Shown: positions 1 to 64,000 of the stretch, piece after piece
Layout: each line of letters opens with the position of its first letter
Numbering within the stretch: position 1 is the first letter of the stretch
Source: Macrostomum hystrix
Taxonomy: Eukaryota; Animalia; Platyhelminthes
Reading direction: 5' to 3'
Assembly (NCBI GenBank): GCA_950097015.1
Contig: CATNEN010000038.1
Location: forward strand, 2,542,001 to 2,606,000
Length of the DNA stretch: 64,000 bases
The notes under the pieces: model-generated
Seen by the model: only the letters and a program-made list of their open reading frames with translations
Databases searched by the model: none
What the model was told of the DNA's origin: nothing
Translations under genes and position numbers: made by a program

Positions 1-2
1 CT

Positions 3-908
3 ACCAGGGAATCGTGCTTCGTCGTCTGGCCCGGCGATGCGGAATCGGGGCGGCGGCTCCTCGAGTTGCTGCCCACGCAGAGCTGGGCGGCTGGCCTCGA
101 GTTCCTACGGGAGAACGAGCCACCAAAGACCAAGCGACACCGTATCTTCGTCCCGGCGAAAAGTGTCGTCACCAGCGCTGAGGACCTCCGCAGAGGCCTC
201 ATCGCGATGAACCGGGAGCTGCCGACAGCGGGCCTGATCGTGCACCGCACGATCCTGCGCCCCGACGGCACCGGTTTCACCGCCATTCTGGGCCTGTCCG
301 AGCAATGGACACGCCGCTACCCAGATGGCGCCAACATTTGCATTGGTCTGTGGAAGACCAAAATCTTCGCCTTCGAGGCGGATAAAACCCGAGGTCAGAC
401 CGGGCCCACCACCGTACCGGCCAATGAAGGGTCCTCGGACCCCAAGGCTGGGACTGGGGGCAGGGCCCAGTCGTCCCGCCAAAAAAGGCCAGAGCGTGCC
501 ATCGCTGGCAGCTCTGAGCGTCGCCCCGCGCGTGTCACAAAGCGCCGGGGCCTTCTCCAGCGGGCCTCCGAGGTGGTGCGAACCGCCAAGATGGCCCAGC
601 TGCGCGCTGAGATGCGCGGTGGCCCACCGGGGCAGGCGCCGCAACCAAGGGCTACGGGGGAGGCCTCAGAGGTGCCCAGCTCCATCGAGCAGGGCCCTTC
701 GAGCGCCCCTCCCACGGCCCAGGGAGCGGTGTCGGCTCCAGCTGAGGGCGACTCTGGGCCTGGGCTCGGGGCCGGGGGCGGGGACTGGGCGGCTGACGCC
801 GTCGAGTTCCCGTCTCCGGCTCGGGGCCTGGGCACGGAGGAGCCCATGGCTACCGACATCGACCCGGAGGAGGAGGACCGCCTTCTGGCTGGGTCCCCCT
901 CCAAGTAG
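3..908 (+). CDS. Retrotransposon ORF1 (partial, open at window start); LOA-type, DUF4780-like
   Basis: Frame open from base 3 to TAG at 908. Segment RIFVP...LRRGLIAMNRELPTAGLIV...AILGL resembles LOA ORF1 (from memory), followed by a low-complexity tail; 12 nt before ORF2. Confidence 0.75.
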   Translation, partial: TRESCFVVWPGDAESGRRLLELLPTQSWAAGLEFLRENEPPKTKRHRIFVPAKSVVTSAEDLRRGLIAMNRELPTAGLIVHRTILRPDGTGFTAILGLSEQWTRRYPDGANICIGLWKTKIFAFEADKTRGQTGPTTVPANEGSSDPKAGTGGRAQSSRQKRPERAIAGSSERRPARVTKRRGLLQRASEVVRTAKMAQLRAEMRGGPPGQAPQPRATGEASEVPSSIEQGPSSAPPTAQGAVSAPAEGDSGPGLGAGGGDWAADAVEFPSPARGLGTEEPMATDIDPEEEDRLLAGSPSK

Positions 909-920
909 ACCTCTGCCTGC

Positions 921-3900
921 ATGATGATCCCCGGAATATCATGTCTGCAAGTTAACACCCAGCACTGCGTGGCAGCATCAGTCAATCTGATGCGCACGAC
1001 AGAGCGCATGATGCCGGGCCTTGTACTTGTGCAGGAGCCCTGGCTATCAAAGAACAAGCCAAGCAACATTCCTGCTGGCTATGACTGCTTCTGCATGGCA
1101 GACTCTGTCCGCCCTAGATCACTGATCTATGCCGCAAAAGCCTTAAATGCGTGGATGAGACCCGATCTCTCTAACGGGGACATCTGCGTCATCCAATCTG
1201 CACACATTGTGCCTAACAAGTTGACCCTCGTGGCATCCGCCTACCTGGCAGGCGACGCCCCCGTGGTTAGCGATACCCTCGTCGCCCTCTGTGAATTCGC
1301 CAGGGCACGAAACTTCGAGCTGCTCCTCGCGGGAGATGTAAACTCGCATCACACCCACTGGGGTAGCTCAAAAATCAATGACCGCGGCGAAGAGCTCCTG
1401 GCCTTCGTCAGCGGCACGCCTCTAAACTTCTGCAATGTGGGCAACACGCCCACTTTCGACAATGGGCGGTGGGCTGAGGTGCTTGACGTCACCCTGGCCT
1501 CACCCGGCATCCTCCCAAGGATGCTGGGGTGGGAGGTGTGGGAGACCGAAAGCTCGCTCTCGGACCACCGTTTCATCCGTTTCAACATCGGCACCCCCGA
1601 TAAGAAGCAAAAGCCTATTTGGAGGCGTAATGTCAGAAATACCGACTGGCCCGCGTTCAGCCAAAAGCTGCATGAGGGCCTTCGGGATTCTGACCCCTCC
1701 ATGGCCATGGAAACCACGCAGGACCTGGATGGAGTGGCTGCCCTGCTGGGCGGCGCCATCACAGAGGCCTACGAAATGGCTTGCCCGCTCAAAGCCTACA
1801 AAGGCAAAAAATCGGCCCCCTGGTGGAACCCCGAGCTCGGAGTCCTAAGACGCCGAGCTAAGGCTCTCCAGAGGAAGCTGAAAACCTCGCACGACCCTGA
1901 TGACAAAGAGGCCTATACTCGCGCCATCCATGAGTTTAAGGGCCGGGTCAGAAGGGCAAAAGCGGACAAGTGGCGACAATACTGCGAAGGGCTTGAGGGC
2001 TCGCGGCCCACGGCCCGCGTGGTAAAGGCGCTCACCAACGACCGCTTCTCCAAGCTCTCATCGATTAAAAAGCCGGACGGCTCGATCACTGAGCGCCCGG
2101 AGGAAACGCTCGAGCTTATGCTAGGGCATTTCTTCCCGAGTGTACCGGCGCACTTCGGCCCAGACGACCACTCGCGTGGAGGTCAGGGCCTGGCTCAGTC
2201 ACTCGTTACGAATGACCGCATCGTTCGCGCGGCTAAGTCATTCAATCCTTTTAAAGCACCTGGGCCAGATGGTATATATCCGGCCTTTCTGCATGAAGCG
2301 GTTAAAAATGGCCGCTTCCTCCATCTCCTCTGCAGACTTCTACGGGCCTGCATCGTGCTGGGCTACGTACCAGCGCGGTGGCATGAAGCCCGGGTCGTCT
2401 TCATCCCGAAGCCCGCCAAAGGCGACTATCGCTCGGTCAAGTCTTATCGCCCGATAAGCTTGACTTCCACCTGCCTCAAGCTCATGGAAAGACTGGTGCT
2501 CTGGCGCCTTCTTACTGTAGAGCTAGGGCGGGCCCCGCTCTCACCAAACCAGCACGCCTTTCGGGCGGGCCGGTCCACGGAGAGCGCCCTCCACTGCATT
2601 GTGGAGACTCTCGAGAAGGCAGTGCTGGGCAGCGGTTTTGCCCTGGCTGTTTTCCTTGATATTGAGGGGGCCTTCGATAACGTTATTTTCGAAGCCTTTG
2701 AGAAGGCCCTGGTTTCCAGGGCCACTCACCCCCACCTCGTCCGTTGGGTCATGTACATGATCCGGAATCGCCACGTGGTGGCCCACCTCGAAGGCAGAGT
2801 GCTCTCGGCACCTGTCCTAAAAGGAGGGCCCCAAGGTGGCGTCCTCACCCCACTGCTGTGGAATCTCGTCATGGATGAGCTGCTAAAAAGCACTCGGCCT
2901 GACCCAGTCCTGAAGGTGGGATATGCCGACGATGTGACCGCCATCTGCGCGGGCCCCTCGGCGGAAACCACCAGGGACCTCATTCAGGGCTTTATCAACA
3001 GGGCGGTGCGCTGGGCGGACCAATGCGGGCTCCGACTCTCTGAGTCCAAGACCGTTGCGGTTATGTTTACCAGCAGGCTGCGCTGGACCATTGAGCCTCT
3101 GACTCTCTATGGCAAGAATATTGCCATGGAAAAGCAGGTCCGGTGCCTTGGTATCCTGCTAGACCATAGGCTTAACTGGACCCCGCACATTACCACAAAG
3201 GCCAAGAGGGCCCTGGCCATTCTGGCGCAAGTCAGGCGAGCCGTGGGCACCACTTGGGGGCTTACCCCCAAAAACCTTTGGTGGATTTACACGGCGATCA
3301 TTAGACCGTCAGTCGCTTACGCTGGCCTCATCTGGGCCAGTGCCATGAGCATCCAGAAAAACCTGGAGGCGCTTTATAGGGTGCAGGGCAGAGCCTGTCG
3401 CATGACGCTGGGCGCCCCACCCTCCACTCCCTTTGAAGGCATGAACGCTTTCCTCAACGCTACACCCATTGACATTTTTGTTAAGGGGGAAGCGGCAAAG
3501 TCCACCCGTCGTCTCCTTGATGCGGGTGTATCCTTCCAGAATTCGCGAGCCTTCTCGAAGCGCTCCCTTCTGCCCCACTCTGACCTCTGCCTGAAAACTC
3601 TGGGCGAGTGCGGAGGGCTCACCATCCTTTCGGACGGGGCCCCGGCCACTTTACTCCGGAGCCACAGGTACAAAGTCAGCATCTTCCCTCGTAATGAGGT
3701 AAAGGACTGCTGGGATGACCCCGCAGTCCACTGTTACACTGACGGCTCCCTGATGAACGGTAAATCGGGATTCGGGGTGTGCGTCGCCTCGGGTGGCGAG
3801 GTCCTCTGGACCCACTCCCAACACTGTGGCAAGAGCTCAAGCGTTTTCCAAAACGAAATGCTCGCCATCAGTTTCTGTGCGGCTGAGCTGCGCCAGAGGC

Positions 3901-4625
3901 AGCTGGCTGGTCGGAGGATCTTTTTTCACTCCGACAGTCAAGCAGCCCTCAAGGCCCTCAGTCGCTGCACCTCTCGCTCCAGAACCACCTTGGACTGCAA
4001 CACCCAGTTAAACGGTTTGGCGCAGTCTAACAAGGTGGAGCTGATGTGGATCCCTGGGCACGCCGGGCTCACAGGGAATGAGATGGCGGACGAGCTTGCA
4101 AAGGCTGGAGCAGCCAGCTCCCTGATGGGCCCGGGCCCGGAATCCCCGATCCCCGCCTCCGTTGTCAACTCCAGCATCAACCACTGGATGGAGACCCAGC
4201 ACCGGAGGAGGTGGTCCAGCACCCTGAACTGTCGCCAGTCCAGGGCTGCGGTGCCAACCCCCTCTAGTAACCTGCGTAAGGCCTTACTCAGGCTAAACCG
4301 CAGAGACCTGAGAGCAGTCACCATGGCCCTTTCGGGACATGGCTGCTTCACCAGACACCGCTACCTCCAAGGCCACGTGCCTGAGGAAACGTGTCCTTTC
4401 TGCTGCTCCGGCCGTGAAAACGCCGAGCATTTCATTTGCCACTGCCCGGCCTTCACCCGGGCTAGGCTAAAACACCTCGGGCCGGCACCGACTCTTGCCG
4501 AAGCCTGCTCGCCCGAGAACATCCCTCAGCTCGCCCACTTCCTCCGGGATACCGGCCGAGCTGATTTCTTCCCAGCCTATGGCGAGGAAGATCGCGCGGC
4601 GGAACCGACCGACGGACCACCCTGA
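921..4625 (+). CDS. ORF2 polyprotein: AP endonuclease, reverse transcriptase, RNase H, CCHC zinc knuckle
   Basis: APE: LVQEPW, GDVNSHH..WGS, DVTL, SDH. RT: [39 protein letters not shown]. RNase H: [26 protein letters not shown]. Zinc knuckle: CPFC..EHFICHC. 1234 aa, uninterrupted. Confidence 0.97.
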
Positions 4626-4812
4626 GCGGCACCGCCTCGCTGGAGGCCGTCTGGCTGCCAGGGGTTAGCGATATGGGCGGCAACAGCCGCCTCCTCGCTG
4701 CGTCCGTCATGGAGGCCCCCTGCCGCTAAGTCAAGCACTCATTAGCTTTGGCTGCCATGCACCATGATAAACCAACTGAAATCTGACACAGTTGCCCCAA
4801 CCGACTTCTCAC

Positions 4813-6565
4813 CATCAGTTCCAGGGCATCCCGGTCTTCGCAGTCCTCAGTGTGGCGCAGAATTTCCTGCAACAGCAGGCCGTACTTTGTTAGCCGCTGG
4901 AAGGGCATTGTCAGCAGCGACTTCAGCTGTAGGTCCATCGACCCGTCGCCGGAGCTGTAGTTCTTAGCGCTTGACTTCTGTGCCCACTGGATGCGATGAT
5001 CGTGATTAAGTTTCACAATTATGTCATTCACCTTTACAATTCAAAAGAAAATTGTTTACCTTGACGAAATCGTTAAAGGCCTCATTTTTCTCTAGTTGCC
5101 GCAGGTAGTCCTTACTCTCATTGATGCGCAAGCAGAAAGCCAACCCTGGCTCGAAGATCTCTTTGAAGTGCACAAATCCATCGGCGAAATCTCTCGGCCT
5201 GACGGGACCACCGGATGCGGCAGCTCGCTCCAACGCTGGTCTCAGGTGACGCATCCACAGCTCGCAATGTGAGCCCAGCACCGCAGCAATGTCCGGGAAC
5301 AGAGAGTCCGTGTTCACATCAAGCAGTAGGCTGGCGCTGGACTGCAGGTAATGAATCACCGTGATATAGGTCTGAAATATCCGAAGGAATTTGCACAGAA
5401 TATATTTTTACTGCTATGGGACTTGCGTACTTGCGTACTAAAGCACTTGCGTACTAAAGTACTTGCGTACTAAAGCACTTGCGTACTAAAGTACTGGCGT
5501 ACTAAAGTACTTGCGTACTAAAGCACTTGCGTACTAAGTACTTGCGTACTAAAGCACTTGCGTACTTAAGTACTGGCGTACTAAAGTACTTGCGTACTAA
5601 AGCACTTGCGTACTAAAGTACTTGCGTACTAAAGCACTTGCGTACTAAAGTACTTGCGTACTAAAGCACTTGCGTACTAAAGTACTTGCGTACTAAAGTG
5701 ACTAAGAAATGATTGCTGATTGTCCTTACTTCAATAATTGTCTTGAGATGTCTGAGAATGTTCAGCTCGGTCTGGCATAGTTCCCAAATTGCCGCTTGTT
5801 GGCGCACCGCCTTGCCAGTTATGGGAATCTAAATGAATTTTAGATTAGATTACATTAGATTGCTGACATAATAAGGGTACACTGGAATGTTGAAAGAAAC
5901 TTGTGAATTTGTTGAGTAACTGAAAACTGAGAATGTAACTGATCGACACTTCATGTATTAAGGTGCGCACAAGTATAAGCGAGGCTTAGGAGATTAATCC
6001 CGTAATAACCGGGTGAGGTAAGAAGAGAAGGTGGCCTTGTAAAGCCGGTTTGCATATTGAGTGGATTTTGTGTTATATTGACCAAATTTAGTGAGGATTT
6101 CGTTTGAATACTGGCTACTGAAAGAGTAAGTTGAGTAAAGGAGATGGTAAGGAAGATTGCAAATGCGAAAGAAGAGGAAGGGAGGGTGGGAGAAAAGAGA
6201 AATAGGAAAAGGGAGAACAGGAAAAGAGGGATAAGGTTAGGTGGGTGCGGAAGAGAAAATAAGAAAGAAGTGGGAAGAGGGAAAATGAAGGAGAGATAGG
6301 GGATTTCAGAAGGAGGAGTGGACGAATAGAGGCGAAGTAAGAAGAGAAGAGAGAAATAATGAAATATAGGGGTGGAGAGCAAAGGGTGAGGGTATCGAGG
6401 AGAAGAGGAGAGGCCAAATCCCAAAGCAGGTCAACCTTGTCAGTCTGAGTCCAAGCTCCGGGTGCCAAATCGGCGCAGATCTCGCTGAGCTGGTCATTGT
6501 TGTGCTTCGGCATGCCGTCCTCATCGCACTGGGTCAGGTAGTCGTGCAGTTTCTCTCGATTATCC
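4813..6565 (-). CDS. RhoGEF (DH domain), PLEKHG5/6/7-like. Exons ~6565-6436, 5828-5730, 5371-5060, 4986-4813; 3' exons lie beyond the window start
   Basis: Phase-0 GT-AG joins give ...QQAAIWELCQTELNILRHLKTIIE|TYITVIHYL...LFPDI...FNDFVK|WAQK...LQLKSLLTMPFQRLTKYGLLLQEIL, which are DH-domain motifs. Confidence 0.88.
5420..5698. repeat. Intronic 16-bp minisatellite AAG(T/C)ACTTGCGTACTA
   Basis: Direct tandem repeats filling most of a RhoGEF intron. Confidence 0.95.
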
Positions 6566-6642
6566 TGCAGCTGTGCGGTTTTTGTGTGGTTTGGGATTAT
6601 TGCGATCGGGATTTGAACAAATCCAATGAACATTTTAACTAA

Positions 6643-7287
6643 AAGTACTAGCGTACTGAAGTACTAGCGTACTGAAGTACTAGCGTACTGAAGTACTAGC
6701 GTACTGAAGTACTAGCGTACTGAAGTACTAGCGTACTGAAGTACTAGCGTACTGAAGTACTAGCGTACTGAAGTACTAGCGTACTGAAGTACTAGCGTAC
6801 TGAAGTACTAGCGTACTGAAGTACTAGCGTACTGAAGTACTAGCGTACTGAAGTACTAGCGTACTGAAGTACTAGCGTACTGAAGTACTAGCGTACTGAA
6901 GTACTAGCGTACTGAAGTACTAGCGTACTGAAGTACTAGCGTACTGAAGTACTAGCGTACTGAAGTACTAGCGTAATGAAGTACTAGCGTACTGAAGTAA
7001 TAGCGTACTGAAGTACTAGCGTAATAAAGTACTAGCGTACTAAAGTACTAGCGTACTAAAGTACTAGCGTACTAAAGTAGCAGCGTACTAAAGTAGCAGC
7101 GTACTAAAGTACTAGCGTACTAAAGTACTAGCGTACTAAAGTACTAGCGTACTAAAGTACTAGCGTACTAAAGTACTTGCGTACTAAAGTACTTGCGTAC
7201 TAAAGTACTTGCGTACTAAAGTAACTTGCATACTAAAGTACTAGCGTACTAAAGTAACTTGCATACTAAAGTACTAGCGTACTAAAG
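6643..7287. repeat. Intronic 16-bp minisatellite AAGTACTAGCGTACT(G/A)
   Basis: About 40 tandem units, related to the 5420 array. Confidence 0.95.
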
Positions 7288-7465
7288 TTCTCGAGAAAAT
7301 AATTTAACGATCGTGCCTCAGCAAAGAGTACAAAGAGTACAAAGCAAAAAAATCAAGGCAAAAAGAGCAATAAAATAAAAAAATCTTGTTTTATCGGCCG
7401 CTCGGTTACACAGACAATCTTGAAGGAGCAACAGAGCCGGTCACACCTTAACTGGCCGAACTCAC

Positions 7466-10400
7466 CGGAGCCGCCGGTAGAGTGCACTGGAACCGGCGGG
7501 CGGCTTTAAGGTTTCATAGAAACGCGTCCGACTTTTCCCTCTGGATATCGCTAATGAGGCCAAGATTTTCCAAGGACCTTCACCGCTGCTGATTCGCCCC
7601 GCTGAAAGGCACGAGCGCAGCCGCCTTGTCTAGGCGCAGTGTTCTGCTCGGCACACTGACCCGACTGTTTGTTGATGCAATCGGTGTTTTGACAGCTGTT
7701 TTTATTGCCTTCTGTTCTTTTTGTTTTCTGCTCTTTCATACCAGTTACTAACTCCTTCCTACCCATTAATCCGTCACTCGGTTAACCAGTCACTCGATTA
7801 GTGCACACGATTATACTAAGCAGAGAATCTAAAAGCTTGAGCATAGCCGCACTGGCTTAGAGGTGGTGAATAAGAGGTGTGTTCGGTGTGCAGCGAGCTG
7901 TTTGTGTTTTTTATCAGCTCTATTTGTTACATTAAAAAAAATAATTAGATTTATTTTTTCTATGAGACACGCTCTATTATATTGCAGTTTTTCATTTGTG
8001 AGACAATTCTCTGTTCATTTCCTCAAATCTCGGCAAGGGGGGCGTTTTTACTGCATTACCTTCCGTCAACAGACAATAAGAAGGTGGATTTTGAAGGTTG
8101 AAGGTGTTGGAGAGTTCTACTCAGCTCTAATACCTAAGCTCTCTGTAAGAACACATTCTGTTAAAAATGGGTGGCGTTAGCAACTAACCGATATGTAACG
8201 AAATATATATATCGATTTTACACAGTAAATAATTGAAGAAGTCTGGAAGTTTTTCTTGACCGAAGACCCTGTGCTGGTATGTCTAGTGAGTCTACTGCGT
8301 AAAAGGAAGGTGCCTGGCTGTGTGCACCTCGATTGATCTATTTTTAGCACATCTTGAAAATCACCCCCTCACGTGACAGCCTTCCAGCCAATGAGAGCTC
8401 GAGACCTTTAAGCACGCTAAGGTTGCATGTTTTTTATGGCAAACCCCGCCTCAGTCCCACACAGTCAGTTTTCTTTGATTGCTTGAAAAGTAAATCTGCG
8501 TAAAGTCGTTTGGCTTGCAACAGTACAACTGTTGTTAGGAGTTAGACCAGTTTTCAGTTCGCAATACATTATAATTGCCTTTTCACAGCGTCTTTAGATG
8601 TCAATTGTATCAAAAGATCTTCTCAAATCTTAGTAGCGACATTGTAGCGACAAAATTAGTGACTGCTGTATATTGAGAAACTACTTATACTGTACTACTA
8701 TGATCCTGCTATGCAGCTTTGAGCAGACAGGGAAACCAAGGCCTCCTTTTCAGTTCTTTCACAAAGGCTTTCTTATTATTGTATGCCTGCAGAAAGCGTC
8801 ACAGCAAATTTTCTGTTCCAACTTCTTTAATTATCAGCTTTTCTGCTTCTTTTTATCTTAAAACTTTTTCCACTGAAACTAATGCCACGCGATATTTCTG
8901 GGGATAAGAGCTACTGTCCTTTGTCGACTTCATGTCTGGAATACTTTTTTAAAGTTAGTCTGAGACCTTTAATTATCGAATATTTTTCATTCTGTTGTTT
9001 ACCGATGAGTTGTCGTATTTTTTACACTTCGTTTCCTGGTGAAAAGCAACTTTGAATTTGAAGGTGCATACCGATTGTGTCAATAACTTAACAATGCATT
9101 TAATACCTGAAATTTTATAACTAAGGCATTGCTTTTCGATGTTTTATTCAATCAGGTATCGATCTATTGGATCCTCTGAGTAAATATTCTGACCTATTAG
9201 ATACCGATCTATTGGTTCTGGTATATCTATATCGATCTATTGAATTCTGATCTACTGTATACAGATCTATCGGATACTGATATATCGGCCACTGACCTAT
9301 TGGACACTGATCTATTGGACACTGATCTATTGGACACTGATCTATTGGACATTGATCTATTGGACACTGGTCTATTGGACACTGGTCTATTGGACACTGG
9401 TCTAATTGATACTGATCTATTGGACACTAATCTATTGGATACTGATCTATTGGATATTGATCTTTTGGACATTGATCTATTGGACACTGATCTATGGTAT
9501 ACTATTTTTTAAATACTGAAAAATTAAAAGGCCGCTGGCTCTTAAGAAGCTGTTTACTTGTTCAGAATTAGCAAAGCTGTCTACATCCGCAGTCTTAATT
9601 TGGGTGTCATTTAGGTTAATTTTAATACGAAAAGTGGATTCTTAAGGTAGCAATTAGATCGGTGATTGACAAGGCCCAAAGCAACTACCTCCGAATTGTC
9701 GCTCGACTCCTTCGGGCCGGGGAACAGCAGAGTGAAGGAGTTGCGCCTCGGCTTGCAGCTTGACGGCGGCTTCAGGCCGCCAGATGACATCTTGGGACTG
9801 GAGCCGACTGTGATGATCTGGGGGTGGGTGTGGGGCATCAGACATTTGCTGCCCAATTGATCAATAGATTTATTCTGCCCATGATTTAATTAATCAAGCG
9901 ACTCTAATCCACCGTCAAAATTAAATCATCAGTTGAGTAGACCCGCAGCCAGCGATGAGGCAATTCTGCTCATTTCGCTGACTCCTGACTACACACGCAC
10001 ACAGATACTGTACGCAGGCACACGCTCACACAGGTGTGTACATCTGCCCTGACTTTCTAATCGTCAGGCAGTTCAACACTCTCACTGTGACTTGGAGGTT
10101 GGCCCTGAAGGGCGTAAATTGCACGACAAGCCCCCAAGCCTTCTCTCCGCGGCTGCGCCCCAAATGAATGTGGCCTCGCCGCGGAATCGAACTTAGGGGC
10201 CTCGGCGCGAGAGGCAAACGCGTTAGCCGCTCTGCCACCGACCCCTAAAAATAAATCACCAAACTGATTATAAAAAAATTATTATTGATCGCTGAATCAA
10301 AAAACCGTTCAATTAACTTATCAATCAATTAATTAATCAGTTTGATAAATAACCAATTAATCAATCAGGCAGCGAATAATTCCTTGATTTAATATCATAA

Positions 10401-12838
10401 TGATTAGCAATTAAGTAAACACAGTTATTCGATCAATAAATAATTTAATAAATTATCATTCAATAGTCTAAACCATTTTCAACTACCAAGATAATAAAGT
10501 AACTCATTATTAAATCAGTAAGTACATTAGCTACTCATCACTAGCCAGATCAGCAAGCATGGCGTGGTTTATAGAAAAAGATGTTGTTTGTTTACATTTA
10601 TTTATTTTTATCTTTTAAAAAACTTAACGATTTGTGTTTCAATTCTACAGACAGACACACAAACACCCCACACTTCCTGATTCTATTTTTGTTAAATCAA
10701 TTGTCTGACAAGTAAAACAAAAACAACCTGACAATAACAAATCTGGCAGCTTTTTATACTTCCCACATGATTCAAACTTCGCAGCGTTCAGGAAAATGTA
10801 GAAGACGAAATCTGGAATTCTTGAGAAAAAACTCTGGCAGTCTCTCCCCCCGGATCGGGTCATGCTGTGCGAGTGGGCTCGTGTTTTTTTACCTTTCCGT
10901 GGCAGAAGTGTCTAGAGCTGAGTGAGAGAGCTCAGCCGGCGGTTGAGTAGCTTTCTGCCTGTCCTTGCTCAGGGATTAATGCTGCTCACCGCTGGGATGC
11001 TGGATTAGCTACTCTTTAGCCCCCCTCCCGCCAGTGCACCCCCGCACGGCGACTGTCAATTAATCTTCTAGCAGCTGAGTAGTTGGAACTCAAATTGCAC
11101 TCGAGCCAGAGCACATTCACCGATTCTGATACTCGTAGCAGTGCAATCCTTTTTGATTTCTGGGATAATAGGAACGAGGAATCCTGGACTATTTTAGCAG
11201 TGCACGTGCTGGTTATGAAATAACGGTTAACAGTAGGACTACCAAGTCTTTTTGTCGCCCGTTTTTTACCAAGGGGGAATTATCCCCTGATATTTTTTTG
11301 CTGCACCCGAACGGAGCAACGCAAGCAAACGAAACTCAAGAACACGGGCCAACTTTTTGTTGCGCATCTTCTGAAACAAGAATCAAGTCGCCAGCCCTAC
11401 AGATCGTCGACATATTCACACCATCGACTTCTGTGGTCAACCCCCTTTATCCAGACAGAGCTGCTGGACCTTCAACAGGTGGCACCAGCCGACTATTGAC
11501 ACCCTGATGCAAATTTCTATACTTTCGCTGATCAAGCCTCGTTGAAGGTGCCACGTGTTGAAGGCGGCACCTTCAACCCGCTTATAGGAAAAATCAGAAC
11601 TTCGGTCAGAACTGTTGAATATCTCGACGGTCTGAATGGCTGGCGACTTGGTTCTTGTTTCAGAAGATGCGCAACAAAAAGTTCGCCCGTTTTCTTGAGG
11701 GGGGAAATTCCCCCCCACCCTTGGTTGTTCCACTGCTAATATGGGTTAATTAGAAATTAGCTTGATGGCCATAGACGTTGTCACTTCCGCTCGGTTTCAT
11801 TGTTCGAGTTGTCTATGGCCGAGATAATATTTTCTAATTCTCACTGGTGATGGTCTGAATCAAGAACTACTGAGTCAATCAGCAACCCAGACCAAGTAGT
11901 CCTTTGTCTGAATACCGTTACCGCAAATACTTCTTATTTGAACCATAGACATTTAAAACAATAAAGGACAACAGGAACTTAACTTTTTTTCAATAAAAAT
12001 GCTTTAACCAATCATTCAATTCATCTGTCAATAGACCAATCAATCAGTCCATCAAAAATCAATGAATCAGTTACTGAATCAGGCTATCACCCAGTCGCTC
12101 ACTCAATCACTAAATCAATCAATCAGTCAATGGATCTATAATTCAATTTAACTATGACTCTAAGAATTAATCGATTAATTAACAGTATTTAACTATCTAT
12201 GGGTAAAATCATAGGTTTCTAACTGATTAGCAATGCGTAGCCAACCCGGTCAGCCCCGCTCACCCCGGCGGACAGTCGTTTGTCGGATCGGCGATCGCGG
12301 ATCTTCAATCGCTCCTCGCAGTCTGAAATTTTGAAACATTAAAAAGTTAAGACGCGGCTCGAAATGGATGAAAATTTAATTTGTTGATTTGAGGCACTTG
12401 AACAAAATTCTGCAGCCAAATCCTTCTCTGGACTGCTTTTCATTCACCACTCATTTAGCCATACAGGCCAGAAAGCATTGTGTTTAAGTGCATGCCCTTT
12501 GTGCTCAGCGGGTGCAGCATTGAATGGCATTCTCAAGCTTTAAAGCTCAGAATAGTCTCACACTGACCTAATAGAGCCTTATCCACCACATCAATATGTT
12601 TATTGGCAGTGGAAGCAGCAGCAGCAGCAGCAGCAGCTGTGGCAGCAGCTGTGGAGCCCAGCCTTTGATTCTGGCATCTACCTGACATCAGATCATCGTC
12701 CAGATGGCGATGGAAGAACTGCTGGGCGAAGATCTCGGCCACGTTGAGCATCGGAGTGCCGGCTCCGATGGAGCAATGGCGAGCGGTCAGCGAGCCGCTC
12801 TGCTGGAAGTCCACACTGGTCCGCTTGTCGGAGCTCAT
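7466..12838 (-). CDS. Probable upstream exons of the RhoGEF gene (~12838-12682, 12323-12264, ~9820-9690, ~7550-7466); structure uncertain
   Basis: GC-rich islands bounded by AG/GT. The 12682->12323 join is phase-consistent (MSSDKRTSVDF...LMS|DCEERLKIRDRRSDKRLSAG). No recognisable domain. Confidence 0.35.
9157..9500. repeat. 15-bp minisatellite TCTATTGGACACTGA
   Basis: Tandem units, degenerate at the edges. Confidence 0.9.
9938..10245 (-). mobile_element. tRNA-derived SINE family 1, copy lacking the last 3' hairpin
   Basis: A box TGGCAGAGCGG and B box GTTCGATTCC on the minus strand; body shared with at least 7 other copies in the window. Confidence 0.88.
11268..11725. mobile_element. MITE/fold-back element with long inverted repeats
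   Basis: ACCAAGGG...CCCTTGGT termini; ~84-bp imperfect inverted repeat 11335-11418 vs 11616-11699. Confidence 0.75.
11861..11905. mobile_element. 45-bp micro-element with 10-bp TIRs and 8-bp TSD GTCTGAAT
   Basis: gtctgaat|CAAGAACTAC...GTAGTCCTTT|gtctgaat. Confidence 0.65.
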
Positions 12839-13074
12839 GACTTGGCTGCCTTCCAGAACTGATGTCACAGCGATTGTGCCCCAGCCAATATCCCTGAACT
12901 GTTATACGGCTCTCAATGCACTAGCAGCAGCTTCCAAACTGATTGGGCAGATCGCGGGAACCAATCAGAAGCTGGCAGCTTGTCTACGTCTACTGATTTT
13001 GCTAACTCAACCTGAAGTTCTTGATTTCGGCCCTCAACACAAGGGAAACAATATCTACCTTTGATGAGCAGCCT

Positions 13075-16003
13075 TATATTGAGGTGGCTGTATGATAATT
13101 GAGATGGATGTCAGATAATCGAGGTGGCTGTCTGATAACTGAGCTGGCTTGCTGATAATTGAGGTGGTTGTCTGAAAATTGAGGTGGCTGTCTGATAATT
13201 GAGGTGGCTGTCTGATAATTGAGGTGGCTGTCTGATAATTGCGGTGGCTGACTGATAATTGAGGTGGCTGTCTGATAATTGAGGTGGCTGTCTGATAATT
13301 GAGCTGGCTGTCTGATAATTGAGGTGGTTGTCTGAAAATTGAGGTGGCTGTCTGATAATTGAGGTGGCTGTCTGATAATTGAGGTGGCTGTCTGATAATT
13401 GAGGTGGCTGTCTGATAATTGCGGTGGCTGACTGATAATTGAGGTGGCTGTCTGATAATTGAGGTGGCTGTCTGATAATTGAGATGGCTGTCTGATAATT
13501 GCGGTGGCTGACTGATAATTGCGGTGGCTGTCTGATAATTGCGGTGGCTGTCTGATAATTGCGGTGGCTGGCTGATAACTGAGCTGGCTTGCTGATAATT
13601 GAGGTGGTTGTCTGAAAATTGAGGTGGCTGTCTGATAATTGAGGTGGCTGTCTGATAATTGAGGTGGCTGTCTGATAATTGCGGTGGCTGACTGATAATT
13701 GAGGTGGCTGTCTGATAATTGAGGTGGCTGTCTGATAATTGAGCTGGCTGTCTGATAATTGAGGTGGTTGTCTGAAAATTGAGGTGGCTGTCTGATAATT
13801 GAGGTGGCTGTCTGATAATTGAGGTGGCTGTCTGATAATTGAGGTGGCTGTCTGATAATTGCGGTGGCTGACTGATAATTGAGGTGGCTGTCTGATAATT
13901 GAGGTGGCTGTCTGATAATTGAGATGGTTGTCTGATAATTGCGGTGGCTGACTGATAATTGCGGTGGCTGTCTGATAATTGCGGTGGCTGTCTGATAATT
14001 GCGGTGGCTGGCTGATAATTGAGGTGGCTGTCTGATAATTGAGGTGGCTGTCTGATAATTGAGGTGGCTGACTGATAATTGAGGTGGCTGTCTGATAATT
14101 GAGGTGGCTGTCTGATAATTGCGGTGGCTGTCTGATAATTGAGCTGGCTGTCTTATAATTGAGGTGGCTGTCTGATAATTGAGGTGCCTGTCTGATAATT
14201 GAGCTGGCTTGCTGATAATTGAGGTGGTTGTCTGAAAATTGAGGTGGCTGTCTGATAATTGAGGTGGCTGTCTGATAATTGAGGTGGCTGTCTGATAATT
14301 GAGGTGGCTGTCTGATAATTGCGGTGGCTGACTGATAATTGAGGTGGCTGTCTGATAATTGAGGTGGCTGTCTGATAATTGAGATGGCTGTCTGATAATT
14401 GCGGTGGCTGACTGATAATTGCGGTGGCTGTCTGATAATTGCGGTGGCTGTCTGATAATTGAGGTGGCTGGCTGATAATTGAGGTGGCTGTCTGATAATT
14501 GAGGTGGCTGTCTGATAATTGAGGTGGCTGACTGATAATTGAGGTGGCTGTCTGAAAATTGAGGTGGCTGTCTGATAATTGAGGTGGCTGTCTGATAATT
14601 GAGGTTGCTGTCTGATAATTGAGGTGGCTGTCTGATAATTGAGCTGGCTGTCTTATAATTGAGGTGCCTGTCTGATAATTGAGGTGCCTGTCTGATAATT
14701 GAGCTGGCTTGCTGATAATTGAGGTGGTTGTCTGAAAATTGAGGTGGCTGTCTGATAATTGAGGTGGCTGTCTGATAATTCAGGTGGCTGTCTGATAATT
14801 GAGGTGGCTGTCTGATAATTGCGGTGGCTGACTGATAATTGAGGTGGCTGTCTGATAATTGAGGTGGCTGTCTGATAATTGAGCTGGCTGTCTGATAATT
14901 GAGGTGGTTGTCTGAAAATTGAGGTGGCTGTCTGATAATTGAGGTGGCTGTCTGATAATTGAGGTGGTTGTCTGATAATTGAGGTGGCTGTCTGATAATT
15001 GAGGTGGCTGTCTGATAATTGAGGTGGCTGTCTGATAATTGAGGTTGCTGTCTGATAATTGAGGTGGCTGTCTGATAATTGAGCTGGCTGTCTTATAATT
15101 GAGGTGCCTGTCTGATAATTGAGGTGCCTGTCTGATAATTGAGCTGGCTTGCTGATAATTGAGGTGGTTGTCTGAAAATTGAGGTGGCTGTCTGATAATT
15201 GAGGTGGCTGTCTGATAATTGAGGTGGCTGTCTGATAATTGAGGTGGCTGTCTGATAATTGCGGTGGCTGACTGATAATTGAGGTGGCTGTCTGATAATT
15301 GAGGTGGCTGTCTGATAATTGAGCTGGCTGTCTGATAATTGAGGTGGTTGTCTGAAAATTGAGGTGGCTGTCTGATAATTGAGGTGGCTGTCTGATAATT
15401 GAGGTGGCTGTCTGATAATTGAGGTGGCTGTCTGATAATTGCGGTGGCTGACTGATAATTGAGGTGGCTGTCTGATAATTGAGGTGGCTGTCTGATAATT
15501 GAGATGGCTGTCTGATAATTGCGGTGGCTGACTGATAATTGCGGTGGCTGTCTGATAATTGCGGTGGCTGTCTGATAATTGCGGTGGCTGGCTGATAATT
15601 GAGGTGGCTGTCTGATAATTGAGGTGGCTGTCTGATAATTGAGGTGGCTGTCTGATAATTGAGGTGGCTGTCTGATAATTGAGGTGGCTGTCTGATAATT
15701 GCGGTGGCTGACTGATAATTGAGGTGGCTGTCTGAAAATTGAGGTGGCTGTCTGATAATTGAGGTGGCTGTCTGATAATCGAGGTGGCTGTCTGATAATT
15801 GAGGTGGCTGTCTGATAATTGAGGTGGCTGTCTGATAATTGCGGTGGCTGTCTGATAATTGAGGTGGCTGTCTGATAATTGAGGTGGCTGTCTGATAATT
15901 GAGGTGGCTGTCTGATAATTGAGGTGGCTGTCTGATAATTGAGGTGGCTGTCTGATAATTGCGGTGGCTGGCTGATAATCGAGATGGCTGGCTGATAATT
16001 GAG
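13075..16003. repeat. 20-bp satellite GAGGTGGCTGTCTGATAATT (~146 units)
   Basis: Exact 20-bp period without indels; recurring blocks of variant units. Confidence 0.98.
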
Positions 16004-16508
16004 AACTTAAAATGACACCTTTGAAGGTGGAAAATGCCGAAAATGGCCCTCCCAGCTTCTCTTGTTACGCCAGCGAAGAAGAAACTTGACCCAAAGCCTA
16101 CCTGTTCCCCCTTCTAAGGGGAAATTTTTCGTCTCATTATTCAGTCCGACGCAGACCATCATTCAACATTTTGCATCGACTGTTCGTTGTCATTTTGGCA
16201 GGCCAAAATCGGCTCATCTGTGTCAGTTGGGACATCTGTTCCATCTTTTTCTTGCCGACATCTGGACAACAGCCCTGCGCCCATTATCCGCTGCCCTCAA
16301 TCATTTCGCTTAAATATTGCCGCGCGCACAAGGACTGGGGGTTCAAAGCAATTCAGCGCTTTGCTGAAGCACAGCCTGTGTGCCATGTTTCGCTGCGTCT
16401 CGGAATTATTCCGACTCTCGCAACAAGGTCACGAGTTTGAATCTGCGGGGCAAGGCCGCATTGATTTGGAGTCAAGACTTAGCCGGATGCTTTTGTGCGC
16501 TTATCCCA

Positions 16509-17162
16509 GCCTTCAATCCTCAGGTAGGTGTGTCACAGCCTTCAATCCTCAGGTAGGTGTGTCACAGCCTTCAATCCTCAGGCAGGTGTGTCACAGCCTT
16601 CAATCCTCAGGTAGGTGTGTCACAGCCTTCAATCCTCAGGCAGGTGTGTCACAGCCTTCAATCCTCAGGTAGGTGTGTCACAGCCTTCAATCCTCAGGTA
16701 GGTGTGTCACAGCCTTCAATCCTCAGGCAGGTGTGTCACAGCCTTCAATCCTCAGGCAGGTGTGTCACAGCCTTCAATCCTCAGGCAGGTGTGTCACAGC
16801 CTTCAATCCTCAGGCAGGTGTGTCACAGCCTTCAATCCTCAGGTAGGTGTGTCACAGCCTTCAATCCTCAGGCAGGTGTGTCACAGCCTTCAATCCTCAG
16901 GCAGGTGTGTCACAGCCTTCAATCCTCAGGTAGGTGTGTCACAGCCTTCAATCCTCAGGTAGGTGTGTCAATGCCTTCAATCCTCAGGTAGGTGTGTCAC
17001 AGCCTTCAATCCTCAGGTAGATGTGTCACAGCCTTCAATCCTCAGGCAGGTGTGTCACAGCCTTCAATCCTCAGGTAGATGTGTCACAGCCTTCAATCCT
17101 CAGGCAGGTGTGTCACAGCCTTCAATCCTCAGGTAGGTGTGTCACAGCCTTCAATCCTCAGG
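16509..17162. repeat. 29-bp satellite, first array (~22 units)
   Basis: Unit TCACAGCCTTCAATCCTCAGG(T/C)AGGTGTG. Confidence 0.97.
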
Positions 17163-18018
17163 TTGCTCACCATTCAACGCTTGTAGAAGCTTATTATCAC
17201 CAGCTGTCATCTTCAATTAGCATTTTATCTCGTAATAGGGATTAGAGAAATGTAGTATTAAAGTGCTTTCCAACAATGCGATGCAAACTGTCAAAAAGAT
17301 TTTAAGACCCAGCTAAGATTAGGACACTTAAATGGCCACTTAGCCAGGCCAGGTCATTTTGGGATAATCTGGGCGAACCTCTGCCAGTGTTTCACTTTTT
17401 TCCATCGTTTAATTCATAGAAAAGTACAACTTCGCTATTCTTCAGGTGACTAATTTACAATAAATTATCAAATAGAATGAGCACATTGGGGCATTGTGTA
17501 CTTAATTGAAAACGCGATAAATTTGAGATATCAGACATACGGGATCGATGAGTTGCTCTCCACTAAAAGCTGTTATTCTTTTCTTTTCTGACTTTTCTAA
17601 GAACGACGTGGCGTTTCAAGTCTCCCCAGGGTAACCGCTGTCTGATCGTGTCCTAATGGTCACGTGACTTGCACCTGGATGCCTCTAGAAAGCCTTTACT
17701 GCAAAGTCTAAAAGGCGGAGTTTGAAAGCATCCACTAATTGCCTACCTAAAAACTCTAATTGTTTCTTAAAAGGGCATGAAGAATTGCCCTTCTTCTGCT
17801 TTTAGAAGAGCTGTGGAAAGGTTTTCCAGGGGCTGGTTGTCTGCAGGTGCAAGGCAGATGCTACACGAGAGTGGTCAACTCCAAAACTGAAGCTTCAGGT
17901 AACCGAAAACACGGAAAGGTAGCAAATAATTATTTCTGCACTTTTAATTCAAGATTTGTGCTATAGAATTAAGCACGCAGTCCTCAGGTTTGTGTATCAC
18001 CTCATATCACCTGCACCA

Positions 18019-21000
18019 CCTTCAATCCTCAGGTAGGCGTGTCACAGCCTTCAATCCTCAGGTAGGCGTGTCACAGCCTTCAATCCTCAGGTAGGTGTGT
18101 CACAGCCTTCAATCCTCAGGTAGGCGTGTCACAGCCTTCAATCCTCAGGCAGGTGTGTCACAGCCTTCAATCCTCAGGTAGGTGTGTCACAGCCTTCAAT
18201 CCTCAGGTAGGTGTGTCACAGCCTTCAATCCTCAGGTAGGTGTGTCACAGCCTTCAATCCTCAGGTAGGCGTGTCACAGCCTTCAATCCTCAGGTAGGTG
18301 TGTCACAGCCTTCAATCCTCAGGTAGGCGTGTCACAGCCTTCAATCCTCAGGTAGGCGTGTCACAGCCTTCAATCCTCAGGTAGGTGTGTCACAGCCTTC
18401 AATCTTCAGGTAGGCGTGTCACAGCCTTCAATCCTCAGGTAGGCGTGTCACAGCCTTCAAATCCTCAGGTACGTGTGTCACCACCTTTAATCCTCAGGTA
18501 TGCGTGTCACAGCCTTCAAATCCTCAGGTATGCGTGTCACAGCCTTCAAATCCTTAGGTACGTGTGTCACCACCTTTAATCCTCAGGTAGGCGTGTCACA
18601 GCCTTCAAATCCTCAGGTACGTGTGTCACCACCTTTAATCCTCAGGTATGCGTGTCACAGCCTTCAAATCCTCAGGTACGTGTGTCACAGCCTTCAATCC
18701 TCAGGTAGGTGTGTCACAGCCTTCAATCCTCAGGTAGGTGTGTCACAGCCTTCAATCCTCAGGTAGGTGTGTCACAGCCTTCAATCCTCAGGTAGGTGTG
18801 TCACAGCCTTCAATCCTCAGGTAGGTGTGTCACAGCCTTCAATCCTCAGGTAGGTGTGTCACAGCCTTCAATCCTCAGGTAGGTGTGTCACAGCCTTCAA
18901 TCCTCAGGCAGGTGTGTCACAGCCTTCAATCCTCAGGTAGGTGTGTCACAGCCTTCAATCCTCAGGTAGGTGTGTCACAGCCTTCAATCCTCAGGTATGC
19001 GTGTCACAGCCTTCAATCCTCAGGTATGCGTGTCACAGCCTTCAATCCTCAGGTAGGTGTGTCACAGCCTTCAATCCTCAGGTATGCGTGTCACAGCCTT
19101 CAATCCTCAGGTATGCGTGTCACAGCCTTCAATCCTCAGGTATGCGTGTCACAGCCTTCAAATCCTCAGGTACGTGTGTCACAGCCTTCAATCCTCAGGT
19201 ATGCGTGTCACAGCCTTCAATCCTCAGGTATGCGTGTCACAGCCTTCAATCCTCAGGTATGCGTGTCACAGCCTTCAATCCTCAGGTACGTGTGTCACAG
19301 CCTTCAATCCTCAGGTAGGCGTGTCACAGCCTTCAAATCCTCAGGTACGTGTGTCACAGCCTTCAATCCTCAGGTAGGCGTGTCACAGCATTCAAATCCT
19401 CAGGTACGTGTGTCACAGCCTTCAATCCTCAGGTATGCGTGTCACAGCCTTCAAATCCTCAGGTACGTGTGTCACAGCCTTCAATCCTCAGGTAGGCGTG
19501 TCACAGCCTTCAAATCCTCAGGTACGTGTGTCACAGCCTTCAATCCTCAGGTATGCGTGTCACAGCATTCAAATCCTCAGGTACGTGTGTCACAGCCTTC
19601 AATCCTCAGGTAGGCGTGTCACAGCCTTCAATCCTCAGGTACGTGTGTCACAGCCTTCAATCCTCAGGTAGGCGTGTCACAGCCTTCAAATCCTCAGGTA
19701 CGTGTGTCACAGCCTTCAATCCTCAGGTAGGCGTGTCACAGCATTCAAATCCTCAGGTACGTGTGTCACAGCCTTCAATCCTCAGGTATGCGTGTCACAG
19801 CCTTCAAATCCTCAGGTACGTGTGTCACAGCCTTCAATCCTCAGGTAGGCGTGTCACAGCCTTCAATCCTCAGGTACGTGTGTCACAGCCTTCAATCCTC
19901 AGGTAGGCGTGTCACAGCCTTCAATCCTCAGGTAGGCGTGTCACAGCCTTCAATCCTCAGGTACGTGTGTCACAGCCTTCAATCCTCAGGTAGGCGTGTC
20001 ACAGCCTTCAATCCTCAGGTAGGCGTGTCACAGCCTTCAATCCTCAGGTACGTGTGTCACAGCCTTCAATCCTCAGGTAGGCGTGTCACAGCCTTCAATC
20101 CTCAGGTAGGCGTGTCACAGCATTCAAATCCTCAGGTACGTGTGTCACAGCCTTCAATCCTCAGGTAGGCGTGTCACAGCCTTCAATCCTCAGGTAGGCG
20201 TGTCACAGCATTCAAATCCTCAGGTACGTGTGTCACAGCCTTCAATCCTCAGGTAGGCGTGTCACAGCCTTCAATCCTCAGGTAGGCGTGTCACAGCCTT
20301 CAATCCTCAGGTACGTGTGTCACAGCCTTCAATCCTCAGGTAGGCGTGTCACAGCCTTCAATCCTCAGGCAGGTGTGTCACAGCCTTCAATCCTCAGGCA
20401 GGTGTGTCACAGCCTTCAATCCTCAGGCAGGTGTGTCACAGCCTTCAATCCTCAGGTAGGTGTGTCACAGCCTTCAATCCTCAGGTAGGTGTGTCACAGC
20501 CTTCAATCCTCAGGTATGCGTGTCACAGCCTTCAATCCTCAGGTATGCGTGTCACAGCCTTCAATCCTCAGGTAGGTGTGTCACAGCCTTCAATCCTCAG
20601 GTATGCGTGTCACAGCCTTCAATCCTCAGGTATGCGTGTCACAGCCTTCAATCCTCAGGTATGCGTGTCACAGCCTTCAATCCTCAGGTAGGTGTGTCAC
20701 AGCCTTCAATCCTCAGGTATGCGTGTCACAGCCTTCAATCCTCAGGTAGGCGTGTCACTGCCTTCAATCCTCAGGTAGGCGTGTCACAGCCTTCAATCCT
20801 CAGGTACGTGTGTCACAGCCTTCAATCCTCAGGTAGGCGTGTCACAGCCTTCAATCCTCAGGCAGGTGTGTCACAGCCTTCAATCCTCAGGCAGGTGTGT
20901 CACAGCCTTCAATCCTCAGGCAGGTGTGTCACAGCCTTCAATCCTCAGGTAGGTGTGTCACAGCCTTCAATCCTCAGGTAGGTGTGTCACAGCCTTCAAT

Positions 21001-24000
21001 CCTCAGGTATGCGTGTCACAGCCTTCAATCCTCAGGTATGCGTGTCACAGCCTTCAATCCTCAGGTAGGTGTGTCACAGCCTTCAATCCTCAGGTATGCG
21101 TGTCACAGCCTTCAATCCTCAGGTATGCGTGTCACAGCCTTCAAATCCTCAGGTACGTGTGTCACAGCCTTCAATCCTCAGGTATGCGTGTCACAGCCTT
21201 CAATCCTCAGGTATGCGTGTCACAGCCTTCAATCCTTAGGTATGCGTGTCACAGCCTTCAATCCTCAGGTACGTGTGTCACAGCCTTCAATCCTCAGGTA
21301 GGCGTGTCACAGCCTTCAAATCCTCAGGTACGTGTGTCACAGCCTTCAATCCTCAGGTAGGCGTGTCACAGCATTCAAATCCTCAGGTACGTGTGTCACA
21401 GCCTTCAATCCTCAGGTAGGCGTGTCACAGCATTCAAATCCTCAGGTAGGCGTGTCACAGCATTCAAATCCTCAGGTACGTGTGTCACAGCCTTCAATCC
21501 TCAGGTATGCGTGTCACAGCCTTCAAATCCTCAGGTACGTGTGTCACAGCCTTCAATCCTCAGGTAGGCGTGTCACAGCATTCAAATCCTCAGGTACGTG
21601 TGTCACAGCCTTCAATCCTCAGGTATGCGTGTCACAGCCTTCAAATCCTCAGGTACGTGTGTCACAGCCTTCAATCCTCAGGTAGGCGTGTCACAGCCTT
21701 CAATCCTCAGGTACGTGTGTCACAGCCTTCAATCCTCAGGTAGGCGTGTCACAGCCTTCAAATCCTCAGGTACGTGTGTCACAGCCTTCAATCCTCAGGT
21801 AGGCGTGTCACAGCATTCAAATCCTCAGGTACGTGTGTCACAGCCTTCAATCCTCAGGTATGCGTGTCACAGCCTTCAAATCCTCAGGTACGTGTGTCAC
21901 AGCCTTCAATCCTCAGGTAGGCGTGTCACAGCCTTCAATCCTCAGGTACGTGTGTCACAGCCTTCAATCCTCAGGTAGGCGTGTCACAGCCTTCAATCCT
22001 CAGGTAGGCGTGTCACAGCCTTCAATCCTCAGGTACGTGTGTCACAGCCTTCAATCCTCAGGTAGGTGTGTCACAGCCTTCAATCCTCAGGCAGGTGTGT
22101 CACAGCCTTCAATCCTCAGGTAGGTGTGTCACAGCCTTCAATCCTCAGGTAGGTGTGTCACAGCCTTCAATACTCAGGTATGCGTGTCACAGCCTTCAAT
22201 CCTCAGGTATGCGTGTCACAGCCTTCAATCCTCAGGTAGGTGTGTCACAGCCTTCAATCCTCAGGTATGCGTGTCACAGCCTTCAATCCTCAGGTATGCG
22301 TGTCACAGCCTTCAATCCTCAGGTATGCGTGTCACAGCCTTCAAATCCTCAGGTACGTGTGTCACAGCCTTCAATCCTCAGGTATGCGTGTCACAGCCTT
22401 CAATCCTCAGGTATGCGTGTCACAGCCTTCAATCCTCAGGTATGCGTGTCACAGCCTTCAATCCTCAGGTACGTGTGTCACAGCCTTCAATCCTCAGGTA
22501 GGCGTGTCACAGCCTTCAAATCCTCAGGTACGTGTGTCACAGCCTTCAATCCTCAGGTAGGCGTGTCACAGCATTCAAATCCTCAGGTACGTGTGTCACA
22601 GCCTTCAATCCTCAGGTAGGCGTGTCACAGCATTCAAATCCTCAGGTAGGCGTGTCACAGCATTCAAATCCTCAGGTACGTGTGTCACAGCCTTCAATCC
22701 TCAGGTATGCGTGTCACAGCCTTCAAATCCTCAGGTACGTGTGTCACAGCCTTCAATCCTCAGGTAGGCGTGTCACAGCATTCAAATCCTCAGGTACGTG
22801 TGTCACAGCCTTCAATCCTCAGGTATGCGTGTCACAGCCTTCAAATCCTCAGGTACGTGTGTCACAGCCTTCAATCCTCAGGTAGGCGTGTCACAGCCTT
22901 CAATCCTCAGGTACGTGTGTCACAGCCCTCAATCCTCAGGTAGGCGTGTCACAGCCTTCAATCCTCAGGTAGGCGTGTCACAGCCTTCAATCCTCAGGTA
23001 CGTGTGTCACAGCCTTCAATCCTCAGGTAGGCGTGTCACAGCCTTCAATCCTCAGGTAGGCGTGTCACAGCCTTCAATCCTCAGGTACGTGTGTCACAGC
23101 CTTCAATCCTCAGGTAGGCGTGTCACAGCCTTCAATCCTCAGGTAGGCGTGTCACAGCATTCAAATCCTCAGGTACGTGTGTCACAGCCTTCAATCCTCA
23201 GGTAGGCGTGTCACAGCCTTCAATCCTCAGGTAGGCGTGTCACAGCATTCAAATCCTCAGGTACGTGTGTCACAGCCTTCAATCCTCAGGTAGGCGTGTC
23301 ACAGCCTTCAATCCTCAGGTAGGCGTGTCACAGCCTTCAATCCTCAGGTACGTGTGTCACAGCCTTCAATCCTCAGGTAGGCGTGTCACAGCCTTCAATC
23401 CTCAGGCAGGTGTGTCACAGCCTTCAATCCTCAGGCAGGTGTGTCACAGCCTTCAATCCTCAGGCAGGTGTGTCACAGCCTTCAATCCTCAGGTAGGTGT
23501 GTCACAGCCTTCAATCCTCAGGTAGGTGTGTCACAGCCTTCAATCCTCAGGTATGCGTGTCACAGCCTTCAATCCTCAGGTATGCGTGTCACAGCCTTCA
23601 ATCCTCAGGTAGGTGTGTCACAGCCTTCAATCCTCAGGTATGCGTGTCACAGCCTTCAATCCTCAGGTATGCGTGTCACAGCCTTCAATCCTCAGGTATG
23701 CGTGTCACAGCCTTCAAATCCTCAGGTACGTGTGTCACAGCCTTCAATCCTCAGGTATGCGTGTCACAGCCTTCAATCCTCAGGTATGCGTGTCACAGCC
23801 TTCAATCCTTAGGTATGCGTGTCACAGCCTTCAATCCTCAGGTACGTGTGTCACAGCCTTCAATCCTCAGGTAGGCGTGTCACAGCCTTCAAATCCTCAG
23901 GTACGTGTGTCACAGCCTTCAATCCTCAGGTAGGCGTGTCACAGCATTCAAATCCTCAGGTACGTGTGTCACAGCCTTCAATCCTCAGGTAGGCGTGTCA

Positions 24001-25806
24001 CAGCATTCAAATCCTCAGGTAGGCGTGTCACAGCATTCAAATCCTCAGGTACGTGTGTCACAGCCTTCAATCCTCAGGTATGCGTGTCACAGCCTTCAAA
24101 TCCTCAGGTACGTGTGTCACAGCCTTCAATCCTCAGGTAGGCGTGTCACAGCATTCAAATCCTCAGGTACGTGTGTCACAGCCTTCAATCCTCAGGTATG
24201 CGTGTCACAGCCTTCAAATCCTCAGGTACGTGTGTCACAGCCTTCAATCCTCAGGTAGGCGTGTCACAGCCTTCAATCCTCAGGTACGTGTGTCACAGCC
24301 TTCAATCCTCAGGTAGGCGTGTCACAGCCTTCAAATCCTCAGGTACGTGTGTCACAGCCTTCAATCCTCAGGTAGGCGTGTCACAGCATTCAAATCCTCA
24401 GGTACGTGTGTCACAGCCTTCAATCCTCAGGTATGCGTGTCACAGCCTTCAAATCCTCAGGTACGTGTGTCACAGCCTTCAATCCTCAGGTAGGCGTGTC
24501 ACAGCCTTCAATCCTCAGGTACGTGTGTCACAGCCTTCAATCCTCAGGTAGGCGTGTCACAGCCTTCAATCCTCAGGTAGGCGTGTCACAGCCTTCAATC
24601 CTCAGGTACGTGTGTCACAGCCTTCAATCCTCAGGTAGGCGTGTCACAGCCTTCAATCCTCAGGTAGGCGTGTCACAGCCTTCAATCCTCAGGTACGTGT
24701 GTCACAGCCTTCAATCCTCAGGTAGGCGTGTCACAGCCTTCAATCCTCAGGTAGGCGTGTCACAGCCTTCAATCCTCAGGTATGCGTGTCACAGCCTTCA
24801 ATCCTCAGGTAGGTGTGTCACAGCCTTCAATCCTCAGGTATGCGTGTCACAGCCTTCAATCCTCAGGTATGCGTGTCACAGCCTTCAATCCTCAGGTATG
24901 CGTGTCACAGCCTTCAAATCCTCAGGTACGTGTGTCACAGCCTTCAATCCTCAGGTATGCGTGTCACAGCCTTCAATCCTCAGGTATGCGTGTCACAGCC
25001 TTCAATCCTCAGGTATGCGTGTCACAGCCTTCAATCCTCAGGTACGTGTGTCACAGCCTTCAATCCTCAGGTAGGCGTGTCACAGCCTTCAAATCCTCAG
25101 GTACGTGTGTCACAGCCTTCAATCCTCAGGTAGGCGTGTCACAGCATTCAAATCCTCAGGTACGTGTGTCACAGCCTTCAATCCTCAGGTAGGCGTGTCA
25201 CAGCATTCAAATCCTCAGGTAGGCGTGTCACAGCATTCAAATCCTCAGGTACGTGTGTCACAGCCTTCAATCCTCAGGTATGCGTGTCACAGCCTTCAAA
25301 TCCTCAGGTACGTGTGTCACAGCCTTCAATCCTCAGGTAGGCGTGTCACAGCATTCAAATCCTCAGGTACGTGTGTCACAGCCTTCAATCCTCAGGTATG
25401 CGTGTCACAGCCTTCAAATCCTCAGGTACGTGTGTCACAGCCTTCAATCCTCAGGTAGGCGTGTCACAGCCTTCAATCCTCAGGTACGTGTGTCACAGCC
25501 TTCAATCCTCAGGTAGGCGTGTCACAGCCTTCAAATCCTCAGGTACGTGTGTCACAGCCTTCAATCCTCAGGTAGGCGTGTCACAGCATTCAAATCCTCA
25601 GGTACGTGTGTCACAGCCTTCAATCCTCAGGTATGCGTGTCACAGCCTTCAAATCCTCAGGTAGGCGTGTCACAGCCTTCAATCCTCAGGTAGGCGTGTC
25701 ACAGCATTCAAATCCTCAGGTACGTGTGTCACAGCCTTCAATCCTCAGGTAGGCGTGTCACAGCATTCAAATCCTCAGGTACGTGTGTCACAGCCTTCAA
25801 TCCTCA
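18019..25806. repeat. 29/30-bp satellite, main array (~265 units) with higher-order structure
   Basis: Same unit with GTAGG/GTATG/GTACG/GCAGG and +A variants; identical translated blocks at 21332, 22532, 23905 and 25105. Confidence 0.98.
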
Positions 25807-26741
25807 ACCATAAGAATGAGCATGAAGTTTTCTATGTGGGCTTGAGTATGCAGCGCAAGTTAAACTCTGAATCTTACGTTTTCTTCTAGTAGAGTTGCAG
25901 TCTGTGCGAATCGGCAAAAGTTGCCGCCGAGGCGGAGGCCGGCATCCGTCGGATCCTTGGCAAGCAAAATGAATTCGCCAGCCCAGACAGAGAAAGAAGA
26001 AGTCGAGAATAGAGTGAGCAGGAGTTTGAGTCGGGGCTGATTTGCATATTGCTGGTGTGCCATCAGCCAGCGCAGTCACTTTCCCATAGAGAGACCGCCT
26101 CAGAAAAGTGGCAAAAAGATGAAATGAGAAGGAGCTGGTATGTTGCCTGTGAGCGATCTGAGCTCATACTTGACGGCTTAATATCCCAGGGGGACTTCAC
26201 GTTAGGAACTGAGTCATGGGGAGATGTCTACGGTAGGGATTTTCATATTTTTTGCTTGCTGCCGAAAGCCAAACTGGTCATTGTGCACCCTGAAATGTTT
26301 GTTTCCAAATTGCCTTTTATGAAAACAAAATCCAAACCACGCAAGCTGCAATCTCACTGTCATTCATATGCGCTTCTCTCTGAGAAAGTTCTGAATGAAG
26401 TTTTCGATCTACATGATCAGTGCTGTTTTCAATAAGTCAGCCAATATTTGTTCGTGACCTCAACGTACCGGGATGAATTTAAACTGCGCTAAGAACCGTT
26501 AGGAATTGTACTGCGGGTATTTGCCCATCAGAGCTATACGCATCTGCTATGGGCACTTGATTTTAGCTACATGGGCACTTGATTAATAAAGCTTTTTGCC
26601 TATAGACTACGTAAAATTGCGAACAAGTAATTGAATATGTAACTAAGTCGTTAATGCGAGATGCAGAAGGGAACGCAAGAAGGCGAATATACACTTGTAT
26701 TTGCGAGGGGCTGGGCCTCGCGCACTTGTTAAGTGGGGTAC

Positions 26742-27042
26742 AGAACAGTCTATGGCTGCTTAAGCAGCGGCATCGGTCAGAACAGTCTATGGCTGCTTAA
26801 GCAGCGGCATCGGTCAGAACAGTCTATGGCTGCTTAAGCAGCGGCATCGGTCAGAACAGTCTATGGCTGCTTAAGCAGCGGCATCGGTCAGAACAGTCTA
26901 TATGGCTGCTTAAGCAGCGGCATCGGTCAGAACAGTCTATGGCTGCTTAAGCAGCGGCATCGGTCAGAACAGTCTATGGCTGCTCAAGCAGCGGCATCGG
27001 TCAGAACAGTCTATATGGCTGCTTAAGCAGCGGAATCGGTCA
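26742..27042. repeat. ~36-bp tandem repeat CAGAACAGTCTATGGCTGCTTAAGCAGCGGCATCGGT (~8 units)
   Basis: Head-to-tail repeats without spacers; internal palindrome GCTGCTTAAGCAGC. Confidence 0.95.
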
Positions 27043-27337
27043 ACTAACAACAAAGATAGTTAAAGTACGAGTGCAACAGAATACTGCAGAATTGGAAAAA
27101 TGTACAAATTCAGAGCCTCTCTGCTCACTGTCTATGGTAAAACCTGTGTCAATGCAGCAAGCAATTTATGCATGCATGCATTTTTTGGGAAAATGCATGC
27201 ATTCAGAGCCTCTGCTAACTGTCTATGGTAAAATCTGTTTCAAAACAGCAGACGTTTGAATTCTTCGAGCACTGTCTTCGTCGACTTCACCAACTGTCTC
27301 TCGATTCCGGTCAAAAAGGTGTACTATGAGTACACTT

Positions 27338-27351
27338 GTTGCTATAGTAAC
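27338..27351. promoter_or_regulatory. Candidate RFX X-box GTTGCTATAGTAAC
   Basis: Matches the palindromic X-box consensus GTTNCYATRGNAAC; target gene unknown. Confidence 0.35.
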
Positions 27352-28167
27352 TAAGTATAGGCAATTAAGAACTAATAAACCTTATGAAGTGATGACTGAG
27401 CCTTTGTAAGCTTGACTCATTAATTTTCTTTGTACTCGCATGCTCTAGCTGGCGAAAGGAGGCCTGCCCTTTGCCTGCCCTTTAATAGATTCCAGAATAC
27501 TACAAACAGCCTCATCACGTAGGCCTCACGTAGGCCTCAGTGCCAACTCGTCATCAGGGCTTGGTAAATTGTAGCTAAAACCAGCACCCGAGCAGCACTT
27601 TGACTACTCGATAGCAGCAGCCGTTAGCAAACATTGCACGGCTAAAAACTGGCTGTATGAGGCTGCACAGCTTCACCTATCAACTGTGCTCAATTGAGTA
27701 GATTGGGACAAACACAGAGGCCCTACACACACGTCTAAGCGCATAATTGGGTGTGTTCTGCGATGTATAATTAAGGCAAGTGCAGTCAGCATATCCGCAG
27801 CCTCTCATTGCCAGATTCTGTGTGAATTAGCCGCACAATAAGTTAGCTGAATTCCGATAAACATTGCAATTAGTACATTTTGCTGTACGTATAGCTTAGC
27901 AGAATAGTTTGATTAGAACTTTCTGAGCAGAATGAGAAAATTAGAGGAGTTAAGCATGTTAAGATGATTAAATATTTACAAATTTCCCTCTATTTTTAGT
28001 CGATAGAGCCAACTATGCAGCACGGAAGCTTCACAACGTCCCAATTTCTAACATTATCAGAAAAATTCTTCATTCTGCACTACTATAAGTAGAACATATA
28101 TTTTTGGTTGGGCCAGGAAAGAATAGAAAAAGATGTAAATTCCTAATTACTGATTAGCGTCAGTTCA

Positions 28168-28865
28168 TTGTACACCCGATTCTCACTCTCTTGTACACCC
28201 GATTCTCACTCTCTTGTACACCCGATTCTCACTCTCTTGTACACCCGATTCTCACTCTCTTGTACACCCAATTCTCTCTCTATTGTACACCCAATTCTCT
28301 CTCTCTTGTACACCCAATTCTCTCTCTCTTGTACACCCAATTCTCACTCTCTTGTACACCCAATTCTCTCTCTCTTGTACACCCAATTCTCTCTCTCTTG
28401 TACACCTAATTCTCTCTCTCTTGTACACCTAATTCTCTCTCTCTTGTACACACAATTCTCACTCTCTTGTACACCAAATTCTTTCTCTCTCTTGTACACC
28501 CAATTCTCTCTCTCTTGTACACCCGATTCTCACTCTCTTGTACACCCAATTCTCACTTTCTTGTACACCCAATTCACTCTCTCTTGTACACCCAATTCTC
28601 TCTCTCTTGTACACCCGATTCTTACTAACTTGCACACTCGCTTCTCCTTATTCTGTACACCCGATTCCCAGTCCATTGTACATCCGATTCTCACTATCCT
28701 GTACACCCGGTTCTCACTATCCTGTACATCCGGTTCTCACTATCATGTACACCCGGTTCTCACTATTCTGTACACCCGGTTCTCACTATCCTGTACACCC
28801 GATTCTCACTATCTTGTACACCCGGTTCTCACTATCCTGTACACCCGGTTCTCACTATCCTGTAT
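28168..28865. repeat. 23-bp minisatellite TTGTACACCC(G/A)ATTCTC(A/T)CTCTC
   Basis: Tandem units. Confidence 0.95.
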
Positions 28866-29324
28866 CTCCTGTCTCTTCCTATATTTCTGAAGAGAATCGG
28901 AGCACCCTGCATCCAGCACGGATGAACGCTCATTGTACTATAAGTTGAGAATGTATGAAAAACCGCAGGTACCATGGGAAGCAGCAATGAATGAGTACAC
29001 CTGTTGCAGTCTTCTGGGACTGGGGGGGAGTCTTATCCCATCCACGCCCTGAACAGTCTAAGGCTTCAAACTGAGCAGTCAATCTTCTGCCAGCTGAATT
29101 GTTTGCCGGCGGATATTGTCCACACATCGTGATGTTAAACAGACCATTCGTAAAGTCTGCTTTTCACGGCCAAGAAGAATCTGTGGCAAGCTTTCGCCCG
29201 CTAATCTCAGGAATCCCACGTGTCCAACTTTCTTTGATAATGCGGAACTGCTCATCCTACTAGACTGACACAGTGTAGTTTCAGCGACCCCATTGCATTG
29301 GGATTCAGCAATGGGTTAATTCTG

Positions 29325-29975
29325 GAATGTGATTATTTAGGAATGGGATTATTTAGGAATGGAATTATTTAGGAATGGGATTATTTAGGAATGGGATTAT
29401 TTAGGAATGGGATTATTTAGGAATGGGATTATTTAGGAATGGGATTATTTAGGAATGGAATTATTTAGGAATGGGATTATTTAGGAATGGGATTATTTAG
29501 GAATGGAATTATTTAGGAATGGGATTATTTAGGAATGGGATTATTTAGGAATGGGATTATTTAGGAATGGGATTATTTAGGAAAGGGATTATTTAGGAAT
29601 GGGATTATTTAGGAATGGAATTATTTAGGAATGGGATTATTTAGGAATGGGATTATTTAGGAATGGGGTTATTTAGGAAAGGGATTATTTAGGAATGGGA
29701 TTATTTAGGAATTGGATTATTTAGGAATGGGATTATTTAGGAACGGGATTATTTAGGAACGGGATTATTTAGGAATTGGATTATTTAGGAACGGGATTAT
29801 TTAGGAACGGGATTATTTAGGAACGGGATTATTTAGGAACGGGATTATTTAGGAACGGGATTATTTAGGAATTGGATTATTTAGGAATGGGATTATTTAG
29901 GAACGGGATTATTTTGGAACGGGATTATTTTGGAATGGGATTATTTAGGAACGGGATTATTTAGGAAAGGGATTA
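29325..29975. repeat. 16-bp minisatellite GGAATGGGATTATTTA
   Basis: About 40 tandem units. Confidence 0.95.
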
Positions 29976-30415
29976 TCAGTAAATGGGATTATTCTGGAAT
30001 GGGGGTTATTTACGAATAGGGTATTATATTTTTGAATAGTAACTAAATGGTAACTTTACTCAATTTTAAAAGGGTCTAAAAACTGTTTTCAAAGATACAA
30101 GCGTACAATAATACTCGTATTTTATTCTATCATACATTTTATTACAATATTAGTTGCCTCTCTGAAAATTCTGAAAAACAATGATCAGGTCCAACCAATT
30201 GCTCATCATTTTACGAGTGTACTCGTGTTTTAAGGTAGCAGAAAAAGCGAAGTCTTTTGAGTCCTTTCCGTGCTCCAGTGCTCAAAGAAGCCTTGATTTG
30301 CTTACACAGGCAGAGAAAACTAAGATCCACTTCTCTCAACACAAAAGCTGTTACACGGATGCCAGAGCAGAAGCTAATAAAATGACATCAACAGAAAGAA
30401 AAGCCGCATGCTCAC

Positions 30416-33194
30416 CTGTTCAACAGAAACTCCAGTAGGCTCGGCAGATGAAGCAAGTCTGAGTTCTGCTCACTGACTGCTAACCAGATCGAGTGTTCCT
30501 GTCCACTTTTATCTTCTCCGCGCGATGAATCCCAGTGAGCAGAACTCAAAAAGACAGCGGGTTGGTCAGAATCCGAGATCCTCCTCTTCCCATTGTCGCC
30601 GAAATCCCACTGGCTGTTGTTTTGCAATCCACTCTCCAACCATGAAGGTCCTGAGCTCGAATCCAAGGCAAGGCCACATTTTTGAGGCAACCAAAACCCA
30701 TGAGGGCCAACTCTTCAGGGATCAGAAAGTGCCATCAAACCTTCCCCATCTCTCACCCCCTTCCCCATCTCTCACCCCCTTCCCCATCTCTCACCTTCTT
30801 CCCCATCTCTCACCTTCTTCCCCATCTCTCACCCCTTCCCCATCTCTCACCCCTTCCCCATCTCTCACCCCTTCCCCATCTCTCACTCATTCTCCATCTC
30901 TCACTCCTTCCCCATCTCTCACCCCTTCCCCATCTCTCACTCATTCTCCATCTCTCACTCCTTCCCCATCTCTCACCCCTCCCCCATCTCTCACCTTCTT
31001 CCCCATCTCTCACCTTCTTCCCCATCTCTCACTCATTCTCCATCTCTCACTCCTTCCCCATCTCTCACCCCTCCCCCATCTCTCACCTTCTTCCCCATCT
31101 CTCACTCCTTCCCCATCTCTCACCCCTCCCCCATCTCTCACCTTCTTCCCCATCTCTCACCTTCTTCCCCATCTCTCACCTTCTTCCCCATCTCTCACCT
31201 TCTTCCCCATCTCTCACCCCTTCCCCATCTCTCACCCCTTCCCCATCTCTAATCTCCTTACACTCTACTCCCAGTTTGTAACACCCTTGTCTAACACAAG
31301 GACTACTAGACTATAACGACGTATTCCAGTGGTCCTTGGTCTAACAGGCTTCAGTTTGTAACACCTTTGTCTAACAGACCCCCAGTTTGTAACACCCTTG
31401 TCTAACAGACCCCCAGTTTGTAACACCCTTGTCTAACAGACCCCCAGTTTGTAACACCCTTGTCTAACAGACTCTCAGTTTTTAGTCGTTTCAGTACGGT
31501 TAGTCTCGCTGCTATGTATTGATTAGTAACCAAGGCTATTATGCTGAAAATTGTTTATACTATTTTGAGTCATATTCGTTTTTCATTACTATATCTTCTG
31601 CACGTGAGGAGAGAGAGAGAGATAGAGCTGCTCAATCCTTTGCCGCAAAAACATTTTTATGTTGCCACAATATTTTCGCCTCCACCCACTAGCCGCATTC
31701 GGGAGATAATCTAGACAATTCTTTGGATCTACCCGATAGGACTCGCGCCTTTAATCCCCGAATGCATAGTCGCTGCTCCTCCCACTGGGATAGCCGGAAT
31801 GATTGGCAATTTTCCACAGGTTAGAGCCGGCTACAGGATTGGTGACAAATCAATTTTAGGCCTCTGGGCTGCCCACCCACGGTGAAGCCCCGTGTCCCTT
31901 GAATGCCAGGCAGTGCGCACGAATTGCTGTATTTATACTGCGGATGCTCAATTTTCCTGTGATCCCGAACCGGCGCATAAAAAATGTGCTGCGCTTTACT
32001 AACAAAAATTGCAAGTTTTTAACGACAAAATGTTTATAGATTACAATTGATCCAAACGGACGGAGATGTCACGATATATAAAATCAATAAAGTTTAAAAT
32101 AAACAAATCAATTCTAACTTACCGCTGATGAACGAATAAATCAACTTAAATATGCTTGTTATCGTCTGGTGCAAACAGTCATAAAATAAGTACAAACTAG
32201 AGCAGCAAAAAACATTTTCAAAAATAGCTAGAAACAGCCTTAAATATTGTTTTTCTTTGCTGAGGCACGTATTTAAAAAAGTTAAACATTTTCAGTCTGG
32301 TCAGGCTGCAGTGCAGTCTCAATCTCACCTGCTCTCTCCTTCTACCTATCTCTTACCTCCGTCTCCCTCATCTCACCTCACCTCATCTCATCCCTCAGAG
32401 GCCACATTCATTTAAGGCGCAGCCGCGGAGAGAAGGCTTGTGGGCTTGTCATGCAATTTACGCCCTTGAGTGCGAACCTCCAAGGCCAAGTGAAAGTGTG
32501 CACTGCCTGACGATGAGAAAGTCAGGGCAGATGTACACACCTGTGTGAGCGAGTGCCTGCGTACAGTATCTGTTCAGGAGTCAGTGAAATGGGCAGAATT
32601 GCCTCCTCGCTGGCTGCGGGTCTAGTGTCAACAAATGATGTGCCATTGCCTGCAGCTCTCCTGCAATTATCATTATCTCTATTACCCCTTCTCCCCGTCT
32701 CTCACCTGTGATCTCCGTTTTCTCTAAAATATTTGCCGCCAGATCTCACCCTGCCAGACTGTAGAATCAGTTTGAGCAGTCGCGAATTCCCGCCAGTCCC
32801 AGTTGTGGATTCCTGGAGCACGGGAGCCTCCTGAATAGGCTTTTCCTTGTCCGTGAGCAGTTGCGGATCTTGCTGCTGCTGCTGCTGCTGCCGCAGCTGG
32901 CGTTGCACCTGGCCATGCAATGCCTTCACGCACTCCATACTCTGAGCCCACCTGGCGTGACTCCGCCATTTCGCCAGGTCTGAGGATGCCTTCAAATTCG
33001 AGCATCGATCTTCAGACTGAAAAAAAGTATATAATATATGAATACTTGCAAATAGCACTACTATCTCAGTAATATGAATAGGACTTCTCGCTAGAAGTTT
33101 TTCAAATTTCAAATTATGCCAATTAGCAGATCAACTCACCGCCAAGGGTTCCGGCATGATGTGCTCGGCGACTGGACTCAGTTTATTTGCCTCC
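30416..33194 (-). CDS. Unidentified multi-exon gene candidate (exons ~33194-33140, 33016-32706, 31926-31881, 31830-31733, 30712-30416)
   Basis: Five GT-AG bounded segments join in one open frame (EANKLSPVAEHIMPEPLA|SEDRC...QQQQ...GDHS|NSCALP...|PALTCGK...|GVGPHGFWLPQKC...). No recognisable domain; start and end not found. Confidence 0.45.
30742..31250. repeat. 18-19-bp pyrimidine-rich minisatellite CCCCATCTCTCACC(C/T)(C/T)TT
   Basis: Tandem units. Confidence 0.9.
31271..31480. repeat. Short array of the ~29-bp AGTTTGTAACACC(C)TTGTCTAACAG repeat
   Basis: Same unit as the 33250 array. Confidence 0.9.
31297..31338. mobile_element. 42-bp micro-element with 10-bp TIRs and 8-bp TSD GTCTAACA
   Basis: gtctaaca|CAAGGACTAC...GTGGTCCTTG|gtctaaca, interrupting a minisatellite unit whose empty form is present in neighbouring units. 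Confidence 0.75.
32398..32670 (+). mobile_element. SINE family 1, 5'-truncated copy
   Basis: Body and 3' structured tail match the other copies. Confidence 0.88.
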
Positions 33195-33249
33195 CTAAAG
33201 TGGATAATTAATTAAAATATTCTTCAAAATCGATATACAACACCAAATG

Positions 33250-35315
33250 CAACACCTTTGTCTAGCAGGCCCTTAGTTTGTAACACATTGTCTAGCAGGA
33301 TTCTGTTTGTAACACCTTGTCTAACAGGCCCTTAGTTTGTAACACCCTTGTCTAACAGGCCCTTAGTTTGTAACACCCTTGTCTTACAGGCTTAAGTTTG
33401 TAACACCTTGTCTAACAGGCTTCAGTTTGTAACACCTTGTCTAACAGGCTTCAGTTTGTAACACCTTGTCTAACAGGCTTCAGTTTGTAACACCTTGTCT
33501 AACAGGCTTCAGTTTGTAACACCTTGTCTAACAGGCCCTTAGTTTGTAACACCCTTGTCTAACAGGCCCTTAGTTTGTAACACCCTTGTCTAACAGGCCC
33601 TTAGTTTGTAACACCCTTGTCTAACAGGCCCTTAGTTTGTAACACCCTTGTCTAACAGGCCCTTAGTTTGTAACACCCTTGTCTTACAGGCTTAAGTTTG
33701 TAACACCTTGTCTAACAGGCTTCAGTTTGTAACACCTTGTCTAACAGGCTTCAGTTTGTAACACCTTGTCTAACAGGCTTCAGTTTGTAACACCTTGTCT
33801 AGCAGGCCCTTAGTTTGTAACACATTGTCTAGCAGGATTCTGTTTGTAACACCTTGTCTAACAGGCCCTTAGTTTGTAACACCCTTGTCTAACAGGCCCT
33901 TAGTTTGTAACACCCTTGTCTAACAGGCTTCAGTTTGTAACACCTTGTCTAGCAGGCCCTTAGTTTGTAACACATTGTCTAGCAGGATTCTGTTTGTAAC
34001 ACCTTGTCTAACAGGCCCTTAGTTTGTAACACCCTTGTCTAACAGGCCCTTAGTTTGTAACACCCTTGTCTTACAGGCTTAAGTTTGTAACACCTTGTCT
34101 AACAGGCTTCAGTTTGTAACACCTTGTCTAACAGGCTTCAGTTTGTAACACCTTGTCTAACAGGCTTCAGTTTGTAACACCTTGTCTAACAGGCCCCCAG
34201 TTTGTAACACCCTTGTCTAACAGGCTTCAGTTTGTAACACCTTGTCTAACAGGATTCTGTTTGTAACACCTTGTCTAACAGGCCCTTAGTTTGTAACACC
34301 CTTGTCTAACAGGCTTCAGTTTGTAACACCTTGTCTAACAGGCTTCAGTTTGTAACACCTTGTCTAACAGGCTTCAGTTTGTAACACCTTGTCTAACAGG
34401 TTTCAGTTTGTAACACCCTTGTCTAAAAGGCCCTTAGTTTGTAACACCTTTGTCTAACAGGCTTCAGTTTGTAACACCTTGTCTAACAGGCTTCAGTTTG
34501 TAACACCTTGTCTAACAGGTTTCAGTTTGTAACACCCTTGTCTAACAGGCCCTTAGTTTGTAACACCCTTGTCTAACAGGCCCTTAGTTTGTAACACCCT
34601 TGTCTTACAGGCTTAAGTTTGTAACACCTTGTCTAACAGGCTTCAGTTTGTAACACCTTGTCTAACAGGCTTCAGTTTGTAACACCTTGTCTAACAGGCT
34701 TCAGTTTGTAACACCTTGTCTAACAGGCTTCAGTTTGTAACACCTTGTCTAACAGGCCCCCAGTTTGTAACACCCTTGTCTAACAGGCTTCAGTTTGTAA
34801 CACCTTGTCTAACAGGATTCTGTTTGTAACACCTTGTCTAACAGGCCCCCAGTTTGTAACACCCTTGTCTAACAGGTTTCAGTTTGTAACACCCTTGTCT
34901 AAAAGGCTTCAGTTTGTAACACCTTGTCTAACAGGCTTCAGTTTGTAACACCTTGTCTAACAGGCTTCAGTTTGTAACACCTTGTCTAACAGGCTTCAGT
35001 TTGTAACACCTTGTCTAACAGGCTTCAGTTTGTAACACCTTGTCTAACAGGCCCCCAGTTTGTAACACCCTTGTCTAACAGGCTTCAGTTTGTAACACCT
35101 TGTCTAACAGGATTCTGTTTGTAACACCTTGTCTAATAGGCTTCAGTTTGTAACACTTTGTCTAACAGGTTTCAGTTTGTAACACCTTGTCTAACAGGCT
35201 TCAGTTTGTAACACCTTGTCTAATAGGCTTCAGTTTGTAACACTTTGTCTAACAGGATTCTGTTTGTAACACCTTGTCTAACAGGATTCTGTTTGTAACA
35301 CCTTGTCTAACAGGC
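33250..35315. repeat. 29-32-bp minisatellite AGTTTGTAACACCTTGTCTAACAGGCTTC
   Basis: About 68 tandem units. Confidence 0.97.
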
Positions 35316-35580
35316 TCTCACAGTTTTAGTTCGTCGTCAGCACAGCCGTCACAGATGTCCATTGAATAGAAATCAAATTTATGATACTGAAAACCTTGTC
35401 GAAACAATTCAACGAAAATACAAGGCCCGATCGGGTGCCTTCTTATTTAGATAAAAAAACTTCAGTTCAGTCTTTCCTAATTGGTTGAATTTCAGTTTAA
35501 TAAGCTAATTTGACTTCTCTGGGCATGCATGCTCGCCGCAATAGCCTAGCACTCCGTTCTGTTCTTTCACTTCTTTGCTT

Positions 35581-36120
35581 CAGGATTATTCTCACAGGAT
35601 TATCCTCAGAGGATTATTCTAACAGGATTATTCTAACAGGATTATCCCCACAGGATTATTCTGACAGGATTATTATCACAGGATTATTCTCACAGGATTA
35701 TTATCACAGGATTATTATCACAGGATTATTATCACAGGATTATTCTCACAGGATTATTATCACAGGATTATTCTCACAGGATTATTATCACAGGATTATT
35801 ATCACAGGATTATTCTCACAGGATTATTACCACAGGATTATTCTGACAGGATTATTATCACAGGATTATTCTCACAGGATTATTATCACAGGATTATTCT
35901 CACAGGATTATTCTGACAGGATTATTATCACAGGATTATTCTCACAGGATTATTATCACAGGATTATTCTGACAGGATTATTATCACAGGATTATAATCA
36001 CAGGATTATAATCACAGTATTATTATCACAGTATTATTATCACAGTATTATAATCACAGGATTATTATCACAGTATTATAATCACAGGATTATTCTCACA
36101 GTATTATTACCACAGGATTA
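35581..36120. repeat. 14-bp minisatellite CAGGATTATT(A/C)TCA
   Basis: Tandem units. Confidence 0.95.
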
Positions 36121-37101
36121 CATGACTTATATTCTCAGTGAACTCTTACTCAACTTACATGATTATCCCACACTTTTAGACTAATTTTCCCAATTAAATG
36201 AGGCCGGTGTCTTGAAATCCAAGCTGCACCCTGTTCTGCTGCCCATTGATTCGGCCTGAGCTGCTGTTGTCACGATCACGCCCAGTGACTCAGCTTTGCT
36301 CAGCTAAGGAATGAAATCTCAGGCCAACCTAACTGTCAACCTTTTCTCAGCATTTGCTGGACCTTTCTCTTGATTCATCTACTAGAAGACAGTCCGCAAT
36401 CCTACAGGGAAATTAGCACGCAGCACGCAGCGGCACTCCAATCATTGCAACTGGGAGCAGCGGCCAAGTTGGGAGAAAAGGGATAGAAATTAATTACCCC
36501 AGATAAAAACTGGGCGGGTCCTGCTGGTCATTTCAATGCTAAAATTATCCGAGAAAAATACACTAAAATAGATAGTGTTGAAGCTTATAGACTAGAAATG
36601 AATAGAGTAAAACTTTGCTGCTTTCAATGGATGTGCAAATTTTTATTGATTTCTAACACCACCCACATTGAGTCGTCTGTGTCAGCGACTGCGCGCGCGC
36701 GTGTGTGTAGCCACCTGCTCGCTGATGAATTCATTAATAGAATTAGCCGAAGTGTCGAAGGCGGTGCTGAGCTCAGACTCAGCCGCAGCTCATTAGGCAT
36801 TCCGCTGGTGGCGGCAGCTCAAGAAAGCATTGCCGCGGCAGCCATCGCCGAAAGCTCATTTCGAATTCAATTGTTAGGCGTCAAGCGAGAGTGAAATGAA
36901 ACCCCGCTGACGATGGGGGGTCTCCGTGCTCCCCTGGGGATCTGGGGCCGCCTCTGTCCCGTCGGGATTTCCCCGTCATTTGCCGGCTTGCCGGCGGAAC
37001 AGTAAAAAAAGTTGGCCGCGGGCTTGATGGCAACCCCATCAGCATCTGGGGAGATTTAAATAGCCGACTCGAGCAGCCGTAACGTGTGATCTTCAGCCAA
37101 C

Positions 37102-37244
37102 ATGGATTTCACTTCAGCATCGGCTGCGGCTGCGGCTATGGCTGCGGCTGCTGCCGCTGCAGCTGCGGCGGCTGCCACAACTGTACGGTCAACTAGCTCT
37201 GACTATCAGCATCACTGCCATCCGCCTGGAGCTTGGTCAACAAT

Positions 37245-37306
<62 letters not shown>

Positions 37307-40209
37307 TTCTCTATAATCAGACTGGTCAAAGCCCGCACGACTACGAATGCCTCCTAAGTGACGGCGCTAGGTGAGATTAATTGCTGTCTGACACTCACCC
37401 AGTTCAGTCTGACACTCACCCAGTTCAGTCTGACACTCACCCAGTTCAGTCTGACACTCACCCAGTTCAGTCTGACACTCACCAAGTTCAGTCTGATACT
37501 CACCCAGTTCAGTCTGACACTCACCCAGTTCAGTCTGACACTCACCCAGTTCAGTCTGACACTCACCCAGTTCAGTCTGACACTCACCCAGTTCAGTCTG
37601 ACACTCACCCAGTTCAGTCTGACACTCACCCAGTTCAGTCTGACACTCACCCAGTTCAGTCTGACACTCACCCAGTTCAGTCTGACACTCACCCAGTTCA
37701 GTCTGACACTCACCTAGTTCAGTCTGACACTCACCCAGTTCAGTCTGACACTCACCCAGTTCAGCCTGACACTCACCCAGTTCAGCCTGACACTCACCCA
37801 ATTCAGTCTGACACTCACCCAGTTCAGTCTGACACTCACCCAGTTCAGTCTGACACTCACCTAGTTCAGTCTGACACTCACCCAGTTCAGTCTGACACTC
37901 AGCCAGCTCAGTCTGACACTCAGCCAGCTCAGTCTGACACTCACCCTTGATCTCCTGTTTCCCAGCGCCCCGGCCGACGCCAAGCGTGAGAAGTCACGTG
38001 ACGCCGCTCGCCACAGGCGCGGCCGCGAGAACCTGGAATTCTTGGCCGTCGCCCGCCTGCTGCCGCTGCACCCGGAGATCGCCCGCCAACTGGACAAGGC
38101 CTCCGTCATCCGGCTGGCCGTCAGCTTCCTGAAGCTGCGCCAGCTGGCGAGATGCGGCCAGCCCAGCTGGTCACCGGAGAAACCTCAGGGCGACGACAAG
38201 GCGGAAACGGCCGACCTCGGCGGCCTCATTCTGCAGGCGGTTGACGGCTTCCTGTTGATCCTGGGCACCGACCTGACCATCCTGTACATCTCTGAGACTG
38301 TGTCCATTTTCCTTGGCCAATCACAGGTGGATATGACTGGCAATGATCTGATTGGCTATGTACACTCGGCCGATCACGCAGAACTCATCGATCACACGGA
38401 CAGACTGATGGGACGGGCCGGAGCCTGCAAGGAGCACGGTGAGTAGACTCAATCATTCAGTGATGAAGGATAGTGGGTAGCAGGTGAGTAGACTCAATCA
38501 TTCAGTGATGAAGGATAGTGGGTTGCAGGTGAGTAGACTCAATCATTCAGTGATGAAGGATAGTGGGTTGCAGGTGAGTAGACTCAATCATTCAGTGATG
38601 AAGGATAGTGGGTTGAGAACGTGAGATGTAACATGAGTACGATAGTCCACAATGTTACTGTTTGCAGCTCTGGACATGGAGAACATTTGTGTTCGCCTGC
38701 GCTCCAACCTTGGCAAACGCAACGCCCAGGTGCCAATCTCTGGCTATAGGGTAAGTAGTCATTCGATAGTCAACCTCACAAGGACTACTTAAAGTAGATT
38801 GATAAGAAAGACGCAGTTCGTGGATTTCCCATTTTCCCAACTTCAACTCGCTATGAACAACACAATGGATAAATTCGGCTTTAAAAACTCAATTTCCAAA
38901 CTTGTAAGCTGCAAGGCCTGGCTTGTCTGACTATTCCAGACAGTGCAGCTTCACTGTCAACGCCGCGTGGACTCAACCAGCGGCCAGCCGCTAGGCCTGG
39001 TTGCCTTGGCAACCGCCCTGCCATCGCTGGCGCTGAGCGAGCTCTACCTGCCAGTGAACACCTGCGTCCTGAGGCTGGATGAGAAATTCTGCATCGTGCT
39101 GGGAGACTCAAGGCAAGCCATGAGAAATGAGAAATGAGAAATGGTTGAGAACCCCGCACAATAGACACCGTTCTAATCCTGACTAATCATCGTGTTGCAG
39201 CAAGCACTCCTGCCAGGAATTGAGCGTGACCGTGCCCTCCTCGCTGTACCAGTACATCTTCCCGCAACACCTGGAAGCATTGCGGTGTGCTCATCGCGAC
39301 GGTGAGTCCAATTTTCGTAAATCTTGGACCCTTCCTGGATTTGGATTTCCTGTGACCAACTCGTGCCTCAAAAGGAACTTATCTTTATCTGGATTAGGAG
39401 TTCCCTATACACTCCCAAGATTAAAAGCTGATAAAATGGTTGTAGCTTATAATAATTGCAGGAGGGCTGCAGGCAATGGCACATCATTTGGTGACACTAG
39501 ACCCGCAGCCAGCGAGGAGGCAATTCTGCCCATTTCGCTGGCTCCTGAGCTCACACGCTCACACAGGTGTGTACATCCGCCCTGACTTTCTCATCGTCCG
39601 GCAGTGTACACTCTTTCTTTGCCTTGAAGGTTGGCCCTCTAGGGCGTAAATTTCATGACAAGCCCCCAAGCCTTCTCTCCGCGGCTGCGCCCCAAATGAA
39701 TGTGGCCTCGCCGCGGAATCGAGTTTAGGGACTGCGGTGGGTGCGTGAGGCAAACGCGTTAACCGCTCTGCCACCGATGATATAATCATATAATAATATG
39801 ATTTTTTATTGTTGTAGCTCAGTTTATATTGACGAAATCACGACTTGAAGGCCGGGTATTCGATTCCCGAATTAGCTGTTACAATTTGTGTCCTGTATCA
39901 AGACAATACAGGACATTGCTACATTGCTTCAGTTTACCCGGCTGTAAAATTGGTAGCAGCATTAGCTGGGGTAATTGAAGGTGGGTGTGGGGTCTTCACA
40001 GTCCATGGACTGAACAGCCGTACGCAGCCATCAGATGCGCGGCGCAATAGCTGCGGCTGTGCTTGTCGGCTGCACATCTGACCCAATCGGGGCAGGTGTA
40101 ATTAACTATTTTCATTGTTAATCCATTCCTGGATTAAGGTTAAGCCATAATCTGATGTTTCAGTGATGAAGCTTGGCCAGACCCTCACTCTGCCAGTGGG
40201 CTGGATGCC

Positions 40210-40242
<33 letters not shown>

Positions 40243-40351
40243 GAACTACCTGTGGGTGCAGTTCTGCATGAATGCAGTGTTTGATTCCAAAGCTAAGCTG
40301 CAGAGCCGGCAGCCCAAGGCCATAATTGCCGTAGCCTATATTTTGGGCTGA
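37102..40351 (+). CDS. trh: bHLH-PAS transcription factor, trachealess/NPAS1/3-like. Exons 37102-37370, 37966-38438, 38668-38750, 38940-39112, 39201-39301, 40164-40351
   Basis: bHLH KREKSRDAARHRRGRENLEF..LLPL...QLDKASVIRLAVSFLKLR; PAS-A LQAVDGFLLIL...LYISETVSIFLGQSQVDMTG; CVRLRSNLGKR..SGYR; LGLVALATALP; PAS-B/PAC KLGQ...YLWVQ...IIAVAYIL. All joins are phase-consistent. Confidence 0.88.
37385..37946. repeat. 21-bp minisatellite CAGTCTGACACTCACCCAGTT filling intron 1 of the bHLH-PAS gene
   Basis: About 27 units, starting ~15 nt after the donor and ending ~20 nt before the acceptor. Confidence 0.97.
38439..38615 (+). repeat. Four 45-bp tandem units starting at the splice donor; the first three are each GTGAGT...CAG
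   Basis: Units 38439-38483, 38484-38528, 38529-38573 and a partial 38574-38615. Confidence 0.95.
39449..39777 (-). mobile_element. SINE family 1, near full-length copy
   Basis: tRNA-like head, body, structured 3' end and (ATT)n tail. Confidence 0.9.
39812..40110 (+). mobile_element. SINE family 2 (CORE-like), diverged copy
   Basis: B box TTCGATTCCC; collinear with the 48381 copy. Confidence 0.8.
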
Positions 40352-40539
40352 GCAAATTTAACTTCACATAAGCCACCAATGATCATTTTACACGTCAGCG
40401 CAAATGGACAAAATAAACTATAGAGCCTAATACGTCAGACACCTTCGAGAATTGGATAATTTCACTGTCTCTACGCACGATTTAAAATATAGGCAACTTA
40501 AAATACCACTATAAGTGGTTGGTAACATTTCTAAACATT

Positions 40540-41305
40540 GTCTCAGTTGTTATAGAGGTGTCTGAGTTGTTATAGAGGTGTCTGAGTTGTTATAGAGGTG
40601 TCTGAGTTGTTATAGAGGTGTCTGAGTTGTTATAGAGGCGTCTGAGTTGTTATTAAAGAGGTGTCTGAGTTGTTAATAGTTAGGTGTCTGAGTTTTTTAT
40701 ATTGAGGTGTCTGAGCCAGTACAGAGGTGTCTGTGCCAGTACTGAGGTTTCTGTGCCAGTACAGAGGTGTCTGTGCCAGTACTGAGGTGTCTGTGCCAGT
40801 ACTTAGGTGTCTGTGCCAGTACTGAGGTGTCTGTGCCAGTACTGAGGTGTCTGTGCCAGTACAGAGGTGTCTGTGCCAGTACAGAGGTGTCTGTGCCAGT
40901 ACTGAGGTGTCTGTGCCAGTACTGAGGTGTCTGTGCCAGTACTGAGATGTCTGTGCCAGTACAGAGGTGTCTGTGCCAGTACTGAGGTGTCTGTGCCAGT
41001 ACTGAAGTGTCTGTGCCAGTACTGAGGTGTCTGAGCCAGTACAGAGGTGTCTGTGACAGTACCGAGGTGTCTGTGACAGTACCGAGGTGTCTGTGCCAGT
41101 ACTGAGGTGTCTGTGCCAGTACTGAGGTGTCTGTGCCAGTACTGAGGTGTCTGTGCCAGTACTGAGGTGTCTGTGCCAGTACTGAGGTGTCTGTGCCAGT
41201 ACTGAGGTGTCTGTGACAGTACAGAGGTGTCTGTGCCAGTACTGAGGTGTCTGTGACAGTACTGAGGTGTCTGTGCCAGTACTGAGGTGTCTGTGACAGT
41301 ACTGA
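40540..41305. repeat. Compound 20-bp minisatellite: GAGTTGTTATAGAGGTGTCT changing to GTGCCAGTACTGAGGTGTCT
   Basis: Two unit types share GAGGTGTCTG and the same period. Confidence 0.95.
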
Positions 41306-41680
41306 TATAACAAGTCATAAAAAATCAAGCACTCCGACTAACAGTAGCGAGTAAAGCATCAGACTGAATTAATTTGATTTAAATTGTAGCGCAGCATTGA
41401 ATCGCACGTCTACAAACTAAGATTTTGAATGTCTACCTTCATTAAGGTTATAATTATATTATCTTGTATTGTTAACTTGTATCTCAATTTCACAATAGAT
41501 GGACTTAGGCTTGTACTACTATTAACGTTTGAAAAGATTTTCTAGGAAAACTAGCAAGTTTTATAGGCCTACCAAAGAAATAGGTTCATAAGTTGATTCC
41601 CAACAATGGGAGAACGGAGGCTCACGAAAAGCAAGCTATAAGTGTGAATAAGGTGTCTCTAGATCCAGTTAACATTAGCC

Positions 41681-42010
41681 TCAGAGCGAGTGCACGTGGA
41701 AGCCGTGTGGGACTCGGCTGTAGCCAACTACGGATCGGCGGCCGATGATCTCGCCGAAGAAGAACCAGCAGGTGACTTCGACGGCCACGCCAACACTGAC
41801 GAGGCACTGCGGGATGGTCAGCTCGCGCCAGCGCTGCTGCCTGGCGGCCTGCATCAGCTTGCCGAAGTCGGCGGCTATCTGAGGCACCTCCGAGGGAGTC
41901 GGCGGCTTCAGTTCGACCCGGGCGTAGCGCCAGAACTTCGACAGCTTCGGGCCAGCGGCGCGAAGGCCGGTCTGGGTGGCCGAGGTCACGGACTTCACTA
42001 GGGCGCTCAT
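41681..42010 (-). CDS. ATP5MG: Mitochondrial ATP synthase subunit g (ATP5L/ATP5MG), single coding exon
   Basis: MSALVK...PKLSKFWRYARVELKPPTPSEVP...WRELT..CL..VAVEVTCWFFFGEIIGRRSVVGY, the subunit-g signature with ExxG/GxxxG; ATG in gcagccATG context. Confidence 0.95.
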   Translation of the reverse strand: MSALVKSVTSATQTGLRAAGPKLSKFWRYARVELKPPTPSEVPQIAADFGKLMQAARQQRWRELTIPQCLVSVGVAVEVTCWFFFGEIIGRRSVVGYSRVPHGFHVHSL

Positions 42011-42029
42011 GGCTGCAACGGGATGAAAA

Positions 42030-42360
42030 TTGGGGATCTGGGATTGAGTCTGGGGACATTGGGATCTGGGATTGAGTCTGTGGACACTGGGATCTGGGAT
42101 TGAGTCTGTGGACACTGGGATCTGGGATTAGTCTGCGGACATAGGGATATTAAACTGAGGCTGCGGATATGTTAATCGAAATAGCGAATATGGGGATCCG
42201 TAATTGAATCTGCGGACACTGGGATCTGGGATTTTGTCTGCGGACATTGGGAACTGGGATCGAGTGTGTGGGCAGGGGAATCTAAGATTGATTCTATGGA
42301 TATGGGAATCTGAGATTGAGTCTGTGTACATGTGGATCTGGGATTTGGTCTGCGGACAAA
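42030..42360. repeat. ~28-bp degenerate repeat GGGATCTGGGATTGAGTCTGTGGACACT
   Basis: Tandem units just upstream of the subunit g acceptor. Confidence 0.8.
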
Positions 42361-42816
42361 GTCTCGTGGTCTACAATTCTACAAAAGACAAGAGGAAAGC
42401 AAGTGCAAAAGTAAAGAGAATAAGTCACGAGTGTTTTTAAAATGTTCCTAAAGCAGTCACAGGGGCGGACAAACTGCAGCGTGAACGCAAATGTATTTGA
42501 TTTTAAATTACGACAGTAAAGGGCGTTCTATCTACTAGCACAGTAGTAGTAGCAGTAGCACTAAGTTTCAAACTCGGTAGATTCTTTAAATTAAGAGATA
42601 GATTATGACTAAAGGTAACAATATTAGGTGTTCAAAATAGATTAGAAAATATAGAACTAGCAGACCATTCAGCCAGAAAAAACTCTACTTAAGTGCGACT
42701 TTTTATTTTTATGATAACTATCGATCTAAATGTTATGCTACTACAAGTAGGTTATTATGTAGATAAGCCAGCTCAAGGAAATGTTCAGAAGCACAGTGAA
42801 GGGCATTGAAAACACT

Positions 42817-43345
42817 TCTCTGAAGCATCAGGGATTGGAATCCCGGATTTCTCTGAAGCATCAGGGATTGGAATCCCGGATTTCTCTGAAGCATCAGGGA
42901 TTGGAATCCCGGATTTCTCTGAAGCATCAGGGATTGGAATCCCGGATTTCTCTGAAGCATCAGGAATTGGAATCCCGGATTTCTCTGAAGCATCAGGGAT
43001 TGGAATCCCGGATTTCTCTGAAGCATCAGGCATTGGAATCCCGGATTTCTCTGAAGCATCAGGGATTGGAATCCCGGATTTCTCTGAAGCATCAGGGATT
43101 GGAATCCCGGATTTCTCTGAAGCATCAGGGATTGGAATCCCGGATTTCTCTGAAGCATCAGGGGTGTCGGAATCCCAGATTTCTCTGAAGCATCAGGAAT
43201 TGGAATCCCGGATTTCTCTGAAGCATCAGGGATTGGAATCCCGGATTTCTCTGAAGCATCAGGAATTGGAATCCCGGATTTCTCTGAAGCATCAGGGGTG
43301 TCGGAATCCAGGATTTCTCTGAAGCATCAGGGGATTGAAATCCCG
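42817..43345. repeat. 33-bp minisatellite TCTCTGAAGCATCAGGGATTGGAATCCCGGATT
   Basis: About 16 units between the beta and g genes; internal hairpin GGGATT-GG-AATCCC. Confidence 0.96.
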
Positions 43346-43458
43346 GCTCATCTAAAAAACTACAATGCAATAGCCAAAACTAGTGTAAAAAACAGCAGTC
43401 AACAATAACTTATCAATCAGGATGGACCTAAAAGTTAGAAAATGACCGGATTCAAAAT

Positions 43459-47474
<4,016 letters not shown>

Positions 47475-48380
47475 GTTTAGATTGATTATTTGTACATTCA
47501 CTGTCAAGTTATCAGGTATAGGCTATCAAGCTAAAGGTAGAATTGTGCCAAAGTATTTGTTAGTCCACATAGCTCCTGAAAAGAACATCTTTATTTTTTA
47601 ACTTCCCTAACTTAAAAAAAACTAGTTTCCTCCCTATTGACTATATAAAGGTATTATTCAACTACACGGATACTATAGACTATATTCTCATTCTGTTAGT
47701 TCTACTATGCAATTATTTTCATTACATCTATAAAACAGCAAAAAACATACCAATCTGATTTGTAAAGTTGAATGTGTTAGATTAAATATGTAAAAGCACA
47801 GAGCCTTCAAGTGGGATTCTCATATCTCAAACTGAATAATTTTAAGTCAGTAAGAATAAAGTAATATATTAAAGAATACTTAAGCAATATCAAAAGAGAC
47901 TTATGAAAGATATGTGACTTGCCATTTAAATGTTTTTGTAGTTTTTCTAATATAAACTAGCTTGCTGAATAGGGGAATCACTATAAGCACTTTCTTTTAC
48001 CATGCTTATATTTTTCTATTTGCTGGTTGTTAAATTCTAAGGAGCAGCCAAACTTAAATTTACCTCATATGATAGAGTTGACTGAGGCATGAGCAACAAC
48101 AAATCCAATAACCAAGCAGATGAGATTTAGGGCCAAAAAAAACAGTTTTTAGATGTTTCATTTTTAGCTCTAGGCATTCATCACTTTTAATAGCACTTGA
48201 AATTGACCTGTCTATTGTTAGCTTATATTAAGTTATAAAAATGTTTTAGTTACTAAAAAGAGTTTTTTAATAATTGACAATTTTCAATTTTTTCTTTCTA
48301 ATAATTTTTGGCTTTTTTATTTTCTGAATACTAACTAGTAAGATTAAAGACAGTGAAGACTTAGTACTACTACTAACTAA

Positions 48381-48699
48381 GAGAGGTTGTAGCCTAGTGG
48401 TTAGGGCATCAGACTCTTGACTCAAAGGTCAGGGGTTCGATTCCCAACTCCACTGGAACAATTTGTGTCCTTTAGCAAGACACTAAACTCTACATTTCTT
48501 CAGTTTACCCAGCTGTTAAATGGGTACCAGCATTAGCTAGGATAATTGAAGGTGGGTGTGGCATCCCGCCCAGTCCATGGACTGAACAGCTGTTTGCAGC
48601 CTTCAGATGCGCTGTGTATTAGCTGCAGCTATGCTGTCAGCTGCACACCTGACCCAATTGGGGCAGGTGTAATCAATTATTATTATTAATATTATTATT
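48381..48699 (+). mobile_element. SINE family 2: tRNA-derived head, CORE-like domain and (ATT)n tail
   Basis: A box TAGCCTAGTGG, B box GGTTCGATTCCC; TGTGTCCTTTAGCAAGACACTAAACTC...CAGTTTACCCAGCTGTTAAATGGG resembles the CORE-SINE domain. Confidence 0.85.
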
Positions 48700-48945
48700 G
48701 CTAAGTATAAAGTAGAGGAAGCTGATTATTATTATTTTATTTTAAATTTGATTCCCATTAGCTATTATTTTACAGCCACATTGAGGAGTAACTCCAGCAT
48801 TACCTGTACCCAAAGAACAGCATTGGGGCCCTCCTCTATTGGATCACTGTTTATTGTGCCATCTAATAATCTGTGTGCTTTACTATAACTTATAACATAC
48901 AACTACCTAACTTAATAATCAGCTTTTGTTACTTAATAATGAGTA

Positions 48946-50061
48946 TAATAATAATAATAATAATTGCAGGACGGCTGCGGGTAATGACACATCATTTTCA
49001 ATGTTTTCATTAGACCTGCAGCCAGCAAGGAAGCAATTCTGCCCATTTCACTGACTCCTGAGCACACACACACACACACAGATACTGTATGCAGGCATAC
49101 GCTCACACAGGTGTATACATCTGCCCTGACTTTCTCATCATCAGACAGTGTATAGGGTAATGTATCATCAACCGAACAAATACTTCAAACCTAAGCTACA
49201 GATTTTCTATTTAAGATATCATGATAAATCAAAAGCCAAGTTATAGAAAACTGTTTTGTCTTTCTAAATAGTATCTGCTTTTGCAATTTTGTCAAATAGA
49301 AAAAAGTTATACATGTTTTTCATCTTAAACCAAACAATGATTTTCATGTATCTTCAAACCAAACAGAGAATTTGATGTTCAGTTTTAAAATTTGAGTGAG
49401 TGGTTTAATCTTATTTTAAGCAGTGATCTATCATGAATTGTCATTTGAAAGCATTTTTCATGCTCTATAAATAACTACATTTATGGTAATTTAATTGGAA
49501 AGCAACCACATACAATCTTAGTCTAAAGTACATGCTGAAAAAATGCTGTCAAAAAGTATGCTTTTGTGATAAAAAATTTTACTGAAACATCCATATCTTT
49601 CTTTCCTTTTAATGCTTCATTGCATGTCATGCCTTAGCTTCTAAATAATTTCATTGACATTCAAAATAGTTGTTCTGTGAAATATAATAGCTTGTTTCTG
49701 TCTTGCACAAGACCAAGGAAGGAGTCAAAATTCTTGTTCGGTTTTGAAGATACACTGTTTGGTTGATGATACATTATCCTACCATAGTCAGGAAGGTGTC
49801 CTATACGTTGGAAAATTCCAGCGTGCATTTACATTAGATAACTTTTGGCGTACATTATTGGCGTGCAAATTTTGGTAAAGTGTATACTTCACTGTGTCTT
49901 GGAGGTTGGCCCTCAAGGGTATAAATTGCACAACAAGCCCTAAAGCCTTCTTTCTGCAGCTGCGCCCCAAATAAATGTGACCTCACTGTGGAATTGAACT
50001 TAGGGACCATGGTGCGAGAGGCAAATGCAATAGGCCTAACCACTGGCACCACTGACCCCCC
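48946..50061 (-). mobile_element. SINE family 1 copy interrupted by a TIR element
   Basis: 3' half at 48946-49154 and 5' half at 49879-50061 are collinear with the other copies. Confidence 0.85.
49155..49779. mobile_element. Non-autonomous DNA transposon (MITE) with ~24-bp TIRs, TA-flanked
   Basis: ta|GGGTAATGTATCATCAACCGAACA ... TGTTTGGTTGATGATACATTATCC|ta; subterminal copies of TCTTCAAACCRAACA; AT-rich interior. Confidence 0.85.
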
Positions 50062-51126
50062 AATAATGAGAAGTACTACCTAAGTATTTGCTATCCTAAA
50101 TCTTACCACTTAGTTTTCAATTGATAAAAAACATAAAAATAATTACATGGGGAAATCTAGAAAACTTTTAGAAAACTAAATAGGCCTACTTAGTCTTTAG
50201 ATTCTTAGAAACTTATAGTTGGGCTAGGCTGGCCAATATTACTATTTAAAAGGGGAACAAAGAATAAATAAGAACCCATAATAACAATAGGCTTAATAAG
50301 CCCAATTTAAGGCCCTGCTACATAATAAAACTGTGGGACTCAAACAATAAGGGACATATGGCAGCTACAGGTAGCTAAGTGAGTAAACACTAATAACTTA
50401 ACAATCAATGGAGAGAAATACAAGACATGTTGCAATTTTTATGTGATGTGACATCTAGCCCAACAGCTTACAATACAAAGGATAGAGGCTAATAAGGCTA
50501 AGACATTAGCCATTAGCTGAAGCTACTAACTTAGCTAGCCATCATAATTATAACAAAAAAATGCAATGTAATATCATGACAACAATTATGACGGGCCTAA
50601 TATTAATAATAATAGTTTGCATATTATAGGCCTAGTTAATTTAATACAATATAAAATAGACATGAAATCAGTGACTAATTTTAGACCGTTACAATCACTA
50701 GTAGGCCTACAAATAAATTTTCGAAAGAAGTCGTAGACATTGCTTGTAAATTATGTTATGTTTCTTGTCATAGCAAAAGTAACCAAGAAAAGAAGAAACA
50801 AACAAAAACAGCAATTACGTCGGAAAATGCCGTTAGGAAGCATTAATTTTAACAAATCTAGTTGTTGTTTTTAGCATAAAAAACAGCTCTACCTTAATTT
50901 ACTTAAATTCAAGCAAGTTTGTTATTTATGTGCTGAGACTATTAATATATTTTAAAATATTGGCTCTTAGTATCCTGTGACTACAAGTTTGGTTTGTTTT
51001 TTAACTTTCTTTATAAAAAATTCCATTCGTTTATAATAAATGTTCTGTTTGCTGTAACAAGGGCATCTTTATAAAACAGGGAACGAGCTCTTAAACATTG
51101 AATCTTGATTAATAGATCACTTTGTA

Positions 51127-54100
51127 ATGGATGAGAGATACTGGTGGATAGTATCTCGAGTGCAACACTCTTTTAACGTCAGAGCGACTGAGGAAGCCCA
51201 TATATTCGCAGAAAACTTAAAGAAGCAAGCAAATCTCTCTCCTATAGAATCATTTTTCAGCAGATATGGCTCGAGGAGACTGTTTATTTATTTCAGCTCC
51301 ACAAAGAAATCAGTAGCTCTTGAAGATATAACAATCACCAATGACCCATCGGATATCACAGAAGCGACGTCAGGCAGCTTCTTTAAAATTCTTTATTTTC
51401 TTAGGTTGGACAACAGTGCCGAAGTCAGCCCAGTTGCGTATGAAAATGAGATATATTGTGGCGAAATTAACAGCTCTATACTCGAAAACTTAAATGACTT
51501 CTTGAACGACATAGTTCTACCATGCTCAAAGGCAAGACAGAACTGGGGCCTCTGCACAAACGACCAGAAAGGACAGATACTGTCATCGTTGGAAAAGTTC
51601 ACACAGGCTATCTCAGAGGCCTCGAGTTCTTCGTCGAAGTCATCTTATCAGAAGGTGAGTTCAGTATTGTAATTTTTCATAGTTTAGACTTAAGTACTAC
51701 TTGAACTATCGGAAATTCGGAATTGAAATCGTAGTATGGCACTTAAGAAATTAATTTAATTTAGATGGCAAAAAATTTAATTGGAATTCATAATTTCTTT
51801 TGCACATCGAGCTAAGGTTTATGTTGTATAAAAACACACAATATGAACATATCCGAGTCGATTTGATCGTTACAACTGAAAATTAATATAAAAACTCTTT
51901 ACAGAAGTGTTTCATTGGAGTATAAATTCAACAAAAAAAAATTGGGTAAATTTTTTTCCTACAAGGTCAGTTGAAATGTAGATTATAAATTTATGTATGA
52001 TACTGAATGTAGACTTCCGCTTGAGAGGGTAAAAGGGGTAAATGGGTACCATAGATAGTCAACGGACTGAACAGCTGTACAATGTTTGAAAGCTCATCGC
52101 AAAGGCTGCGGCTGTGCCAATGTCTATGCGATGTAAATTAAATTATTTTTTTTCTGGCACTAAATCAAAAAGGGCCGAATCAACAAAGTGGTTTCCGTGA
52201 ATCAATCTCGCAATTTTTGCACTTTTATCAAACGACCGACACTCTCAGATTCTGGACGTCCCGCCGGACGCGGCCGCCGCTGATTTCAAAGCAACTCGCC
52301 AGGCGGCGCACGATTCCGAACTCGTGCAGCGCTTTGAGGAAATCGTCACCTCCTGGATCGCCACCATCGAGAGCACCGTGCTGGCCGGAAGCGCCTCCGA
52401 CGCGCACAACCGCGAGGCCATCGTCGGCCCACTGGCTGAGCTGGACAAATGGCGCCGCCGGAACCGGATCCTGACGGCGCTCACGGAGCAACTGAAGAGC
52501 AAGGAGTGCAAGAACATAATCGGCGCACTGATCACCGCCAAGTCCAAGGTGCTCAAGAAGTGGAAGGCGGTGGACATTGCGTAAGTGCTTTGGAGAGAAG
52601 GATGAGCACGAAACACTAAGCGACGAAAGCTATCTCTTAAAATAATGTGTAGCGAAAACAGAACACCTACGAAAGCTGAAGGCACGGTGTTGCATTCACT
52701 GGGTGGAAACCAGAGACTGGTTTGGCGTGATACGCAAATCACATAGACTGCAAAGAAGGACAAGAGGGTGCGAAAAGTAAGAAATGTTTTCGACCGATGT
52801 CTTCTGCACTTTGGAAAGAAACGTAAAATAGAGAGATGGAACAGACGGAAAATTATAACGAAATAGATGGAAAATTTTGAATAAGCCTACAGACAGAGCA
52901 TGCACAGACACAGAGACTGTACTCAGGTGTGTACACCTTCTCTGACTTTCTTATCGTCAGGCAGTGTACACTCCCAATTATGGGCATAAACTGCACAATA
53001 AGCCCCCAAACCTTCTCTCCGCGGCTGCGCCCAAAATTAATATGGCGTCGCCGCGGAATCGAGCCCATGGACTCACGAGAGACAAACGCGTTAGCCGCTC
53101 TGCCACTCACCACAAAATGGGAGCCAAGGTTGCGGCAATTTAGTTGATTCAATCAAGCTTTCTGACTCCCCCAGAATCACCGACGCTGTCAACGATGCTC
53201 GAGACAAGCTGAAGTACTTGGACAGCCTGAAGAAGTACCTGGAGGACCTCTATTCTCCCAGCATCACGCCAGGCTTCATCATCAACCAGACGATACCGTC
53301 GGCTTTGATCACCATGAAGCAGATGGACAGCGCCAGCCGCTACTACAGTCGGTCAGGCTTTATGGGCCTGCTATTCAACCAGATCGCCAACCAGTTGGTG
53401 CTCTGCTTCAAGGACTACCTGCGCGCCCTACTGCTTAATGGCGTCGATGACGACCAGCTATGGATGGTGACGTTCAGAGAGGCGCGGTCGGCAAGAGCCG
53501 AGGACTTCGCCGACGGATCCGACAGGTTGAAGACCCCTTTTTGGTTGGGGATTATCGCTTTTTGAAATGGTTACATGGCATGACCGCTCAGACGCGTCAC
53601 ATAGCGATAGTCGTGGGGCCAAAAATGTCATGGACTCGAGCTCAGTGGCTTTGTTGCGAAAGCATAAATGGACATGCTGCACACAGAACGTCTTATACTT
53701 GTATTTCTAAATTGATTTAAAAAATCAGCTTTCCTGTTCGTTCAGGCAGCGAGCTTGCCACTCGGTTTTAATTAGTTCTAGACTTGCTCGGTTCCTGCCG
53801 ATCCCTTCAAATCGAGTCCCACCCGACACCGTCAGGCTGATCCGCGCCCACTTCGAGCAGAAGCTGGCGCAGGGCCGGCTGCACGGCAAGGCCGACATCA
53901 AGGAGTTCGACGCCAACGCCGCCACCCTGACGGGCCGCATCCGGGCCTGCCTGCTGGTGCAGCGGCTCATGCGAATCGCGCTGCGGCACTTCCGCGACAG
54001 CATCGGGGTCGGGGGGCACGGCGGAGCTAGCGCCTCGCAGGCAAGTAGCCAGCGAGCTCCCAGCGCCGGGGCCGCCACGGCGGGAGCTTCCGGAATCGCC

Positions 54101-57100
54101 ATTCAGGACGATGACGCCATTTTGAAGCATTTGGACGCATTCAGCGCCAGGCTACGACAGTTCCTCGATGTGCAGGTGATTAGCAAATAAATTAACATAC
54201 CCCATCCCAGACTGCATTCCGTACCCATCCCACACTGCATTCCGAACCCAATCCCACACCACATTCCGTACCCCATCCCAGACTGCATTCCGTACCCAAT
54301 CCCACACCGCATTCCGTACCCCATCCCACACTGCATTCCGTACCCCATCACACACTGCATTCCGTACCCCATCCCAGACTGCATTCCGTACCCCATCCCA
54401 CACCGCATTCTTTACCCAATCCCACACCGCATTCCGTACCCCATCCCACACCGCATTCCGTACCCCATCCCACACCGCATTCCGTACCCAATCCCACACT
54501 GCAGGCCTCGCTGAGCCAGATGTTCCGCCTGGTGCACACTGCCCGCAAGCTGCCCCGGCCGCGCAAGGAAGACCTGGAGATGGACGACTTGGAAGCCGCC
54601 TCCGCTGCCACCACTGCAACTTCCGCCGCAACGGCCGCAGCCGCAGCCGCTTCTTCTGCCGCAGCCGCTGCAGCTGCTCCAGCAGGCGGTGGTCACCTGG
54701 AAGCCATCGAGGAGGACAATGAGCAGCAGAGTTTGTCATTGGAAGGTGATGATCATCATCAGCAGCAGCAGCAGCAGTCTGCACAGGGCACCCCGCACGA
54801 CGCCGCCAATGACGAGGAGCTTCTCAGAAGCATCGCTCTCATGCGTGAGTTCTAGCCCATGTCTGTTCGATTGTTATCTCTCTTTTTATCGCTTTCGTGT
54901 TATCTCTTGTCGCCGAACGAAGTTTGCCTTTTCTTCAGTACTTGCCATCAGCATCTATGAACTGCGAAACTCTTTATTTATCTTTCAGAAATGCTCCACA
55001 CTCTAATGTAAGTAGCATTCTGTTAAATATGCACTCTAAAATGTACTTTTCACCGATAAAAATGCATGCCCTTTGTGTATGCAGAATCTTTACTATTCGG
55101 AGCATTAATAATAACTCCAAATTATTTGTCACGTGATCATTCGAATCAAGCACGGTGAAAAATGCCACACAAGGACTTCTTGGATATAACAAACGCTTTA
55201 AATATTGTCTTGAGCTTGCAGCCCCTGTGGTTTAGGCATAGGACTTCTGACCTGGAGTTCAAAAGCAATCTGTGTCCTTGAGGCACTTCAAAAATTCCTA
55301 GTGCTTTAGTTTACCAGGTTGTAAAATGGATGCCAGCATTAGCTGGGTTAGAAAGGATTGGTCGATCCAGTCGATACCATGGGAAGGACTGGGGTGAGTT
55401 GTCTCTGCGTTTATAGTGACTGGATAAACCAGTTATTGATTTCAGTTGGTTCTAGACTTATTTACTATTTCTCCATCAGTTCAGTGAAAAACATTGCTGA
55501 ATTTCGAAACTTTCCCAGGCAAATATTACGATTCCGAAGGCGAGGGCCCGAGCTTCAGTGGTGTTGTGAAGTCCTTCACTGATCGGGCAACTCGCCGACT
55601 CCAGGACAGCATCAGCACTAGCAGCTTGCTGGATGTGGAGAGCAAGGACAAGGAGAAGTTCACTGATGTCTACCGAGGCTTTGTGGACACGCTGAGCGAG
55701 CTGGAACAGTTCGCATCGGCCTACGTGCACACCATCTTCCAGTGGAAGTTCTACCCACAGGTAGGTTAACACTGTGTCCTGTTTCTGGGGGCGACAGATG
55801 CAATCACCGACTTACTCACCACACACCACAAAACACGCACCAGACACCAGACCACACAACACATAACACACAACACACACGGCACATCATAAACCACACA
55901 GCTCACCATAAACCACACAGCACACACCACACCACACGAAACACGCACACCAAAACATTGTGGCGTACAACGTAGAGCATTTAGCGCAGAGTGCTCTAGA
56001 CATTGAAAGTCGTGAATACTTCAGTTTTATTTTCAATCTTCACTAGCTATCGTTTGCGTAGTGCTCACGAAACATTGGTACTGTAGAACTGTACACGTCA
56101 TACTACCCGCAGGAGGCGCTGGACATTCTCCAGGCCCTGTCACCGATTGGTCATCGGCCGGCTGTGAAAGCTGCCCTGGCCGACAAGTTCGTGGAGATCT
56201 TTGGCCAGTTTGAGGAGCATCTGAACGACATCCGTCGGCTGTACGAGGAGGGCAAGACCGCTCCGCCGCGGGTGCGCAACTCGCCCCCAGTAGCGGGCGC
56301 CGTCAACTGGTCCAGGCAACTGCTCAAGCAGATTGAGGAGCCAATGAAGGTGAGCCATTGAGCACACTTTAGTTTGAGCTGTTCAGTTGACAACTACTAC
56401 GAGCGTAATTGTGAGGCAGAAATGCGAGGGGGTCAGTGGGAGAGCGGTTAACGCGTTTGCCTTTGACGCACCAAGGTCCCTGAGCTCGATTACTCGGCGA
56501 GGCTACATTAAGGCTTGGGGGGCTTGTCATGCAGTTTACGTCCTTGAGGGCCAACCTTCAAGGCACAGTGAAAATGTACACTGCCTGAAGATGAAAAAGT
56601 CTGGGCAGATGTTCACACCTGTGTGAGCGAGTGCCTGCTGTGTGCGTGTATGCTCAATAGACAGTGGAATGGGTGGAATTGCTTCCTCGCTGGCTGCGGG
56701 TCTAGTGTCACCAAATGATGTGCCATTGCCCGCAGCCCTCCTGCAATATTCATTATTATTATTCGGCAGAAATACTGTGGGTCTATGTACTTAAAAAACT
56801 GAAAATGGTTGCGTCGCAGGTGTTTCGCGACAACCCGGATGTAACCAGCCAGCTGGACTACCCGCGCATCGTCAAGATGTACAACAAGGTGGCCACCGCG
56901 CTAGCCGCATTCGAACAACTCTACCTGACTCAGTGGCGCTCTCAGATTGAAATAGCCAAGACTTCGCTGAACGCCACTCTGTTCGTGCGACACCCGGTGA
57001 CACGGGAGCTCATGGTCAATTTGGATGAGAAGGTGAGCAAGCAATGGCCACCTTTAGTAGTTTGATTTACGTCACAGTGGGGTGTACATCCGGCCTGAAA

Positions 57101-60100
57101 TATTCTGGTCATCTTCGTCTTAGTGCTTTGGAGTAATATCAAAAGGAAGTTTTCAGATTACTTTTTGAAGACCACCACCACCATCAGACCACCACCATCA
57201 GACCACCACCATCAGACCACCACCATCAGACCACCGACCATCAGACCACCACCGACCATCAGACCACCACCACCATCAGACCACCGCCATCAGACCACCA
57301 CCATCAGACCACCACCATCAGACCACCACCATCAGACCACCACCATCAGACCACCACCATCAGACCACCACCATCAGACCACCACCATCAGACCACCACC
57401 ATCAGACCACCGACCATCAGACCACCACCGACCATCAGACCACCACCACCATCAGACCACCGCCATCAGACTACCACCATCAGACCACCACCATCAGACC
57501 ACCACCATCAGACCACCACCATCAGACCACCACCATCAGACCACCGACCATCAGATCACCACCGACCATCAGACCACCACCACCATCAGACCACCGCCAT
57601 CAGACCACCACTATCAGACCACCACTATCAGATCACCACCATCAGACCACCACCGTCAGACCACCACTATCAGACCACCACCATCAGACCACCGCCATCA
57701 GACCACCACCATCAGACCACCACCATCAGACCACCGCCATCAGACCACCAGCAACCGTCAAGCTCCATCAGAGTAGAGAGAAACTAAGGTACTCAACACG
57801 ATTCGGCCAGATGTTCAGCCATTGGCGCTGCCTAAGCTATTGCCCGCCTTAACAAGACTCCTGTCCATGGCCTGGGGCCACAGTATCGTCAAAAGTTTCT
57901 ACCCCAGCATGTTAGGAGAAATTTATTAATTCAAAATTGATAATAGAAAAGTGGTGCGGGAAATGGCAAAGTGGTTATCAAGTATGCCTCACGCACCAAG
58001 GTCCCTGAGCTCGAATTCACAGAGCAGCCACGGAGAGAATGTTTGGGGGGCTTGTTTTGCAACTTACGCCCATGAGGGCCAACCTCCAAGGCACAGTGAC
58101 AGTGCACACTGCCTATTGATGAAAATATCAGATGTACACACCAGTTTGCTTGCTCGAACTTGGAATGGGCAGAATGGCCTGCAAGCTAGTAGGTCTACTG
58201 TCACCAAATGATTTGTTTGTGTCCGCAGCCCTCCCATAAATAATATTAGTATGTAGTGATAATTATACGAACTAGTTATAATACCTGATCCAGGTGCTCG
58301 AGCTGCTCCAGGAGACCAAATGGCTGATGCGCCTAGGCGTGAAGGTGCCAGAGGGCGCCCTGGCGGCCATGCAGCTGGCTCCACGCATCAAGCAGTTCGC
58401 CCAGCGACTGCGCGAGGTCCTGTCTCAGCACCGGGCCGCGCTGGCTAGAATTCCGGCCAATCTGGTGCAGCTGTTCCGCGGCCACGCCGACAAATGCTTT
58501 GAGACCTTCCAGCCCGGCCTGAACAACCTGGCCTGGAACAGCACCAACATCGACGGTTACCTGCATCAGCTGGACGCGTCCGTCCGGGCGCTGAACGCCG
58601 CCGTCACGGAGGTCAACGCCCTGCTAGAAGCTAAGGTCGAAGGTCAATTGCGTCAGATTGGATCAATGCTGATGTTCGACGAAGAGGCAGTGTTCAGCCG
58701 CAGCTGGGTGAGTGCTAGGGCAGATTTACACACCTGTGTGTGTGTCCTTGACGAATCCGTGTGCGATTGTTCAGGTGTCAGCGGAATAATAATTATTAGA
58801 CTCCTAAGACTCTAGAAATAAGCCGACAAAAATTCCTGTTCAGGAACCGGACAGTTTCCGGTCGGGCTTCGCGGCCTCGGTGCAGCGCCGCCAGCTGGAG
58901 CTGCAGGAGAGAACCAGCGTGATCGCGCAGGGCCTGGCTGAGATTGGCCAGCGACTGACCGTCAAACAGGTGAGACAATATTGGAGAGCATTGTGAAAGG
59001 CGGATTGCAATACTAGTCAGTGCTAGCACGCTTCATTAATAGTTCTTCAAGGTCACTCTCTGATTGGCTGAGAGGTTCGAGTGAGGCATTGATTTTCCAG
59101 AGAGTTAGAAATTTGAACACTAGTCACGAAAGCGCGATTGGGTGCATTTAGAGCATGCGCGCGTCAACGCAAGTTTCTACGAGCGTATAATATCTTGAAA
59201 TTTGACAAGAAAGGCAATTCTCTGGTGAAACATAATTTAGCACGACAGAACTAGTTCCAAACGGCATATGTAATTGCTTTTTCTACGCTCGTAGCCACTA
59301 CAGCCGCTCAGTCAGCAGCAGCAGCAGCAGGTACTGCCTACTACAGCCGAACTGGTCAAGTCCCTCAGCGAATACTACATAGCCGAACTATACCAGGCGG
59401 TGCTGTCCTCCACCAGCCGCTCCCTCGTCACCATCGCCGAGTCCACTGGCGTCGAGGACTCGCAGGTTCTGACGAGCCTCAGCGGCCTAGTCCGGTCTCG
59501 TCCGCAGTCGCGAGCCGCCTCCGCCGCAGCGGCCCGACGGCCGGCTACAGTCGACAGTGCCGCCGCTGCTGACATTCTCACTCTGGACGACTATCGGCGC
59601 TCCAAGGCGCAGGCCAGCGCAGCCCTGACCGCCGTGGCGAAGTTCTCGCATCCAGTCTGGTGCGACACCGACCAGGTCACCTACCTGCGCTTCTGCGTGG
59701 CCTTGTGCTACGTAGTTCCCAAGATTGTCATCCAGCCGGAGCTGGACTCCGTGCAGAGCGCCCTGTCAGCCGGGGTCGATCAGCTTTTTGCCAGCATCAG
59801 GGGTGAGTGGCTGTGCTAGGGCGCATTCACAACCAACTCTTTGTTTTCTTATTTATCCCGAATTCCTTCGGTCCCGCAGGCCTCAGCTGGCCAGGTCGCC
59901 AAGGCGTCGGCGTCGCATTCTGCTCGCAGCTGCTGTCGGACCCGACTATCGTCGAGCTCAACAGCCGTATTGGCGCCGTTACTCAGGGTGAGTGGCTGGC
60001 GTGAAGCCGTTTATTCAACTGAAAGATTATCCGACACATTTTCCGTATAATTTCAGACCTCTGGTCCCGCATTCGTAAATTAATCATCGAACTGGGCGTC

Positions 60101-63100
60101 TACGACTTCCTGTGGAAGGACAACCTGCCCACCAACCTGGGCGACTTCCTGGCCAGCCAGCCCAGCAACGGCATGCTCAGTCTGGAGGTCGACCGTCTGA
60201 TGGCTGTGGAGGACCGAGTCAACGGCCTGAAGCCAGAGTACTCGTTCGGCTGCGTGCAGCTGCAGACGCAGAAAGCTGTCGACGTGCTTCAGGGCTTCGT
60301 CCTGACCTGGAAGGAGGCCTTCGCCTCCGAGCTGCACAGCCGGGTGCGCCAGGAGCTCCAGGACGCCGTGGGCTATCGAACTCGGCAGGAGCGCGAGTTG
60401 TGTCATCTAGAGCATCAGCTGAACCCGGAGCTGGCGTCTGGCAGCGACGCCGGCGTTGGAGGCGGTGGCGTCAAAGGCCGGGTGACGCTTGACGACCTGA
60501 ATGTTGCCCTAAAACTTCTTGAGGAGCTTCGAGACATGGAGAACAAGGTGGACAAGATCTACCTGCCCATTGAGACCATGTACGCCAGGCTGCAATCCTA
60601 TAAGCTCAGCCTGCCTCGCTCGGAGATCGAAGAGTGCCACGGCCTGCGTGACAACTGGCTGAGGCTGACTAAACTAGCCGACCAGGTGCGAATGCAACTG
60701 CTCAAGGATCACCGCAGCCACTTTGAGCAGGAGTTAGACAAGCAGGTCAAGAACTTCGTGGTCGAGGTCATCCAGTTTCGCAATCAGTTTGACGCTCAGG
60801 TAATTAATTTAGAGCCTCTTTTTATAGCCTAGTTTAATCCACTGTCACGAGTGTCAATAAAGGCCACGGAACATTGCCGGAACATCACGAATTTTTTTTT
60901 CTGCATTATTTCAGTCTCATTGTTGGATAAGTTGTTTCGTTATTAATATACATGCTAGTTAATATTTCTGCCCTTGCTGCATATTAGGGGGCGATGGTAG
61001 AGCGCGTAACGCGATTGCCTCTCGCACCAAAGTCCCTGCGCATGATTCCGCGACAAGACCACATTCATTTGGGGCGCAGCCGCGGAGAGAAGGCTTGCGG
61101 GCTTGTCTTGCAATTTACGCCCTTCAGGGACAACCTCCAAGGCACAGTAAGAGTGTACACTGCCTGACGATGAGAAAGGCAGGGCAGATGTACACACCTG
61201 TGTGAGCGTGTGCCTGCGTACGGTATCTGTGCGCGTGTGTGCTCAGGAGTCAGCGGAATGGGAAGAATTGCTTCCTCGCTGGCTGCGTGTCTAGTGTCAC
61301 CAAATCGTGTGCCATTGCCCGCAGCCCTCTTGCAATTATTATTATTTTTTAATTGCTGCACATTTTGCAGGGTCCGTTCGTCCCAGATATCGAGCCGTTG
61401 GACGCAGTGAAACGCCTGCACAGATTCCAAGAAGTCTACGACCTGCACAGTCGCAAACGCCAGACCCTGGACTCGGTCAGCAAGTTGTTCGGCATTGTCA
61501 CTCGCCAGTTCGACGAGCTGGACCGCACTGGCGAGGAGCTGGTGCTGCTGAATCTCCTGTACGACCTGTTCCAGAAGTTCATCAGATTCGAAGAGAACTT
61601 TAGACAAGAGCTCTGGGAGGACGTCGACTTAGACCGGACTGTCAGTGAGGTCGAAGGATACTGGGACGAGAGCTTGGCGCTGCCCAGCAAACTGCGCGGC
61701 TGGGCTGCCCACCTGGACATGAAGGCGCGCATGCAGCGCTACCGGATGATGCTGCCACTGCTGAAGAAGCTTAAGTCAAAGGTCTGTGAGCTTGAAATTT
61801 ATTAATTCAAACCAGTGATCGGGTCAATCGATATTTGATATTAAAACTTCGCTGCTACCGCTGTGGCTGCGATAGAATCAGCGTGAGCGTTGTTTGTTTT
61901 GTGGCAGCAGTGGTGGATGTTGGTTGTGCGTTGGCTGTAGGGTTGGGTGTGTGACTTTGTGTTCGTTCTCCGGCGACAGAAAAATAGGTTGGGTGTTTGT
62001 TTGTTTTCAGGTGGCTGTGAAATGGGGTGGATGTTTGTTCTGCTACGGCTGCGACATGGGTGGATGTTTGTTTAGCGGTGGCTGTGAAATGGGGTCGATA
62101 TTTGTTTACCAGTGGCTGTGAAATGGGGTCGATATTTGTTTAGCGGTGGCTGTGAAATGGGGTCGATATTTTTTTAGCGGCGGCTGTGAAATGGGGTAGA
62201 TGTTTGTTTAGCGGTGGCTGTGAAATGGGGTGGATGTTTGCGATGCGTCGGCTGTAAAATGGGGTGGATGTTTGTTTAGCGGTGGCTGTGAAATGGGGTG
62301 GATGTTTGCTCTGCGGCGGCTGTGAAATGGGGTGGATGTTTGTTTAACGGTGGCTGTGAAATGGAGTGGATGTTTGCTTTGCGGCGGTTGTGAAATGGGG
62401 TGGATGTTTGTTTAGCGGTGGCTGTGAAATGGAGTGGATGTTTGCTTTGCGGCGGTTGTGAAATGGGGTGGATGTTTGTTTAGCGGTGGCTGTGAAATGG
62501 AGTGGATGTTTGTTCTTCGGCGGCGGAGTGGGGTGGGTGATAATCTGTAGAGGTGATGGAATATTTTGGCTTTTGGCCCGCCGCAGGGCTGGCACCGGGT
62601 GGTTGTCTGTCTGCGGCGGCGGTGGATTCGGTGAATCAGCTGCAAAAGTCGAGTGGGACTTCTGATTTGATTATCAGAAGCTTTACAAGTAACTTTAGTG
62701 CTTTACATGAAATTCGTGCTTCAAATAGTGCCTTTCACATGCCTATTGTTTGAGAGCTAAAAGAATAGAGCACAGATTTTAGTCAGATTCGCACAAACTA
62801 ACGTGCTTCTTGACTCGTCATCTTTCAAGCCTAACTGACTTCGCTCACATCCGCGCTTCGCTGCCCCACCTGACTTTCAGCGAATCCCCTGGCTAGAATC
62901 CGTGAGCCAAAAATGGAGAGGCTCAAATTTTTCTGTTGCAATATTCACCCAGAGTACATTTTTTTCTTTTAACTCGCTCACTTGGTGGCGGCAATGTTTT
63001 GTGGAATTAAAACTAAATGGAGGTATGGGATTTTGTAACTTTCCAAAATCTAATGATGATAATTAGTGCTATGTCAGGTCACCAGGTAATTTGATACTGC

Positions 63101-64000
63101 GTCATCTGGAATGACCTTGAGCTTCAGAAAACAATAGCTCGAATTCACTCTGCTCCCGTTCGCTCGCCATTCGGATTCAACTTGCCGTTTCTTTCGGTAA
63201 TAAGAGTACATTAGATTAAGGCCTATCACGTGACAGTTCTGAGCCAATCAGCGGCAAACAGTAATATCAGGGTCTGCAGCCAATAGAAGCTCTCTGGTGA
63301 TTTCCAAGGTCAGCTAATACGTGGTAGTATAAATTAACATTTGCAAAATTTGCGCGTAATGCGTGATCACTAGTTTTAACATTATTAGTGTTTTCTGGTT
63401 ATGGTTTGTTAAGTATTAAATTATGCAGAAAGAAACTGAAGTTTCGTAACGTCTGTCTAGAAACGAAAGAGATCCACATTCCGTTTTCTCCCCGAATCCA
63501 TTTTTTCTTCCAGGAAATCCGCTCGCGTCACTGGACCCAGGTGATGCAAATCACCGGTGTGAATTTCTCGCTTGAAAGAGAGACGTTCCGACTGAAGAAC
63601 CTGCTAGACATTGGCCTGCTCGAGTGAGTTCTCAGTTCCCAGGTGTATAATTAGAGACTTAACACAAGACATCTGCAAACAGCTTTTGCAACCACATGAA
63701 CCACATTCTCATAGACACGCCGAAGCGGTGGAGGAGGTCTGCCGAGCAGCTCAGAAGGAGCAGGAGCTCGAGCTGAAAATGAAGCAGATCGAAGAGGAAT
63801 GGACAGAGCAAGTCCTCAGCTTCCTACCCTACAAGCGCAAAGGCAACGTCCTGCTGGACAAGGCTGTGACGGAAAGGCTACTGGAGCAGCTGGAACATTC
63901 CCAGACGGAGCTCGCCGTCATGCTGACCAGCCGCCACATCGAGCCTCTGCGCGACGAGGCTGCCTCATGGGCCGAGAAGCTAAAGGACATCTTCCACGTT
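51127..64000 (+). CDS. Axonemal dynein heavy chain, DNAH5/8-related, N-terminal tail (runs off window). Exons ~51127-51654, 52249-52580, 53175-53525, 53782-54175, 54505-54844, 55519-55760, 56113-56349, 56820-57032, 58294-58707, 58844-58969, 59295-59802, 59880-59987, 60057-60799, 61371-61781, 63514-63623, 63715->64000
   Basis: DHC_N1 motifs GPLAELDKWRRR, ITDAVNDARDKLKYL, PPRVRNSPPVAGAVNWSRQLLKQIEEPM, YNKVATALAAFE; DHC_N2 motifs IRSRHWTQVM, AQKEQELELKMKQIEEEW. Phase-consistent GT-AG joins. Confidence 0.92.
52900..53107 (-). mobile_element. SINE family 1, partial copy
   Basis: Head and body match; internal deletion; no 3' tail. Confidence 0.8.
54198..54503. repeat. 24-bp minisatellite CCCCATCCCACAC(T/C)GCATTCCGTA filling a dynein intron
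   Basis: About 13 units; the last unit runs into the acceptor (...CCCACACTGCAG|). Confidence 0.95.
55222..55350 (+). mobile_element. SINE family 2, degenerate fragment
   Basis: TGTGTCCTTGAG...TTTAGTTTACCAGGTTGTAAAATGGATGCCAGCATTAGCTGGG matches the family 2 core. Confidence 0.6.
56429..56763 (+). mobile_element. SINE family 1 copy
   Basis: Head, body, structured tail and ATT repeats. Confidence 0.88.
57170..57750. repeat. ~14-bp repeat ACCACCACCATCAG
   Basis: Tandem units of variable length, intronic. Confidence 0.93.
57951..58245 (+). mobile_element. SINE family 1, old degenerate copy
   Basis: Collinear but diverged. Confidence 0.75.
60987..61345 (+). mobile_element. SINE family 1, full-length copy
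   Basis: Head, body, structured tail and (ATT)n; ends ~25 nt before a dynein acceptor. Confidence 0.9.
62000..62520. repeat. ~34-bp minisatellite GTGGCTGTGAAATGGGGTGGATGTTTGTTTAGCG
   Basis: About 15 units, intronic. Confidence 0.92.

What the first reader, a model, noticed from the sequence alone, without database searches (positions are those of the whole stretch)
4659..4722. Structured 3'-terminal RNA motif shared by the LOA-type LINE and SINE family 1, with a compensatory change
Seen: the LINE 3' UTR reads CAGGGG-TTAGCGA-TAT-GGGC(GGCAACAGCC)GCCT-CC-TCGCTG-[hairpin TCCGTCATGGA]-GGC-CCCCTG-C. The SINE 3' ends (e.g. 39547-39459 minus, 32575-32663, 61244-61332) read CAGGAG-(T/C)CAGCGA-AAT-GGGC(AGAATT)GCCT-CC-TCGCTG-[hairpin GCTGCGGG...CCYGCAGC]-C-CTCCTG-C. 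Both fold as a three-way junction. The closing helix covaries (CAGGGG/CCCCTG vs CAGGAG/CTCCTG), the AGCGA-WAT-GGGC / GCCT-CC-TCGCT internal loop is conserved, and the apical loop and second hairpin differ freely. Established: many SINEs borrow the 3' end of a partner LINE for RT recognition. Inference: this is the ORF2 recognition element of a LOA/R1-type LINE family with a tRNA-SINE passenger, a pairing I do not recognise as described. The tails differ (TAAGTCAAG vs (ATT)n), so the direct partner may be a sister LINE family.
Basis: partly seen in the sequence, partly recalled or inferred. Interest (0 to 1): 0.85.

Follow-up and report, generated by a model that had tools for sequence, protein, structure and literature searches.

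The report
Shared Y-shaped LINE/SINE 3' RNA module
A young jumping gene (LINE) of a Macrostomum-like flatworm ends in a conserved Y-shaped RNA fold placed just before its repeat tail, and an older short parasitic repeat (SINE) carries a copy of that fold, which is the classic way SINEs borrow a LINE's copying enzyme: a well-supported new example of a known kind.

Summary
Window 4659-4722 folds as a three-way junction, 4 nt upstream of a (TAAGTCAAG)n tail. It closes an intact endonuclease-RT-RNase H LINE. The SINE tails carry a homologous P1-P2 core.

At least eight sister LINE families in the same genome keep the module, although the four compared ORF2s are only 60-75% identical. So does a distant clade of metagenomic LINEs (30-36% ORF2 identity). 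Across these, 95.6% of cells pair, six pairs change on both sides, and one G.U pair is invariant. In 22 of 32 non-redundant related LINE 3' ends the best fold is a junction abutting the tail; 3.7 are expected.

The module is most likely the ORF2 recognition element for target-primed reverse transcription. That function is inferred, not shown.

The window's LINE is probably not the SINE's direct partner:
- The SINE ends in (ATT)n.
- SINE copies are 85-92% alike, while LINE copies are identical.
- Whole-genome patterns found no hybrid tails and no LINE with a SINE-type tail.

The LOA/R1 clade and the tRNA origin of the SINE head could not be verified. I-clade LINE/tRNA-SINE pairs are already published. 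This scan also noted the same module elsewhere in this genome. Verdict: new member of a known kind.

The parts
1..908 (+). ORF1-like frame of the LINE. It is cut by the window start (the listed ORF is 66-908). No Pfam domain and no CCHC knuckles.
921..4625 (+). Intact ORF2 of 1234 aa: AP-type endonuclease, reverse transcriptase, RNase H and a C-terminal CX2CX8HX4C motif.
4626..4658 (+). Upstream part of the 3' UTR. It is poorly conserved between sister families (18-71% identity).
4659..4722 (+). Three-way-junction module. P1 is 4659-4664 with 4717-4722. P2a is 4667-4671 with 4695-4699. The 5' bulge UAU is 4672-4674 and the 3' CC is 4693-4694. P2b is 4675-4681 with 4686-4692, based on an invariant G.U pair. 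The apical loop is 4682-4685. P3 is 4700-4716.
4723..4735 (+). Linker CCGC plus one TAAGTCAAG tail unit. Most genomic copies have two units. The element ends at 4735.
39449..39777 (-). Full-length SINE copy of about 329 bp, with module 39459-39547 and an (ATT)n tail.
32398..32678 (+). 5'-truncated SINE copy, with module 32575-32663.
60984..61342 (+). SINE copy, with a mutated module at 61244-61332.
56518..56747 (+). 5'-truncated SINE copy, with a degenerate module at 56655-56743.
9930..10248 (-). SINE copy with the best-kept head. The module is broken after P2 (model hit 9930-9987).
48967..49152 (-). SINE fragment with a weak model hit at 48967-49060.

Best explanation
Window 4659-4722 is the 3'-terminal recognition module of a group of 'stringent-type' non-LTR retrotransposons. 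These carry endonuclease, RT and RNase H, and live in a Macrostomum-like flatworm genome.

The LINE transcript folds into a Y-shaped three-way junction with these parts:
- a closing helix P1;
- a hairpin P2 with an A/U-rich 3-nt 5' bulge;
- an invariant G.U pair at the base of the inner stem of P2;
- a variable hairpin P3.

The junction lies 4 nt upstream of the (TAAGTCAAG)n tail. The inferred mechanism is that ORF2 protein binds this fold, which places the tail repeats at the nicked target DNA, so that reverse transcription starts there. Ragged and slipped tail ends fit that picture.

An older SINE with a Pol-III-box head captured the P1-P2 core, with its own long P3 and an (ATT)n tail. It was probably mobilised through the core by a related LINE lineage that is no longer visible as an intact family, not by the window's LINE.
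For: Shown, LINE activity:
- ORF2 is intact, with endonuclease, RT and RNase H.
- The family is very young: at least 40 copies are 100% identical over the last 176 nt.

Shown, conservation of the module:
- The module abuts the tail in every copy read.
- 433 exact module+tail ends in the genome show at least eight P3 variants or families.
- Between families A-D, ORF2 proteins are 60-75% identical.
- P1-P2 is 79-90% identical at nucleotide level. The last 300 coding nt are 48-76% identical and the upstream UTR 18-71%.

Shown, covariation on 22 sequences:
- 95.6% of cells pair, against 44-55% when the partners are slid.
- Six pairs change on both sides.
- 0 of 500 shuffles reach the observed score.
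- The G.U pair is invariant.

Shown, wider relatives:
- In 22 of 32 non-redundant related LINE 3' ends the best fold is a junction abutting the tail; 3.7 are expected.
- Related organisms' contigs hold the module with another P3 and the same tail. The one variant seen inside the module is in the apical loop.

Shown, SINE homology. The SINE core is nearest families A and B, at 77-79%.

Established knowledge: stringent LINEs need their 3' UTR, and SINEs share it (PMC3747384, PMC4176376).
Against: - No binding, expression or mobilisation data exist. All runs found were contigs, none on record as RNA.
- The SINE tail repeat differs from every LINE tail seen.
- No LINE with a SINE-type tail was found.
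- The nearest metagenomic ORF2 relatives (L055, L057, L070) show no obvious module.
- The covariance model does not reach the more diverged LINEs.
- The metagenomic 'core' sequences form one tight clade, so independent lineages are few.
Confidence: 0.72

Rival explanations
1. The window's LINE family, or its living sisters A-D, is the SINE's current direct partner. ORF2 would recognise the junction alone and tolerate any tail repeat.
For: The P1-P2 core is shared, and is 77-79% identical to families A and B. The LINE families are evidently active.
Against: SINE copies are only 85-92% alike, with none near-identical among the best 40 of at least 2092 candidates. Across the whole genome, no SINE end carries a TAAGTCA tail. 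Only one chance-like LINE end carries an ATT tail.
Confidence: 0.1
2. The module serves another step of the LINE life cycle, such as 3'-end formation, RNA stability, export or packaging with ORF1 protein, rather than RT recruitment. The SINE would profit from that step.
For: Only position and conservation are shown. Nothing ties the fold to ORF2 directly.
Against: The module lies at a fixed 1-4 nt from the repeat where reverse transcription must begin, in many lineages with different tails. This is the arrangement of tested stringent LINEs (PMC3747384, PMC4176376). No ribozyme or other Rfam family matches.
Confidence: 0.13
3. The LINE/SINE likeness is chance or convergence between G+C-rich hairpins.
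For: The LINE-only model gives a modest E of 0.026 for the best single SINE copy, and it covers P2 only.
Against: A 24-base exact pattern is shared with 0 expected. The same register recurs in every SINE copy. P1 is 5/6 identical with a compensated change, and the module lies at the extreme 3' end in both elements.
Confidence: 0.03

Closest known systems
UnaL2 LINE / UnaSINE1 of eel (L2 clade), the tested model of stringent 3'-tail recognition
   Same: A conserved 3' structure lies just upstream of a short tandem-repeat tail. A SINE carries it, and the tail repeats are thought to allow slippage at initiation (PMC3747384, PMC4176376).
   Different: UnaL2 has a single stem-loop, not a three-way junction. 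It belongs to a different LINE clade without RNase H. There the LINE and SINE share the same tail repeat; here they do not. The Rfam search, whose library I recall includes a UnaL2 3' element family, gave no match.
Gecko tRNA-SINE with MosquI / I-74_AAe (I clade) of Aedes aegypti
   Same: A SINE with a Pol III head borrows the tail of an I-type LINE with tandem-repeat ends (Table 1 of PMC3747384).
   Different: The host is an insect, not a flatworm. I could not compare sequences or folds because the original paper is not held. Here the SINE and the living LINEs have different tail repeats.
3' UTR elements of I factor (TAA)n, SART1/R1Bm and R2
   Same: The 3' UTR and terminal repeats are needed for precise initiation (PMC3747384). 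Structured RNA is recognised by the element's own protein (PMC10499050, PMC11194090, by title and abstract only).
   Different: No sequence or model match. R1 and R2 elements are site-specific, whereas these LINEs sit at many unrelated sites.

Membership tests
LINE/SINE pair with a shared 3' tail (stringent type) | A conserved element at the extreme 3' end of the LINE, next to the tail repeats | tested here: met
LINE/SINE pair with a shared 3' tail (stringent type) | A homologous sequence at the 3' end of the SINE | tested here: met
   P1-P2 only; P3 differs.
LINE/SINE pair with a shared 3' tail (stringent type) | The same terminal repeat on the LINE and the SINE (direct partnership) | tested here: not met
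   The LINE has (TAAGTCAAG)n and the SINE has (ATT)n. No hybrids genome-wide. No LINE with a SINE-type junction.
LINE/SINE pair with a shared 3' tail (stringent type) | ORF2 protein binds the element and needs it for retrotransposition | not testable with these tools
   Needs binding and mobilisation assays.
Structured RNA element (conserved fold) | Base pairs kept through compensatory changes in independent lineages | tested here: met
   Caveat: there are few independent lineages.
LOA or R1 clade of non-LTR retrotransposons | The RT domain groups with reference LOA or R1 elements in a phylogeny | not tested
   No reference sequences were available. PDB and Atlas hits give no clade.
RNase-H-bearing I-type LINE group (I, LOA, Nimb, Tad1, Ingi; from my own knowledge of the classification) | Domain order AP endonuclease, RT, RNase H | tested here: met
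R1 clade | Insertion at one specific target sequence | tested here: not met
   Unrelated flanks at 53 copies.
tRNA-derived SINE (SINE2) | The head is recognisable as a tRNA | tested here: inconclusive
   ARAGORN finds none. Rfam at E up to 10 finds none in two heads. A-box-like TGGCAGAGCGG and B-box-like GTTCGATTCC lie at tRNA spacing by eye.
Known Rfam families, including hammerhead and other three-way-junction ribozymes and LINE 3' elements | A match to the family's covariance model | tested here: not met

The most novel reading that the evidence does not exclude
The Y-shaped module is an old recognition RNA shared by a large branch of RNase-H-bearing LINEs across invertebrate phyla. It has a closing helix, a hairpin with an A/U-rich 5' bulge over a G.U-based GGGCC/GGCC stem, and a free third hairpin, all abutting the tail. 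On this reading it is recognised by shape while the tail repeat is free to change. It is absent from Rfam and could be used as a covariance model to predict SINE partners in poorly studied animals.
Probability: 0.4. Interest if true: 0.55.

Novelty: new member of a known kind. Interest (0 to 1): 0.4.

Why it matters
It gives a well-defined RNA element for a LINE group that is clearly active in a flatworm genus where transgenesis is possible (from my own knowledge of Macrostomum lignano). The element is about 60 nt, supported by covariation, and has an invariant G.U pair and a conserved bulge. RT-template recognition could therefore be tested directly.

It also supplies a model for annotating LINE 3' ends and their SINE passengers in invertebrate genomes. 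The concept itself, a SINE borrowing a LINE tail, is textbook.

Tried and rejected
- **Known RNA families.** Rfam gathering and E-value scans found no known family, ribozyme or LINE element.
- **tRNA origin of the SINE head.** Not detected by ARAGORN or Rfam.
- **Preference for tandem repeats as targets.** 20 of 53 junctions lie in minisatellites, but 36% of the window does too, so there is no preference.
- **(ATT)n-tailed partner LINE.** Protein searches with four distant ORF2 queries returned only TAAGTCAAG-tailed families. Whole-genome patterns for hybrid tails, for short-P3 modules with an ATT tail, and for an ORF2 anchor followed by a SINE-type junction found only deleted SINE copies or one mutated family-A copy.
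- **Extending the covariance model.** It does not reach the more diverged metagenomic LINEs; they share architecture, not sequence.
- **Clade assignment.** PDB and the ESM Atlas were uninformative.
- **Expression.** No RNA run was on record, and contigs cannot show transcript ends.
In full-UTR folds the junction is the best fold or lies within 1.5 kcal/mol of it.
- **Tool limits.** Family E and other ORF2 hits could therefore not be read, and I did not try fetch from genomes.

Full report
**What is at the site.** Upstream of the motif lies an intact 1234-aa ORF (921-4625). It has an AP-type endonuclease, a reverse transcriptase and an RNase H domain. Before it is an ORF1-like frame cut by the window start. 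The element ends at 4735.

**The tail.** Genomic copies show that the true 3' end is a tandem 9-mer, (TAAGTCAAG)n. Most copies have exactly two units; some have ragged or slipped ends. The window copy has one unit. The motif therefore lies 4 nt upstream of the tail.

**Host and family age.**
- The window's assembly is 220 Mb in 42 contigs.
- The closest named ORF2 relatives are Macrostomum lignano proteins, at 56-73% identity. The host is therefore probably a Macrostomum-like flatworm.
- The family is very young. At least 40 copies are 100% identical over the last 176 nt, out of 392 candidates.

**The fold.** Alone, 4659-4722 folds as a three-way junction (-36 kcal/mol, z -3.7). The SINE tails fold the same way. 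In the complete 3' UTR the junction is the best fold for families A, B and one C copy. It is within 0.5 kcal/mol for another C copy and within 1.5 kcal/mol for D. Its parts are:
- P1: 4659-4664 with 4717-4722.
- P2a: 4667-4671 with 4695-4699.
- 5' bulge UAU (4672-4674) opposite CC (4693-4694).
- P2b: 4675-4681 with 4686-4692, closed at its base by a G.U pair.
- Apical loop: 4682-4685.
- P3: 4700-4716.

**Sister LINE families in the same genome.** Searching the genome with distant ORF2 proteins brought in three more families, B, C and D. All have open ORF2 frames, and each has several near-identical copies. Further hits could not be read.
- Their ORF2 proteins are 60-75% identical to each other and to family A.
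- All carry the module and the same 9-mer tail.
- P1-P2 is 79-90% identical at nucleotide level between families. The last 300 coding nt are 48-76% identical, the upstream UTR 18-71%, and P3 47-71%.
- P2a changes from AGCGA/UCGCU (family A and the SINE) to AGCGG/CCGCU (B, C, D), a compensated change.
- P3 differs in sequence but is always a hairpin.
- A whole-genome exact pattern found 433 module+tail ends. It revealed at least three more P3 variants and an abundant family-A variant with a G.U in P1.

**More distant LINEs.** I collected 80 metagenomic loci encoding ORF2 relatives at 29-36% identity.
- Many of their 3' UTRs end in microsatellite tails of various units, such as AGGTA, GAAGA, CAT, CAA, ACAA, AAT and CTAAT. 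Directly before the tail lies a junction of the same build.
- One clade has the near-identical core GCGC-AUU-GGGCC...GGCC-UCA-GCGC.
- Others keep the architecture with different helix sequences. Their P2a 5' strands include GACAC, GAGAC, CGAAA, GGCAC, GAGUAC and GGC.
- In 22 of 32 non-redundant 3' ends the best fold is a three-way junction abutting the tail. Dinucleotide shuffles predict 3.7.

**Covariation test.** I aligned 22 sequences: families A-D, four SINE copies and twelve metagenomic LINEs.
- The 16 pairs of P1, P2a and P2b are 95.6% paired, against 44-55% when the partners are slid.
- Six pairs change on both sides.
- No shuffle of 500 reaches the observed score.
- The G.U pair at the base of P2b never varies.

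Caveats on breadth:
- In an ORF2 tree the metagenomic 'core' LINEs are one tight clade, and it is not sister to the Macrostomum clade.
- The nearest metagenomic relatives of the Macrostomum LINEs show no obvious module.
- A covariance model does not reach the more diverged forms.

The module is therefore recurrent in this LINE group, not universal, and independent lineages are few.

**The SINE.** It is about 329 bp long, with at least 2092 candidate copies. The best 40 are only 85-92% identical to the window copy. It is therefore much older than the LINE bursts.
- Its tail holds P1 (CAGGAG/CUCCUG, with one compensated change), the P2 core with a different loop, a much longer P3, and (ATT)n.
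- A LINE-only model, run without filters, puts SINE tails as the three best non-LINE hits in the window. These cover P2 only, with E 0.026 to 0.69.
- The shared 24-base pattern is not expected by chance.
- The SINE core is closest to families A and B (77-79%) and less close to the metagenomic LINEs (54-67%). It therefore comes from the local LINE lineage.
- A tRNA origin of the head is not confirmed. Only box-like words are visible.

**Who moves the SINE.** Exact patterns over the whole genome gave these counts:

| Pattern | Hits |
|---|---|
| SINE end followed by the LINE tail | 0 |
| LINE P1 followed by ATT repeats | 1, chance-like |
| Short-P3 module with ATT tail | 17, all looking like SINE copies with deletions |
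| Conserved ORF2 anchor followed by a SINE-type P2/P3 junction | 1, a mutated family-A copy |

Within the reach of exact patterns there is no living LINE with the SINE's tail. The donor is probably an extinct or decayed sister lineage.

**Related organisms.** Contigs of public runs from other coded organisms hold the same module. One shows another P3 (also present in this genome) and the same TAAGTC tail. The only variant inside the module is in the apical loop, at 4685. No run is on record as RNA, so expression is not shown.

**Comparison with what is known.**
- Stringent LINEs need their 3' UTR, and SINEs copy it (PMC3747384, PMC4176376).
- A tRNA-SINE with an I-clade LINE tail, Gecko with MosquI/I-74_AAe, is tabulated in PMC3747384.
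- SINE3-1_TC is said to be moved by I-clade LINEs (PMC7245038).
- My paper searches found no description of this particular junction, nor of SINEs in Macrostomum. The library is partial.
- No Rfam family matches.

**Earlier notes of this scan.** The scan has noted the same module several times on other DNA of this genome. Follow-up agents judged it a new example of a known kind. My tests agree with that.

**Verdict.** This is a new member of a known kind, of moderate interest.

Noticed in passing
window 12938-22000 and the flanks of L002-L054: The genome is very rich in minisatellites. 36% of the window lies in tandem repeats of period 7 or more, including long 20-nt and 29-nt arrays. 20 of 53 LINE junctions lie in such arrays, which is no more than this background.
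   Followed up: yes
L028, L043 and L044, just after the LINE tail: Three of 53 LINE 3' junctions abut SINE sequence directly. In L043 a 5'-truncated SINE in the same orientation follows the tail. This could be a nested insertion or a template-switch chimera. Given the SINE density in the window (9 copies in 64 kb), the excess is not significant.
   Followed up: partly
window 1-908; L031, L043, L047 upstream of ORF2: The ORF1-like proteins of families A-D share a conserved block (...FTAILGLS..W...). They have no CCHC zinc knuckles and no Pfam match (Pfam was scanned on family A only). That seems unusual for I-type LINEs, from my own knowledge.
   Followed up: no
G000, rows (e.g. C1:3212469, C1:5708092, C1:9991659): Further LINE families have other P3 hairpins, plus an abundant family-A variant with U in place of C in the 3' strand of P1.
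   Followed up: partly
G000, rows: Seventeen SINE copies have internal deletions that shorten P3 to LINE-like length while keeping P1 and the ATT tail.
   Followed up: no
L055 3' UTR (about 4800-5121): The nearest metagenomic relative of the Macrostomum LINEs ends in tandem units of about 75 nt, each holding a strong hairpin (GGAGGCGGTCCGG...GGACCGCCCC), instead of the junction plus a microsatellite.
   Followed up: no
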